From Scyliorhinus canicula (lineage: Eukaryota): a stretch of DNA of 64,000 bases. The stretch spans positions 147,041,171 to 147,105,170 of the forward strand of contig NC_052157.1 in assembly GCF_902713615.1 (NCBI RefSeq). The letters run 5' to 3'. The notes beneath the pieces are model-generated. The model did no database searches. It was not told the origin of the DNA and saw only the letters and a program-made list of their open reading frames with translations. Positions 1 to 64,000 of this stretch are shown piece after piece. Each line of letters opens with the position of its first letter. Positions within the stretch are counted from its first letter, which is position 1. Position numbers and translations under genes: made by a program.

Positions 1-75
1 TTTCTTCCGGATGCTCCGGTTTCCTCCCACAGTCCAAAGATGTGCAGGTTAGGTGGATTGGTCATGCTAAATTGC
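1..75 (+). mobile_element. V-SINE (HE1-like) fragment at the window edge
   Basis: GCTCCGGTTTCCTCCCACAGTCCAAAGATGTGCAGGTTAGGTGGATTGG central domain. Confidence 0.8.
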
Positions 76-514
76 TATTATGTGGTGGTGTTAGAGGTAT
101 TTGGCATTGATAAGGCACCATGTAAGGGCATGTTTTATAACGACTTTGTACACGAGGTCACTTAAGTATTGGGGAAATGCAAATTGTTTTTTCATGCTCT
201 GTATTATTATTGTTCCAACCTCCTGAGCCACTACACACCACATTTGCAACTGATATAATTTTGAAGGGAGCGAGAGGTTCATTAGGGTATTTATAGGACA
301 AACAATATAAACGATGTAAAGATGCTGTGTGGTGAATAGAAACCTGCTGTATTGTACCATGGAGCCAAACAATATGGGAACATTTCTCTGATTCGTGCTA
401 AGACAATTGCCCAGAAGACTGCTTTCTGCAGAGACTAGATGTACCACCTCCTACAGGGAAGGAAAGGCAGAGGGCAAGTCACCCTGGGTAGCTCATATAT
501 GAGGCACAGGGAAT

Positions 515-745
515 TATAGAATACGTACAGTGTAAGGTCATTCGGCCCATTGCGTCTGCACCGACCTTCCGAAAGAGCACCCTACCTAAGCCCACTCCCT
601 CCACTTCAAACCTGCACATTGATCATGGCCAATCCACCTGACCTCCTCATCTTTGGACTGTCGAAGGAAACCCCATGCAGACACGGGGAGAACGTGCACA
701 CTCCACACGGACAATCCCCCAAGGCCGGGGTCCCTGGCGCTGTGG
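515..745 (-). mobile_element. V-SINE with CR1-like tail, degenerate
   Basis: Central domain and tail on the minus strand. Confidence 0.75.
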
Positions 746-1339
746 GGTGGCAGGGCTGGGTGACTGGTTTCAGTTGCGAACGGGACAAGATTTTTAACTT
801 TATGGAGAAATAAGTTTGTAAAACCAAGCATTGTGCAGCAATACACTCTGTGGTAATCATGGGGAAGTTCAACCAGTGTGTGTCTAAAATGGCTGTAGGT
901 TGATGGGTCGTTGATTGTGACACAAACCAAGATTTATGTGCAAAACTATGTGGTTAGAGGGAGAGATGTTGTACAATTTTCTGACATCTCTGATCGTTTG
1001 TGTAGGACAGCCAATCGCTCCCTATCTGTATTATCTTCCCCACCCCACTCTCAGCGTTGAATGGTGGTGAGGATTTAGACTCGAGCACCCAGCATAGCCT
1101 CCATTTCAACCACTGATACTCTATAAAGGACACTTATAGAGTCCAAAATCAGTCTAATCAGTCCAAAATATTTCCTTTTACCAATTTGAATACTTCCTCA
1201 CATCCATCCTCTCATTTCCACCATTTAATGTTTACCTTGAAGTAGTCCTCTGGATTTATCCTTTCCATTCTGCTTTGTTTATTCTATAAACAAGAATCCC
1301 ACTCTACAAACTCCTTTCTTTCCTTTGTCCTTCATTGCT

Positions 1340-1935
1340 AGAGGGGTGGAGTTTAAGACCAGGGAGGTTGTGCTGCAATTGTATAAGGTGTTAGTGAGGC
1401 CACACCTGGAGTATTGTGTTCAGTTTTGGTCTCCTTACCTGAGAAAGGACGTACTGGCGCTGGAGGGTGTGCAGAGCTGAAGGGGTTGGATTACGAGGAG
1501 CAGTTGAGTAGACTGGGACTGTACTCGTTGGAATTTAGAAGGATGAGTGGGGGGGATCTTCTAGAAACATATAAAATTATGAAGGGAATAGATAGGATAG
1601 ATGCGAGCAGGTTGTTTCCACTGGCGGGTGAAAGCAGAACTCGGGGGCATAGCCTCAAAATAAGGGGAAGTAGATTTAGGACTGAGTTTAGGAGGAACTT
1701 CTTCACCCAAAGGGTTGTGAATCTATGGAATTCCTTTCCCAGTGAAGCAGTTGAGGCTCCTTCATTAAATGTTTTTAAGATAAAGATAGTTTTTTGAAGA
1801 ATAAAGGGATTCAGGGTTATGGTGTTCAGGCCGGAAAGTGGAGCTGAGTCCACAAAAGATCAGCCATGATCTCATTGAATGGTGGAGCAGGCTCGAGGGG
1901 CCGTATGGCCTACTCCTGCTCCTAGTTCTTATATT
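1340..1935 (+). mobile_element. CR1-type LINE 3' fragment
   Basis: ORF2 C-terminus (LYKVLVRPHLEYCVQFWSP; LGLYSLEFRR..GDL.E.YKI; TRGHSLK; NFFTQRVVNLWN) plus 3'UTR ending in a TATGGCCTACTCCTGCTCC tail. Confidence 0.9.
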
Positions 1936-2059
1936 TAACTTATATTCTTATTTGAAGAGCCTGAATATCTCCAATCTCGCCTTTTGTGTAGACACACAAA
2001 TGCCAAAATTTGGAATCGATACACATGCAGTGTGTTGTGGGGAACTGCTCCAATGGTGG

Positions 2060-2480
2060 TATCACGATCAGAATCACAGAAGTGTTACAGTGCCAGAAGG
2101 AGGCCATTCGATCCATCACATCTGTACTTGCTCACCAAAGAGCATTATGACTTAGTGCCATCCTCTTGCACATTGTTTCCGAGTCAGAAAATCACCTAAT
2201 ATCCTCTTGAATGCCTCAATTCAACCCGCTTCCACCACACTTCCAGGCAGTGCATTCCAGACTCACTGTGGAAAAGTTTCTTTCTTGCCTCATGTTGCAC
2301 TGATGACTTTAAATCTGAGCCCTCTCGTTCTCAATTCTTTTACGAGTGGGAACAGTTTCTCCCAATCTACTCTGTCCATCCCTAGCCCTCTGATGAGTTT
2401 GAACATCAAATCTCCTCTTAGCCACCGTCTTCTCCATGATATTCTAACCATCCTGACAAAGTGAATATGTTCCGGAAACT
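2060..2480 (-). mobile_element. CR1-type LINE 3' fragment (degenerate)
   Basis: RGDL.FK..RGL..DRVD.EKLFPLV peptide; tail GAATGGCCTCCTTCTG.CACTGT. Confidence 0.8.
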
Positions 2481-2559
2481 GCACAGAGTTGTTGTTCCTG
2501 TTATTGTTGTTGTTATCTGTTTACTTTACATTCAAAAGTTCTTGTATAAACACATTTTA

Positions 2560-2880
2560 CTCTAGTTGGTGGCGAGGGTGGATATGGATGTCTCCTGTTG
2601 TGAGAGAGACTAGGACTAGAGGACACGGTTTAAGGATAAGTGGTCTAGGCATGATACAGCGATGAGGACATTTTTTTTTTGAGGGTCGTTTAATCTGTGG
2701 AATTTGCTTCCCTCGGAAGAAGAGGAGGCTGCGTGGTTGAATACTTTCAAGGCTAAGTTTGAGAGTCCAGGATTATGGGGGCAGACGGGAAGGTGGAGTT
2801 GAGACCACAGTCCGATCAGTCCTGATCTTATTGAATGGCTGAGCAGGTTCTGAGGGTTGAATGATCTATTCCTCCTAAGT
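2560..2880 (+). mobile_element. CR1-type LINE 3' fragment (degenerate)
   Basis: ACTAGAGGACACGGTTTAAGG...GAATGG..GAGCAGG..GAGGG..GAATG...CTCCT pattern shared with the 1340-1935 copy. Confidence 0.7.
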
Positions 2881-3094
2881 CCTGTTCCTCCTCCTCTCCT
2901 CTGCGCCCGCTTCCCCAGCCAAAGAAAAGGCCAATGTGTGTGTTGGGATGTACTTAAATGGCGGCTCTTTGCCTAGTTAGTCGCTTTAAAATAAAAGCAA
3001 AATACTGTGGATTAGAAATCTGAAATAAGAAGAGGAAGTGCCGGAAAGACTCAACAGGCCTGTGGGGAAGCAACACCTGTAGGGAGAGGTTGAG

Positions 3095-3205
3095 AAGGAT
3101 GGATACTTCATGGATACCTCAGCCGGGACGGGAATTGAACCCGCGCTGTTGGCGTCGCTCCACATCACAAACCAGCTGACCAGCCAACTGAGCTAACCGA
3201 CCTCG
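3095..3205 (-). mobile_element. tRNA-derived SINE head (family unassigned)
   Basis: A-box TAGCTCAGTTGG and B-box GGTTCAATTCCC on the minus strand; no complete tRNA cloverleaf. Confidence 0.55.
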
Positions 3206-4149
3206 TACAGTCGAGGTCCAGAATTTCCAACTTTCATGGAGAGGAATCAAGAGCAGAAACTTGTGACTTTCTTGTTAAAGTATGGTGAAATCAAGCCTGG
3301 TTTGAAGACAGGAGGGGGGTACAAATCACCTCCACCCTCCCACCTCACCAGTTGTATAATTGCTGATGTTTAGAAACAGTCGGCAGCGAAGTGGCTTCCA
3401 TGAGTCCCAGTGGAGCTGGTTTGACAGCTCTGCTGCTAGTTAAATACTGGAGCAGAGCAATTAAGGGAAATTTCAGGATTGCTTGTGTTTTTTTTTGTCT
3501 TCGAGAAACCGCTTTCGAATTAAAGATAATTGCATTGTCAGTGAGTGAATACAGAAAGGGGTAGCTGGAAAATGACATAGACTGGCAATTGTCTGGTGCA
3601 TTCTCTTCACAGCTAGACGGTCCTTAAAAGGTAAAGCTGCCTTGTGCAATCGATTACGGTTGGGGGCGAATAGAATGTTTTTACAGCCTGTGAAAATTAA
3701 AATGGTTAAAAATGAGTTTTTGGCACTAATTGCCCAATCTCCTACAGTACACTGGAATGGGAAGTAGAACAAGGGGAGGCTGTTTGGCACATCAGACCTA
3801 CTCCCTTTGGTAGATCAGTATAATCTGCCTATTGTGGACTCGGCACACTTATTTAATTACCTTTCAATGATGGAGCTGGGATACTTGGGACAAAATCAGA
3901 AGGGAGAAGGTGAATTTTCGATAAACGTGGGAAACTAGAAAGAGCATAAACGCACATTCCTACTTTCATGGATGTCTCTTAAAATGCAAGACCATCTCTA
4001 TCCAGAAAAGGTCTGCTGCTCCGTACACATTCAAGCCCTCACCCAAAAGTTTTTCCATTCTATCGCAAGCCTCACCTACCCTCAATCTACCCCATGACTT
4101 TTGAAGCCGTCAGTCTCCAGCCTGCAAACATTGGTCGGTCTCCAGCCCA

Positions 4150-4550
4150 AAATCATGGCTGAGTTGGTAGCGTTTTCATCTCCTGTGTCGGACGGTCGTG
4201 GTTTCAGGTCCCACTCAGGTAACTTGAGGACAAACGCCAAGATTGACACTCCAGTGCAGTACACTGTGAGAGGTGTCGCCTTCGGACAAGACGGTAAAAC
4301 CGAGGCTCTGTCTGCCCGCTGGTGATGAGAGATCCCGTGGCACTATTTCAAAGACGAGCAAGGGAGTTTTCCCTGGTTTGCTGCTGGCCCCCAAATCAAC
4401 TTTGTAGATACAGATCATCTGGTCATTATCACTGTTTGCTGTGTGCAAATTGCCCATCGTGTTTCCTACATTACAACAGCGGATGCATTTTCAAAAATGC
4501 TTGACTGGCTGTAAAGGGCTTTAGAACTTGCTCCAATTGTGATAATGTAA
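4150..4550 (+). mobile_element. DeuSINE (SacSINE1/AmnSINE-like) copy
   Basis: GATCCCGTGGCACTATTTCAAAGA.GAGCAAGGGAGTT...TCTGGTCATTATCAC...TTTCCTACATTACAACAG core, recalled as the Deu-domain and tail. Confidence 0.65.
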
Positions 4551-4994
4551 GTCTCTCTTTATCTCTCGCTCCGCCCACCACCCCTCTCTTTCACTTTGGG
4601 AGGAGCCTTTTTTCACCTTCCAATCCTACAGCTGCTCCAGGTGAGCGGCTGATCCAGCAGAACAGAATGTAGCCAGGTACATTTAGTGCTGCGATACGTG
4701 CGGCAAGCAGGCCCTTCAACAGTCCTCAGCTCAGCTGTGTCAGTACTAAATATCTGTACATTGATCAGAATAAACTGTAACAAATTCCAGAATGCCCAAT
4801 CTCAATAGGATGAAGGGTAACAAGCCTTGGACAATCTAGTAAGATCCCAGTATTAGTACTGTTCATCTAGTGCTTGGCACCTCATTAAGAAACACAGTCT
4901 GACGTTAACCCCCAGTGAAGCTAACCATAGCTGAAGCAGCTTTTGTGTGTTTAATATCCAAAGAATTTGAAGGGAAAAGAATGGAGCTCGGGGG

Positions 4995-5162
4995 CCAGAT
5001 GTAAAAAGAAAAAAAAAAATATTTTTTAGGGTACCCAATATTTGTTTCCAATTAAGGGACAATTTAGTGTGGCCAATCCACCTAGCCACATCTTTGTGTT
5101 GTGGGGGTGTCACCCACGCAGTCACGGGGAGAATGTGCAAACTCCACACGGACAGTGACCCA
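4995..5162 (-). mobile_element. Short A-tailed V-SINE variant, 5'-truncated
   Basis: ...CACCCCCACAACACAAAGATGTG...AAATTGTCCCTTAATTGGAAAC...GGGTACCCTAAAAAAT. Confidence 0.75.
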
Positions 5163-5299
5163 GTCAGTGGCCAGACTTAGTCTGGATTCTCTCTGGCTAA
5201 AGACTGCAAAATGTATCTGCATCCCTACATAGTTAAATAAAACACGCCAGTCAATACTTAAATTTCTGTTAATAAAACCTGGCCAACTACTTGTCATTC

Positions 5300-5395
5300 T
5301 CTTGGCGAAAGGCTGTCGACCTGAAATGTTAACTCTTGTTTCTTTCTCCGCAGCTGACCTGCTGAGTGTTCGAATTTCCGCTTTCCAGCCGCTTT
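5300..5395 (+). mobile_element. Degenerate Penelope-like terminal fragment (second family)
   Basis: ...CGAAAGG..GTCGACCTGAAATGTTAACTC...GACCTGCTGAGT resembles related fragments at 27165-27260 (-), 43980-44070 (+) and 2985-3060 (-). The ribozyme core is broken. Confidence 0.4.
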
Positions 5396-5592
5396 ACTTT
5401 GCACTCGAACTTTTGCTGATGCAATTTTACTTTGTCACAGCAACATTTGTTCATCTCTGGTTTAATGCTATCTCATTTCCTTTCCTGAGACTTTTAACTG
5501 ATCCATCTTGTATTGAGATTCTGCTCCAAGTCTGAATATTTTACTGGTCCAGGAGAGTTAGGATATTGTAAGCATTTATAATAATAATCTTT

Positions 5593-6371
5593 TTTATTTA
5601 AATGTTTTTTTATTGAGTTTTCATATTTTATATCCAACAAATTACAAATTATTAGAAAAAAAAACGCAAAAATTAACATGTATATTTACAGGTAAGCATC
5701 TTCATAATAACAACTGTGGGCGCCCCCTTTAACCGGCATACATATTTTACATTCCCCAATATGGCCGAGGCACATGTTTGTAGGCATTTATTTACAATTT
5801 GGTTTTGGGCCTTATCTTGCCATCAGACTGTCGCTTGTGGCTTTGTCCTTCCTTTTTTTTGGAATAATTTTTATTCAAGTTTTCAACAACAAATTTTATC
5901 ACAACAGAGAAAAACAGTAACCCCTCCTCTCCAATACAAAAACAATAAATTAACAAGAAAAATAAATAAGCGTGAAACCATGCGAACAAACCCCCATAAT
6001 GAATCCGTAGCCCCCCCCCCCCGCTACTTTCTCCCGATTCCTGTCCATTTCCCCCCGATTCTTGGCCACCCGACTATTCTTCCTCTTGTTCGTTGGCCAC
6101 AAACAGGTCCCGGAACAATTGCATGAATGGCTCCCACGTTCTGTGGAAGCTGTCGTCTGACCCTCGGATGGCGAATTTGATTTTCTCCATTTGGAGAGAT
6201 TCCGAGAGGTCGGACAGCCAGTCTGCAGCTCTGGGCGGTGCTGCTGACCGCCAGCCAAACAGGATTCTACGGCGGGCGATCAGGGAGGCAAAGGCAAGGG
6301 CGTCCGCCCTCCTCCCCAGGAATAGATCTGGCTGGTCTGAAACCCCGAAGACCGCCACTATCGGGCATGAC
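5593..6371 (-). mobile_element. 5'-truncated L1 3' fragment inserted into a SINE tail
   Basis: 17-bp TSD TTATAATAATAATCTTT at 5576-5592 and 6372-6388; ORF2 C-terminal peptide ALAFASLIARRRILFGWRS...EKIKFAIRGS. Confidence 0.88.
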
Positions 6372-6660
6372 TTATAATAATAATCTTTATTTTCACAAGT
6401 AGGCTTACATTTACACTGCAATGAAGTTACTGTGAAAAGCCTCTAGTCGCCACACTCCAACGCCTGATTGGTTACATGGAGGGAGAATTCAGAATGTCCA
6501 AATTATCTAATGTCTTTCGTGTGGGATGAAACCGGAGCACCTGGAGGAAACCCACGCAGACACTGGGAGAATGTGCAGACTCCGCACAGACAGTAACCCA
6601 AGCCGGGAATCGAACCTGGAACCCTGGTGCTGTGAAGCAACAGTGCTAACCACTGTGCTA
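6372..6660 (-). mobile_element. V-SINE with the alternative (ATT)n tail
   Basis: tRNA-like head plus tail ...GTGGCGACTAGAGGCTTTTCACAGTAACTTCATTGCAGTG...AAGATTATTAT. Confidence 0.8.
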
Positions 6661-6799
6661 CCATTTAAAATGCATGTTGGGTCAGCTGATGGACTGTGGA
6701 GCTGTGCTTCATTAACGGGACCGCACTCCTAGCTATTAATTGTTCATGCGTTGTCCATTTTCAAGGTTGGTTGTCCCGACTGGTCACACTGTTTCTCTT

Positions 6800-7025
6800 G
6801 AGGGTGGCTTGCAGCGCAGTGGTTAGCACTGGGACTGCGGCGCTGAGGGCCTGAGTTTGAATCCTGGCCCTGGGTCACTGTCCGTGTGGAGTTTGCACAT
6901 TCTCCCCATGTCTGTGTGGGTTTCACCCCCACAACCCAAAGATGTGCAGGTTAAGTGCATTGGCCATGCTAAATTGCCCCTTAATTGGGGAAAAAAAATA
7001 ATTGGGTACTTTAAATTTATTTCAA
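6800..7025 (+). mobile_element. Short A-tailed V-SINE variant
   Basis: A/B boxes, shortened central domain, GGGTACTTTAAATTTATTTCAAAAAA end. Confidence 0.8.
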
Positions 7026-7419
7026 AAAATATAAAGACAAAATTTGCAAGCTCGAAGCACCCTCTATTCCCAACACTGAAACAGCTAGTTATGTTTTGAT
7101 GCTGTTTCATGGCCTAGCTGGAAAAAATGGATTATTTGCCCTGGAAGGGAGGTGCTTTATTTGAAGTGAGATGCATGATCAACGAGGCAGCTCCTCCGCT
7201 GATTTACTGTGCCACCTTGTACCCTAAATCTGGAATCGAGGTTCAGTGAATTTGAGATTTTCTTTTGCTTCCCTGAATTGGGTTTGCCGCTTTTTCAGAT
7301 GCACAAAGCAATTAGTTTGACTGAAGCCAGCTCAGGATTGCCTCTGGGGCTGCGGGTTCGGGGGCTGCACTGTCCATAGTTAACTCTTACATCTTTGCCT
7401 GTTTTGTTTTTTGTCGTAG

Positions 7420-7529
7420 GATACTCTGGTTACGCTTCCTTTCCTATTCACTGGCTATGGGCCAAGGCTGCATCCGTTATCATTTGGAGAAGGAGTTGAA
7501 GTGGAACCTTTGCCACCAAAGGAGATTAG
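7420..7529 (+). CDS. RFLNB: Refilin-B, penultimate coding exon (DTLVTLPFLFTGYGPRLHPLSFGEGVEVEPLPPKEIR)
   Basis: Acceptor ttgtcgtag|G and donor AG|gtaaat; 110 nt, phase 0 to 2. RLHPLSFGEGVEVEPLPPKEIR resembles refilin-B RLCPLSFGEGVEFDPLPPKEVR (recalled). Exon 1 (DSPDSGLPPSP motif) not found in the window. Confidence 0.9.
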
Positions 7530-7633
7530 GTAAATAACACGATGCCTGTCGCAATAACGTGGGCAGCAGGATGTTTCTTGGGGTCTTTTATCAGTGTTGA
7601 AATGGGAAAGGTTTCGTGACTGAAGAATAAAAC

Positions 7634-7914
7634 TGATGTACCATCAATTGGACGCGAGACACGATGAAGGTCCAAACGTAGGCTTTAATCAGCTAGATGT
7701 TAGCCCGGTGATCGACTACAGTGAAAGGCCGACCGCCGGGAACTCTGGGTAATTATACCCCGCCTCGGAGGCGGGGTCTACTTGCCTCTCGACCGATTGG
7801 TGAGCAGTCACATGACTAGTCCCAGCCAATCAGCCGAGAGGCACATGGCCAGCCAGAGCCAATGGGAAACCAGTGCTCTGCACCAATGGCAGTGCTCCTA
7901 TTCATACCACCACA
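7634..7914 (-). mobile_element. Solo LTR (281 bp) in the last RFLNB intron
   Basis: TG...CA termini; 5-bp TSD AAAAC at 7629-7633 and 7915-7919; several CCAAT boxes; TATA-like and ATTAAA motifs on the minus strand. Confidence 0.7.
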
Positions 7915-8737
7915 AAAACTTTGACCGCTTTCTGCTTTATTTTTAAAAAAAACTATGGTGGGGTGTTGAGGGTTGTTTTGATGGCCCAAATGGGGCTGGC
8001 AGCCTCACTCAAAGAAATTGCCGATCCCCAATTCTGGGTATTTAAATATTTCATTGTGATTGGTGTCGCACTAAAAAGTGGATCCTGAGTCTCCTTTACA
8101 ATTAGGACTGTCTTGTTTGGTATCTTGTATGTTTCTGTGGGATCAGAGTATTGAACTTGATGTTCAGCCATGATCATAGTGAATGGCAGAGCAGCCTCGA
8201 AGGGCCGAATGGTCTCCTGCTATTTTCTATGTCTAAAATGTCATGCTGTCCCCATTACAGGGCTGAATGTAACTCTTCTGAATGGCTCTGGTTTGCTCCA
8301 TTTCAAAAGGAGTAATGGTTTTCTCACCATATTTCCCTTGCCAGTCATTTTTCAAATGACCTAAGCCATGTGATCCCCCTCTTTGCTCCTTAGTTGGTTT
8401 GTCAGCCAGCAACTTGACCTCTAACCTCTCCCCCCTCTCTGGGGGATGACCAAATGGGACTGACAAATTAGCTGCTACACACTCCCCAAATGCGAATTCC
8501 CTGGAGACTTAACTGCGCCTGAACTCGGGGAGGGGGCATTCCAACATCCAATAAGATTATTTTCCGGGATGTTAATTATTCCACTTGTCCTGAGATGCTT
8601 TTTCCGAATTCTAATCTGTTTTTGAGCACTGTTGCTCAGGGAACTAGTGTTGGCCAGCAAGTTAAATTTTGATATTAATCGTACCAAGATCTTTCTGTGG
8701 CAAAATGGTCAGAAACCCCAAACACGACCCTTGGGTA

Positions 8738-8947
8738 AAATAGAACATAGAACAGTACAGCACAGAACAGGCCCTTCGGCCCTCGATGTTGTGCCGAGCA
8801 ATGATCACCCTACTTAAACCCACGTAACCCGTATACCCGTAACCCAACAATCCCCCCATTAACCTTACACTACGGGCAATTTAGCATGGCCAATCCACCT
8901 AACCCGCACATCTTTGGACTGTGGGAGGAAACCGGAGCACCCGGAGG
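8738..8947 (-). mobile_element. V-SINE 3' half with the (TTCTATG)n tail
   Basis: Tail GGGCCGAAGGGCCTGTTCTGTGCTGTACTGTTCTATGTTCTA. Confidence 0.8.
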
Positions 8948-9285
8948 ACTTGCGGTTGACTTTTTAAAACGGCCCTCCCTGAAGTGGCCTGGCAAGTCGG
9001 TCAGTTGTTGTAAGCTGCCGCAAGTGGATTTTTATCTGCTTTCTTCTCCTAATTTTAGACAGACATGCTGCTTGCGGGCCAGGGCATTGAAATCTTCTCC
9101 CACCGAGAGCACCACTTTGCATCACCGATGGGTAGGGAATGGATATGGTTGCCCAGGTGGTTGAGGTTCCAGCTATTGCCCCAGCGTGAGACTTGTGTGT
9201 GTTTGGAACACAGCCTTGTGAAGGAGAAATGAGTATTTTTGAATTTAAAAACAAAAAGGAAAAACCCTTGTCTATGTGCTTCCAG

Positions 9286-9613
9286 GTACACCTCCTCGGT
9301 GAAGTATGATTCAGACCGGCACTATGTCAACAATGTGCTCCTGCAGCACACACTGGGCATTGGCTCCTGCAGCCAGACAGTCATCTGCGTTCCCGACTGC
9401 ACATGGCGGAATTACAAGACGGAGCTGAAATTTGAGCCGCAACACAAACCGCGTCGGTTCCGCAGCACTGTCATCGTGTACCCAAAGTACGCAAAAACAG
9501 TCTATACAACTACCGTGGATTACAACTGCAGAAAAGCAACGCGGAAATTTTTCTCCAGTGTGGAACTTGAAGCCACAGATTACAGTGAAATGGCGCTCTT
9601 GGATGGCCAGTGA
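9286..9613 (+). CDS. RFLNB: Refilin-B, last coding exon (YTSSVKYDSDRH...YTTTVDYNCRK...SSVELE...LDGQ*)
   Basis: Acceptor ttccag|G matches the phase-2 donor of the previous exon; TGA at 9611-9613. Motifs CSQTV.CVP..TWRNYK.E..FEP and YPKY...YTTT.DYNCRK are typical of refilin-B. Confidence 0.93.
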
Positions 9614-9800
9614 CTTCAAATAACGAATGCTGCCTGCTTTTTCTTTTGTTCAACGAGGAGTTTTTTTTTCTTTGACTCCAGTCTTCTTTAGATTGTCCAT
9701 AATTGCTTCTAAACCGTGGTGGCTTCTGAACCTGTTCAGTACTGCATTTCTTTTGCTCCTTGCAACATGGTCTACATCGTGTTTTCTTTTTTAATCACAC

Positions 9801-9806
9801 AATAAA
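9801..9806 (+). terminator. Candidate proximal polyadenylation signal of RFLNB
   Basis: AATAAA about 190 nt after the stop, followed by T-rich sequence. More distal AATAAA sites also exist, so usage is unproven. Confidence 0.4.
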
Positions 9807-11432
9807 AGTTTAGGAATTTCCTTAGAGATTTTTATTGCCATTAACATATATAAGGCAGGAATAGATTAAGGAAACAGAACGCAAGGAACCAGTTGTGATT
9901 TTAATTGTTTTAACATGTACGGACTGGAGAAGGGTGGCGAGGTGTGTATTGCCCATCCACCGGGAGCGTGGGTATTAGTTCCTGATGTAATGGATGGACG
10001 CATTGTTCCCGTAACCAGAGTACTGTGTCGGGAAGGCCGTCTGGAGTAAATCGCCAATCTTGCCTGGCCGTGACCAGCCTTCACTTGAAACTGGAGATGG
10101 GTGTAGCTGAATGCTTTTTGTTTTCGGTTTGGGTATGGGACTGGGGTGGCAGGGCGAAAGGCTCAAAACGTGACTTGAGGAAATCTCACCAATTTTTGTT
10201 TTCTAATCGTGTATTGAATGCACAGGAAATATTTCCATGTGTAAATAAGGGTGAAAATGGCTGTGTTTGAAACACGATAATTCATCTGAAGTACAATTAG
10301 TAATGGAGGGTCTGAAATTGGTAAATCTTAACCTGAGGTTTGTTAATGTGGATTTCTCCCATCATGATAAATCAATCACAGTTGAATTTTAATGTGGAAT
10401 TTCTTAACATAGTTTGCACCATACTTGAGCAAGAGCTCGGACATGTGATGTACACATATATAACTACAGACTTGTAGAAATATTACTTGTGGGCCCCAGC
10501 TCTTGATAAAGAACAATTCCATTAAAACCCTACTGAGATAAAAGTGCAGTGGGACTTGGTTTCCAAATGTGCTACTCACCTGGTAAAAGGTAACATTACC
10601 CCACATTTACTTATGTTGGAAACAATTTCACTTTACCTTTATTGCAAGTGGGAGGGAGAGTTATTATCTGATTCCTTGGGAAACACTATGAGATGGCTGG
10701 GTATGGGGCCACCTCAGTTTTCACCAAAGCTAGCTCTTTACAGTTGCAAAAGCTGCATTGATGTTGTAACGGCTAAAAGAGCTCTTGTTCTGACAGAATT
10801 GAGTGGACTGATGCAGATGAGGAAGTCCAGCCCTCCCCTTCCACCCCCATCAAGGCATCAAGATGTTCCTTGAATGGTCCTACCAGCACCCTTCGTGGAT
10901 TGATCGCTATTTTGTGAACAACTTCCTTAATTGCTAGACTTTACCTTTGCCCAGAATCAAGCACTGTTCCTTTTGTCCTCGTGTTGTTGTTCATCCTCAT
11001 GGTGTATGAAAATGAGTCACATGATGCTCAATTTTGCAGAGTAACCCAATTTATTACAACACACTGTGAAACCATGCCACTTTAAAGGTAAAGTAATGAA
11101 TTGCTTTGTGCGATTGGTCAGAAATTCTTAATGTGGCTGCAATCCAGTTATTACTGATTTTTAACATGGAGTCAGCAAATCTGACGACATTCGCAGCCCC
11201 ATGCACCGCTGCTGAAATGAGTGGCAGATTGTGCATGATTGCACGAGGGCTTGGTTTGGGTCTGAGGATGGACTGTGCCTTTTAAGACACATTGGGTATT
11301 GGCATTGAGGGAACAGCAAGTTAATGACACCAGGTTGTACAAGCTCCAGTTGGGAGATTTAGCTTCTTTTGGGGTAAGGGAGAGTCGGTGGGGACAATTC
11401 AGCCCCTTTAAAGCTGCTCAAGCACTTGTAAT

Positions 11433-11613
11433 TGAAATGAAATGAAAATGAAAATCGCTTATTGTCACAAGTAGGCTTCAATGAAGTTACAGCCCCCAGT
11501 CGCCACATTCTGGCGCCAGTCCGGGGAGGCTGGTACGGGAATCGAACCGTGCTGCTGGCCTGCTTCGTCTGCTTTAAAAGCCAGTGATTTAGCCCAGTGA
11601 GCTAAACCAGCCC
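11433..11613 (-). mobile_element. Short tRNA-headed SINE with a (TTTCA)n tail
   Basis: GGGCTGGTTTAGCTCAC...GGTTCGATTCCCGTACCAGCCTCC...GTGGCGACT...GACAATAAGCGATTTTCATTT. Confidence 0.75.
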
Positions 11614-13328
11614 TTGGAAGGGTACCAGTGAGATTGCTTCCTAATTTTTTCTCTCGTTTTGAGGGGTTTAAAAAAAACAAAGAAGGACTATTTCTCTTAC
11701 TAATGCACGTTTCGAATGTGGTTCAACAAATATTTGCACAAATACCCCAAGCAGTTTTTTAAAAAAAAAACAAAACTCTGCAATCGTCTTGCATCCATTT
11801 TTATATATAGCTGGCTCAATAAATGTGGAATATTTTAATACCTTGTATCTGTTGTTGTGATTATTAAGGTTTACTCCGATTATCTGAAGCCATTGATTTG
11901 AGGCCTTTGTGCTTCAGAAGGCAACTTTTTCAGGACTCTGGATGTAGTCTAACTTAATATTGCTTCAAGCTGGCACTGAAAAGGGGAATTTAACCCAGTT
12001 GAAGAGCATGTGTTAAGATGTGCACTGCGACTGTAAGCGTTTCAAGTTTGCACGCACACTTGACAAATGTGGTGTTGCATTCTGAATATCTGACTAGGCT
12101 TTGCAGCAATGATTTTAAGTGTGTAGGGGAAGAAGATCATCTTTGGGAAACGTGACACCCGTTCTGAAATAATTCAGATAATCCGTGAAATAGATCAGCT
12201 CTGCTGATGTATGTTTGGTAATTAAAATTGACTATTGTGCGACCCAGTCTTAAAAGGGCATGGTCATTTGACTTTGAACTCTGTGTTTCGTCCACATTCA
12301 AAATTGGGAGTGGCGAACGTTTTATTAAACCAATGTTTTAGCATTAAAACTTGAAAAATGTAGAATTTTAATTGGATTTTCAAGCAGTGCAAGTCCACAC
12401 CATCTCTAGACCAGCATGACATAAGGAGTTCCCCAGGATTTGTACTCAAACCCCAGTGTAATATAAGTGTACATGGCCAATGCATGTTTTGTCACCTATT
12501 CTTAACAATAAAAGCCAATTTATTTTGGAGTTTCTCAAAATGAGTACATATGTAATGGTGTAGGTATAAGTATAAAGAATGCCTCAGATACCATTTAAAA
12601 ATGTTCCTCGACTACTGAATCTACTGTTTTTTAAAAGACAAGTAATTACTTGGGATTTTTTAGTGCTAAGTGTGGGGGTCATGCTATGCTGGGGATAGAA
12701 ATAGCCATTTCACAATCTGTACCTCATGACCACGTCAAACGTGTTCCAATTCATTGTAGCTTGGAGAGGTTGCAGGGTGAAAACAGACCAATACGTCTCG
12801 ACTCCATCTTTACGAGAGCACTCCCAAATGCACACCGATGTGCAATTTCCTTTGTCCAACTCCTCCACCTATAAAGCATAAGGTTTTCAATTTGGAGCAG
12901 TGTTCTACTTGGCAGTTTTATGCCGCGGGCTATCTGGACGTTAGTTCTTCCTGCTGCAGAGGGTCCAAAGTGAACTTTCCTTTGTCAAGACTCTTGAAAT
13001 CTGGTTCAGGTCCCACATAGGGGAGGACATGATGACTACCTGACAGTACTGTCCATTTTGTCTTATCTACAAAATTGCTTATTTGTGTTGGAGCAGATTG
13101 GATGGAAGTGTACAGGTGTTGATGGGTTTGGATCGGTTAGATGGGGGTTGGGGTTGCGGGGCAGGGGAGAGGGGGGGGGGGGGTGCCTTTCCCATTAGCT
13201 GGTGGTACAAGGGTGAAAGGAGACAGATTTAGGTTTGAGGAAGAGATGCAGGGAGAATGCGAGGGTGAATTTTTAAAAAAAATGTCCAGTGAGTACTGAT
13301 GACTTGAACTGCTGCTAGTGATGATATT

Positions 13329-13542
13329 CATGATGTGGAGATGCCGGCGTTGGAATGGGGTGAGCACAGTAAGAAGTCTTACAACACCAGGTTAAAGTCC
13401 AACAGGTTTGTTTCAAACACTAGCTTTCGGAGCACTGCTCCTTCCTCGGGCTACTTCCTCACCTGAAGAAGGAGCAGTGCTCCGAAAGCTAGTGTTTGAA
13501 ACAAACATGTTGGACTTTAACCTGGTGTTGTAAGACTTCTTA
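13329..13542. mobile_element. Penelope-like terminal-repeat palindrome with a minimal type I hammerhead motif
   Basis: 75-nt inverted arms at 13370-13444 and 13468-13542 (1 mismatch). CAC-CTGAAGA-A-GGAGC/AGT/GCTCC-GAAAGCT-A-GTG at 13460-13494. Flanking 10-bp direct repeat TGATGATATT. Confidence 0.7.
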
Positions 13543-16500
13543 CAATGATGATATTGGAAGCAGACTGAGGCAAGTGATGATTTCCAAAAGAGATTCTGGG
13601 CTATGGGGTGAGATAGTTGGTCTGACTGGATTTCTGGCAACAGCTGGCATGGACTCTATGGGCCTCCTGTCTTGACTCTTATGACCTCTTTGCTGGGAAG
13701 TGGAATGCGTTTGGGTGCTGTACAAAGTGGCTGGTTAGCTTCCATGCTGTTCTATGGCAAATGGCACACTTTCACACCCAAGGATATAGAGTAGAGGTCC
13801 AGCTTCAGTCTTTCTGTCAGATGTAGTACTGTGTCTTAGTGAAATGATTTGTCGTAACCCGAATCTAGCTGAGAATGGGCCTAATCTGGCTGCAGTGTGC
13901 TGGTGGAGGGGAATGTAACGCGAGTAAATCTGATGTCAGCACAGTAAATGCAATAATCCACACTTGTCACTTTGGAATTGCTCAGGACCGTGCTGGTCCT
14001 TATTCTCCAGTTTAACCCAACCTGATGCACTTTATAGGTGGAGATTTGAAAGTGTATGCACACCCCGTCTATAAACATGAAATGAAATGTTGTAGAATGG
14101 CTTCATTGTATTACAGTTTGGATTAAAGTGCACATACCGTGAAAGCTATGTGCCAGGAATAGCATTCCACAGCATGAGGAATTTTTTTAAAAAAGGCTGA
14201 GTGGCTTGGTGAAGACTTTTTGCATTTTATTTTTACCCCATTTTTACTTGATCCTAAATGTTAAGGAATTGGCTATATATCTAAAACACTACAGCCCTGT
14301 TCTTGGATTGCGATGGGAGGTGAGGTTTTCCTGGTATTTACCTCTCAAAATGAATTATTGCTATAATACTTTGTTCAGATATTTCACTTGTACATCAGAA
14401 CATTGTTTGGCCTGACATGGATAGATTTTGATGCATGAAAGGCGTTAAAAATAGTTTTGTATTTCTCCAAGGAGAACTTTGTGATTTGAAAAGGGTGTAA
14501 ATTATGAATAAAAAAAACACGATGACACTATAGATTTTGCATCTTGATGTATTAGTGTGCTGGAATGTTATATTAACAAATAATTGCCATGGTTTTGATG
14601 TCTGTTGGGGTGGTGTATTGGTAATATACTGTGCCTCAAGTGTGGGCTTGAGTCTGCAACACTACAAACTATTCCAGATCTTGGATGTGCCAATAGAGAG
14701 AAGATCTCAGACTTTAACGATGCCGGCAAAGGGAGCAAAGTTAGGAAAATTAGATTGACACCACCTCGTACCACCCCAGGAGCCAGCAAAAAAAAAATGC
14801 TGCTTGACCAAAGGAGATTGAGGAAATTAGTGACTTAAAATATGGGAAAAGGGATAACTAATTGAGTTGAACGTGTGTGTCAGTTGGGTATAGTTCCATC
14901 TTTTTTTTTATTAGCAATGCCATTGAAGCCCTGCTTTTGAGCTGGCCCCTGTGACATTGGTTTAGCCGTTTCATTCTGCCACATTAACTTTGGAGCCCTT
15001 GCAGTAAAACAGGATTGCTCTTTTAGAGCCTTGTTGAAACCCAGAGAAAACATTGCAAAACCTTCCATTCATGCAGACTTGCTGACTGCAACGACTTTAG
15101 CAGCAAGGAATAGAGCCAAGCAGAATTTTGAGGAAAAATATTACTTTAATGATTTCAACATTCAGTCCAATAAATTCAGCATACAATAAAAGTGAAAGAA
15201 TTCCTGAGGAAACAATTTATAAACTGTTACAATTCTAAAGTAATGAGATCAATATGTAGTTTGCCTTTGTAAACAAGTATCCGTGTGTACTTTTGAACTA
15301 AGTTGCGATACATTAAAAGGCTAAATTTAATTTGGAATCCGAATGTGCCACTTTTCTGAATGATGGCCTTTTCATTTATCTGTAGTAGATTACTATGGAA
15401 ATTGAAGGCGTGTATGTACATACACATTGTGCAAAGTTATTTTCAAGAGGGGGGAGGATCTTTGAAGAGTACTATGGTCTGAGTTGGAGCCCTGGTTCTA
15501 GCCAGTAACTCCATTTAGAACAGGACATAATCTTCCTCCGGTTGTTTGCTGGACTATGGAGCCTTGTTACTGATCTGCACCCAGATTTGGGAGAACGTTT
15601 ATGTTCACTAATGATACATTTATAGAAGATACAGAATTTTGCACATGCTGTGTTTTATGATTAAAGGGCCCACAAAACCTATGAGCAACGACTGAGAAGC
15701 ACAGACCCTTTGGTCCATTCAAACTATTCCACACAACTGTGATACCTTGTGTATCACAATATATACAATCCTCACCACACTTTAAAACTAGATAACATCC
15801 TGGGAGAGGCAAAATGCCAGATTAAACAGGCCAGTTTTGGGGTGGGGCAGGGGAACCAGGGAAATCTCTGGCCCAACTAGATGATCCAAACTAGTCCGGG
15901 AGATCGCTCTGGCCCTGAAGTACCTACCTTTTGTGAGAGGTGATCTCTGCTTCAATTAGAAATGGATCTGGCTCTCACTTGAAGTAATTCAGCCAATTAG
16001 CATGCACTGCACGAGATGCCAGTCCTATTCCAGAGGTTCACCATTCTCTAGGAAAAGAATCACCTGATGTCTAACCGCGATCAGACCTCGTACAATTCCT
16101 GATCCTCACTAACCTATTTATTTGAAACAAACTAACGTGGAACACTATTCCCTTTTAGTCTGGTTCAATAACTTTGATGTTGATGCTGCGAATTGCAGCT
16201 GAAAATTTCTATATAAATATGTAATCTTTGGTAGTATATTGCAGCACTCGATACTTTCAGTTGAAGAATTCCATCCCTTTACTCATTTTGTTCAGATTAC
16301 CAATGATTTCCTTCTCCACTAACAATCATTCATGTTTTATCTTTTATTGTGGCTTAAGTTTTGAGCGAAAAGGTCTTTAATCATAATGTATGCATGTTAT
16401 ACTCTGTTCAATTGGGTGCTCACCCCCCCCCCCCCCCCCCCTTCCCAACTGCGTATGTCTACTCTGCACAATCCATGGTCAGTTGTAAGGTACTTGTTTA

Positions 16501-16649
16501 TGGACTTCCACCAATGTCCTTTTGAGACTGGGTGTGCATGCAGAACTAAATAACTATGAGCTGCAGAAAGAGCTGTTAAGATCTCGCTATCTCACCTGAA
16601 TCAAGGTGGTTTCTGATTCAGTCTGACTTACTCCATGAGCTAACATTAG

Positions 16650-16825
16650 GCCCCTCCAGTCCAAAGACGTTCAGGTTAGGTGGATTGGCTGTGATAAATT
16701 GCCCTTAGTGACCAAAAAGGTTAGGAGGGGTTATTGGGTTACGGGGATAGGGTGAAAGTGAGGGCTTAAGTGGGTCGGTGCAGACTCGATGGGCCAAATG
16801 GCCTCCTTCTGCACTGTATGTTCTA
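16650..16825 (+). mobile_element. V-SINE 3' half
   Basis: Central domain end plus tail GGGCCAAATGGCCTCCTTCTGCACTGT. Confidence 0.8.
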
Positions 16826-16962
16826 CTTGCTGGCCTGTCCAATCATCCAATGACAATACAGCAGCATCTGCCAATATTACACATTTGATGTGGAAAAGGT
16901 TAATGGCGCTTGACACTGCGACAAAGGAAATGTGAGGGCGGGTGACTAAAAATTAGGTACAG

Positions 16963-17404
16963 TAAGAGGTTTTACAACACCAGGTTAAAGTCCAACAGGT
17001 TTATTTGGAATCACTAGCTTTTGGAGCGTAGCTCCTTCATCACTCACCTGATGAAGGAGCTACACTCCGAAAGCTAGTGATTCCAAATAAACATGTTGGA
17101 CTTTTTTTTTAATTTAGAGTACCCAATTATTATTTTTTTCTAATTAAGAGGCAATTTAGCTTGGCTAATCCTCCTAACCTACAGATCTTTGGGTTGTGGG
17201 CGTGAAACCCACGCAGACACGGAGAATGTGCAAACTCCACACGGAAAATGACCCAGGGCCGGGATTCCAACCCGGGTCCTCAGCGTAGTAGGCAGCAGTG
17301 CTAAGCAGTGTGCCACATGCTGCCCAAACCTGTTGGACTTTAACCTGGTGTTGTAAGACTTCTTCATGTACCCACCCCAGTCCAACGCCGGCATCTCTGC
17401 ATCA
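16963..17404. mobile_element. Second Penelope-like palindrome with a hammerhead motif, interrupted by a SINE
   Basis: Same family as 13329-13542. TCAC-CTGATGA-A-GGAG/CTACA/CTCC-GAAAGCT-A-GTGA at 17044-17080. Right arm split at 17104/17326. Confidence 0.7.
17105..17325 (-). mobile_element. Short A-tailed V-SINE with a 16-bp TSD, inserted in a Penelope-like arm
   Basis: TSD AAAC(A/C)TGTTGGACTTT at 17089-17104 and 17326-17341; poly(A) tail. Confidence 0.88.
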
Positions 17405-18643
17405 TAAAAATTAGGTCAAATAGGGAAGATTTAAAGAAGGCCCGAAAGGAGGGAAAGGTGCAGGTGTGGAAAGGATGATGACCAGAGCTTAGGGCCCAGG
17501 CAGCTGAAGGCACAGCGGCCAATTGTGTGGTATAGGGAAATGCACATGTGGAAAGAGTTAGATAAATGCAGAGTTCTTGTTTGGTTGTAGGACTGGAGGA
17601 GTTTAAGAGAAAAGTGGGGGGCAAATCCATGGAGGAATCTGAACACTGGGAAGAGAATTTTAACATAAAAATTACAGGACCGGCAGATAATATAGGTTAG
17701 TGAGCACAGCATGGGGTGATGGTGGGAAGGACTTGGCGCAGGTTAGAATTATAGCAACAGAGTTTTGGATGATCTAGCATTCGTTGAGGACGGATGGAAG
17801 GCTGGCCAGGGTTGTCTTTCCAATAATAGAGCCTGGAACTAATAAAATGAGGGTTTCAGTAGCTGACTAGCCATGACAGGACAGAGATGGGCAATCCTAT
17901 AGAGGTGGAATAGAGGATGTGGGGTTGAAAGTTCAGTTGAGGGTCAAATAGAATGTGAGGTTGCATACAATCGCAAATCTACCTAAAAAAACTCTTCCAA
18001 GGCAAAATAATTCCCTTTCACTTGTTCTTTGAAAGTGAAGATAACTTTGGTTCTGAGGAACATATTTTGCTTTCTTTTGTAATAAGGGGTGTGACATTAG
18101 ATGATTGGCAGGGAAATGGGGTCTGTCACCGTGATCAGTTGCAAGACTTGCACATCTAATGTTTTAAAAGTGTAGTCTGCAGCATCCTTCTGAATCAATG
18201 GCATTGCCATGAGTGCAGTGTGCCACAGAACTTGTGACAGTCCACACCAGCTGAACAATGAAACTACGCATTAAGTCCTTGATTATCTGCACCACGTGGC
18301 AAATGTAAAATCAGGAACTTTTGGTGTATAGAATGGTTTTTTAAAAAAACTGCGGCTGGCACAGCATTTTCTTCTTAAAGTAATTTGAGAGACAACTGCA
18401 TAAATAACAAATGAACGTACAATCATTTTAAATTTGCGGTAGGTTTAAATTAATTCATAGCAAAATTGATATTGACAATTTAATGATTTTTTTTCTTATT
18501 TAATGTTTTCAACGCTGATTTTAAAAAAAAAAAAAAGAAAAATTTTTACAAAGTCGTGTCAGTCTTCTATTAAGTCTTAGCCCATCCTCCGGTATGGTGG
18601 AACTATAAGAAGCATTTTGAATGTAGGGGTTTGACAAAGACAA

Positions 18644-18875
18644 GGCACGGTAGCACAGTGGTTAGCTCTGCACTTCAGAGCTCCAGGGTCGATTCCCAGC
18701 TTGGGTCACTGTCTGTGCAGAGTCTGTACATTCTTCCCATGTCTGTGTGGGTTTCCTCCCACAGTCCAAAGATGTGCAGGTTAGGTGGATTGGCCATGAT
18801 AAATTGCCCTTAATGTCCAAAAAAGGTTAGGTGGGGTTATGGGGATAGGGAGGAGGTGTGGGCTTAAGTAGGCAT
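18644..18875 (+). mobile_element. V-SINE, 3'-incomplete
   Basis: GGCACGGTAGCACAGTGGTTAGC head and central domain. Confidence 0.8.
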
Positions 18876-19092
18876 AATTCTAACCATGATTAAAAGAAAG
18901 GTTCTGTGTTTTCCAATCACCTTTAACTCACCAGAATGTAAAATTGTGCTTTTGGTGTACTATTCCTGCTCTGTGCTGGTGCAACTTCACAGAATGAGTC
19001 CTTTGCTACTTTCAAATCCACATCACTAGCTGCCGAATTTTTCAGTTGTTAAAGTGTCATAATGTGCATTAATATGTGAAATTATAACCAAT

Positions 19093-19098
19093 TTTATT
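19093..19098 (-). terminator. Candidate LIAT1 polyadenylation signal
   Basis: AATAAA on the minus strand about 790 nt downstream of the stop. Confidence 0.3.
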
Positions 19099-19886
19099 AT
19101 GTTTATCCCGTGCCATGGGAGAGGGAAGGAAGGATGACCCAGTTCAGAGTATCGCCAATGTGATACATTAAATGGCGACAGAGAGGTGTGAGTGAGTGGC
19201 CAGAGCTGGCTCAACAGTATGGTTTGGTTTTTCACACCCATGGAGCTATTGCTGCACCACCACCACCACCACCATCATCCCCCAATTTATATTCGCATTC
19301 ACCAAAGAGCAAAACTCCATAGCAAGAAAGTGGACACCTTGACCTCCTAGGGGTTACAAATTACATGTACAAAATATATTCAAGCACCTCAGCAAGTATG
19401 GTTTGGTCTGAATTTGCATTTTTTAAAAAAGCCATCACCCTGAGAAATTGTCGGCTTAAATGCCGATTGACTGTACCTGATAATGATAACTGGAATATAA
19501 AGCCACTTCAGATGCAAGGATCTCTGTTATTTTCCCCCAAAAATGGAAAGACAATCAGATTCAAACCCCTTATATTTTTCTTCACTCAGATCAAAATATC
19601 TTGTGATTACAGAGTGTTGCAGTGCCTAACTAGATTGCCTCAAACTATTAACAAGTGTACACTAGTCAACATTCTGAAACCAAAAGCGAAGGTTTGAAAC
19701 ACATTGGCCATTACATGTCCTGGTTGGTTGTCAAAGTTTTCTTTTAGACCATTTAAGAAACCATAAAGAAAGGGGGATTTAAACCACTTTCATATTGGTT
19801 TTTGTAGATTTATAACTGCAAGGAACATTCTGGGATTCGAGAGGTATGGACTGGGATTCTGGCTCAGGCAATTTTGAAATTTGATG

Positions 19887-20363
<477 letters not shown>

Positions 20364-21769
20364 TTATAAAAAGACAGCAGATTTGAAGAGTTTTATCATT
20401 TTTTAGGCAGGTTGGTAGAAGTAGGTTCCAGCAACTCAGATTACTATGACATGGAACCTCTGTATTAGTGTCAAGATGCATTACCATTAAAAGAATGAAG
20501 ATTTCATTGCAATACAACTATCCCTCTATTTAATTCTGCATCAGACAGGGGGAGACTACGGTTTGGAGTATTGTGCCTGCTCAACATTTTGTACTTGTTA
20601 CTTTTGCTCGGTGAATCTGCACATGGCTCTCATCTCACTCAGATCAGGAATCAGGCATGTGGGGAAGCACTGGATGAACCTACATCTTACCACTTTGTAC
20701 AACTACACTGTGCACTTTGTAGGTTGCATCAGTGTGCTGTCATTTTAACTCTTAAACTGCCACCATCCGGATTTCTCTGCAGTTATAAAATGTCTGTACC
20801 ATATTCAGGTGAGAAAGTAAGCAAGCAGCCTTCCCGAGATACGTGCGAATGTCACTCCAAGATTGTGAGCAAATTAAGTTAAAATTCGGTCTTGTGGATC
20901 AGCTACCATTTACAAAATATTTCAGCCTGTGATGCTGCACAAATTCTGTGGTTCTGTAAATGTCTTCTACTATTCCCAGGTATGTCTTTATTCTGTAACA
21001 CGGTAAAGGGAGTGGCATATTATCAGGATTAGGCAATACTATTCCAGGCATCAGAATGTTTATTATGCTTGCTCTGTTACAGTTTGTAGTCACAGGATGC
21101 CATCTACTGGTATCTATACAAACTACAATACAATAATCTCTCAAGAATTTGATCGTGCTGTTCATGAAGGCCTGTCTTTTCAACCTTGCCCCTCCCCTGA
21201 GGTGTGGTGATCTTCAGGTTAAATCACTCTACCCATTAAAGAGGAAATCTGGGACAATGATGACTTAAAAACAATAATACATTGCCGTCTGGGTGATGCT
21301 GCTTTCATTACTCAGTAACTCGAGGTGATTAAAATTTGGTTAAAGAATTTGCACTGAACAGAATGAATCTGAGCTCTGTGGAGCTTTCCACAACAACATT
21401 CCATCTCTAATACAAAATGGGAAAACTTGTTCAAATATGAATAAATTTACACATAATATAGTCACTGTCATCCGACTTCTCTGTGGAAAGCTGTCCAGTA
21501 CTCAGGGAGAGGTAAATTATCTTAAAATAAACAAACATGGAGCTTTTTGGGACTAGTTTTAATTATTATTTTGCCTAGTACCTTAAAGAAGGATGCACAT
21601 AAGTAATGGGGTTTGCAGTTATTCATGTGTTTGCAACGTGATATAAAATTCAAAAAGGTTTATTGCTACAATGTCAGCAAAAGTGGTTCAAGCTTTACTA
21701 GGAAGCTGATTGCAGTCAGAAAATCCATACCACACAACTGTTAAATATCACAGCCCTGTGCTTACAAAA

Positions 21770-22130
21770 TATGTGAAGGCTTTCAAGGGAGTACAGAAGA
21801 AATGTACTTGATCGCTCTCTGGGATGGGGAATACAGTTATGTGGCTGGATTGGAGAAACTGGGATTGTTCTCTTTAGAGTTGGGGAAGTGAAGAAAAGAT
21901 TTGATGGAGGGGTTTAAAGTCATGAAGGGTTTAGATAGAGTAAACAAACAGAAACAGTTTCTAATGGCAGACGGGGCGATAACCAGAGGGCAGAGTGGGT
22001 GACTGGCAAATGAATCTGAGGTGGCACGAGGGAATGCTTTTATATGCAACGTGTGGTTAGGATTAGGAATGTACTGCCTGATTGCGTGATGGAAACAGAT
22101 TCGATAGTGGGGATCATGGGAAAGGTTTGT
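21770..22130 (+). mobile_element. CR1-type LINE fragment (degenerate)
   Basis: GGATTGGAGAAACTGGGATTGTTCTCTTTAGAG...GAGGGGTTTAAAGTCATGAAGGGTTTAGATAGAGT, a CR1 ORF2 C-terminal pattern. Confidence 0.7.
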
Positions 22131-22810
22131 GAGGTCTAGACCTACAATTCCCTGCCAAGCCACGCACCCACGTCAAAAGGGGTATGGGCTGGGCAAATTA
22201 GTCTGCCACAACTCTCCAACTCTCACTCATGACTCGAAGCAGCTGGATGTGCACACCTGTGCCTATGCTCTGGGATCTTGACTTGGCCATTGTGCAAAAC
22301 TAATTGAGGGGTCTATCAGCTTCAGCATGTGTGGTGTGAGGGTGTCATCCCTTCTCATATGCACAAAGACTGGGAGAATAAAATTACAGGGTCGCAGAGA
22401 AAAAGCAGGAAAATTATTTAACTGGATTGCTCTTCGAAAGAGCTGGCAGGGGCTCAATGAACAGAAAGATCTCCTTCTGTGCTGTACTATTCCTTGATCC
22501 AGAGCTTCCACCAGCAGACGAGTAAAGTGTCCTCTGGTGTTTTTGCTTAGGCTATTAACACATTACCAGGAAAAAAGAAAGTTGAGGAAAAATTGACATA
22601 GGTGAAATAGGAACATAATCAGAAACAAAGCCCAAACAAGTGCGTTTGCACATAGTGAGTCTATTGAACCTGATGGGGTGGGAGATGAATTGGTACTTTG
22701 GATGAATACAGACCCGTTATCAGAACAGAGCACTGATATGTAGGGCAGCTGTACCTTCCCTGGCAACGACATGTTCTTTGAGAGTTTCAGGCAGGTGATG
22801 CACTATTTTC

Positions 22811-23030
22811 TTTTTTTAAATAAATTTGGAGTACCCAATTATTGTTTCCAATTAAGGGGCAATTTACCATGGCCAATCCACCTGCCACACACATCTTTGG
22901 GTTGTGGGGGTGAAACCCACGCAGACATGGGGAGAATGTCCAAACTCCGCATGGACAGTGACCCGGGGCCGGGATCGAACCCGGGTCCTCAGCGCCGTGA
23001 GACAGCAATACTAACCACTGCGCCGCCCCT
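22811..23030 (-). mobile_element. Short A-tailed V-SINE with a 15-bp TSD, in the LIAT1 intron
   Basis: TSD TGATGCACTATTTTC at 22796-22810 and 23050-23064, with 19 nt of extra A/T sequence at the 5' junction. Confidence 0.85.
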
Positions 23031-23484
23031 TTTTAAAAAAAATAATAACTGATGCACTATTTTCATTTCAAATCTTTTCCAAGTCTCTCTTTCTCCAATT
23101 TTCTCACCTTTTTCTTTATGCTTCCCACTACTGAGCTATTCATCTGTTCTTTATGTCTTTAATTTTGTTAATGCTTCTTTCCAGGCAAGATAACTTCCAA
23201 CCGATCATTCCATTGCCATTTCATCTGTGTGTTGTCTGCTTTTTAAATATATTTCCCCTCCCTTCACCCCTTTCTGATGCCAATAATAGACTTCTATATT
23301 GCTGGAGAAGTTTAGGAGTCCAAAATGCTGTCTCCTTCATCACAGGGGCTGACAGACCAATCTGTTTTTGTTGGAGCTTTCTGTGTTGCGTGTTTTAAAG
23401 GCAACATTTACCTTTTAGTGTGCTGAGTATATTTCACATGTTTTGACTTTAATAATCCAGATACAAATTTTAAATTTGCCCTAC

Positions 23485-23659
23485 CCGCAACAGTCTCTTC
23501 TGAAGTGGATGGCGTACTTGAAGAATGTCTTCTCATCCTCGAGGACTTCTTCTTCTCCTTGTCTCTCCTTTTCTTAATTTTCTTCTTTTGGGCTGACTCC
23601 GCGGTCAGATTTGTGGTCGACATGGCCTTGTGTTTGCTGGCCGGCCTTTTGCTCTCCAT
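23485..23659 (-). CDS. LIAT1: LIAT1 first coding exon (MESKRP...QKKKIKKRRDKEKKKSSRMRR...ETVA), lysine-rich
   Basis: ATG at 23659; acceptor ttcgcag| at 23687. The phase-1 donor GCGG|gtaggg at 23485 restores frame with the last exon, giving a 202 aa product. The poly-K tract is typical of LIAT1. Confidence 0.8.
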
Positions 23660-24149
23660 CCTTAATCAACTCTCGGCCTTCCTCAACCTGCGAACTTGTA
23701 TCCAATTTTTATAAAATTCCCCCCCCTGCCCCCAAAGTCTGATCAGTGAATCTTTTGTTTAACTTTCGCAGTATAATAAATATCTTCCAAAGGATGGGGA
23801 GGTTTTCAAAAGAATATTTGGAAGCACCAATACCCAATGTCTCTGCTTCTCAGAGGCGGTTGCAACAGATTCTGAAGTCGAGGTACTAACAATTTTTGGT
23901 GCTGCTCTCTTTCCCAACTGTCCTGGTTATGGGTTTGTGGTCTATCCTCCCAATATCTTTAGGCTTATGGAGGATTTTTAGACAATATATCCTGGTATAA
24001 TTGTTTGCTCTGCGTGCTCTGAGGCAATTGCTCTCACCTATAGCAGACAGGCCAGTTTGTACCCTATGTTTATTCCAATTGCCTCCTATTTAATCTATTC
24101 CTTTTTTTTCCCCTTCTTATTCTTTTCCCAGCCTGAATTTATATATCTC

Positions 24150-24950
24150 TCTGTGTGTGTGTTTTTATCCACAAGTGCTGTCTCTCCAGCGCCCAGGCTC
24201 TGCTGCTGCTGCTGCTGCCTTTCAGGCAGCTGGGCCTCCCAGTGACGCGTTACCATGGAAGCGCCTCTTCACCTCCCCGTCGAGGGACCGCGACACGTCC
24301 GCCCAGGAACATAGTCCCCGAGAGAAATTCAACGAAACGGAGCGCTAATTGCAAACAAAATCAAGAGCTCTTCCAGGATTTGTTTTAGCTCCGTTGCGCG
24401 TTTTGTTCCTGACTCCGTTTCTCTTCTCGGTTCCCGATTCGATTTGTTTTCCGTATCGATCCGCGGCGGCGCAGCGTCGGCCCGCCCCTCCAGCGGCTTC
24501 AAAATGCCCGGCGGGATTCTGCTTCTTGAGGCCGCTGGACGTCCTCTGGAGGCGGAGGCGCGGGGGGGAAGAATGTGTGTTTAAGGCTGGATGGGGGAGA
24601 GGAAGGAGCAATGGGACCCGCGGCATTGGAATGTCCGAGTTAATTTACGTGCGCCCGAACTTCCATCCGGAACTGAATTCGGAGCCTGCGTTCTGAAGTC
24701 GCCACGGGGGGCGATCGATGGGGACGGACCCAAAACTCGGCCGGAAGTAGCCGGACACCAAAGCAAGGCCGGAAGTCGGGAGCGGACGGCAGATGGACCC
24801 CAAACCTCGGTCGGAAGTAGTCGGGGGGCGACCAAAGGAGCGGACTCCTCTTCCCCAACCCTCGGCCGGAAGTTGAACGGGGATGGTGGAGCGGGAGCTC
24901 AGCGATGAGGAGTTGCTCTCATTGGACCTGGGTTTGTTTTGCACCGGTGA
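24150..24950. promoter_or_regulatory. CpG-rich bidirectional promoter region between LIAT1 (-) and EXO5 (+)
   Basis: High GC and CpG density against an AT-rich background. (C/T)CGGAAGT ETS-type motifs at 24741, 24769, 24811 and 24866. Candidate LIAT1 exon-1 donor ATG|gtaacg at 24254 (minus strand). Confidence 0.75.
24883..24931 (+). CDS. EXO5: EXO5 coding exon 1 (MVERELSDEELLSLDL)
   Basis: Resembles the human EXO5 N-terminal LSDSEFLEFLDL (recalled). Donor G|gtttgt is weak but phase 1, which fits exon 2. Confidence 0.65.
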
Positions 24951-24959
24951 TGTACATGA

Positions 24960-25278
24960 TGATAATAATAATCTTTATTATTGTCACAAGTAGGCTTACA
25001 TTTACACCACAGTGTGAAATGTTACTGTGAAAATCCCCATTCCACATAATTAAAAAAAATAAATTTAGAATACCCAATTAATTTTTTCCAATTAAGGGGC
25101 AATTTAGTGCAGCCAATCCACCTACCCTGCACACCTTTGGGTTGTGGGGGTGAAACCCACACAAACACTGGGAGAATGTGCAAACTCCATACGGACAGTG
25201 ACCCAGGGCTGGGATCGAACCTGGGACCTCAGTGCTGTGAGGTAACAGTGCTAACCACTGCACCACCGTGCTGTCCCC
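24960..25278 (-). mobile_element. (ATT)n SINE tail fragment plus a short A-tailed V-SINE
   Basis: Tail at 24960-25040; short variant at 25052-25278. Confidence 0.75.
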
Positions 25279-25334
25279 CCTTAGCCACATTATTAACATG
25301 TTACCCTTGGATGAGCCGTTACACGGTGCACCCA

Positions 25335-26215
25335 CCTTGGGTAGCAGTGATTCGGTCAGAAGGCTGTGGGTCCAGGTCTCCCTGTCAGACCTGGTTGCAG
25401 AAATCTGGGTGGTCACTCCTGGTGCAGTAAAATAACAATGTTCTGGAAAGCTTAAGCAGGTGTGGAAGCGTCTTGCGGGGTGGGGTGGGGGAGGATGAGA
25501 AACCGTTAACATTTCTAGTTTGGTATAGCTTCTTCAGGACCCCAGATGTCTCAGTGTGGCGCTGTGGGGGTGCTGCACTGTCGGTGGTGCTGTCTTTCGG
25601 ACAAGATAGTAAATAAGCCACGGCTCTGTTTGCCCTTTCCAGTGGATGTTAAAGATCATACGGCACTATTTTCGAAGAAGATGAGGGGAATTCTCCCTTG
25701 TGTCCTGACCTGGATTCCACTTTCCGCATCATCTCGATTAGAATCATAGAATCCCTACAGTGCAGAAGGAGGCCATTTGGCCCATCGGGTTTGCATCGAC
25801 CCTCTGAAAGAGCACCCTACCTAGGTCCCCTCCCTATCCCCATAACTCCACCTAACCCGGACGTCTTTTAAGGGGCAATTTATCATGGCCATCCACCTAA
25901 CTGGCATATTTGGACTGTGGGAGGAAACCGGAGCACCCTGAGGAAACCCACGCAGACATGGGGCAAACATGCAAACTCCACCCACGGCAAGAATTGAACC
26001 CCGGTCCCTGGGACTGGGGTGACAGTGCTAACCAGTGTGCCATTGTGTTGCCATTATTCGGCCATTGTCACATTACTGTTTTAGAGCTGTCTGTAGCAAA
26101 TTGGCTGTTGCTCTTTCTACATTACTATAATGATTATTGTTTAAAGATATTTCTTCACCTGTAAAGTGCTTTAGGATGTCCTGAGGTGGTAAAAGATGAT
26201 GCCTGGATGCCAGTC
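25335..26215 (+). mobile_element. DeuSINE copy split by a V-SINE (25738-26050, minus strand) in EXO5 intron 1
   Basis: GGCACTATTTTCGAAGAAGATGAGGGGAATTCTCCC before the insert; CTGTAAAGTGCTTTAGGATGTCCTGAGGTGGTAAAAG after it. Confidence 0.65.
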
Positions 26216-26464
26216 TTTCATTTAAGAACAGGCAAGTTCTCAGTAACCTGACCAACCTTCTTTTCACAACTAACCACCAAAACAGAAAATGGCCCCGCCC
26301 GTCGTCACCGGAAGTCCCATGGAAAAATGCAAGAGGGAAGTAAACGTGTGTGATAGTTACTGTACCTTGATGCAGACCGAGATGCCTAGAATTGGGAAAT
26401 CGCCACACATTTGCAAGGAGGGAAGAAGGAAGGCTGGCATTTATCCAGTGCCTCGGGGAGCTCT

Positions 26465-26650
26465 CCATGCACCTCAGAGCCAATGAAGTGCTTTTGAAAT
26501 GTCAGTGTTATAATGTAGGGAAGCATGGCAACCAATGTGCATACAGCAGCTTCCACAAACAGCAATAAGACAAATGTCCTGACCATCTGCTTTAGTGGTG
26601 TTGATTGGGGAATAAATGCTGGCCAAGTGGGAAGATACTGGAATAATCTT
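26465..26650 (-). mobile_element. DeuSINE 3' fragment
   Basis: Reverse complement of the same core and tail. Confidence 0.55.
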
Positions 26651-26987
26651 TGCGAAAACAATTGGCAGCACGGAGTGCAATTAGAGTTGCCAGATTATTG
26701 ATCAACAGCACTACCCAATTGTCATTAAACTTTGTGCATTATGCCGCCTGTATCAGATGGTTGTACTCCGGAATGAGAGTGCAGTTACTTGTCTGTGTGA
26801 GATTATAATGGCAGAGACCTGATGCAGTTTTGTCATTTGTTTCATAGACCGCTTGGGTGCTGGGAATAATTTGTTTTCTAGTTTAGAACCACTGAAATTT
26901 TAAATTCATTTGAAAAGAATGCAGAGAGAGGTTTACAGAAATATATAAATATATCCAATGACCTATTGCCTCATTGCTGAATCATAG

Positions 26988-27084
26988 AAAGGCCTGAACT
27001 GTGCGAAGGAAGCAATGGCCACAATTCAAGCAGATCTGCTGAATCTTCTTGTACAGACCAAGGAAGAGCCAAAGCCACTAGTAG
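26988..27084 (+). CDS. EXO5: EXO5 coding exon 2 (ERPELCEGSNG...RAKATS)
   Basis: Acceptor catag| and donor AG|gtaatt; 97 nt, phase 1 to 2, open frame linking exons 1 and 3. The peptide is low-complexity, so support comes from splice sites and phase. Confidence 0.65.
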
Positions 27085-27847
27085 GTAATTTTAAGGATTT
27101 AATACTATTTGTAATATTGCGACTAATTTTTGCAGTACAAAGGTCTTGATCTGGAGGTCTGAACTAAAAACAAAGTGCTGGAAAAACTCAGCAGGTCAGA
27201 CAGCATCTGTGGAGGGAGAGACAGAATTAACGTTCGAGTTCGTACAAAACTCTGGAACTGAAGAGTGATAGAATGTGATGGGTTTAATGCTGTTGAAAAG
27301 GGTTCGGGTGAACAAAAGAGAAGGTCAGGGATGTGCTAGAGGGTGGGAGAGATTAAATTACAAAGATGTAATGGAACAAAATGCAAAGGGAGTGGTAATG
27401 GTAGTAGTAAAGAACAAAGCATTGCTTTATCGTGGTTTGAAGGTGTGTGTTCGATTGCTGTTCTGTGGGTTTTATGACTGAATATTTCACCATGCAATTT
27501 ATTTATCTCAAAGGCTTGTTCTAGCAATTTTTAAATCGTTATTGATGAAGGGGCCCCTTTTAAACACAAATACTGCCCTTCTGAATCTTTTTATCCTTAC
27601 GGAGTGAAATTATTATTTTGGAGGCAAACAACTTTGGGTTTAACAATCCACTATTTAAAATCCATTCCCTGTAATTGCATGCATCAAAGCGACAGGATTC
27701 CCTGGTTTTGACAGTGGGTCATTAATTACAGGCGTTTCCCGCTTTACCACTAAACGGATAAATTGATGCCGAGCTTTTCTTTGCTTAACTTTCTTCTGTC
27801 TCCTGTCATTGGAAAGTAAATTGGGCAAACAACCTTTTTCCTCCTAG

Positions 27848-28113
27848 TGGAAACGAGCAATCCTCCAGTCGGCCGGACCTGTCGGTGCAGGAAAGTGAGC
27901 CACCCTGTGAGGGCAACGGCAGCAAAAGGAGAAAGCTGGACGGAAGGATCCCACTGGAGCGGTTCGGCTGGAAGTACCTGAGTGTCACCAACCTGAGCCA
28001 ACAGGCTTGGTGCGAGCAGCAAGTGGTTTATGGGATGGAACTACCACACATTCAACAGCTCCGGGAAGAAGTTCCAGTTGTGAGAGCCGGCAGCTGTCTG
28101 CACCTGGCAAGAG
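27848..28113 (+). CDS. EXO5: EXO5 coding exon 3 (...PLERFGWKYLSVTNLSQQAWCEQQ...AGSCLHLAR)
   Basis: Acceptor ttttcctcctag|T and donor G|gtatct; 266 nt. Resembles EXO5 [22 protein letters not shown]...GASIHLARE; contains the first Fe-S cysteine (WCE). Confidence 0.92.
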
Positions 28114-29455
28114 GTATCTCGTCACACCAGAATGAAATGTTGCTTGTGGCCCAGCGTCACGGCGATATTGGCAGAAACCCCATGGTACTAAGGTGCAGAT
28201 CTGTGCGAGACTCAATCTCAGTGCGAATAGTTGAACTGTATAGTACTGATGCCTTTAAGGAGAAGCGAAGCGAGCACACGAGGGAGACGGGAATAGAGGA
28301 TTTAGATGAGGAACGTTGGGAGGAGGCTCAAATGGAGCATAAATTCCCACTAGCTGTGCATCATATCCAATGCAATGCTAAGTGGTACTTTTTAAGATTA
28401 CAGTCCCTCTTTGGGAAACCTGTAAGCAGGAATAAAGTGCTTCCCACAATGCAAAAAAAGAAACAAGTAAAATCAAATGTCATTCATGCATAGCTCCTAA
28501 AAGCCAGTGCAAGAGCACCCATTGATATATTGTCTGTATTTTTCCACCCCTGCCCCACTAGGGGTCGCCGGGAGAATCAATAAAGGAGTAAAATCACTTC
28601 AGAAATTGGAATGGGGAAGAGAATTAAAGTGTTCCTGCACTTCAAGGCCAATAAAATGTCGACTTTCACCCGCACCATTAAATTGTTGGCAGTTGACATT
28701 TTTTAAAGAAAAATCAAGCTCCACAAATATGCTCTCCACGTTTGCAAGTGTCACTTTTAATTCCCAATTCCGAGTTTAAAAGGTCTTGTGCTCTGTGCTC
28801 AACAGGTATCTTAATCTTATAAACGTGTACCAATCGGTATTCCCACCAGGTTCAAAGGCTGCTGAAGCATTGACTCCGTACCCTCACTGGATCTACAGTG
28901 AAGGCAAGAATATTCCTAAACAGTAGCTGGAGTCATGTGTCTCTTGCCCTCCCAGTAGTTTCCTACATAGCGTTGTATTTTTGTGTTTCTAGTTTCTCTC
29001 CTATCTGCTCTTCTTTTGAAAGCACTAACGTGCTACGGGGTCCAGTACCTCATCCGTGACCATGTTTGCTTACAAGCCTAGGTAGTTAGTATTGGCTTGT
29101 GACTTGTTTGTGAGTCGCATCACAGCCAAATCCAATGCTATCTGCACGTGCCTATTTTTTGTCATTTGTAATCTAACTATACATTTATTATCTTTTCACT
29201 GATATCTTGGAAAATACAAGACTGCCGTTGAGGTTTAATTGAACCGCTAGTCCTGACAGTAGTTTAAGAACCAGGACTGCTTCATTGTTGAATGGGCTGG
29301 GATTGCATTCCCTGCCTCCTTCTAGTGCTAGGCTCAAAGTCTCCCATACCTGTCCAGTTTAATTCACATGGGAATGACAAGTCTGTTGCATATTGTGTAC
29401 ATAGTGTTGAGGGCCATGTACTGATGGAACTGTATTTCTGCCTCTTCCGTTTTAG

Positions 29456-29560
29456 AGTTGGAGGTCCATGACATTGTCCCGATAAATGTAGAGAGCCGGG
29501 AAGATAGCTGGGCTGTGAAGATTCTTAATCTTCTGTCAATGATCCCGTTCTTGCAAGCGG
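29456..29560 (+). CDS. EXO5: EXO5 coding exon 4 ([35 protein letters not shown])
   Basis: Acceptor ccgttttag| and donor G|gtatgt; 105 nt, phase 1 to 1. Resembles ELELHDLV...EDAWAIKFLN. Confidence 0.92.
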
Positions 29561-29689
29561 GTATGTAAAAGGCACTGGCAGGTCGGAGACTGCCTTTCTC
29601 TGTAAACTATTTTAATACGTTCAACACTTTTCTTTTTGCCGCAAAGCATCTCGGGCTCCTTCAGCGAGGAAATTTACTTTCAAGCCTTT

Positions 29690-30390
29690 TTACAGCAGAA
29701 TTACAGTGAGAAGAAGGCCACTTGGCCCATTGTATCTGCATCGTCTCTCCAAACGAGCATTATGACTTAGTTCCACTCTCTTGCCTTTTCCCGGTACCCC
29801 TGCACATTGTTTCTATTCAAATAATCATCCAATGCCCTCTTAAATGCCTCGCTTGCATCTGTCCCAAGCATATTTCCAGGCAGTTCATTCCAGACTTGAA
29901 CCATTCGTTGTGTGAAAAAGTTTTTCCTCGCATCACATTTGCTTCTTTTGCAAATCAATTTAAACCTGTGCCCTCTCCTTCTTGATCCTTTTACGAGTGG
30001 GAACAGTTTCTCCGTATCTATTTTGGCCAGCCAGTTCACGATTTTGAACACCTCTATCAAATCTCCTCTCAAGCTTCTCTTCTCCAAGGAGAACATTCCC
30101 AACCTCTCCAATCTATCCTCATAACTGACGTTTCTCATCCCTGGAACCATTCTTGTAAACTTGTTTTGTACTCTGCAATGAATTCACATCCTTCCTAGAG
30201 TGTGATGCTCAGAAGTGTACACAATATACGAGCTGAGGTCTCACCGGTGTTTTATGTAAGTTCAACATAACCTCCTTGTTCTTGTACCTTATTAATAAAT
30301 CCCAGAATACTATATGCTTTATTAGATTCTCTCTCCACCTGCCCTGCCCATGCAATGATCAATGCACAAACCCAGGTTCCTCTGCTCCTG
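29690..30390 (-). mobile_element. CR1-type LINE 3' fragment in EXO5 intron 4
   Basis: ORF 29767-30150: SYEDRLERLGMFSLEKRSLRGDLIEVFKI...RGHRFKL...KNFFTQRMVQVWN. Confidence 0.9.
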
Positions 30391-30492
30391 CACCCACTCT
30401 CGAATGGCCTGTTTGAATGGTGAAAGACCTTGTGGCTGACCATTCAGCTGTACAGTATGTCTAAAGAAGTGATATGGTTGTGCATTGTACAG

Positions 30493-30665
30493 GAGAGCAC
30501 GTGCGAGAGCTGCCAGTGTTTGGAGAGCTGGAGGGGATATTCGTGGTTGGTGTTGTTGATGAACTGCGCTATAATTCCAAAGGGGAACTGGAATTGCGTG
30601 AACTGAAAACTCGTAGTCAGCGAACATTTCCCAGTGCAGCCCAAAAAAAGAGTCATCACTTACAA
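30493..30665 (+). CDS. EXO5: EXO5 coding exon 5 ([41 protein letters not shown]...HHLQ)
   Basis: Acceptor tacag| and donor CAA|gtaagt; 173 nt, phase 1 to 0. Carries the RecB-family nuclease motif G.vDEL....ELKT. Confidence 0.93.
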
Positions 30666-31606
30666 GTAAGTGGCCGGAGAGAGAATTATTTGAAATGAAT
30701 CAGTTTTCACTGACTCACTTGTTAAACTATTGACATTAAACTTATTAAACTATTGACATTAAACCATCGCATAATATTTCCTATCTTTTGGAACAAAAAC
30801 GACTGGTCATTCCCAAACATCGTTGGACGAACATTGCCTGTTGTACTGGTAAAATGTATACCATGGATTACATTTAGTACCACCTCACAGTAGGTCAGAT
30901 GTATGTAACACTAACTCTACAGTCCAACAATGTCCATGGAGCCTTTGCACTTCAGTATATATTTGAAGTTGATATTGTGGGAATATTTTCACGGGATGTT
31001 TCTCTCTGGCTTATTTGGCAGCTTTCTCACCTCTGGATCGGAGGTTCAGATCTCCCACCAGGACTCAAATCCACAGACCGGTCCAGTAAACGGCCGACTA
31101 TTACTGGAGGTACCATCAGATGAGGTGTCAAACTTAACTGAAGTGCTATCTGTAAGGATCAGTAGTTCAGTTGGACATTAACAATCTTGGAGATACCTTA
31201 AAAACAAAAGTCTCTACATTTATTGCTGCTTTTGGTTCCATTTTCCCCTTCTTGTTCTGTTTTCAGCCAGTACTCAAAACATTTTTGGTTGAAGGACCCC
31301 TTATCCCAATGTATTAATAATTACGGTCTGCCTAGGACATCTTGCTTGCAAACATCAGCAACGCTGCACTCATCTGATGCCTCTCAGCAGTCTTGGTAAC
31401 CGCAGGTCTACCTCATGAACTTGGTGCCACACTCCATGCCCGTCCATTGGTGAAACAACCAGCGCTCCCTGCATGGCACATGTGGCCTCTGCACTCCGCT
31501 CCAGCTTCCTGTCTCACACTAAGTGTCTGGTTGACACTTGCTTGCCTGCGGATTCCCTGGAATCTACTAGACCCCAGCTTGAGATCCACAGTATTATATT
31601 ACTAGT

Positions 31607-31936
31607 GGGGCGGGGGCGCGATAGCACAGTCGCTTCACAGCTCCAGGGTCCCAGGTTCGATTCCCGGCTTGGGTCACTGTCTGTGCGGAGTCTGCACGTT
31701 CTCCCCGTGTCTGTGTGGGTTTCCTCCGGGTGCTCCGGTTTCCTCCCACAGTCCAAAGATGTGCAGGTCAGGTGAATTGGCCATGCTAAATTGCCCTTCG
31801 TGTCCAAAAAGGTTAGGTGGGGTTATTGTATTAAGAGCATTGGGCGGAGGTGTGGAGTTGGGTAGGGCACTTTTTCCGAGGGCCAGTGCAGACTCGGTGG
31901 GCCGAATGGCCTCCTTCTGCACTGTAGATTCTATGA
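31607..31936 (+). mobile_element. V-SINE with CR1-like tail, EXO5 intron 5
   Basis: B-box GGTTCGATTCC, central domain, tail GAATGGCCTCCTTCTGCACTGTAGATTCTATGA. Confidence 0.85.
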
Positions 31937-32164
31937 TATCAATCTCTGGAGATTCCCAACTCCCAGCACCCTTGAAAGTGTCTTCACTTACTTAAATGAG
32001 TGTTCAGTAATGTTCTCCAGATAACAAACAGACAAACCTTGTTAAATGTTTAATGATTAGAAAGTATCCTATTGCTCCCCCAAAATGAATCTTCAAAAAT
32101 GGCATTGTGTCAGACCCCATTTTAAGTTTTTTGATAGTTTGATAAATTCTCTGATCAAGCAATT

Positions 32165-32410
32165 CTATAACAACAGTGTTTTATTAAATTTGGAGTATCC
32201 AATTTTTTTCTCTCCCCCCCCCCCCCCCCCCAATTAAGGGGCAATTTAGCGTGGCCAATCTGCCTACCTTGCTCATCTTTGGGTTGTGAGGGTGAGACCC
32301 ACGCAGACCCAGGGATAATGTGCACACGTCACATGGGCAGTGACCGGGAACCAGGATTGAACCTGGGACCTCGGTGCTGTGAGGCAGCAGTGCTAACCAC
32401 TGTGCCACCC
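32165..32410 (-). mobile_element. Short A-tailed V-SINE with an internal G-run
   Basis: Same short variant; possible decayed TSD AACAA(C/T)AGT(G/A)TT. Confidence 0.8.
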
Positions 32411-33258
32411 CAACAATAGTATTATATATAAAGCACAATATTATTTGAATTCTTGAAAGGAAAACAACAAAAATATCTGTATCATGAGGTATTCCTTTAT
32501 AGATAACCTTTATGCAGTTCTTTCCTTCTAACATCTGCAAAATCTTGTTACCCGACTGTATCTTTCTACTCAGTTTGATAAAACACCACCCAGGAATAAT
32601 TAATATTCACCGATTAGTTCCTGGGACTTGTTGGATTCAAATGATTTGATACTCAAAAATATCAAATTATAAATAATTGGCTATTACACACATAACTGAA
32701 TCATTTTGCACCATGCATGTATTTGCAATATGTGACTCAGTTTCCCTCTAAGCCTGAAACAATGTAAGTAGTGGCATTGAATCTGACGGCTAGCTGATTG
32801 AAATACTACTTCATTTTTGTTACACTGAACAATATTCCTACCTCGAGCATGTCCCATTAATGTTTGTCGGACACCGCTGCTGCAGAATTATTGCCGTATT
32901 TTTCTACCTAGCAGCTCTAAATAAAATAAAATGCAGTCCTCTGAGATGTTTCAACGACAGAACTCACTATAAATGGCAGTATTTATTTCTTGGTGTCGTT
33001 GATTTCTGGTTTAAATCACATTCAGCAAATTAAATGACAAAATGCCTTGGCACACAATCTTACTGCAGTCCATCTGGGAAGAGGGTATGGGTTGCTGTAA
33101 GGACACTTTTCATGCTTTATAGTCCAGGCACAATCTATGCCACACCACCAGGGAACCAGTGATGACCTCCAGTGTGAAATGAATAGAAAACAGATGTTGG
33201 AGTGATCTTGTCACTGTGCTACTATCATCTAGTAAAACTAAATCCCTTCTATTACCAG

Positions 33259-33726
33259 GTTAGTATATACAAACTTCTCTTTGAGGCTATGATCAAAGGC
33301 CAACTGAACAAAGACGTCATCACTCAGCATCTTCACCTACAGACTGAGCAGCCGCTTGGGTCAGAGGTTCTCGGGCATGCTCACAAGGTGGGATTTACCG
33401 TAAACACATTTGGCGACCTTCTGGACTTAATGTTGCTAAACCTGACATACGCAGAGATCCCTGACGTTGACACCATGACGATAGAATACTGTCACCAAGC
33501 AGATGCCTCTGTGATCGGAACAGAAGTGGTGCGCTTTGAAGAGGAGTGGGTTAAAAGCGAGCTGAAGCATTATTGCTCCTTCTGGAAGGGCCAGAGGGAG
33601 GCCAAGGGCGTGGATATCGAGGAGGCGTGGAAATGTCGGTACTGTGACTTTGCAGATATTTGTGAGTGGAGACAGAGCAAATCTGAAGAAGCTACACAAA
33701 AGAATCGAGCAAATCAAAGCAAATGA
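33259..33726 (+). CDS. EXO5: EXO5 last coding exon (VSIYKLLF...EEAWKCRYCDFADICEW...QSK*)
   Basis: Acceptor ttaccag|GTT, phase 0; TGA at 33724-33726. C-terminal CxxC-x5-C Fe-S ligands. Spliced CDS is 1158 nt (385 aa). Confidence 0.93.
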   Translation, partial: VSIYKLLFEAMIKGQLNKDVITQHLHLQTEQPLGSEVLGHAHKVGFTVNTFGDLLDLMLLNLTYAEIPDVDTMTIEYCHQADASVIGTEVVRFEEEWVKSELKHYCSFWKGQREAKGVDIEEAWKCRYCDFADICEWRQSKSEEATQKNRANQSK

Positions 33727-33749
33727 GAATTGTAGCCAACTTGTGCCCG

Positions 33750-33845
33750 TACCAGCCTCCCCGAACAGGCGCCGGAATGTGGCGACTAGGGGCTTTTCAC
33801 AGTAACTTCATTGAAGCCTACTCGTGACAATAAGCGATTTTCATT
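33750..33845 (+). mobile_element. SINE tail fragment immediately after the EXO5 stop
   Basis: CCCGTACCAGCCTCCCCGAACAGGCGCCGGAATGTGGCGACTAGGGG..., as in the 45588-45780 copy. Confidence 0.75.
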
Positions 33846-36151
33846 TTGTGGCTTTTAAACAGGGACCATCAAATTCTTTTCATGACTGGAAGCATGCTGC
33901 AGGCAGGATACCACATTAGAACACTTAATACTGGAGTCCTCTCCATAATGGCAGCACACCAATTTCAGCGTGACTCAACCGTCCAAACTGGGCAAATATA
34001 GTACGGGAATGCATTAATGCCTTTCTGTTGCCTCACAGACCTGGAAAGCAGTTTCCGGCTGCACTGAATGATCGTCTGTTTGGATGTGAAATGCCTAATT
34101 TTACCGATTAACTGCTGTTAATTTTTATGGCATTTTGGATAGATGTGACAGCCAGCAGACGAGGTTTGTCCTGAGTCAGTGTCTCCTGCAGCAACTGCTG
34201 AAATTGGCCTTTTCTTTTGAAATGGAAACTTTGCCATTCATATTTTTGTACAAGTTTCCGGACATTAAATTAGCCAATGTGAAAGAAAAAGTGCTTGCGT
34301 TTCTCCAATGCCATTCACAGCTGCAGGATACCCAACGTGCTTCACAGCCAATGTAATAATTTTGAAGTGCAGTGACTGTTATAAAGTGGGATCTCATTTT
34401 CTTGTGATGTACTGATTATACTAACTGATGTAAGTGATGGTCCACTTGTCAAAGTTCTCTTATCGGACCTCTTTGCTGTCTGTCTATGCACTACAGCATA
34501 AGCATTCTTAATGATCGTGTCCAGGCTATCCCTTGATAATCAAGAAACCATAATTATAAGCTGTAAGGAGGGAGTTTGGAGGAAAAGTAATTCTTTAAGC
34601 AGCCATTCCACTTTTCAGTCCTTCATCCTCCCCACCTCCCTCCTTCGAAAGCACCGACTACTTGGTAGGACTTGGTTCCAGATAGCTCATCTAAGTAGCC
34701 ATGTTTCACGGAGCAGCGGTATCACGTGTGCACTATGCTTGTTGTCACCCAACATTTACTGGGGTCAACAGAATTGCAGAACCCCCAGTAAATTCAGCCC
34801 TTTCTACCTTGTCTGTATTCGGTTGTAGCTCCCCTCCTGCTCTGGCTGAGGTCAGTAAGCACACTCTCAGATTGAATTTAAGATTTTTCTGATGTGGCTG
34901 GATAAATTCATTGAGCCATTCTGGAAAATGATCTTGAAGGCAAACTGCTTCGGGTACACCCATTGATCTTATTTGATCTCTCAATCGACGCTCGTTTCAG
35001 CATAGAGCTCGACTCAGAAGATTTACATTGTATATGATAGGACGATCCTTATGCTCTCTCCCACCACATGTTGGGGCACCAGCAGGTGATGCAATACTAT
35101 ATCGATTTTCACAATTGAGTTTCCGCCACTGGCCATTTCAAAAGGGGCAGAGAAAAGTTGAAAAAGTGTTGCCCTTGAGCTGCTATTGGGCATCTCCCAG
35201 TAGATAGCAGGAGACATGCACAGAAAGTTCAAGGAGTAAATCATCTGCCCACCTCTAGGAGGCAAGCAGCCTACGGAAATATGTATAGGAATAAAACTGG
35301 ATTTGGTAGAGGGGGGTGAGATGGGGTGGCTGAGGGGGTGACTCTTCCAGACAACCAAGGTTGATCTATCTTGAATGGCAGGTTGAGGCTTTCTAGTTAC
35401 ACAGTAGAACAGTAGCCTGTGAATCTTTACAATGTGTTCATGCAGAATTTATGCGTCCAGTATTGCAAGATAATACAACTATTTATTTTAAATGGCTAAA
35501 TAGGAATTTCATAGGAAAATATTATCCCATAGTGTAATTCATTAATAAGCTAGATTTTACAATGTTTTAAAGTTTTAAAAATGCCTGAATTGAGTAATTT
35601 GGTAAGATAGAATACATAGTCCTTGCTGTAAAGCTCAATACACTACGTACACATGTTGCACTGATAATTTCCTTCATGGTTTCATCCTCTGAACAATCTC
35701 TGCTATTATTGTAATGTTTTGTGTCCATTCCTCAATGGTTTCTTTAGTCCAGAGTATTTTAATAATATAATATACGGCTTAATCTGCACGTGTCATTTTT
35801 ATAGTAAAAAAACACTAATGCCCCTTGTACTTAAAAATGTAATGTTATTTTACCTGTCTAAAGTGTCAATGTATTCACAGAGGATTCAAGTACTTGTGAA
35901 GTCTGACTCCGCCGAATTCTGTAGTTTTAGCAGTATTAGCATGGACGATGTGCTTGTTACATACGTTATTTGTCTCACTATATCTCTGTGTACATGCATG
36001 TGACTGGCATCGTTACGTATGCATTCTGGGGGGGGGGGGGGGGGGTTTATTTCAGAATAAATGTTTGGAATAAAGAGAAACTTGTAGCATTTGTGGAAGT
36101 CCATTATCCACTATTTTACTGGGGAGTCAACTTCTTTCAAATGTACATATT

Positions 36152-39100
36152 TAAAAAAAAAAAAAATTTTTTATTAAAATTTTCACAAAATATAACAACA
36201 AACAACAACAAAACAACCATGGTAAAAACCCAAGAACAACACCCACCCAACTACAAAAGCAACTACAAAAACAAAAAAAAAGCAAACAACAAAAAGGAAA
36301 GAGATAACACCCGCCACATCCCACAAACCCATGTACACAATTCTCCCTCCCACCGAACCAAAAATCCCCCCCCCCCGGGTTGCTGCTGCTGCCGGCCTAT
36401 TTCCCTACCGTTCCGCCAGGAAGTCCAGGAAAGGCTGCCACCGCCTAAAGAACCCTTGTACTGATCCCCTCAGGGCAAATTTCACCTTCTCCAATTTGAT
36501 GAACCCCGCCATGTCATTGATCCAGGCCTCCACGCTTGGGGGCCTCGCATCCTTCCACTGAAGAAGAATCCTCCGCCGGGCTACTAGGGACGCAAAGGCC
36601 AGGACACCGGCCTCTTTCGCCTCCTGCACTCACGGCTCCACTGCAACCCCAAAAAGTGCGAGTCCCCAGCCTGGCCTGACCCTGGATCCCACCACCCTCG
36701 ATACCGTCCTTGCTAACCCCTTCTAAAACTCCCCCAGCGCTGGGCACGCCCAAAACATATGGACGTGGTTCGCTGGGCTCCCCGAGCACCTAGCACACTT
36801 GTCTTCGCCCCCGAAAAAACTTCTCATCCTCATCCCAGTCATGTGGGCCCTATGCAGCACCTTGAACTGTATGAGGCTAAGCCTCGCACAGGAAGAGGAG
36901 GAATTCACTCTCTCCAGGGCATCCGCCCACGTCCCCTCCTCTATCTCCTCACCCAGCTCCTCTTCCCATTTACCCTTCAGTTCCTCCACTGAGGCCTCGT
37001 CTACCTCCTGCATTACCCGGTATGTGTCCGAAATCCTCCCTCCGCCAACCCACACCCCTGAGAGCACCCTGTCCTGTACCCCACGTGGGGGCAACAAGGG
37101 GAACCCCTCCATCTGCCGCCTGGCAAACGCCCTAACCTGCATGTACTGAAACATGTTCCCCGGGGGGAGCCCAAACTTCCCCTCTAACTCCCCCAAGCTC
37201 CCGAACCTCCCCTCCACAAACAGGTCCCTCAACCTCCTAACCCCTACCCTGTGCCATCCCAGATATCCGCCACCAATGCTCCCTGGGACAAATCGATGGT
37301 TCCCTCGTATCGGGGCCTCCATCGAGCCCCCCACTTCTCTCCATTGCCCCCAAATTTTGAGGGTAGCCGCCACCACCAGGCTTGTGGTATACCTCGTTGG
37401 AGGGAGCAGCCACGGCGCCGTTACCAGCGCCTCCAGACTCGTGCCCACACAGGATGCCATCTCCATCCTCTTCCATGCTGCCCCTTCCCTGTCCATTACC
37501 CACTTACGCACCATCGTTGCATTGGCAGCCCAATAGTACTCACAGAGGTTGGGCAGCACCAGCCCGCCCTATCCCTGCCCCGTTCCATGAAAGCCCTTCT
37601 CACCCTCGGAGTCCCATGCGCCCACACAAATCCTGTAATGCTCCTGTTGACCCTCCTAAAAAAGGCCTTCGGGATAAGGACGGGGCGGCACTGGAACAGG
37701 AACAAAAGCCTCGGGAGCACCGTCACCTTGACTGTTGCACCCTACCCGCCAGAGACAGCGGCAACATATCCCACCTTTTGAACTCCTCTTCCATCTGCTC
37801 CACCAACCTTGTGAGGTTGAGCTTGTGCAGGGCCCCCCAGCTCCCAGCCACCTGGACTCCTAGGTACCTGAAGTACTTCCCTGCCTGCTTCAGTGGGAGC
37901 CTACCAATCCCCTCCTCCTGATCCCCCGGGTGCACCACGAACAACTTGCTCTTGCCCAGGTTCAGCTTACACCCAGAGAAGCCCCCAAATTCACTAAGAA
38001 TCCTGATCATCCTCCGGCATCCCCCCACCGGGTTCGCCACATACAGCATCAGGTCATCCGCATAAAGCGACACTCGATGCTCCTCCCCACCCTGCACCAG
38101 GCCACTCCAGTTCCCTGACTCCCTCAATGCCATGGCCAGGGGCTCAATCGCCAACGCAAAAAGCAAAGGGGACAGGGGACACCCCTGTCTCATCCCCTGG
38201 TACAGCCGAAAGTACTCCGACCTCCTCCTATTTGTGGCTACACTCGCCATCGGGGCCTCATAGAGCAACCTCACTCAACGGACAAACCCCTCCCCAAACC
38301 CAAACCTTTCCAACACCTCCCACAGATACCCCCACTCAACTCTATCAAAGGCCTTCTCCGCATCTAATGCCACCACAATCTCCGCCTCCCCTTCCACAGC
38401 CGGCATCATAATAACGCTGAGGAGCCTTCGTATGTTTGTATTCAACTGCCTTCCCTTCACAAACCACGTCTGGTCCTTGTGAATGACCCCCGGCACACAA
38501 TCCTCTATTCTTGTGGCTAAGATCTTTGCCAGCAGCTTGGCGTCTACATTTAGTAGCGAGATCGGCCTATATGACCCCCACTGCAGAGGGTCCATGTCCC
38601 ACTTCAGGATCAAGGAAATCAGCGCCCGTGACATAGTTGGTGGCAAAGCCCCCCCCCCCCCCCCCCCCCTTGCCTCGTTAAAGGTTCGGACCAACAGGTC
38701 CGCATACCTTTTATAAAATTCGGCCGGAAACCCATCCGGCCCCGGCGCCTTCCCGACTGCATGCTCCCTATCCCTTTGACCAGCTCCTCCAGCTCGATCG
38801 GCGCCCCCAGTCCCTCCACCTGCCCCTCCTCCACCCTCGGAAATCGCAGCTTGTCCAAGAAGCGCCCTATTCCACCCCCCTCCACCGGGGGTTCAGACCG
38901 GTACAGTTCCCCATAAAAGTCCCTAAAGACCCCATTAACGTCTAGCCCCCTCCGCACCACATTCCCAACTCTAATCTCCCTGGTCGCGTCCCGCTTTCGG
39001 AGCTGGTGTGCCAGCATCCTGCTTGCCTTCTCCCCATATTCATACACCGCCCCCTGTGCTTTCCTCCACTGAGCTTCTCCCTTTCTGGTAATCAATAGGT

Positions 39101-41462
39101 TGAACCTGGCCTGAAGGCTATGCCTCTCCCCCAGCAATCCCCCCTCCGGAGCCTCCGCATATCTCCTATCCACCCTCACCATCTCCCCTATCAGTCTCTC
39201 CCTCTCCCTCTGCTCCCCCCTCTCCCTATGGGTTCAGATGGAAATCAATGCCCCTCTAATCACCGCCTTCAAATGCCTCCCAGACCGTCCCCACTCGGAC
39301 CTCCCCGTTATCGTTGGCCTCAAGGTACCTCTCAATACACCCCCGAACCCTCCCGGCCACCTCCTCATCTGCCAGCAGCCCCACCTCCAAGCGCCAGAGT
39401 GGACGTTGGTCCCTCTCCTCCCCCAGCCCGAGGTCCACCCAGTGCGGGGCATGATCCGAAATGGCAATGGCAGAGTATTCCACATCCTCCACCCTCGAAA
39501 CCAGCCCCCTGCTCAGGACAAAAAAAATCATTCCTCGAATAGGCCTTATGCACGTGGGAGAAAAACGAGTACTCCCTGGCCCTTGGCCTCGCAAACCTCC
39601 AGGGATCCACCCCTCCCATCTGATCCATAAATCCCCTCAACACCTTAGCCGCCGCTGGCCTCCTACCCGTCCGGGACTTGGATCGATCCAATGGGGGATC
39701 CAGCACCGGGTTGAAGTCCCCCCCCCCATGATCAGGCCCCCCACCTCCAGGTCCGGAATACGGCCCAATACCTCCAGGTCCGGAATGCGGCCCAACATGC
39801 GCCGCATAAACCCCGCATCGTCCCAATTTGGGGTGTAAATATTCACCGACACCACCCGCTCCCCCTGCAGCTTACCACTCACCATCAAATACCTCCCACC
39901 ACTGTCAGCCACCACCCTCAACGCCTCAAACGACACCCTCTTTCCCACCAGGATTGCCACCCCCCGATTCTTCTCATCCGCCTTCAGCTCCTTTAAGTGC
40001 GCAAACACCCGGGCCCGTTTGACTGGCCCATTCAGTCCCATCACATTCCAGGTTATCAGCCGGATCAGAGGGCTCCCTGCCCCCCTCCCCTGCCGATTAG
40101 CCATAACCCATCCCCTGCCCACCACTGGCCAGCGCCCCCTGCTCGGCCCGTTCCCCATGGCGGCAACTACCCCGCCCCCTGCACCCCCTGCATCCTCCAG
40201 CTCCTTCCTGGCCATTTCAGCAGCAACCCGGTACCCCCCCCCCCCCCCCCCCCCCAAAGGCTAGGACCCCTCCTAGCTGCGCCCCTCCCTCCATAGCACT
40301 CCCGTGAGCCAGCTAACTTCTGCTGACCCCGGCGGCTCCCGCCACACCTCCGACTCCTCCCCACGTGGGACTACACCTCCTTCTTCGTGCCAATCAGCAG
40401 GCCCCCCCCCCCCCCCCACTGCTCTTGCGCGGGAAAGTAACAGCCAGCAACGGCCCGCGCTTCTCAGCCCCGACTCCGCCCCCATCATTCCACAGCGCGG
40501 GAAACCAGAGAAAAGCCGCGCTTTTGCCCTGCCCAACCCCGCCTCCTCTAGGGCAACTCCCATTGCCGGTCCCCACCACCAGCTCCCCGCACTCCCAGTT
40601 TACCTCCCTGCCCGAACCCGTCCACCAGACCCATACAAAAAGATATAACGACACCCACCCACCCTAAAGCCAACACAAATCTTGCATTAAACAGAGGACC
40701 CCCCCCCCCCCCCCGAGCAAAAATCAAACCCAATTACATTATCATACAAAATCCCCCAACTTTGACCCTCAGTTTGAGTCCAGTTTCTCGGCCTGCACAA
40801 AGGCCCACGCCTCCTCCGGGGACTCAAAATAATGGTGCCGGTCCTTGTAGGTGACCTACAGACGTGCCGGCTGCAACATGCCAAACTTCACGCTCCGTCT
40901 GTGGAGCACCGCCTTCGTCCGGTTGAACCCGGCCCTCCGCTTAGCCACCTCCGCACTCCAGTCCTGGAAGATCCGCACCTCCGTGTTCTCCCACTTGCTG
41001 CTCCGCTCCTTCTTGGCCCACCGGAGCACGGACTCTCAATCAACGAACCGGTGAAACCGCGCCAACACCGCCCGTGGCGGCTCGTTCTGCTTGGGCCTCC
41101 TAGCCAGAATTCTGTGGGCCCCCTCCAACTCCAGGGGCCCCTGGAAGGACACAGCCCCCATCAACGAGTTCAGCATAACGACCACATAGGCCGCCAGGTC
41201 CGACCCCTCCAGCCCCTCCGTGAGGCCCAGGATCCGCAAATTCTTCTGCCTCGACCGGTGGTCCAGCTCCTCGAGCCGCTCCTGCCACCTTTCATGGAGC
41301 TCCTCGTGCATCTCCACCTTCCCTGCCACGGCCACGGCCTCATCCTCCCTTGCGGAGGCCTGTTGCTGCAGCTCCCGGATCGCGGCCCCCTCTGGGCTGT
41401 CTGAGTCTCCATCAGCTCTCTGGTGGTAGCCTTCAGCGACTCCAGCAGCTCCACCGGAAGTC
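36152..41462 (-). mobile_element. Decayed near-full-length L1 (second subfamily) with frameshifts and internal deletions
   Basis: 18-bp TSD CTTTCAAATGTACATATT at 36134-36151 and 41463-41480. Fragmented ORF1 (40765-41450) and ORF2 (36405-40104) across several frames. 27-bp in-frame tandem duplication near 39744-39797. Confidence 0.92.
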
Positions 41463-42084
41463 CTTTCAAATGTACATATTGGCGGCAGTAGAACTTCACA
41501 CAGTTGCAGTAATGCATGATATGGGGATATTGCACAGCACAATCTCAACCTGTATAAGTCCAAGGCTAATTATTACACAAGGGATGCCATCAGCAATGTC
41601 CCTGCCATGCAGTTAGCTGCTAAAATGATGTGTCCAATTCGTCAGCTCTACTTAATGAAATGTCTAGAATCATGCGGGTGCATATTACTGAAATAATGTG
41701 GGTGAGTATGAAATTAAAAGCATATCTACGATAAATAGTGGATATAATATTGCCTAGCTGCTGATTCGGCAGATTAAAAGCTACTGTATTGCCACTAACT
41801 AGTCAAACAACAGTAACATTCAGAATGCACAGCTAGGACAACCAGAACCCATCCTCCAACCATAATATCATTTGGCCCAGGAAAATACCAGGAATGAGTT
41901 TGTTATTCATACCGCCAGGGATGGATTAATTCATAGGCCTTTGTTTGGGTCCCCAGCCAAAATGTGGGGTAATACAGAGAAAATACAATCATTGGCTGAG
42001 AATATTGTATTTAAATATGCATCAGAAGATTAGAGGCATAGTTGGCAGATGTGTTAGGATATAAAATACCGACAGCATTTTCAT

Positions 42085-42685
42085 AAATAATAATCTATAT
42101 TACTGCCACAAGTAGGTTTACATTGACACTGCAATGAAGTTACTGTGAAAAGCCCCGAGTCGCCACATTCCGGCGCCTGTTCGGATACATGGAGGGAGAA
42201 TTCAGAATGGCCAATTCACCCAACAAACATGTCTTTCGGGACTTGTGCGAGGAAACCGAAGGACCCAGAGGAAACCCACACAGATACAGGGAGAACATGC
42301 AGACTCCAGTCCCCTCTTATGTTATAATGTGTGGAGGAACTGTGGAGGGGCCCCTAGGAATCTTTAGTCTGGGGCCCCTCGAGACGGCATGGCGGCACAG
42401 TGGTTAGCACTGCTGCCTCACACCTCCAGGATCCTGGTTTCAATTCCGGCCTCGGGTGACTGTGGAGTTTACACGTTCTCCCCGTGTCTGCGTGGGTTTC
42501 CTCCGGGTGCTCCAGTTTCCTCCCACAGTCCAAAGATGTGCACGTTAGGTGGATTAGCTATGATAAATTGCCCTTCGAGTCCAAAAGGCTAGTTGGGCGT
42601 TACGGGGATAGATTGGAGGCGTGGGCTTAAGCAGGGTGCTCTTTCTTGGGGCTGGTGCAAACTTGATGGGCCAAATGGCCTCCTT
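42085..42685. mobile_element. Two divergent V-SINEs: 42085-42310 (-, ATT tail) and 42385-42685 (+, CR1-like tail)
   Basis: Central domains and the respective tails are recognisable. Confidence 0.8.
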
Positions 42686-42953
42686 CTGCACTCTAAATTC
42701 TAGGCTTTGCTGAAAACTGATCTTTTTACTGTCTTTTCGTTTCAGTCTCCCCCTCACAATGGCTGAAATCTGAAATAAATGAATAAATAAACCAGCTCCT
42801 CCCCACCCCGAGCCCACAGCATCCCCTGCACCTCCCCACTCTCCCACCCTCCGCAGCTCCTCCTCGCTCCCTCTTCCACCGTCACTCACTCCCCACCAGC
42901 GAAACTGACCTCAACTCCGACCCGCGATCTGCCGGCAACTTCCTCGTTGAATT

Positions 42954-42965
42954 GAAAGCGAAAGT
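42954..42965 (+). promoter_or_regulatory. IRF-E/ISRE-like element upstream of the tapasin-like gene
   Basis: GAAAGCGAAAGT matches the IRF1/2 consensus GAAANNGAAA(G/C)(T/C), 48 nt before the ATG, in a local CpG-rich patch. Confidence 0.65.
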
Positions 42966-43013
42966 ATCGCCCAGCAGGCGGCCTGAGAGGAGCAGCAGCC
43001 CAGAGTGCCCGCA

Positions 43014-43059
43014 ATGCATTTGAAGATATTCCTTTGGCCCCTTTCGATGCTCGCTACCG
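43014..43059 (+). CDS. TAPBPL: Tapasin-family gene exon 1, signal peptide (MHLKIFLWPLSMLAT)
   Basis: gcaATGc start, hydrophobic leader, strong phase-1 donor ACCG|gtaagg. Confidence 0.8.
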
Positions 43060-43689
43060 GTAAGGCGATCAGACGGTGCCAGGCTAGAGAGAGGGGGGCT
43101 GATGACCATTTGGCGATTGTGTTGGGAGTTGGCCACAGAAAGCGGAGTTTCCAATGTGAAACTGACAATTCATTGCCCGTGGCGCTAGCCCAGGGTAACA
43201 TGGCAGGCTTCGAGTTCCTGGCCACAGCCCCCCCAAAAGAATCATACTCAATCCGGTACTGAACGTGCAAAGAGGCAAGTCAGAAAACCATTGGCTGGCT
43301 GTGTCATTGGCGGGAAAGGGCAATGTCTATGAGGACCCCTCCCCTTTCCAAAGGTGAGCGAAGACTAGAAACATTGACCCATTACAGGTGAAATTTACAA
43401 TGAGACCAGCGCATCCCCCTTGGTCAGGGCTTTTATGGCATTGGAAAGGTCTTGGTGAAGATTGGCTCTGGTACCTTTTAGGTCAACTCGCACCAGTGGG
43501 GTGGGACTCTATCCTCCCTGAGTCACAGGAAGCTGGTGCCAAGAGTGCAGTACTGTAGGAATGCCAACAGTCGCTTACCACGGTAAACAAAACAGTAGAC
43601 CGCACTTAAGAGATATTTCAACGCTCCACCGTACTTTTAAAGGGCGAGTTCTCCCTTAAGTTCCATCAAACATTTATTCTCTTGACCAT

Positions 43690-43930
43690 CGTCAACAGAG
43701 CTGGGTTCAATTCCAGCCTCGGGTGACTGTGCGGAGTCTGCACTTTCTCCCCGTGTCTGCGTGGGTTTCTTCCGGGTGCTCCGGTTTCCTCCCTCGGTCC
43801 AAAGATGCTGCGCGATAGGTTGCGTTACGCAGATGGGACGGGAGGAGTGGGCTTAGGTAGGGCGCTCTTTCTGCAGTTCGGTGCAGACCTGATGGGCTGA
43901 ATGGCCTTCTTGCGCCCTGGAGGGATTCTA
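43690..43930 (+). mobile_element. V-SINE, degenerate
   Basis: GGGTTCAATTCC, central domain and eroded tail. Confidence 0.75.
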
Positions 43931-44212
43931 TGGAGAGCGAAGGTCAGTGCTCAGTGGAACCAAATCTCAGTTTCTCCCCCCACAGAAGATGCTGCCAGAC
44001 CGGCCGAGTCTGTCCAGCATTTTCTGTTTTTATTTCAGATTTCCAGCATCTGCGGTATTTTGCTTTTCAGTCTTTTATAGCCTTTAGTAGAGGAAGGCCT
44101 GGATAGAGGTGTTGAGTTTGGATAATTTGACGTAGACTGCTCGATGATAGATGCAGGGTTGCAGATCAAAATACGTGGATAATATTTTGCCGTGTTTATT
44201 GCCTCACTATTT

Positions 44213-44546
44213 GGGCAGCCCGGTAGCATAGTGGTTAGCACTGTTGCTTCACAGCTCCCGGGTCCCGGATTCGATTCCCGGCTGGGTGACTGTGCGGAGT
44301 CTGCACATTCTCCCCGTGTCTGCGTGGGTTTCCTCCGGGTGCTCCGGTTTCCTCCCACAGTCCAAAAGACGTGCCAGTTAGGTGGATTGGCCATGATAAA
44401 TTCCTCTTAGTGACCAAAAAAGGTTGGGTGGGGTTACTGGGTTACAGGGATGGGGTGGAGATGTGGGCTTGGGTAGGGTGCTCTTTCTAAGGTCCGGTGC
44501 AGACTCGATGGGCCAAATGGCCTCCTTCTGCACTGTAAATTCTATA
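44213..44546 (+). mobile_element. Full-length V-SINE with CR1-like tail
   Basis: GGGCAGCCCGGTAGCATAGTGG...GGATTCGATTCC...CTGCACTGTAAATTCTAT. Confidence 0.88.
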
Positions 44547-45030
44547 ATGTGCAGCGGTTCAGTAATATTTAATCCAACACGGAAACCAATTGCACCAAGT
44601 TAGGAACAAGGGAACAGGAGGAGACCATTCAGCCCCTCGATCTGTTCCACAACTCAATGAGATTTGGGCTCGTCCACATCTTATCTCTGTGCACCCATTT
44701 GGGTTCCAAAGGACAGTACTCCTGTGCAGTACTGAGTGTGTACGACAGTTTTGCCTGGATTGCGTGCTCGGGTTCCTGGGGTAAGACCTGAACCCATCAT
44801 TTGATGGCTCCAAAGCAAGAATGCTGGTGACTGAGCCACAGCAGCCACTTAAGAAAACGTATGCACCTAAAAGCAGAACTATCTCCACCAGTGTAACAAT
44901 GGTAATTAAGCAATTCATCTGGTGACCCTACTTCCCGGTATTCAGTGAAGCGTCTGTGTAAAGTGTGGAGTGACTGTATGCATTTGGTGTTAAAACCTTC
45001 TTTTCAAACGCCTCGATTTATTTTTTTAAG

Positions 45031-45210
45031 CCATCGTGCAGGCACAGAATAGACACACGGTCCCGAGCAGAAAGCTGGAATGCATGTTTGTGGAGGAGAA
45101 ACAAAGTGAAGAGACTCAAATATTTGGGCCTACAACCACCAAGAGGAAGGCCTTCCTGCTGTCTGGTGATCTGAATGTAAATGAGAAGGCCATTATTTTT
45201 AAACTTCAAG
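45031..45210 (+). CDS. TAPBPL: Tapasin-family gene exon 2, N-domain (…KLECMFVEE…KRKAFLL…IIFKLQ)
   Basis: Acceptor tttttttaag| and donor CAAG|gtaatg; 180 nt, phase 1 to 1. LEC.FVE...KR.A.LL resembles the tapasin/TAPBPR N-terminus. Confidence 0.85.
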
Positions 45211-45587
45211 GTAATGTGCATTGATCATAAATTAATTTTCTAATGGAATGCTAACCTTTATATCTCGAGGATTAGAGTATAAAAGCACAGGGGTTATGCT
45301 GGAGCTATACAAACCTGGTTAGACCCCATTTTGAGTACTGAGTGAAAACATTTTGCTCTAGTTCTAGATTCCCAATGGTATCGCTCATGGTAATTCAGAC
45401 AATCCACTCATGTGCGATTCAAAATACAAATGGGGTAATTTGAGTTTAATCTGCCTGTTGGAAGAGTGATGAGATCAAACGCAACTCCGGTTTTATACCC
45501 AATATTGGCCAGAGAGTAAAACTGGAATAGCACATGATCCCATGCATTTCCTGCATTGCAAGTTGGGTTAAAATTGTAGGCAACTAA

Positions 45588-45780
45588 GGGCTGTTTACCA
45601 CAGGGCTAAATCGCTGGCTTTGAAAGCAGACTAAGCAGGCCAGCAGCACGGTTCAATTCCCGTAACAGCCTCCCCGAACAGGCGCCGGAATGTGGTGACT
45701 AGGGGCTTTTCACAGTAACTTCATTTGAAGCCTACTCGTGACAATAAGCAATTTTCATTTCATTTCATTTTCATTTCATT
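45588..45780 (+). mobile_element. Short tRNA-headed SINE with a (TTTCA)n tail
   Basis: Same family as 11433-11613. Confidence 0.78.
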
Positions 45781-46095
45781 AACTGTTAAATGTTCTTGGA
45801 TATCCTGGGCAGTGTGAAAGGCACTACACAAATGCAATCCTTTCTGGATCATAGAGGATAAGGTACGGCTAAGAATTCACTGAGAGAAAAGAAGCAAATG
45901 TGTACAACATCCAAAATCATAACATTGACACTTATTTGCTCTAAGCGGGGCTAGTTAACTCAGTCAGGATAACATGTTTTAAACAAAAATTGGATGTACT
46001 TGCCAGTAATTAGTTTGAAGAATTTTTTATGGGGCAAGATAACGTTCATTGGTTCTTTTCCTCCCTAAGTCATGTCTTTTAAAAATAGCTGGCCA

Positions 46096-46967
46096 GCGGA
46101 GGAGGCATCAGTAGAGGAGCTGAAAGCTAAGTGGGAGGGGAAACTGGGGGAACAGATCGAAGACGGGACATGGGCTGATGCTCTGGAGAGGGTTAATTCT
46201 TCCTCCTCGTGTGCGCGGCTTAGCCTCATCCAGTTCAAGGTGCTGCACCGGGCCCACATGACTGGGACGAGGATGAGTAGGTTCTTTGGGGGTGAAGACA
46301 GGTGTGTCAGGTGCTCGGGGAGTCCAGCGAACCATGCCCATATGTTCTGGGCATGCCCGGCACTGGAGGAGTTCTGGAAGGGGGTGGCGAGGACGGTGTC
46401 GAGGGTGGTGGGATCCAGGGTCAAGCCAGGATGGGGACTCGCGATTTTTGGGGTTGGGGTGGAGCCGGGAGTGCAGGAGGCGAAAGAGGCCGGTGTGCTG
46501 GCCTTTGCGTCCCTAGTAGCCCGGCGAAGGATCTTGCTATAATGGAAGGATGCGAGGCCCCCAAGCGTGGAGACCTGGATCAATGATATGGCGGGTTTCA
46601 TTAAGCTCGAGAAGGTCAAATTCGCCCTGAGAGGGTCGGTACAAGGGTTCTTTAGGCGGTGGCAACCTTTTCTCGACTTTCTGGCTCAACGATAGGGTAC
46701 AGGGACAGTAGCAGCAGCAACCCGGGGGGGAGGGGGGGAAGGGGGAGGGAAAAGGGGGGGGGGGGCGGTCAATGACTATGTTTGTTTATTTAATTTTAAT
46801 TTATTTTTAAGTTCTTTTGGTGTTCATTGGGGTTGGGGGGTGGGGGGATGGGATACATATGGTCTGGGGGTGTTACAGTTATTATGGGTTGTTTTGTTGC
46901 ATTTCATTGCTTGTCGTTATGTTTTATATTTTCTGTAAAAAATTCCAATAAAAATTATATTTAAAAA
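46096..46967 (+). mobile_element. 5'-truncated L1 (ORF2 C-terminus plus 3'UTR) in tapasin-like intron 2
   Basis: 15-bp TSD AAAAATAGCTGGCCA at 46081-46095 and 46968-46982; TT/AAAA target; AATAAA plus poly(A); peptide LIQFKVLHRAHM...CVRC...HMFWAC. Confidence 0.92.
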
Positions 46968-47056
46968 AAAAATAGCTGGCCAATTTGAATTGGTGATGTT
47001 GATACAATTGATTGAGAGAGATGGATTTTCAGTTCAAAAGGGGACAACTCGGGATT

Positions 47057-47402
47057 CATAGAAATCATAGAATTTACAGTGCAGAAGGAGGCCACTCGGC
47101 CCATCGAGTCTGCACCGGCCCTTGGAAAGAGTGCACCACTCGAGCCCACACCTCCACCCCATCCCCATAACCCAGTAACCCCACTTAACCTTTTTTGGAT
47201 ACTAAGGGCGATTTTATCATGGCCAATCCACCTAACCTGCACATCTTTGGACTGTGGGAGGAAACCGGAGCACCTGGAGGAAACCCACGCAGTCACGGGG
47301 AGAACGTGCAGACTCCACACAGACAGTGACCCAAGCCGGGAATTGAACCAGGGACTCTGGAGCTGTGAAGCAACAGTGCTAGCCACTGGGCTACCGTGCT
47401 GC
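47057..47402 (-). mobile_element. Full-length V-SINE with CR1-like tail
   Basis: Head, central domain and (TTCTATGA)n tail on the minus strand. Confidence 0.88.
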
Positions 47403-47614
47403 ACGGTTGAAGAGTAATATTTCAAGATATGAATGCCCTGGCTGTTTGCCTTTCTATCACAAGGTACAACAGGAAGATTTGCAGAATCTTACAATTTAGG
47501 AGGATTAGCGAAATGTGTTTTTAGCATTGGGACCCAGCTTTCTGTGAAGGATTTGCATGGTTTCCCGTTAACTTGCTGTTTGATTATTATGAGACTCTTC
47601 CTCCTTATTCACAG

Positions 47615-47905
47615 CCTCTTCATTAGATGTTATCCAGTATGTGGATGAGAAACCCGAAAATTTGGGATGTGAAATTAGCAGGTACTCCACTCATGGCATC
47701 CACGTTCCCTGGACGCACCAGGGGAAGGACACCATTACGGATGTATGGTTCACAGTGACGCTAAGGAACTTGAAAAGCAGCTTCACTGCAACCAGCTTCA
47801 TGAGGAAGATTGAAGCTCCCGACAGCCAGCAGGCTGAGAACAATGAAGCGAAAGCCGATCAAGAAGATCCCGCCATTGGCGATACGGATACTCTGCTAGT
47901 TCAAG
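47615..47905 (+). CDS. TAPBPL: Tapasin-family gene exon 3, N-domain (…LGCEISRY…DVWFTVTLR…)
   Basis: Acceptor ttattcacag| and donor CAAG|gtaatg; 291 nt. CEISRY and WF motifs as in TAPBPR. Confidence 0.9.
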
Positions 47906-48191
47906 GTAATGTTCGGATGCTAACCAGCCCAGTATAATTTCGAAGAGAATGCTGCCAAAGTATACATGCGCCACGGTAATGTTTGCCTCCCATGGCAGTG
48001 TTAAAAATCCATCAATGAGTGTACAAAACATGTACCCCCACAGGGCCCACACCATAAACAGCATGTGACTGGATCAGTGAAATGTCGAGCCTATAATGAA
48101 AATACAATTTTCTGTGTTTTTATCTAGGGTATGAATAGCGATGGACTGGTTTCGAAATGCAAGATAATAGCTTTTTCTTTTTACTTGTTAG

Positions 48192-48530
48192 TGAGCTACG
48201 TGGTGCACACCAGCACCCCGTTGATCCAAACCAAACTGAAGCAAGATCTGGTTCTGGACTGTGGCTACAAAATTGACCACAGCACCGACTTTAACATCGA
48301 CTGGCGATACCAACACAAAGGGACCAAGAAGAAATTGTTCTCCTACAATGGGCGACACGAGCGGGTTGAACACCTGGAGAAAGGGGTCGAAGTATTCATG
48401 GACCAGATCAGGACTGGAAATGCTTCTATCCGCATAAGAAGTATCGACATTCAAGATGAAGGATCCTACACTTGTTCCGTATATGTCCCGCCACTCTTTG
48501 GAATACAAACCCTTGAGGTGGAGGTTATGG
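48192..48530 (+). CDS. TAPBPL: Tapasin-family gene exon 4, IgV domain
   Basis: Acceptor ttacttgttag| and donor ATGG|gtaaga; 339 nt. LDCG...WRYQHKG...GNASI...DEGSYTC. Confidence 0.92.
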
Positions 48531-48854
48531 GTAAGATGCTGAATCTGACGAATTGATGAACGTTTGTAAATCAGCGGATCAGGAGAAATTACTGTTTGAA
48601 TTTGTGTGGGTAACAAAACAGTGTCAAAATCAGTGTCCCTGCTTCAGACGTAGTGTCTGGATTAATTATTTCAAACTGCAGGCCGCTGAATACACGCATT
48701 TTTGCACCAAGTCAAAGTGCAGGTTGTTAACGTTAGTCCCAACACTTGACAAAGTCATCTTTCATCTTCAGCCTCATTGTCAGCAATCAGCATGATTAGA
48801 ATCCAGCCCGGGTTGCTGGGGTTTATTGTTGAGGGACTAAATGGCCTAATCCTA

Positions 48855-49075
48855 GGGCAGCACGGTGGCGCAGTGGTTAGCACTGCTGCCTCACGGCACT
48901 GAGGTCCCAGGTTCGATCCCGGCTCTGGGTCACTGTCCGTGTGGAGTTCGCACATTCTCCCGTGCTTGCCTGTGTTTCGCCCCCACAACCCAAAGATGTG
49001 CAGGCTAGGTGGATTGGCCACGCTAAATTGCCCCTTAATTGGAAAAAATGAATTGGGTACTCTAAATTTTTTTTT
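48855..49075 (+). mobile_element. Short V-SINE variant with a 13-16 bp TSD
   Basis: TAAATGGCCTAAT at 48838-48850 and 49076-49088. Confidence 0.85.
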
Positions 49076-49879
49076 TAAATGGCCTAATTCTGGTCTTCTG
49101 TTCCAAACCCTGTCTGAGGTATTTCTTATGGGAGGTTGTTAACAGGATTCACACCGGTTGTTGACTTGGAAACCAGGACACACAGCTTTGCTTTACAAAG
49201 CGAGCTTATTGACATTGTTCAGTCTCAGAGTTCTCCTCCCCTATGTAGATGTCCTTAATTAAACAAAGCCCTTCACCAGTGTTCCAGTAGTATAATTAAC
49301 ATGCAGTTAGCAGAGGTAAATCTAACGGTAGATGTTAAACTGAGGCCTTTAGGAGACGTTTTTTGGTTCCCTGTGAATTTTGTTTCTCTCTAATCCACAT
49401 AAGTGACTTGGAAGCCCAACGTCAGATTTGCAGACCACACTAATATAAGGAGAACAGTAAAGACAAAAGATTCAACAGAAGGTTTGCAGAAGAAATTGGT
49501 TTTGCAGTCGGCAAATTGAACTCTGAAAGAAGGAACTTGTATTTATGTAGAGCCTTTCATGTCCATGAGATCTTGTAAAGCTTCACAACTGATACAATAC
49601 CTTTGGGTTATAGTCATACTCTGGCAGCCAATCACTGCACTTATAATCCAGAGGCCTGGGTTAATGTGTTTTTGGGCCTATCAACTAAATAGAAGAACAG
49701 AAATTAACTGGGGGATAAATTAAAAGGGGACCGCTCCTAACAGCCCAAATAGAACAAAGAGGAAAGGAAACTCAAAAGCATTAAATCAAAATGTGAAAAC
49801 TGGGGTCGATAAAGCGATCCTACCCCTGCGGTGCCCACCGAGCACAGAAGACCTCGAGTGTGCCATTGGACACCACATG

Positions 49880-50250
49880 CTCCCTCCAGGAACATCTGGC
49901 CGCGAGAGGCCCAGGTTAATGCTATGGGGAACACAGGTTCGAATCCCACCACAGCAGCTGGTAGAACCTGAATTCAGTCAATAAATCTGGAATTGAAAGC
50001 TAGTCTCAGCGATGGTGACCATGACAACTATCACCGGTTGTTGTAAAAACCCATCTGGTTCACTAATACCCTCTGGGGAAGGAAATCTGCCATCCTTACC
50101 TGGTCTGGCCTACATCTGACTCCAGACACCCAGCAATGTGATTGACTCGTAACTGCTCTCTGAAATGACCCAGCAAGCCACTCAGTTCAAAGGGCAATTA
50201 GGGGTTGGCAACAATTGCTAACTTTGCCAGTGACATCCACATTCCCCGAA
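49880..50250 (+). mobile_element. tRNA-headed SINE sharing its 3' tail with the 54895-56065 LINE
   Basis: B-box GGTTCGAATCCC; tail GGGCAATTAGGGGTTGGCAACAA...GCCAGTGACATCCACATTCCC. Confidence 0.6.
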
Positions 50251-50289
50251 AAAAATAAAGAAAAATCAGCTCACGGTATGACTCCGCAA

Positions 50290-50615
50290 GCACCAATTAA
50301 ATAAATGACTTATGATCGGCATTTAGTGGTGCGGGTTGAGAGGTAAATGTTGACTTGGGACACTCCTCCAGACTCAAAACGTGAGCTGCCTTTTCTCTCC
50401 ACAGCCTCTTGTTTTGCTGTTCTTCAAATAGTGCCATCCCTTCTGTCCATCTCAGAAGGCAGACAGGGGCTGAAAAACTGCACTCCTGACACTGGTGCAC
50501 TCCCTCAATACGGCGCTGAAACATCATCCACAACCATATGCTCAAGTGTCTGCCAGGAGTCTCAAACTGATAACCCGTTGCCTCAGAGGCAGACCACTAT
50601 GCAATGAAATTTAGC
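50290..50615 (-). mobile_element. DeuSINE 5' and central fragment
   Basis: CTTCAAATAGTGCCATCCC and CACTCCCTCAATAC segments are reverse complements of the 4150-4550 copy. Confidence 0.55.
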
Positions 50616-50859
50616 AGTGATACATTGGTTGCTAACATGCCCATCACAGCGTAAGTTCTATTTTTCTGCAGCACCAGCTGGGAGCCGTGCTTAGTGTCCA
50701 CACCTCCCCAGTGGAACCACAAGATTGGTGAATTTACCCTTATAAGCCAGCAGTAGACTGGAATGGAACAAGGGTGATGGACTAATTGGATAGTTCACCC
50801 TCAGATCCATCATAAATACCATGGGCCAAATGATGCCCTCCTCTGCTGGATGGTTCATA

Positions 50860-51502
50860 GAACCATGGAATAGAATCATAAAATCACTGCAGTGCAGAAG
50901 GAGGCCATTTGGCCCATCAAGTCTGCACCAACACCCTGAAAGGGCACTCCATCTAAGGTCAGGCCCCCACACTAAACCCATAACCCAGTAACCCGACCGA
51001 ACCTAAACTAATGGACACCAAGGGACAATTTAGCATGGCCAATCCACCTAACGTTTGGACTGTGGGAGGAAACTGGAGCAGCCGGAATTGAACCCGGGTT
51101 CCTGGCACTGTGAGCAGTAGTGCCAACCACTGTGCCACCTTGCCACCCCTGTGAATTTAGTTAGAGTGACGGTAGCATGGTGGTTAGCGTAAATGCTTCA
51201 CAGCTCCAGAGTCCCAGGTTCGGTTCCCGGCTGGGTCACTGTCTGTGCGGAGTCTGCACGTCCTCCCCGTGTGTGCGTGGGTTTCCTCCGGGTGCTCCGG
51301 TTTCCTCCCACAGTCCAAAGATGTGCGGGTTAGGTGGATTGGCCATGCTAAATTGCCCGTAGTGTCCTAAAAAGTAAGGTTAAGGGAGTTGTTTGGGTTA
51401 CAGGTATTGGGTGGATACGTGGGGTTGAGTAGGGGGATCATTGCTCGGCACAACATCGAGGGCCGAAGGGCCTGTTCTGTGCTGTACTGTTCTATGTTCT
51501 AT
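50860..51502. mobile_element. Two divergent V-SINEs: 50860-51148 (-) and 51166-51502 (+, TTCTATG tail)
   Basis: Heads face away from each other; two different tails. Confidence 0.82.
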
Positions 51503-52211
51503 GCGAATAGTGATAGATTCATTCTCTTCAATGTCTGGACAATATGGTGAAGCAGACTAAAAAAGCAAATCACATGTACATCCATAACTTCGAGGACAAG
51601 GAGCTGAATTTCATTGGGAAATCATCTAGGGTTAGGTCCAGATTGGGGTGAGGTGGGGAAAACCCTCAGGTGCCATTTTCTATCTATCTAGCTATCTTGG
51701 CAGATTATTTTACTTGTGCTCACATGCTGAATTGTACACACCAGCAGTGCATACGAGTTTAACACGATCAGGTGTGGAACAGTGATTTTGGGTAAACAGC
51801 TGCTCGAAAGGCCCCATTCCCATGCTACACGAGGTTATAGGCACCATCGGATTCATGGAGTTCAGATCGCGAGACAGCAGTGGTCATTGTCTGCCATTAA
51901 CATTGCTCGAGTAGAGTCCTTTGACCTGCACTATTGTGGTACCACGTGGATATGGGCCTGGACTGTACTCCTGCTGTAGGGATAAGTGAGCTGAAGTTAG
52001 CAATGCAAGCCCAAGGAGGCGACACAGGGATGATGCTGTCCCTTGTTGCGAAATGAACAAGTGCTGAGCCTTCACAGAAAGGTAGTACAGTCCTAGTCCT
52101 GCCACTCGCAAACACATTCCTGGCAGATACATTAAACACATGCTTTTTTTAAACCTGTGTTTTTAAAGTATGTAAGTGTGTTACATATGACTGTATGTGA
52201 AAATATCGGCA

Positions 52212-52995
52212 ACCATAGAATCAACAGTGGAGAAGGAGGCCATTCGGACCAACGAGACTGCACCGGCCCCTTGGAAAGAGCACCCTACTTAAGCCCGTGC
52301 CTCCACCCCATCCCTGCAACCCAGCAACCCCACCTAACCAAAGGGCAGCACGGTAGCATTGTGGATAGCACAATTGCTTCACGGCTCCAGGGTCCCAGGT
52401 TCAATTCCCGGCTTGGGTCACTGTCCGTGCGGAGTCTGCACATCCTCCCCCTGTGTGCGTGGGTTTCCTCCGGGTGCTCCGGTTTCCTCCCACAGTCCAA
52501 AGATGTGCAGGTTAGGTGGATTGGCCATGATAAATTGCCCTTAGCATCCAAAATTGCCCTTAGTGTTGGGTGGGGTTACTGGGTTATGGGGATAGGGTGG
52601 AAGTGTTGACCTTGGGTAGGGTGCTCTTTCCAAGAGCTGGTGCTGACTCGATGGGCCGAATGGCCTCCTTCTGCACAGTAAATTCTATGATAATCTATGA
52701 TTAATCTAGGACAAAGGTTTGGCACAACATCGTGGGCCAAAGGGCCTGTTCTGTGCTGTATTTTTCTATGTTCTATGTTCTAACCTTTTTGGACACTAAG
52801 GGCAATTTATCGTGGCCAATCCACTAACCTGCACGTCTTTGGACTGTGGGGCGGAAACCGGGGCACCCGGAGGAAACCCACGCAGACTAGGGGAGAACGT
52901 GCAGACTCCGCACAGACAGTGACCCAAGCCGGGAATTGAACCTGGAATCCTGGAGCTGTGAAGCAACAGTGCTAACCACTGCTACCATGCCGCTT
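52212..52995. mobile_element. Nested V-SINEs: a + copy (52343-52779) with a double tail inside a - copy
   Basis: CTAACC duplicated at 52334-52339 and 52780-52785; the outer element resumes seamlessly. Confidence 0.82.
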
Positions 52996-53141
52996 GAAAA
53001 GAGGAAAGTGGAGAAGAATTAGAAAGGATTTTTAAAGAAAAATGTACACTTAAAAAAATTGGTAGAGTCATGTTCTCATCGGAAGACTATTAATCCAATT
53101 TAATTCTGTTTAAAGGGATTGAAAACTACAAGTCCTAAGGG

Positions 53142-53144
<3 letters not shown>

Positions 53145-53186
<42 letters not shown>
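53145..53186. repeat. Poly(G) run of 42 nt
   Basis: Direct count. Confidence 0.9.
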
Positions 53187-53187
<1 letters not shown>

Positions 53188-53351
53188 GCTGGGAGGGGAT
53201 CCTGCCCGGCCTTAAGTGTTAACAAACCTATAAAATGTTATGTATGTACAGTAACGTCATTGCAGTGTTAATGTAAGCCTACCTGTGACAATAATGAAGA
53301 TTATTATTATCATTATTATAGTGATAAATTAATTTGCTTCTTTCGTTGCAG

Positions 53352-53678
53352 AGTCGCCCATTGTCTCTGTGGGCCATGATTCACTTTCCCTGAAGGAGGG
53401 GGAAGAACAGAAGCTGGCATGTGAGTCGGGGCGCTATTATCCACTCGATGTCACGGTGAAGTGGCTGCGGCAGCAGGGTGAGGGGCATATGCTGCCCGTC
53501 TACATGACCAACGTCATTTTCTCCACCCACAGGCGGAACAAGGATGGTACCTACAACATTACCAGTTTCTTCAGGTTCACCGCCTCCCTCACGGACAATG
53601 ACGTTACATACGTGTGCCGGGTTGAGCACATCAGCTTGGCGAAACCGATCAAGCGTTACATCCATGTAAAAGTAGAGG
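53352..53678 (+). CDS. TAPBPL: Tapasin-family gene exon 5, IgC1 domain
   Basis: Acceptor ttcgttgcag| and donor GAGG|gtaagc; 327 nt. LAC...YYPLDVTVKW...DGTYNITS...YVCRVEHISL. Confidence 0.92.
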
Positions 53679-53809
53679 GTAAGCAATGAGGGGAATCTTA
53701 TGACGCTGTTCGCTTAAAATTGTTACAGAGTGTTTCACAGAGTCGACATGCATTGAAATCTGATGCCATGATGGATGTTCATGTCGCAATTCCCGCTCAG
53801 ATTGATATA

Positions 53810-53997
53810 TTTTTTTAAAAGGGGCAATTTAGCGTGGCCAATCCACCTACGCTGCACATCTTTGGGTTGTGGGAGTGAGACCCATGCAGGCACGGGGAGA
53901 ATGTGCAAACTCCGGGACAGTGACCCGGGGTTGGGATTGAACCCGGGTCCTCAGCGCCACGAGGCAGCAGTGCTAACCGTTGTGCCGCCGTGCCGCC
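53810..53997 (-). mobile_element. Short A-tailed V-SINE variant
   Basis: Shortened central domain ending AAATTGCCCCTTTTAAAAAAA. Confidence 0.8.
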
Positions 53998-54894
53998 AGC
54001 TCTCAGATTGATATTGAATCAATGGCAATTTTATGAGAATGCCCATTAATTCACCTAATGTTGCAACCATTTTACAACCAACCTGGCCCCTTGAATTAAA
54101 CTGATTAAGATTGTCCAAAGGTCCACCGTTAGTATACGTTTGCTGCCTGACAAGGCCCTCATAATCTGTTTCAGTCAGGAGAAAGGAGCTGAGCAAACTA
54201 TAAATTTGGCACATTTTATTCCAGTTACTCTGCATTCATTTCCAATTTGGAGAATTTGCTAAGTTCTTGTAATACTTCATGTCCTTTGCAAGTATGGTGA
54301 AGAATGTAAAAATTATAGCAAGAAAAGTTTGTGCAATGACCTTGTTGCTGTAGGCTGTACTTTTTCTGTACCGAGCGTGGTTCACTCTCCATTGTCATCA
54401 GCAACCACTCCTGTAGCCTGCTTGGGTGTGGTATTAATGGCTCTACATCCTCGTGTGGCAATTGTCAATGTCACCTCAAGATCTCCTGGCAGGAAAGGGC
54501 TGGTCAGCGTTTTTCCTTTCCTGCTCTATTCTCCCACATCCCCGGATTCCCTGAGGGCAGCTGGAAAAAGATGGAGAAAAGTCGTACCAGGGATAAAGCA
54601 AGAAACCCCATTGATGAAAAGGTTTCAGCAACTACTCCACGTGTCACACATGGAAAGACTAGGGAATGGAGAACCCTAGTCATTCTACTGAAGAAATCAT
54701 TCACTATTTCTGCTCTTCTGCAGGATTGACCGCAAAAAGGTATAGCACCTGTGTTTGAAAAGGCAAAGAAAGCTGACTGAGATGGGATAAAATGATAGAA
54801 ACTCTTGTCGGGTTTATGCTGGAGGACTGCCGATATAGCTGAAGAGTCAGCGAGCATGGATTTAACAATGAAAGATCCTGCTCTTAAATTTTAA

Positions 54895-56065
54895 AAAATT
54901 CTTTCACGGGATATGGGGGTCCCTGGCTGGGCCAGCGTTTATTGCCCACCCCGAAAATCCTTCGAGAAGATGGTGGTGAGCCGTCTTCGTGAACCGCTGT
55001 GGTCCATGTGTGTAGGTACACCCACAGTGCTGTTAGGAAGGGGTTTCCAGGATTTTGACCCAGCGACAGTGAAGGAACAGCGATATAGTTCCACGCCAAG
55101 ATGATGAGTGACTTGGAGGGGAACCTGCAGGTAGTGGGGTTCCCATGCATCTGCTGGCCTTGTCCTTCGCAGTGGTAGAGGTTGCAGAAGGTGCTGTTGA
55201 AAGAGCCCTAGCAAATTGCTGCAGTGCATCTTGTAGTTGGTACACGCTGCTGCTATTGTGTGCCGGTGGTAGAAGGAGTCAGAGTTGAAGGTGATAGACG
55301 GAGTGCTAATTAAGGATGTGCTGTTGAGCTTCTTGAGTGTTGTTGGAGCTGCATTCATCCAGATAAGTGGAGAGTGTTCCATCACAGTACTGACTTGTGC
55401 CTTGTCGATGGTGGACAGGCCTTGCGGAGTCAGGAGGTGAGTTACTCGCTGTAGCATTACTGCTTTTGCAGCCACAGTATTTAAATAGCTGGTACCGTTC
55501 AGCTTCTGATCAACCTCCAGGATATTGACAGTGGGGGAATTCAGCGATGGTAATGCCATTTAAGGGGGAATGGTTGGGGAATCATTGTCTGGCACTTGTG
55601 TGGCATGAATGTTACTTGTCACTTGTCAGTCCAAGCCTGAATGCTGCCCAGGCCTTGCTGCATTTGGACGTGGTCTGCTTCAGTTTCTGAGAGTCGCAAA
55701 TGGTGCTGAACATTGTGCAGTCATCAGCGAACATCTCCACTTCTGACCTTATGATAGAGGGAAGGTAATTGATGAAGCAGCTGAAAATGGTTGAGTCGAG
55801 GGCATTACCCTGAGGAACTCCTGCAGTGATATCCTGAGACTGAGATGATTGACCGCCAAGATGGCAACCATCTTTCTTTGTGCTCTATTTGACTCCAGCC
55901 AGTGGAGAGTTTCCCCTGATTTCCATTGACTTCAAGTTTGCTCGGACTCCTTGATGCCACACTCTGGACAAATGCTGTCTTATGTCCAGGGCAGTCACTC
56001 TCAGCTCATCTCTTGAGTTCAAATGTTTTATCCATGTTTGGACCAAGATTGTTATGAGATCAGGA
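54895..56065 (-). mobile_element. CR1/L2-group LINE 3' fragment in tapasin-like intron 5
   Basis: Peptide HLLTPQGLSTI.KAQV..VMEHSPL.WM.AAPTTLKKL...SF.VAGSKSW..LPNS; tail GGGCAATAAACGCTGGCC...CCCGTGAAAGAAT. Confidence 0.75.
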
Positions 56066-56446
56066 GATGTAGTGAGGTCAAATTCTTTGAGGCAATGGCA
56101 AACAAACGGTGGGATTCCTTGTGATATAGTTTAACTGGATTTTCAAACAGTTGTTAGCAATTTCGACAAGAAAGATTTATAACAAAAGGAAACCCATGAG
56201 AATTAAAGGTAAAATATGGGGACTGGACATGAATAAATAGTTGGGAATAAAGAGTGTAAAATGTACAGTGTTAGCAGGAGTGGAGATGATGAATAGCATA
56301 TCCCAGGGTTCTGCCCTTGGAACCTTTGTATTAATATGAATGACCCTGGTTGCAGAAATCACTGTAAGCTTCAGTGATCAGATAATTATCAAGTAGAAGA
56401 GAACGGAAAAAACATACGGTTAATTCTGTGAAAATGTATTTATGAT

Positions 56447-56722
56447 GGCACAGTGGTTAGCACTGCTGCCTCCAAGGACTCGGGTTCAATTCCAGCCTTG
56501 GGTGACTGTGTGGAGTTTGCACGTTCTCCCTGTGTCTGCGTAGGTTTCCTCCAGGTGCTCCAGTTTCCTCCCACAGTCCAAAGTTATGTAGGTTAGTTGG
56601 ATTGACCATGATCGATGAACATGGTTACGAGGATAGGGCCCAGGTAGAGTGCTGTTTTGGAGGGTCGGTACAGACTTGATGGACTGAATGGCCTACTTCT
56701 GCACTGTGGGGATTCTATGGAT
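56447..56722 (+). mobile_element. V-SINE, degenerate, upstream of the TM exon
   Basis: GGCACAGTGGTTAGCACTG head to CTGCACTGTGGGGATTCTATG tail. Confidence 0.8.
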
Positions 56723-56949
56723 TAGCAACAGAGCAAACAAATCATATTTAATTCTACCAAATGCAGAACATAACAGTGAAAAATGTTTTTTGGTTTTTGG
56801 AGACATTGGTTTGAAGATAAATGGTGACCAGGGCTCCCTGTCCTTCTATTTCTCCTTTTAGGAGAGTTCCTCTTTGCAATGTACACATTGACATGTGATA
56901 GAAGTCTCAAAAAAACTGACACTCATGATTTTATCTTTTGATTCCACAG

Positions 56950-57042
56950 CACAACCTCAGATACTTCTGTTCGTCTTAGGTTCAATTGCAATCCTAGTTC
57001 TCGGCTTTTTTCTGGTCACCCTACTGATTCAAATAACAAAAG
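56950..57042 (+). CDS. TAPBPL: Tapasin-family gene exon 6, transmembrane (AQPQILLFVLGSIAILVLGFFLVTLLIQITK)
   Basis: Acceptor ttccacag| and donor AAAG|gtgagt; 93 nt, phase 1 to 1. Hydrophobic span of about 23 aa. Cytoplasmic-tail exon(s) not found and probably lie beyond the window. Confidence 0.85.
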
Positions 57043-57269
57043 GTGAGTATTTGCTGTTACGATTTCTCTGCTGTCCGTCAGCCTTGACTGAGACAGTCAC
57101 CTTTACAATTGACCAATCTTTGCACACATAGTTTTCAAGAACATTTTCATTTGGAAAGTCAGACCAGAGCGGGGTTTGCATAGAATCACATCGAATGTGC
57201 AGCACAGAAACATGACATTGTACCGAAAATGTCTTTGGTGGTGTTTATATTCTACACAAGTGTCCCTCT

Positions 57270-57273
57270 CTTT

Positions 57274-57313
<40 letters not shown>

Positions 57314-57328
57314 CCCCCCCCCCCCCCC
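57270..57328. repeat. (CT)n microsatellite followed by poly(C)
   Basis: Direct inspection. Confidence 0.85.
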
Positions 57329-57994
57329 AACACCCCAACATGTTCCATCTGCTTTATCTTTCAGCATGGCTTTGTATTACCTTTTTCTCTCATGTACTCG
57401 TCTAGCTTCCTTTTAAAAGCATCTAAGCTATGCTTTGTCAGGGATATTGAGAGACAATACAGCTCCCAGCTGGATAGAGTAATTAACCATGAGCAAAATC
57501 AATGTAGATTTTTAAACGTGTTGTAGCTTGTAACTTTGAACAAGATTTCCGGAGGCATGTTATGAAGTTATGAGCTTTGTAAGATTTATCGATCTAGTTG
57601 GACAGCAGGGCCAAGGTTGGTCTTTTAATTGCTGACTTGCTATTTGTCAACAGATCTGTTAGGGTCAGATGGATTTTGTAGTTTAATTGGTAGCGATGCA
57701 GATCGCCTTTTTGAATGAAACACCAAAATGCGATGTTTTGTGTGTTTGCAAAAAACAGACCCATCAAAACAATGAATGAGCAATTGAAAGAAAGAGTTTG
57801 AAAGAGCAATACTCAATTTTATTGAAATGCTATGTCAGTGAGTGTCTTTTTTTTTTAAATAATTTTTATTGAATTTTTCAAAATACAAACATTTTAACCC
57901 CCCCTACATTTACATTTCAATTATAACAAAACAAAGTCAAACCCCCCTACTTAACAAGAAAAAGAAAAAAAAATCCCCCCCCCCCTACCCGCGC

Positions 57995-58028
<34 letters not shown>

Positions 58029-58204
58029 CCGGCGAACCGACAGTCAGACCAACTTATCATTTCTAGCAGCGTCCTCGGGCAGGCCTTGCCCGTGCCACCA
58101 GCCGCTACCGTACTTCCTTCGTCGTTGTCCCCCCTCCCCCCCCCCCCTCCCCCCCTCCCGCCCTCCCCTCCCCTCCCGGGTTGCTGCTGTCATGGCCTCA
58201 GTTT

Positions 58205-61200
58205 CTATCTCTGATCCAAGAGGTCTAGGAAGGGTTGCCATCGCCTGGAAAACCCCTGCACCGACCCTCTCAGGGCGAATTTGATCCTTTCCAGTTGGAT
58301 GAAGTTTGCCATGTCGTTTAACCAGGTGTTAACACTCGGAGGCCTTTCGTCCCTCCACTGAATCAGGATCCTCCTCCGAGCCACCAAGGACGCAAAGGCT
58401 AATATTCCAGCCTCCCTCGCCTCCTGTACCCCCGGTTCCACCCCAACCCCGAAGATCGCAAGTCCCCATCCTGGCTTGACCCTGGACCCCACCACTCTCG
58501 ACACCGTCCCTGCCACCCCCTTCCAGAACTCCTCCAGTGCCGGACATGCCCAAAACATATGTGCATGATTCGCAGGGCTTCCCGAACATCTAATACACCT
58601 GTCTTCACCCCCGAAAAACCGACTCATCCTTGTCCCCGTCATGTGGGCTCTATGCAGTACCTTAAATTGAATGAGACTTAGTCTCGCACATGACGACGAC
58701 GAGTTGACCCTCTCCAGGGCGTCTGCCCATGTCCCGTCCTCTATCTGTTCCCCCAGCTCTAACTCCCACTTATCTTTCAGCTCCTCTACTGGTACCTCCT
58801 CCACCTCCTGCATAATCTTATAGATGTCCGAGATCTTCCCCTCCCCGACCCAGACCCCTGATAGCACCCTATCACTCACCCCCCTGTCGGGGAGCGCGGG
58901 GAACCCCGCTACCTGTCGTCTGGCAAATGCCTTCACTTGGAGGTACCTGAACGTGTTCCCCGGGGGGAGCCCAAATTTCTCCTCCAGCTCTCCCAGGCTC
59001 GCAAACCTCCCCTCTATAAACAAGTCCCTCAGTTGTCTAATACCCGCCCTCTGCCAGCTCTGGAATCCCCCTCCTGTGTTTCCCGGCGCAAATCTGTGGT
59101 TCCCTCTTAGTGGTGCCCCTATCAGACCTCCCACTTCCCCCCTGTGTCGCCTCCACTGCCCCCAGATCTTGAGGGTGGCCGCCACCACCGGGCTCGTGGT
59201 ATACCTCGTGGGAGGGAGCGGCCATGGTGCCGTTACCAGTGCCCCTAAGCTTATGTTGCCGCAGGACGCCCTCTCCATGCGCTTCCAGGCTGCCCCCTCC
59301 CCTTCCATCATCCACTTTCGTACCATCGATGTATTTGCCGCCCAGTAATATCCTGAAAGGTTGGGTAACGCCAGCCCTCCACTATCCCTACTCCGCTCCA
59401 AAAAGACCCTTCTAACTCTCGGGGTGCCATGTGCCCACACATACCCCATGATACTACTCGTTACCTTCTTGAAAAAGGCCCTGGGGAGGAAGATGGGCAG
59501 ACACTGGAACAAAAACAAGAACCTCGGGAGGACCGTCATTTTAACTGACTGCACCCTCCCTGCCAGCGACAGCGGCACCATGTCCCACCTCTTAAACTCC
59601 TCCTCCATCTGCTCCACCAGTCTGGAAAAGTTCAACTTGTGTAGGGTCCCCCAGTTCTTTGCCACCTGCACCCCCAAATACCTAAAACTTTTAACTGCTC
59701 TTTTGAAGGGGAGCCTCCCAATTCCCTCCCCTTGGTCTCCCGGGTGTATTACAAAGACCTCACTTTTCCCCAGATTTAATTTATATCCCGAAAAGTCCCC
59801 GAACTCCGCTAGTATCCCCATTACCTCCGGCATTCCCCCCTCCGGGTCTGCCACATACAACAACAAATCATCCGCATAGAGCGAGACCCGATGTTCCTCC
59901 CCTCCCCTTGTCAGTCCTCTCCACCCCCCTGAACCCCTCAGTGCCATCGCCAACGGCTCAATCGCTAATGCAAAGAGTAAGGGAGATAGGGGACATCCCT
60001 GCCTAGTACCTCGATGGAGCCCAAAATATTCTGACCTCCTCCCGTTTGTTACCACACTTGCCATCGGAGCTGAATAGAGCAGTTTTACCCACTTGATAAA
60101 TCCCTCCCCAAACCCAAACCTTTCCAACGTCTCCCACAAGTATTCCCACTCCACCCTGTCAAATGCCTTCTCCGCGTCCAGCGCTACCACTATCTCCGCC
60201 TCCCCTTCCACTGCTGGCATCATAATCACATTTAACAATCTCCGGACATTTGTGTTAAGTTGGCGTCCCTTCACGAACCCCGTCTGGTCTTCATGGACTA
60301 CCCCTGGCACACAGTCCTCTATCCTGGTTGCCAGGACCTTTGCTAACAGCTTGGCATCTACATTTAAGAGGGAGATAGGCCTGTAGGACCCGCACTGGAC
60401 CGGGTCCTTGTCCCGCTTCAAAATCAAGGAGATCAGGGCCTGCGACATTGTTGGAGGCAGAACCCCCCCCTCGCGCGCCTCATTGAAGGCTCGCACCAGC
60501 ACTGGACCCACCAAGTCCACAAATTTCCTGTAAAACTCCACCGGGAACCCATCCGGCCCCGGCGCCTTCCCCGCCTGCATCTGGCCTATCCCTTTAATTA
60601 GCTCCTGCAGCTCTATCGGCGCCCCCAACCCTTCCACCAGCTCCTCCTGTACCTTTGGGAACCCCAATTTGTCGAGAAAGTTCTTCATTCCCCCTCTCCT
60701 CTTCGGCGGTTCAGACCTATACAATTCCCTATAGAAGTCCCTAAAGACCCTATTCACCTCTTGCCCCTTCTGCACTACATCCCCACCCCTCTCTCTCACT
60801 CCCCCAATCTCTCTGGCTGCATCTCGCTTACGAAGCTGGTGCGCCAGCATCCTGCTCGCCTTTTCCCCGTACTCATACGCCGCACCCTGCGCCCTTCTCC
60901 ACTGCATTTCCGCCTTCCTAGTGGTCAGTAGGTCGAACCTGGCCTGCAAGCTACGCCGCTCCCTTAATAGCCCCTCCTCTGGCGCCGCCGCATATTTCCT
61001 ATCTACTTCTAGGAGCTCCCCCACCAGCCTCTCCCTTTCCTGCCTCTCCTTCCTCTCTCTGTGTGCCCTTATGGAGATCAGCTCTCCTCTAATCACTGCT
61101 TTCAAGGCCTCCCAGACCGTCCCCACCTGCACCTCACCTGTGTCATTCGTACCCAGATAGTTCTCAATGCCCGTTCTCACCCTTCTGCACACCTCTTCGT

Positions 61201-61999
61201 CCGCCAACAGCCCTACATCCAGGCGCCACAACGGGCGTTGGTCCCGCGCCTCCCCCATGTCCACGTCCACCCAATGTGGTGCATGGTCCGATATCGCAAT
61301 GGCCGAGTACTCCGTGTCCTGCACTCTCGGTATCAGCCCCCTGTTCAATACGAAAAAATCGATCCTAGAGTACACTCTGTGGACGTGGGAGAAAAAAGAA
61401 TACTCCCTCGCCCTAGGCCTACCAAATCTCCATGGGTCTACCCCTCCCATCTGCTCCATGAACCCCCTTAACACCTCTGCCGCTGCCGGCCTCCTATTCG
61501 TCCTGGAACTCGATCTATCCAGCCCAGGGTCTAACACCGTATTAAAGTCCCCTCCCATGATCAGGCCCCCTGCCTCCAGTCCCGGGATGAGGCCCAGCAG
61601 GCGCCTCATAAAACCCGCGTCGTCCCAGTTCGGGGCATACACATTTACCAGTACCACACTCTCTCCCTGCAGCCTACCCCTCACCATCACGTACCTGCCC
61701 TCCTTGTCTGCCACCACCTCTGCCGCCACAAACGACACTCTCTTTCCCACCAAAATCGCCACCCCCCGGTTCTTGATATCCAAGCCTGAGTGGAACACCT
61801 GTCCCACCCACCCCCTTCTCAGGCGGACCTGATCTGCTACCCTCAAATGAGTCTCCTGCAGCATTGCTACATCAGCCTTCAGTCCCTTCAGGTGTGAGAA
61901 GACCCTTGATCTTTTGACCGGCCCATTCAGCCCCCTTACGTTCCACGTGATCAATCGGGTCGCAGAGCGACCCGTCCCTACTCCCTGTCGATTAGCCAT
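58205..61999 (-). CDS. L1 ORF2p: APE endonuclease, reverse transcriptase and C-terminal Cys/His knuckle (1264 aa)
   Basis: TWNVRGLN, LQETH, GGDFN, SRID and SDH endonuclease motifs; PGPDG, QGCPLSP and YADD RT motifs; C-terminal CxxC...H.FW.C. No stops. Confidence 0.97.
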   Translation of the reverse strand: MANRQGVGTGRSATRLITWNVRGLNGPVKRSRVFSHLKGLKADVAMLQETHLRVADQVRLRRGWVGQVFHSGLDIKNRGVAILVGKRVSFVAAEVVADKEGRYVMVRGRLQGESVVLVNVYAPNWDDAGFMRRLLGLIPGLEAGGLIMGGDFNTVLDPGLDRSSSRTNRRPAAAEVLRGFMEQMGGVDPWRFGRPRAREYSFFSHVHRVYSRIDFFVLNRGLIPRVQDTEYSAIAISDHAPHWVDVDMGEARDQRPLWRLDVGLLADEEVCRRVRTGIENYLGTNDTGEVQVGTVWEALKAVIRGELISIRAHRERKERQERERLVGELLEVDRKYAAAPEEGLLRERRSLQARFDLLTTRKAEMQWRRAQGAAYEYGEKASRMLAHQLRKRDAAREIGGVRERGGDVVQKGQEVNRVFRDFYRELYRSEPPKRRGGMKNFLDKLGFPKVQEELVEGLGAPIELQELIKGIGQMQAGKAPGPDGFPVEFYRKFVDLVGPVLVRAFNEAREGGVLPPTMSQALISLILKRDKDPVQCGSYRPISLLNVDAKLLAKVLATRIEDCVPGVVHEDQTGFVKGRQLNTNVRRLLNVIMMPAVEGEAEIVVALDAEKAFDRVEWEYLWETLERFGFGEGFIKWVKLLYSAPMASVVTNGRRSEYFGLHRGTRQGCPLSPLLFALAIEPLAMALRGSGGWRGLTRGGEEHRVSLYADDLLLYVADPEGGMPEVMGILAEFGDFSGYKLNLGKSEVFVIHPGDQGEGIGRLPFKRAVKSFRYLGVQVAKNWGTLHKLNFSRLVEQMEEEFKRWDMVPLSLAGRVQSVKMTVLPRFLFLFQCLPIFLPRAFFKKVTSSIMGYVWAHGTPRVRRVFLERSRDSGGLALPNLSGYYWAANTSMVRKWMMEGEGAAWKRMERASCGNISLGALVTAPWPLPPTRYTTSPVVAATLKIWGQWRRHRGEVGGLIGAPLRGNHRFAPGNTGGGFQSWQRAGIRQLRDLFIEGRFASLGELEEKFGLPPGNTFRYLQVKAFARRQVAGFPALPDRGVSDRVLSGVWVGEGKISDIYKIMQEVEEVPVEELKDKWELELGEQIEDGTWADALERVNSSSSCARLSLIQFKVLHRAHMTGTRMSRFFGGEDRCIRCSGSPANHAHMFWACPALEEFWKGVAGTVSRVVGSRVKPGWGLAIFGVGVEPGVQEAREAGILAFASLVARRRILIQWRDERPPSVNTWLNDMANFIQLERIKFALRGSVQGFSRRWQPFLDLLDQR

Positions 62000-62842
62000 G
62001 TCTTGTCCCTTGCTCGCCCCGGGTCATCCCTTCTTTTCTGACCCGCTTCCCATAGCGATGGCCCCCCCCCCCCCCCCACCCCCCCCGGCTCTCCCCTTCT
62101 CGTCCCTGGTCTTTCTAGCAGCAACCCGGTGTCCCCCCCCAGGTCCCCCCCCCCCCCCCCCCCCCTGGCTAGGACCCCTCCTAGCCGCGATGTACCCCAC
62201 ATCGTACTCCCGAGAGTCAGCTGGTCTCCGCTGACCCGGCTGCTCCTGCCACATTCCGACTCCTCCCGGTTCACCCCATCTGCGCCCGTGAAAGATCCCC
62301 TTAAAACCCCCGAGAAAGACCCGCATAGTCAACCCGCTCCCCCCCGTCCCGTCTCCCCAACTTAACGATATAAATACAAATACCCAATGGCAACTAAATA
62401 CATAAATACTTAACTACATACTTAAATAACAAAATAATTAACTAACTATCAACTAACAGTGTGCCCAACCATCACCCTCCATCAAACAGTATAAATAACC
62501 GCAGATAACCATAACCCGAAAAGAAAAAAAAGAACAAAAAACCCCCCCAAGCACCCAAAGAAAAAGGGTAAGAGGGGTAAATAACTAAGGGAAATTGGAA
62601 ACGGGAAAAAACACCCCATAAGAAGCCAACGACCCACAATAGAGATTTCAACAGTACAAATATACAGAAACACCCAACAACTCGAAACCTTCAAAATATT
62701 CAGAAAAGTCAACCGTTCGAGAAAAAACACCCCAAACACTCCACGAAACTGTTACCCAGTTCCGACCTGGCCTGAAAAAGAAAAGGGCCACTTGCACAAT
62801 CCAGAGTCCCCCGGCGGCTACGACCGCCGGTGCTCCCAGGTT

Positions 62843-63688
62843 TTAGTTCGTGTCCAACTTTTCCTCTTGTACAAAGGTCCAGGCCTCCTCTGGGGACTCG
62901 AAATAATGATGTTGGTCCTTGTAGGTGACCCACAAGCGCGCCGGTTGCAACATTCCAAATTTGATCTTTTTCGCGTGTAGCACCGCCTTTGTCCGGTTGT
63001 ACCGGGCCCGCCGCTTTGCCACCTCCGCACTCCAGTCCTGGTACACCCTTACCGTCGAGTTCTGCCACTTGCTGCTTTTCTCCCTTTTAGCCCACCTCAG
63101 GACTTTCTCTCGATCACTTAGCCGCTGGAACCGCACCAGCACCGCCCTCGGGGGCTCGTTTGCCCTAGGCCTCCTGGCCATGACCCGGTATGCCTCTTCC
63201 AATTCCAGGGGCGCCGGACCGGCCCCTTCCCCCATCAGGGAGCTCAACATCTCCGCCACATATCCCGGGAGATCCGACCCCTCCAGGCCTTCTTCCAGGC
63301 CCAGGATCCTCAAATTTTTCCTCCTCATCCGAGTGTCCAGCTCCTCGAAGCGGCTCTGCCACTTCATGTGGAGTGCCTCGTGCACCTCCACCTTTGCCCC
63401 GATGACTGTGGCCTCCTCCTCCCTCGCGGCCATCTCCTGCTGCAGATCTTTAATCGACGCCTCTTGGATCGCCTGGGCTCCCACCAACCTGGTGGCCGTC
63501 GCGTTCATGGACTCTAAGAGTTCCACTTTCATCTCCGTGAAAAAACGGAGGAGTGCGGCCTGCTGCTCCTCCGCCCATTTCTTCCACTCCTCCGGTGCAC
63601 CGCCGGCCGCCATTTTGATTTTCTTCCCCCGCTTTTTTTGGGAAGCTGCTGCCGTTTTTCTTGCCGCTCCACTCCGGGTACCGACCAT
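62843..63688 (-). CDS. L1 ORF1p (coiled coil, RRM, CTD; 281 aa)
   Basis: R.RRKNLRILGLEEG.EG, PPRAVLVRF, VYQDWS..V..RR and PARL.V..FESPEEA motifs typical of L1 ORF1p. Confidence 0.93.
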   Translation of the reverse strand: MVGTRSGAARKTAAASQKKRGKKIKMAAGGAPEEWKKWAEEQQAALLRFFTEMKVELLESMNATATRLVGAQAIQEASIKDLQQEMAAREEEATVIGAKVEVHEALHMKWQSRFEELDTRMRRKNLRILGLEEGLEGSDLPGYVAEMLSSLMGEGAGPAPLELEEAYRVMARRPRANEPPRAVLVRFQRLSDREKVLRWAKREKSSKWQNSTVRVYQDWSAEVAKRRARYNRTKAVLHAKKIKFGMLQPARLWVTYKDQHHYFESPEEAWTFVQEEKLDTN

Positions 63689-64000
63689 AAAATCGGTCTA
63701 GTTCTCCTCAGGGGACCTTCCCCCACCGGGATTCGTTTTTTCAGCGCCGTTGGGGCCCTCCAATTGGCCCAAAAACACCTTTGTTGCAGGAGCTTCCAAA
63801 TGTGCGGCTTAGCTAGTCATAGCCGCAACCGGAAGTCCAGTGAGTGTCTTTTATTGAACTCTCTCTGGTGGTTGCTGAAGAAAGCTTAGGCTGATTGCTT
63901 AAGAAGAAGTTGTGGCGGGTGCAACAGAAAGTGTGAAAGGTCCAATGGTGATGCGATTATGTTAGAGAAGCTTTGCCTGGTACTTCCCGAAAGAATGACA

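What the first reader, a model, noticed from the sequence alone, without database searches (positions are those of the whole stretch)
58176..62129. Conserved inverted-complementary 13-14 nt motifs bracket L1 ORF2 (candidate long-range RNA bridge)
Seen, in element sense: CCGGGUUGCUGCU lies 117 nt upstream of the ORF2 AUG (62117-62129), and its exact complement AGCAGCAACCCGG starts 16 nt after the ORF2 stop (58176-58188). The divergent second L1 has the same pair as a 14-bp match (40218-40231, 113 nt before the AUG; 36375-36388, again 16 nt after the stop), although neighbouring spacer and UTR sequence has diverged. The truncated copy keeps the 3' motif (about 46710-46723). Both motifs abut G-rich tracts. 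Inference: a base-paired bridge looping out the 3.8-kb ORF2, analogous to 5'-3' bridges in RNA-virus translation. It could control ORF2 initiation or recycling, or hand nascent ORF2p to its own 3' end (cis preference). I know of no description of this in L1.
Basis: partly seen in the sequence, partly recalled or inferred. Interest (0 to 1): 0.72.

Follow-up and report, generated by a model that had tools for sequence, protein, structure and literature searches.

The report
RNA clamp around shark L1 ORF2
Two diverged copies of a shark L1 jumping gene keep a perfectly complementary 13-14-base pair of sequences just before and just after the reverse-transcriptase gene, and several unrelated fish L1 lineages have their own different pairs at the same places, so L1 RNA probably closes this gene into a loop, which has not been described for L1.

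Summary
CCGGGTTGCTGCT lies 117/113 nt before the ORF2 AUG, and its exact complement lies 16 nt after the ORF2 stop, in two minus-strand L1 copies that are only 74% identical. A third, truncated copy keeps the 3' arm.

- **Within the window:** the pair is the longest perfect inverted repeat in each element. It is the only reverse-complement pair among the 119 13-mers the two elements share. The 3' arm plus its G-run is the only alignable part of their 3'UTRs.
- **Chance:** a 13-mer inverted repeat in one element is not rare (15% of shuffles). The case rests on conservation and position.
- **Other lineages:** no close shark relatives could be fetched, so I tested 24 independent fish-type L1 lineages from metagenome and Logan contigs. 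Complementarity between the ORF2 leader and the 3'UTR head is enriched (permutation p=1e-4) only in the pairing orientation and not against ORF2-internal windows.
- **Extended helices:** five lineages have extended or two-part helices of unrelated sequence (one of 25 bp), with 5' arms 70-148 nt before the AUG.
- **Weaker points:** two looser scoring schemes were not significant, and no compensatory change was seen within the shark family.

The function (ORF2 translation control or cis-preference) is inference. An earlier scan note reports the same clamp elsewhere in this genome.

The parts
62117..62129 (-). 5' arm of element A (CCGGGTTGCTGCT), 117 nt before the ORF2 AUG
   Evidence: Contigs of four public runs read G instead of A at the adjacent base 62116, which makes 14 bp as in B.
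58176..58188 (-). 3' arm of element A (AGCAGCAACCCGG), 16 nt after the ORF2 stop
40218..40231 (-). 5' arm of element B (14 nt), 113 nt before the ORF2 AUG
36375..36388 (-). 3' arm of element B (14 nt), 16 nt after the ORF2 stop
   Evidence: The bridge is 14/14 pairs in the MFE fold of the 4.35-kb RNA.
46712..46725 (+). 3' arm of the 5'-truncated copy C
58205..61999 (-). ORF2 of element A, intact, 1264 aa (APE endonuclease + RT); this is the segment looped out
62843..63688 (-). ORF1 of element A (281 aa, no Pfam match)
62000..62842 (-). ORF1-ORF2 spacer (843 nt, 12 AUGs). Only its last ~270 nt (ORF2 leader, 51% G) align with element B.
62167..62185 (-). Invariant hairpin GCTAGGA-GGGG-TCCTAGC in the ORF2 leader (same at 40259-40277 in B)
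62133..62165 (-). G-run directly 5' of the 5' arm (outer side of the helix)
58118..58175 (-). G-rich tract (G4 motif) directly 3' of the 3' arm (outer side of the helix)
40210..40213 (-). Possible short second helix in B: GGCC, pairing with GGCC at 36394-36397 across a small internal loop. It is broken by one mismatch in A (GACC).
   Evidence: Not significant on its own (flank-shuffle p=0.09).
62235..62248 (-). Imperfect local look-alike of the 3' arm (CAGGAGCAGCCGGG) in the leader: a weaker alternative partner for the 5' arm

Best explanation
The two motifs are the arms of a selected long-range duplex in the L1 plus-strand RNA (a panhandle).

What the helix does physically:
- The 5' arm lies in the structured, G-rich leader of ORF2, and the 3' arm lies at the head of the 3'UTR.
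- Pairing (13-14 GC-rich base pairs, about -26 to -29 kcal/mol) closes the 3.8-kb ORF2 into a loop.
- It puts the ORF2 start region next to the ORF2 stop and the 3'UTR.
- The two flanking G-tracts leave the same end of the helix side by side.

Shown:
- The complementarity exists and is conserved between diverged copies.
- Its position is conserved.
- Sequence-unrelated analogues exist in other fish-type L1 lineages.

Inferred:
- The RNA, rather than single-stranded cDNA, forms the helix.
- Its most likely job concerns ORF2p. The leader holds 12 upstream AUGs, so ORF2 cannot be reached by simple scanning.
- A helix outside the ORF is not melted by ribosomes translating ORF2, but it ties the 3'UTR to the initiation region.
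- I think it most likely delivers 3'UTR-bound factors or terminating ribosomes to the ORF2 start, in the manner of a 3' translation enhancer. It would also let nascent ORF2p emerge beside the 3' end of its own RNA (cis-preference).
For: Within the window:
- Exact arms are present in A, B and C.
- The pair is the longest inverted repeat in both A and B, and the only one found in both.
- It is the only reverse-complement pair among 119 shared 13-mers.
- The 3' arm is invariant in three copies, while the 16-19 nt between the stop and the arm diverge.
- The rest of the 3'UTR is unalignable.
- The bridge appears in the MFE of the 4.35-kb B RNA.

Across 24 independent fish-type L1 lineages (ORF2 nucleotide identity below 72% pairwise):
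- The longest perfect complement between 400 nt before the AUG and 140 nt after the stop averages 8.50 in matched pairs against 7.53 in mismatched pairs. Permutation p=1e-4.
- Direct, reverse-only and complement-only orientations are not enriched.
- Leader or 3'UTR head against ORF2-internal windows is not enriched.

Extended helices:
- Flanks of the seeds carry extra complementarity in L007 (p=0.003), L008, L010, L012 and L015. Fisher combined p=0.003.
- L007 has 21 Watson-Crick pairs, 3 G-U pairs and 1 bulge over 25 nt.
- L010 has helices of 13 bp and 8 bp.
- The 5' arms of these five lineages lie 70-148 nt before the AUG, against 127-130 in the shark.

An earlier scan note reports the same ORF2-bracketing repeat in a young intact copy elsewhere in this genome.
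Against: - There is no compensatory change within the shark family; both arms are only conserved.
- Cross-lineage enrichment depends on the metric. An ungapped helix score counting G-U pairs gives p=0.32. A gapped pairing score gives p=0.07. Both are dominated by G-run against pyrimidine-run matches.
- On the gapped score, the shark pairs themselves are unremarkable.
- Only 5 of 24 lineages show a convincing helix, so the feature is not universal.
- 3' arm positions vary from 2 to 128 nt after the stop.
- Leader against the more distal 3'UTR is also weakly enriched (p=0.03).
- The MFE of element A pairs the 5' arm with the neighbouring G-run instead.
- Sense against antisense energy does not differ from shuffles, so the strand is not established.
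- There is no structure probing, and no confirmed RNA reads.
Confidence: 0.55

Rival explanations
1. The motif is one double-stranded-DNA binding site for a host or element factor, present twice in opposite orientation. Examples would be an internal promoter or enhancer element, or an architectural site. Two copies of the same site in inverted orientation are automatically complementary, so no RNA pairing is needed.
For: Both sites are exact 13-14-bp copies and conserved. No strand preference could be shown.
Against: - Other lineages carry different arm sequences at the same places. These include a 25-nt imperfect helix whose three mismatches are all G-U on the sense strand, and two-part helices with asymmetric loops. 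Both patterns are typical of RNA helices, not of repeated protein sites.
- No match to a known motif was tested or found.
Confidence: 0.12
2. The two islands are conserved for separate reasons, and their complementarity is chance or a relic of an old inverted duplication. The 5' arm would be part of a local ORF2-leader structure or IRES-like domain. The 3' arm would be the start of the 3'UTR G-quadruplex module.
For: - The 5' arm sits in a ~200-nt block that is 73% identical, with other invariant runs of 13-19 nt.
- A local, imperfect partner exists.
- An inverted repeat of 13 nt or more occurs in 15% of shuffles of one element.
- Two of the three whole-region cross-lineage scoring schemes are not significant.
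Against: - Given two conserved islands (~200 nt and ~23 nt), a 13-nt perfect complement is expected about 3e-5 to 3e-4 times (my estimate counts).
- The G-tracts are on the same strand at both sites, so this is not a simple inverted duplication.
- The local partner is weak and worse in B.
- Enrichment specific to orientation and position is seen in 24 other lineages.
Confidence: 0.13
3. The complementarity acts during reverse transcription rather than translation. One version has it act in the single-stranded cDNA. Another has the RNA helix as a roadblock, with flanking G-runs that let the nascent C-run cDNA switch template across the helix base. That switch would skip ORF2 and produce ORF1-only (HAL1-like) copies.
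For: - Same-strand G-runs abut the outer ends of both arms.
- Three earlier notes report ORF1-only L1 derivatives in this genome.
- One has a UTR of ~740 nt, close to what a B-type junction would give (my arithmetic).
Against: - No ORF1-only copy is in this window.
- No joint between the two sites appears among the listed joints of four runs. Contigs break at the G-runs there, so this is weak evidence.
- Such a by-product would not by itself explain selection for the arms.
- Teleost-type lineages with arms often lack adjacent G-runs.
Confidence: 0.1

Closest known systems
Flavivirus genome cyclization sequences (5'CS/3'CS, UAR, DAR)
   Same: Arms of 8-14 nt, thousands of bases apart, one near the start of the coding region and one in the 3'UTR. 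The sequence differs between lineages while complementarity is kept. The polymerase is brought from a 5' element to the 3' end (established knowledge).
   Different: Here the 5' arm is internal, between two cistrons of a retrotransposon RNA, and only ORF2 is looped out. The polymerase is a reverse transcriptase that primes on nicked DNA. No functional test exists.
3' cap-independent translation enhancers and long-range bridges of plant RNA viruses (BYDV BTE, tombusvirus/luteovirus long-distance interactions)
   Same: The 3'UTR element base-pairs with a site upstream of the ORF whose translation it controls. The pairing is short and lineage-specific (established knowledge).
   Different: Those are usually loop-loop kissing contacts of 5-7 nt between hairpins. 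Here the helix is a linear one of 13-25 bp. No 3'UTR factor-binding structure was identified.
Mammalian L1 ORF2 initiation (unconventional termination/reinitiation in human L1; IRES in mouse L1) and the L1 3'UTR G-quadruplex tract
   Same: Bicistronic L1 RNA whose ORF2 needs a non-scanning start. There is a sense-strand G-rich tract at the head of the 3'UTR (papers listed; otherwise established knowledge).
   Different: - Mammalian spacers are tens of nt; here they are 600-1000 nt with 12 AUGs.
- No 5'-3' pairing has been reported for mammalian L1 in the text searched.
- I did not examine mammalian or human L1 sequence.
3' stem-loops of 'stringent' LINEs (eel UnaL2, zebrafish ZfL2, R2 3'UTR) recognised by their RT
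   Same: A conserved RNA structure in the 3'UTR of a non-LTR element, tied to cis recognition of the template (established knowledge).
   Different: Those are local hairpins at the extreme 3' end. Here one strand of the helix lies 3.9 kb away, and the element ends in AATAAA plus an A-tail like relaxed L1s.

Membership tests
L1-clade LINE retrotransposon | ORF2 with N-terminal APE-type endonuclease and RT domain | tested here: met
   Pfam Exo_endo_phos (residues 17-239, E=4.7e-15) and RVT_1 (528-779, E=2.5e-39).
L1-clade LINE retrotransposon | Separate upstream ORF1 on the same strand; bicistronic layout | tested here: met
   ORF1 at 62843-63688, with ORF2 843 nt downstream. ORF1p has no Pfam hit, so its type is open.
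L1-clade LINE retrotransposon | 3' end with poly(A) signal and A-rich tail | tested here: met
   AATAAA plus an A-run in copy C, and AATAAA in B. The 3' end of A was not resolved.
Functional long-range RNA-RNA interaction (cyclization or panhandle type) | Watson-Crick complementarity between distant segments of one RNA | tested here: met
   13 and 14 perfect pairs, 3.9 kb apart.
Functional long-range RNA-RNA interaction (cyclization or panhandle type) | Complementarity kept in diverged relatives | tested here: met
   A and B are 74% identical, and copy C keeps the 3' arm. Five of 24 other lineages have their own arms at like positions.
Functional long-range RNA-RNA interaction (cyclization or panhandle type) | Compensatory covariation between the two arms within an alignable family | tested here: inconclusive
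   - The arms are invariant in the copies available.
- No relatives at intermediate distance could be fetched.
- Only lineage-level turnover of arm sequence is seen.
Functional long-range RNA-RNA interaction (cyclization or panhandle type) | Helix forms in the RNA and matters for function | not testable with these tools
   The MFE prediction is inconsistent. The public runs are contigs of uncertain RNA or DNA origin.

The most novel reading that the evidence does not exclude
A whole clade of fish and shark L1 elements circularises the ORF2 cistron with a lineage-specific panhandle. One arm lies 70-150 nt before the AUG and the other at the head of the 3'UTR, often next to sense-strand G-quadruplex tracts. 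This would couple ORF2 termination, ORF2 re-initiation and loading of nascent ORF2p onto the 3' end of the same RNA. It would be a structural basis for L1 cis-preference, analogous to flavivirus cyclization.
Probability: 0.3. Interest if true: 0.85.

Novelty: new variant of a known kind. Interest (0 to 1): 0.66.

Why it matters
Two questions in L1 biology remain open: how the rarely translated ORF2 is initiated on a bicistronic RNA, and how ORF2p finds the 3' end of the very RNA that encoded it (cis-preference). A conserved helix that ties the ORF2 start region to the 3'UTR would give both questions a concrete RNA element that can be mutated. It would also show that retrotransposons use the genome-cyclization logic known from RNA viruses. 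The fish-type L1s, with many coexisting lineages, offer natural replicates for testing this by covariation.

Tried and rejected
Attempts to fetch close relatives:
- The exact ORF2p is not on record.
- The best protein hits are only 48% identical.
- The one catshark locus found could not be served because the file is too large.

Other approaches that gave little:
- Reads: four public runs hold thousands of contigs of this family. Contigs break at the G-runs, and the listed variants include only 62116 next to the arm. The joints at 62081-62144 are C-run slippage artefacts.
- Rfam has no match.
- MFE folding of the 4.4-kb RNAs shows the bridge in B but not in A, so I gave it little weight.
- RNAduplex on long windows is swamped by G-run pairing.
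- An ungapped helix score and a gapped pairing score were not significant. I report them as such.
- Sense against antisense stability shows no signal beyond base composition. Mismatch-type counts are too few to use.

Ideas considered and set aside:
- Inverted-duplication origin: rejected, because the G-tracts are on the same strand at both sites.
- A conserved upstream ORF in the leader: none found in A or B.
- The viral-contig scan gave one locus, which looks mammalian.

Sequences left unread:
- Loci L054, L057, L059, L060, L062-L064, L068, L087 and L094 are 28-30% identical to the query, and several come from human-gut metagenomes. I take them for human or mammalian L1. I did not read, save, compare or search them.
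- The other loci at 34% identity or below were also left unread.


Full report
**What is there**

The window holds two minus-strand L1 elements.
- Element A (57900 to beyond 64000) has an intact ORF2 (58205-61999, 1264 aa). Pfam finds the endonuclease and RT domains. ORF1 lies at 62843-63688.
- Element B (about 36150-41400) has a broken ORF2 and is 74% identical to A.
- Copy C (46098-46960, plus strand) is a 5'-truncated copy, 80% identical to A.
- A 3' fragment of a distant subfamily lies at about 5860-6358.

- CCGGGTTGCTGCT lies at 62117-62129 in A and 40219-40231 in B.
- Its complement lies at 58176-58188 in A, 36375-36387 in B and 46713-46725 in C.
- In B the match is 14 nt.
- Contigs of four public runs read G at 62116, so most copies of the family also have 14 bp.

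**Is it more than chance?**

Within one element it is not. Perfect inverted repeats of 13 nt or more occur in 31 of 200 dinucleotide shuffles of A. The weight comes from conservation and place.
- The pair is the longest inverted repeat in A and in B, and the only one found in both.
- Among 119 non-low-complexity 13-mers shared by A and B it is the only reverse-complement pair. Reverse-only and complement-only controls give none at k=13.
- The 3' arm with its G-run is the only alignable part of the A and B 3'UTRs.
- The 3' arm is invariant in A, B and C, while the 16-19 nt between stop and arm differ at about half their positions.
- The 5' arm lies in the last ~270 nt of the ORF1-ORF2 spacer. 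This is a G-rich leader, 73% identical between A and B. It also holds an invariant hairpin, GCTAGGA-GGGG-TCCTAGC. The rest of the spacer cannot be aligned.
- The G-tracts are on the same strand at the outer side of each arm. The arrangement is therefore a mirror, not an inverted duplication.

**Relatives**

No close relative could be obtained.
- The exact ORF2p is not on record. The nearest proteins are teleost-type L1 at 45-48% identity.
- A catshark locus could not be served.
- Laying contigs of four runs showed a very abundant family, but little at the arms, because contigs break at the G-runs.

I therefore asked whether other lineages of the same L1 clade have their own pairs. Contig look-ups and one metagenome scan gave full-length elements. 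I kept 24 lineages whose ORF2 DNA is under 72% identical to each other. I did not read the loci at 28-30% identity, several from human-gut metagenomes, which I take for human or mammalian L1. Other loci at 34% identity or below were also left unread.

**Cross-lineage test**

For each lineage I took the longest perfect, non-low-complexity complement between the 400 nt before the ORF2 AUG and the 140 nt after the stop. I compared each element's own pair with all mismatched pairs.
- Matched mean 8.50 against mismatched 7.53, permutation p=1e-4. Five of 24 lineages reach 10 nt or more, against 4.7% of mismatched pairs.
- The same test in direct, reverse-only and complement-only orientation is flat, with Mann-Whitney p from 0.48 to 0.49.
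- Leader or 3'UTR head against ORF2-internal windows is flat, p 0.43-0.90. Leader against the more distal 3'UTR is weakly enriched, p=0.03.
- Around the seeds, flank-shuffling shows extra complementarity in L007 (p=0.003), L008 (0.023), L010 (0.017), L012 (0.05) and L015 (0.04). Fisher combined p=0.003.

The individual helices are as follows.
- L007 pairs 1902-1925 with 5900-5924: 21 Watson-Crick pairs, 3 G-U pairs and one bulge.
- L010 pairs 2356-2366 with 6380-6390, with a second helix 2377-2384 with 6370-6377.
- L008 pairs 1458-1467 with 5376-5385, plus extensions.
- L015 pairs 1611-1620 with 5506-5515.

The arm sequences are unrelated between lineages. The 5' arms of these five lie 70-148 nt before the AUG, as in the shark (127-130). 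The 3' arms lie 9-128 nt after the stop.

**Caveats**

- Two other scores did not separate matched from mismatched pairs: ungapped with G-U pairs, p=0.32, and gapped, p=0.07.
- Their null distributions are dominated by G-runs pairing with pyrimidine runs.
- On the gapped score the shark pair itself is unremarkable.
- Most lineages (19 of 24) show nothing convincing.
- Strand (RNA sense against antisense or cDNA) could not be settled.
- MFE folding gives the bridge in B but not in A.
- There is no compensatory change inside the shark family.

**Reading**

Two conserved islands that are exactly complementary are best explained by selection for pairing. So are sequence-unrelated pairs at the same two places in several other lineages, seen only in the pairing orientation.

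I take the helix to form in the L1 plus-strand RNA and to close ORF2 into a loop. The leader has 12 AUGs before the ORF2 start, and the spacers of the whole clade are 600-1000 nt. ORF2 therefore needs a non-scanning start. A helix that lies outside the ORF survives ORF2 translation and ties the 3'UTR to the start region.

The functional step (translation enhancement or recycling, and cis-preference) is inference.

Rivals:
- one DNA-binding site in two orientations;
- independent constraints with chance complementarity;
- a role in reverse transcription, including template switching across the G-runs to give the ORF1-only copies that earlier notes report in this genome.

**Known or new**

Two full-text searches for long-range pairing in L1 or other non-LTR elements found no description of it. 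The searches on shark L1 and on ORF2 translation listed nothing on such pairing either. Rfam has no match. The mechanism class is known from RNA viruses, for example flavivirus cyclization and plant-virus 3' enhancers.

The scan had already noted the same clamp in a young intact copy elsewhere in this genome (s1-213855). That follow-up could not test conservation.

Noticed in passing
62167-62185 and 40259-40277 (minus strand); block 62000-62270: The ORF2 leader is a conserved G-rich block (73% identity between A and B over 202 nt). It contains an invariant 7-bp hairpin with a GGGG loop and a second stem kept through a U-A to U-G change. The rest of the spacer is unalignable. This may be a candidate IRES-like or reinitiation domain.
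   Followed up: partly
Spacers: window 62000-62842 and 40105-40771; loci L001, L007, L008: ORF1-ORF2 spacers are unusually long in this L1 clade (843 and 667 nt here; 600-1000 nt in teleost-type relatives). A and B each hold 12 AUGs before the ORF2 start.
   Followed up: partly
24 fish-type L1 loci (L001-L084 subset) and window elements A, B: Sense-strand G-quadruplex motifs occur in 8 of 24 ORF2 leaders and 5 of 24 3'UTR heads. None occurs in the 24 ORF2s (about 91 kb), and there are almost none on the antisense strand.
   Followed up: partly
62843-63688 (minus strand): ORF1p (281 aa) has no Pfam match, not even to the L1 ORF1 family. Relatives' ORF1 products likewise show only faint coiled-coil hits.
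   Followed up: no
L010:2378 (also L019): An in-frame ATG 41 codons before the conserved ORF2 start lies inside the second helix of the 5' arm. Pairing would therefore cover a possible alternative start codon.
   Followed up: no
L001, L009, L010, L012, L013 (just before ORF2): Gene calls of 70-106 aa end at or overlap the ORF2 start codon in several teleost-type loci (for example, ends at 2504 against a start at 2501). This hints at a stop/start overlap. No equivalent ATG-started ORF is seen in shark A or B.
   Followed up: partly
P0143/P0144 (Scyliorhinus torazame mTERF4 isoforms): Their first 54 residues are 70% identical to ORF2p residues about 1122-1175. This is an exonised L1 fragment in a catshark gene model.
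   Followed up: partly
46098-46960 (plus strand): Truncated L1 copy C lies inside the stretch that another reader noted as a tapasin-family gene (43014-57042), presumably in an intron.
   Followed up: no
5860-6358 (minus strand): A 3' fragment of a distant L1 subfamily (50% aa identity) has a G-rich 3'UTR head but no arm motif. Its 5' part is missing, so whether it has its own pair cannot be told.
   Followed up: partly
L054, L057, L059, L060, L062-L064, L068, L087, L094: These metagenome and viral-collection contigs are 28-30% identical to the query, and several come from human-gut samples. I take them for human or mammalian L1. They were left unread and uncompared.
   Followed up: no
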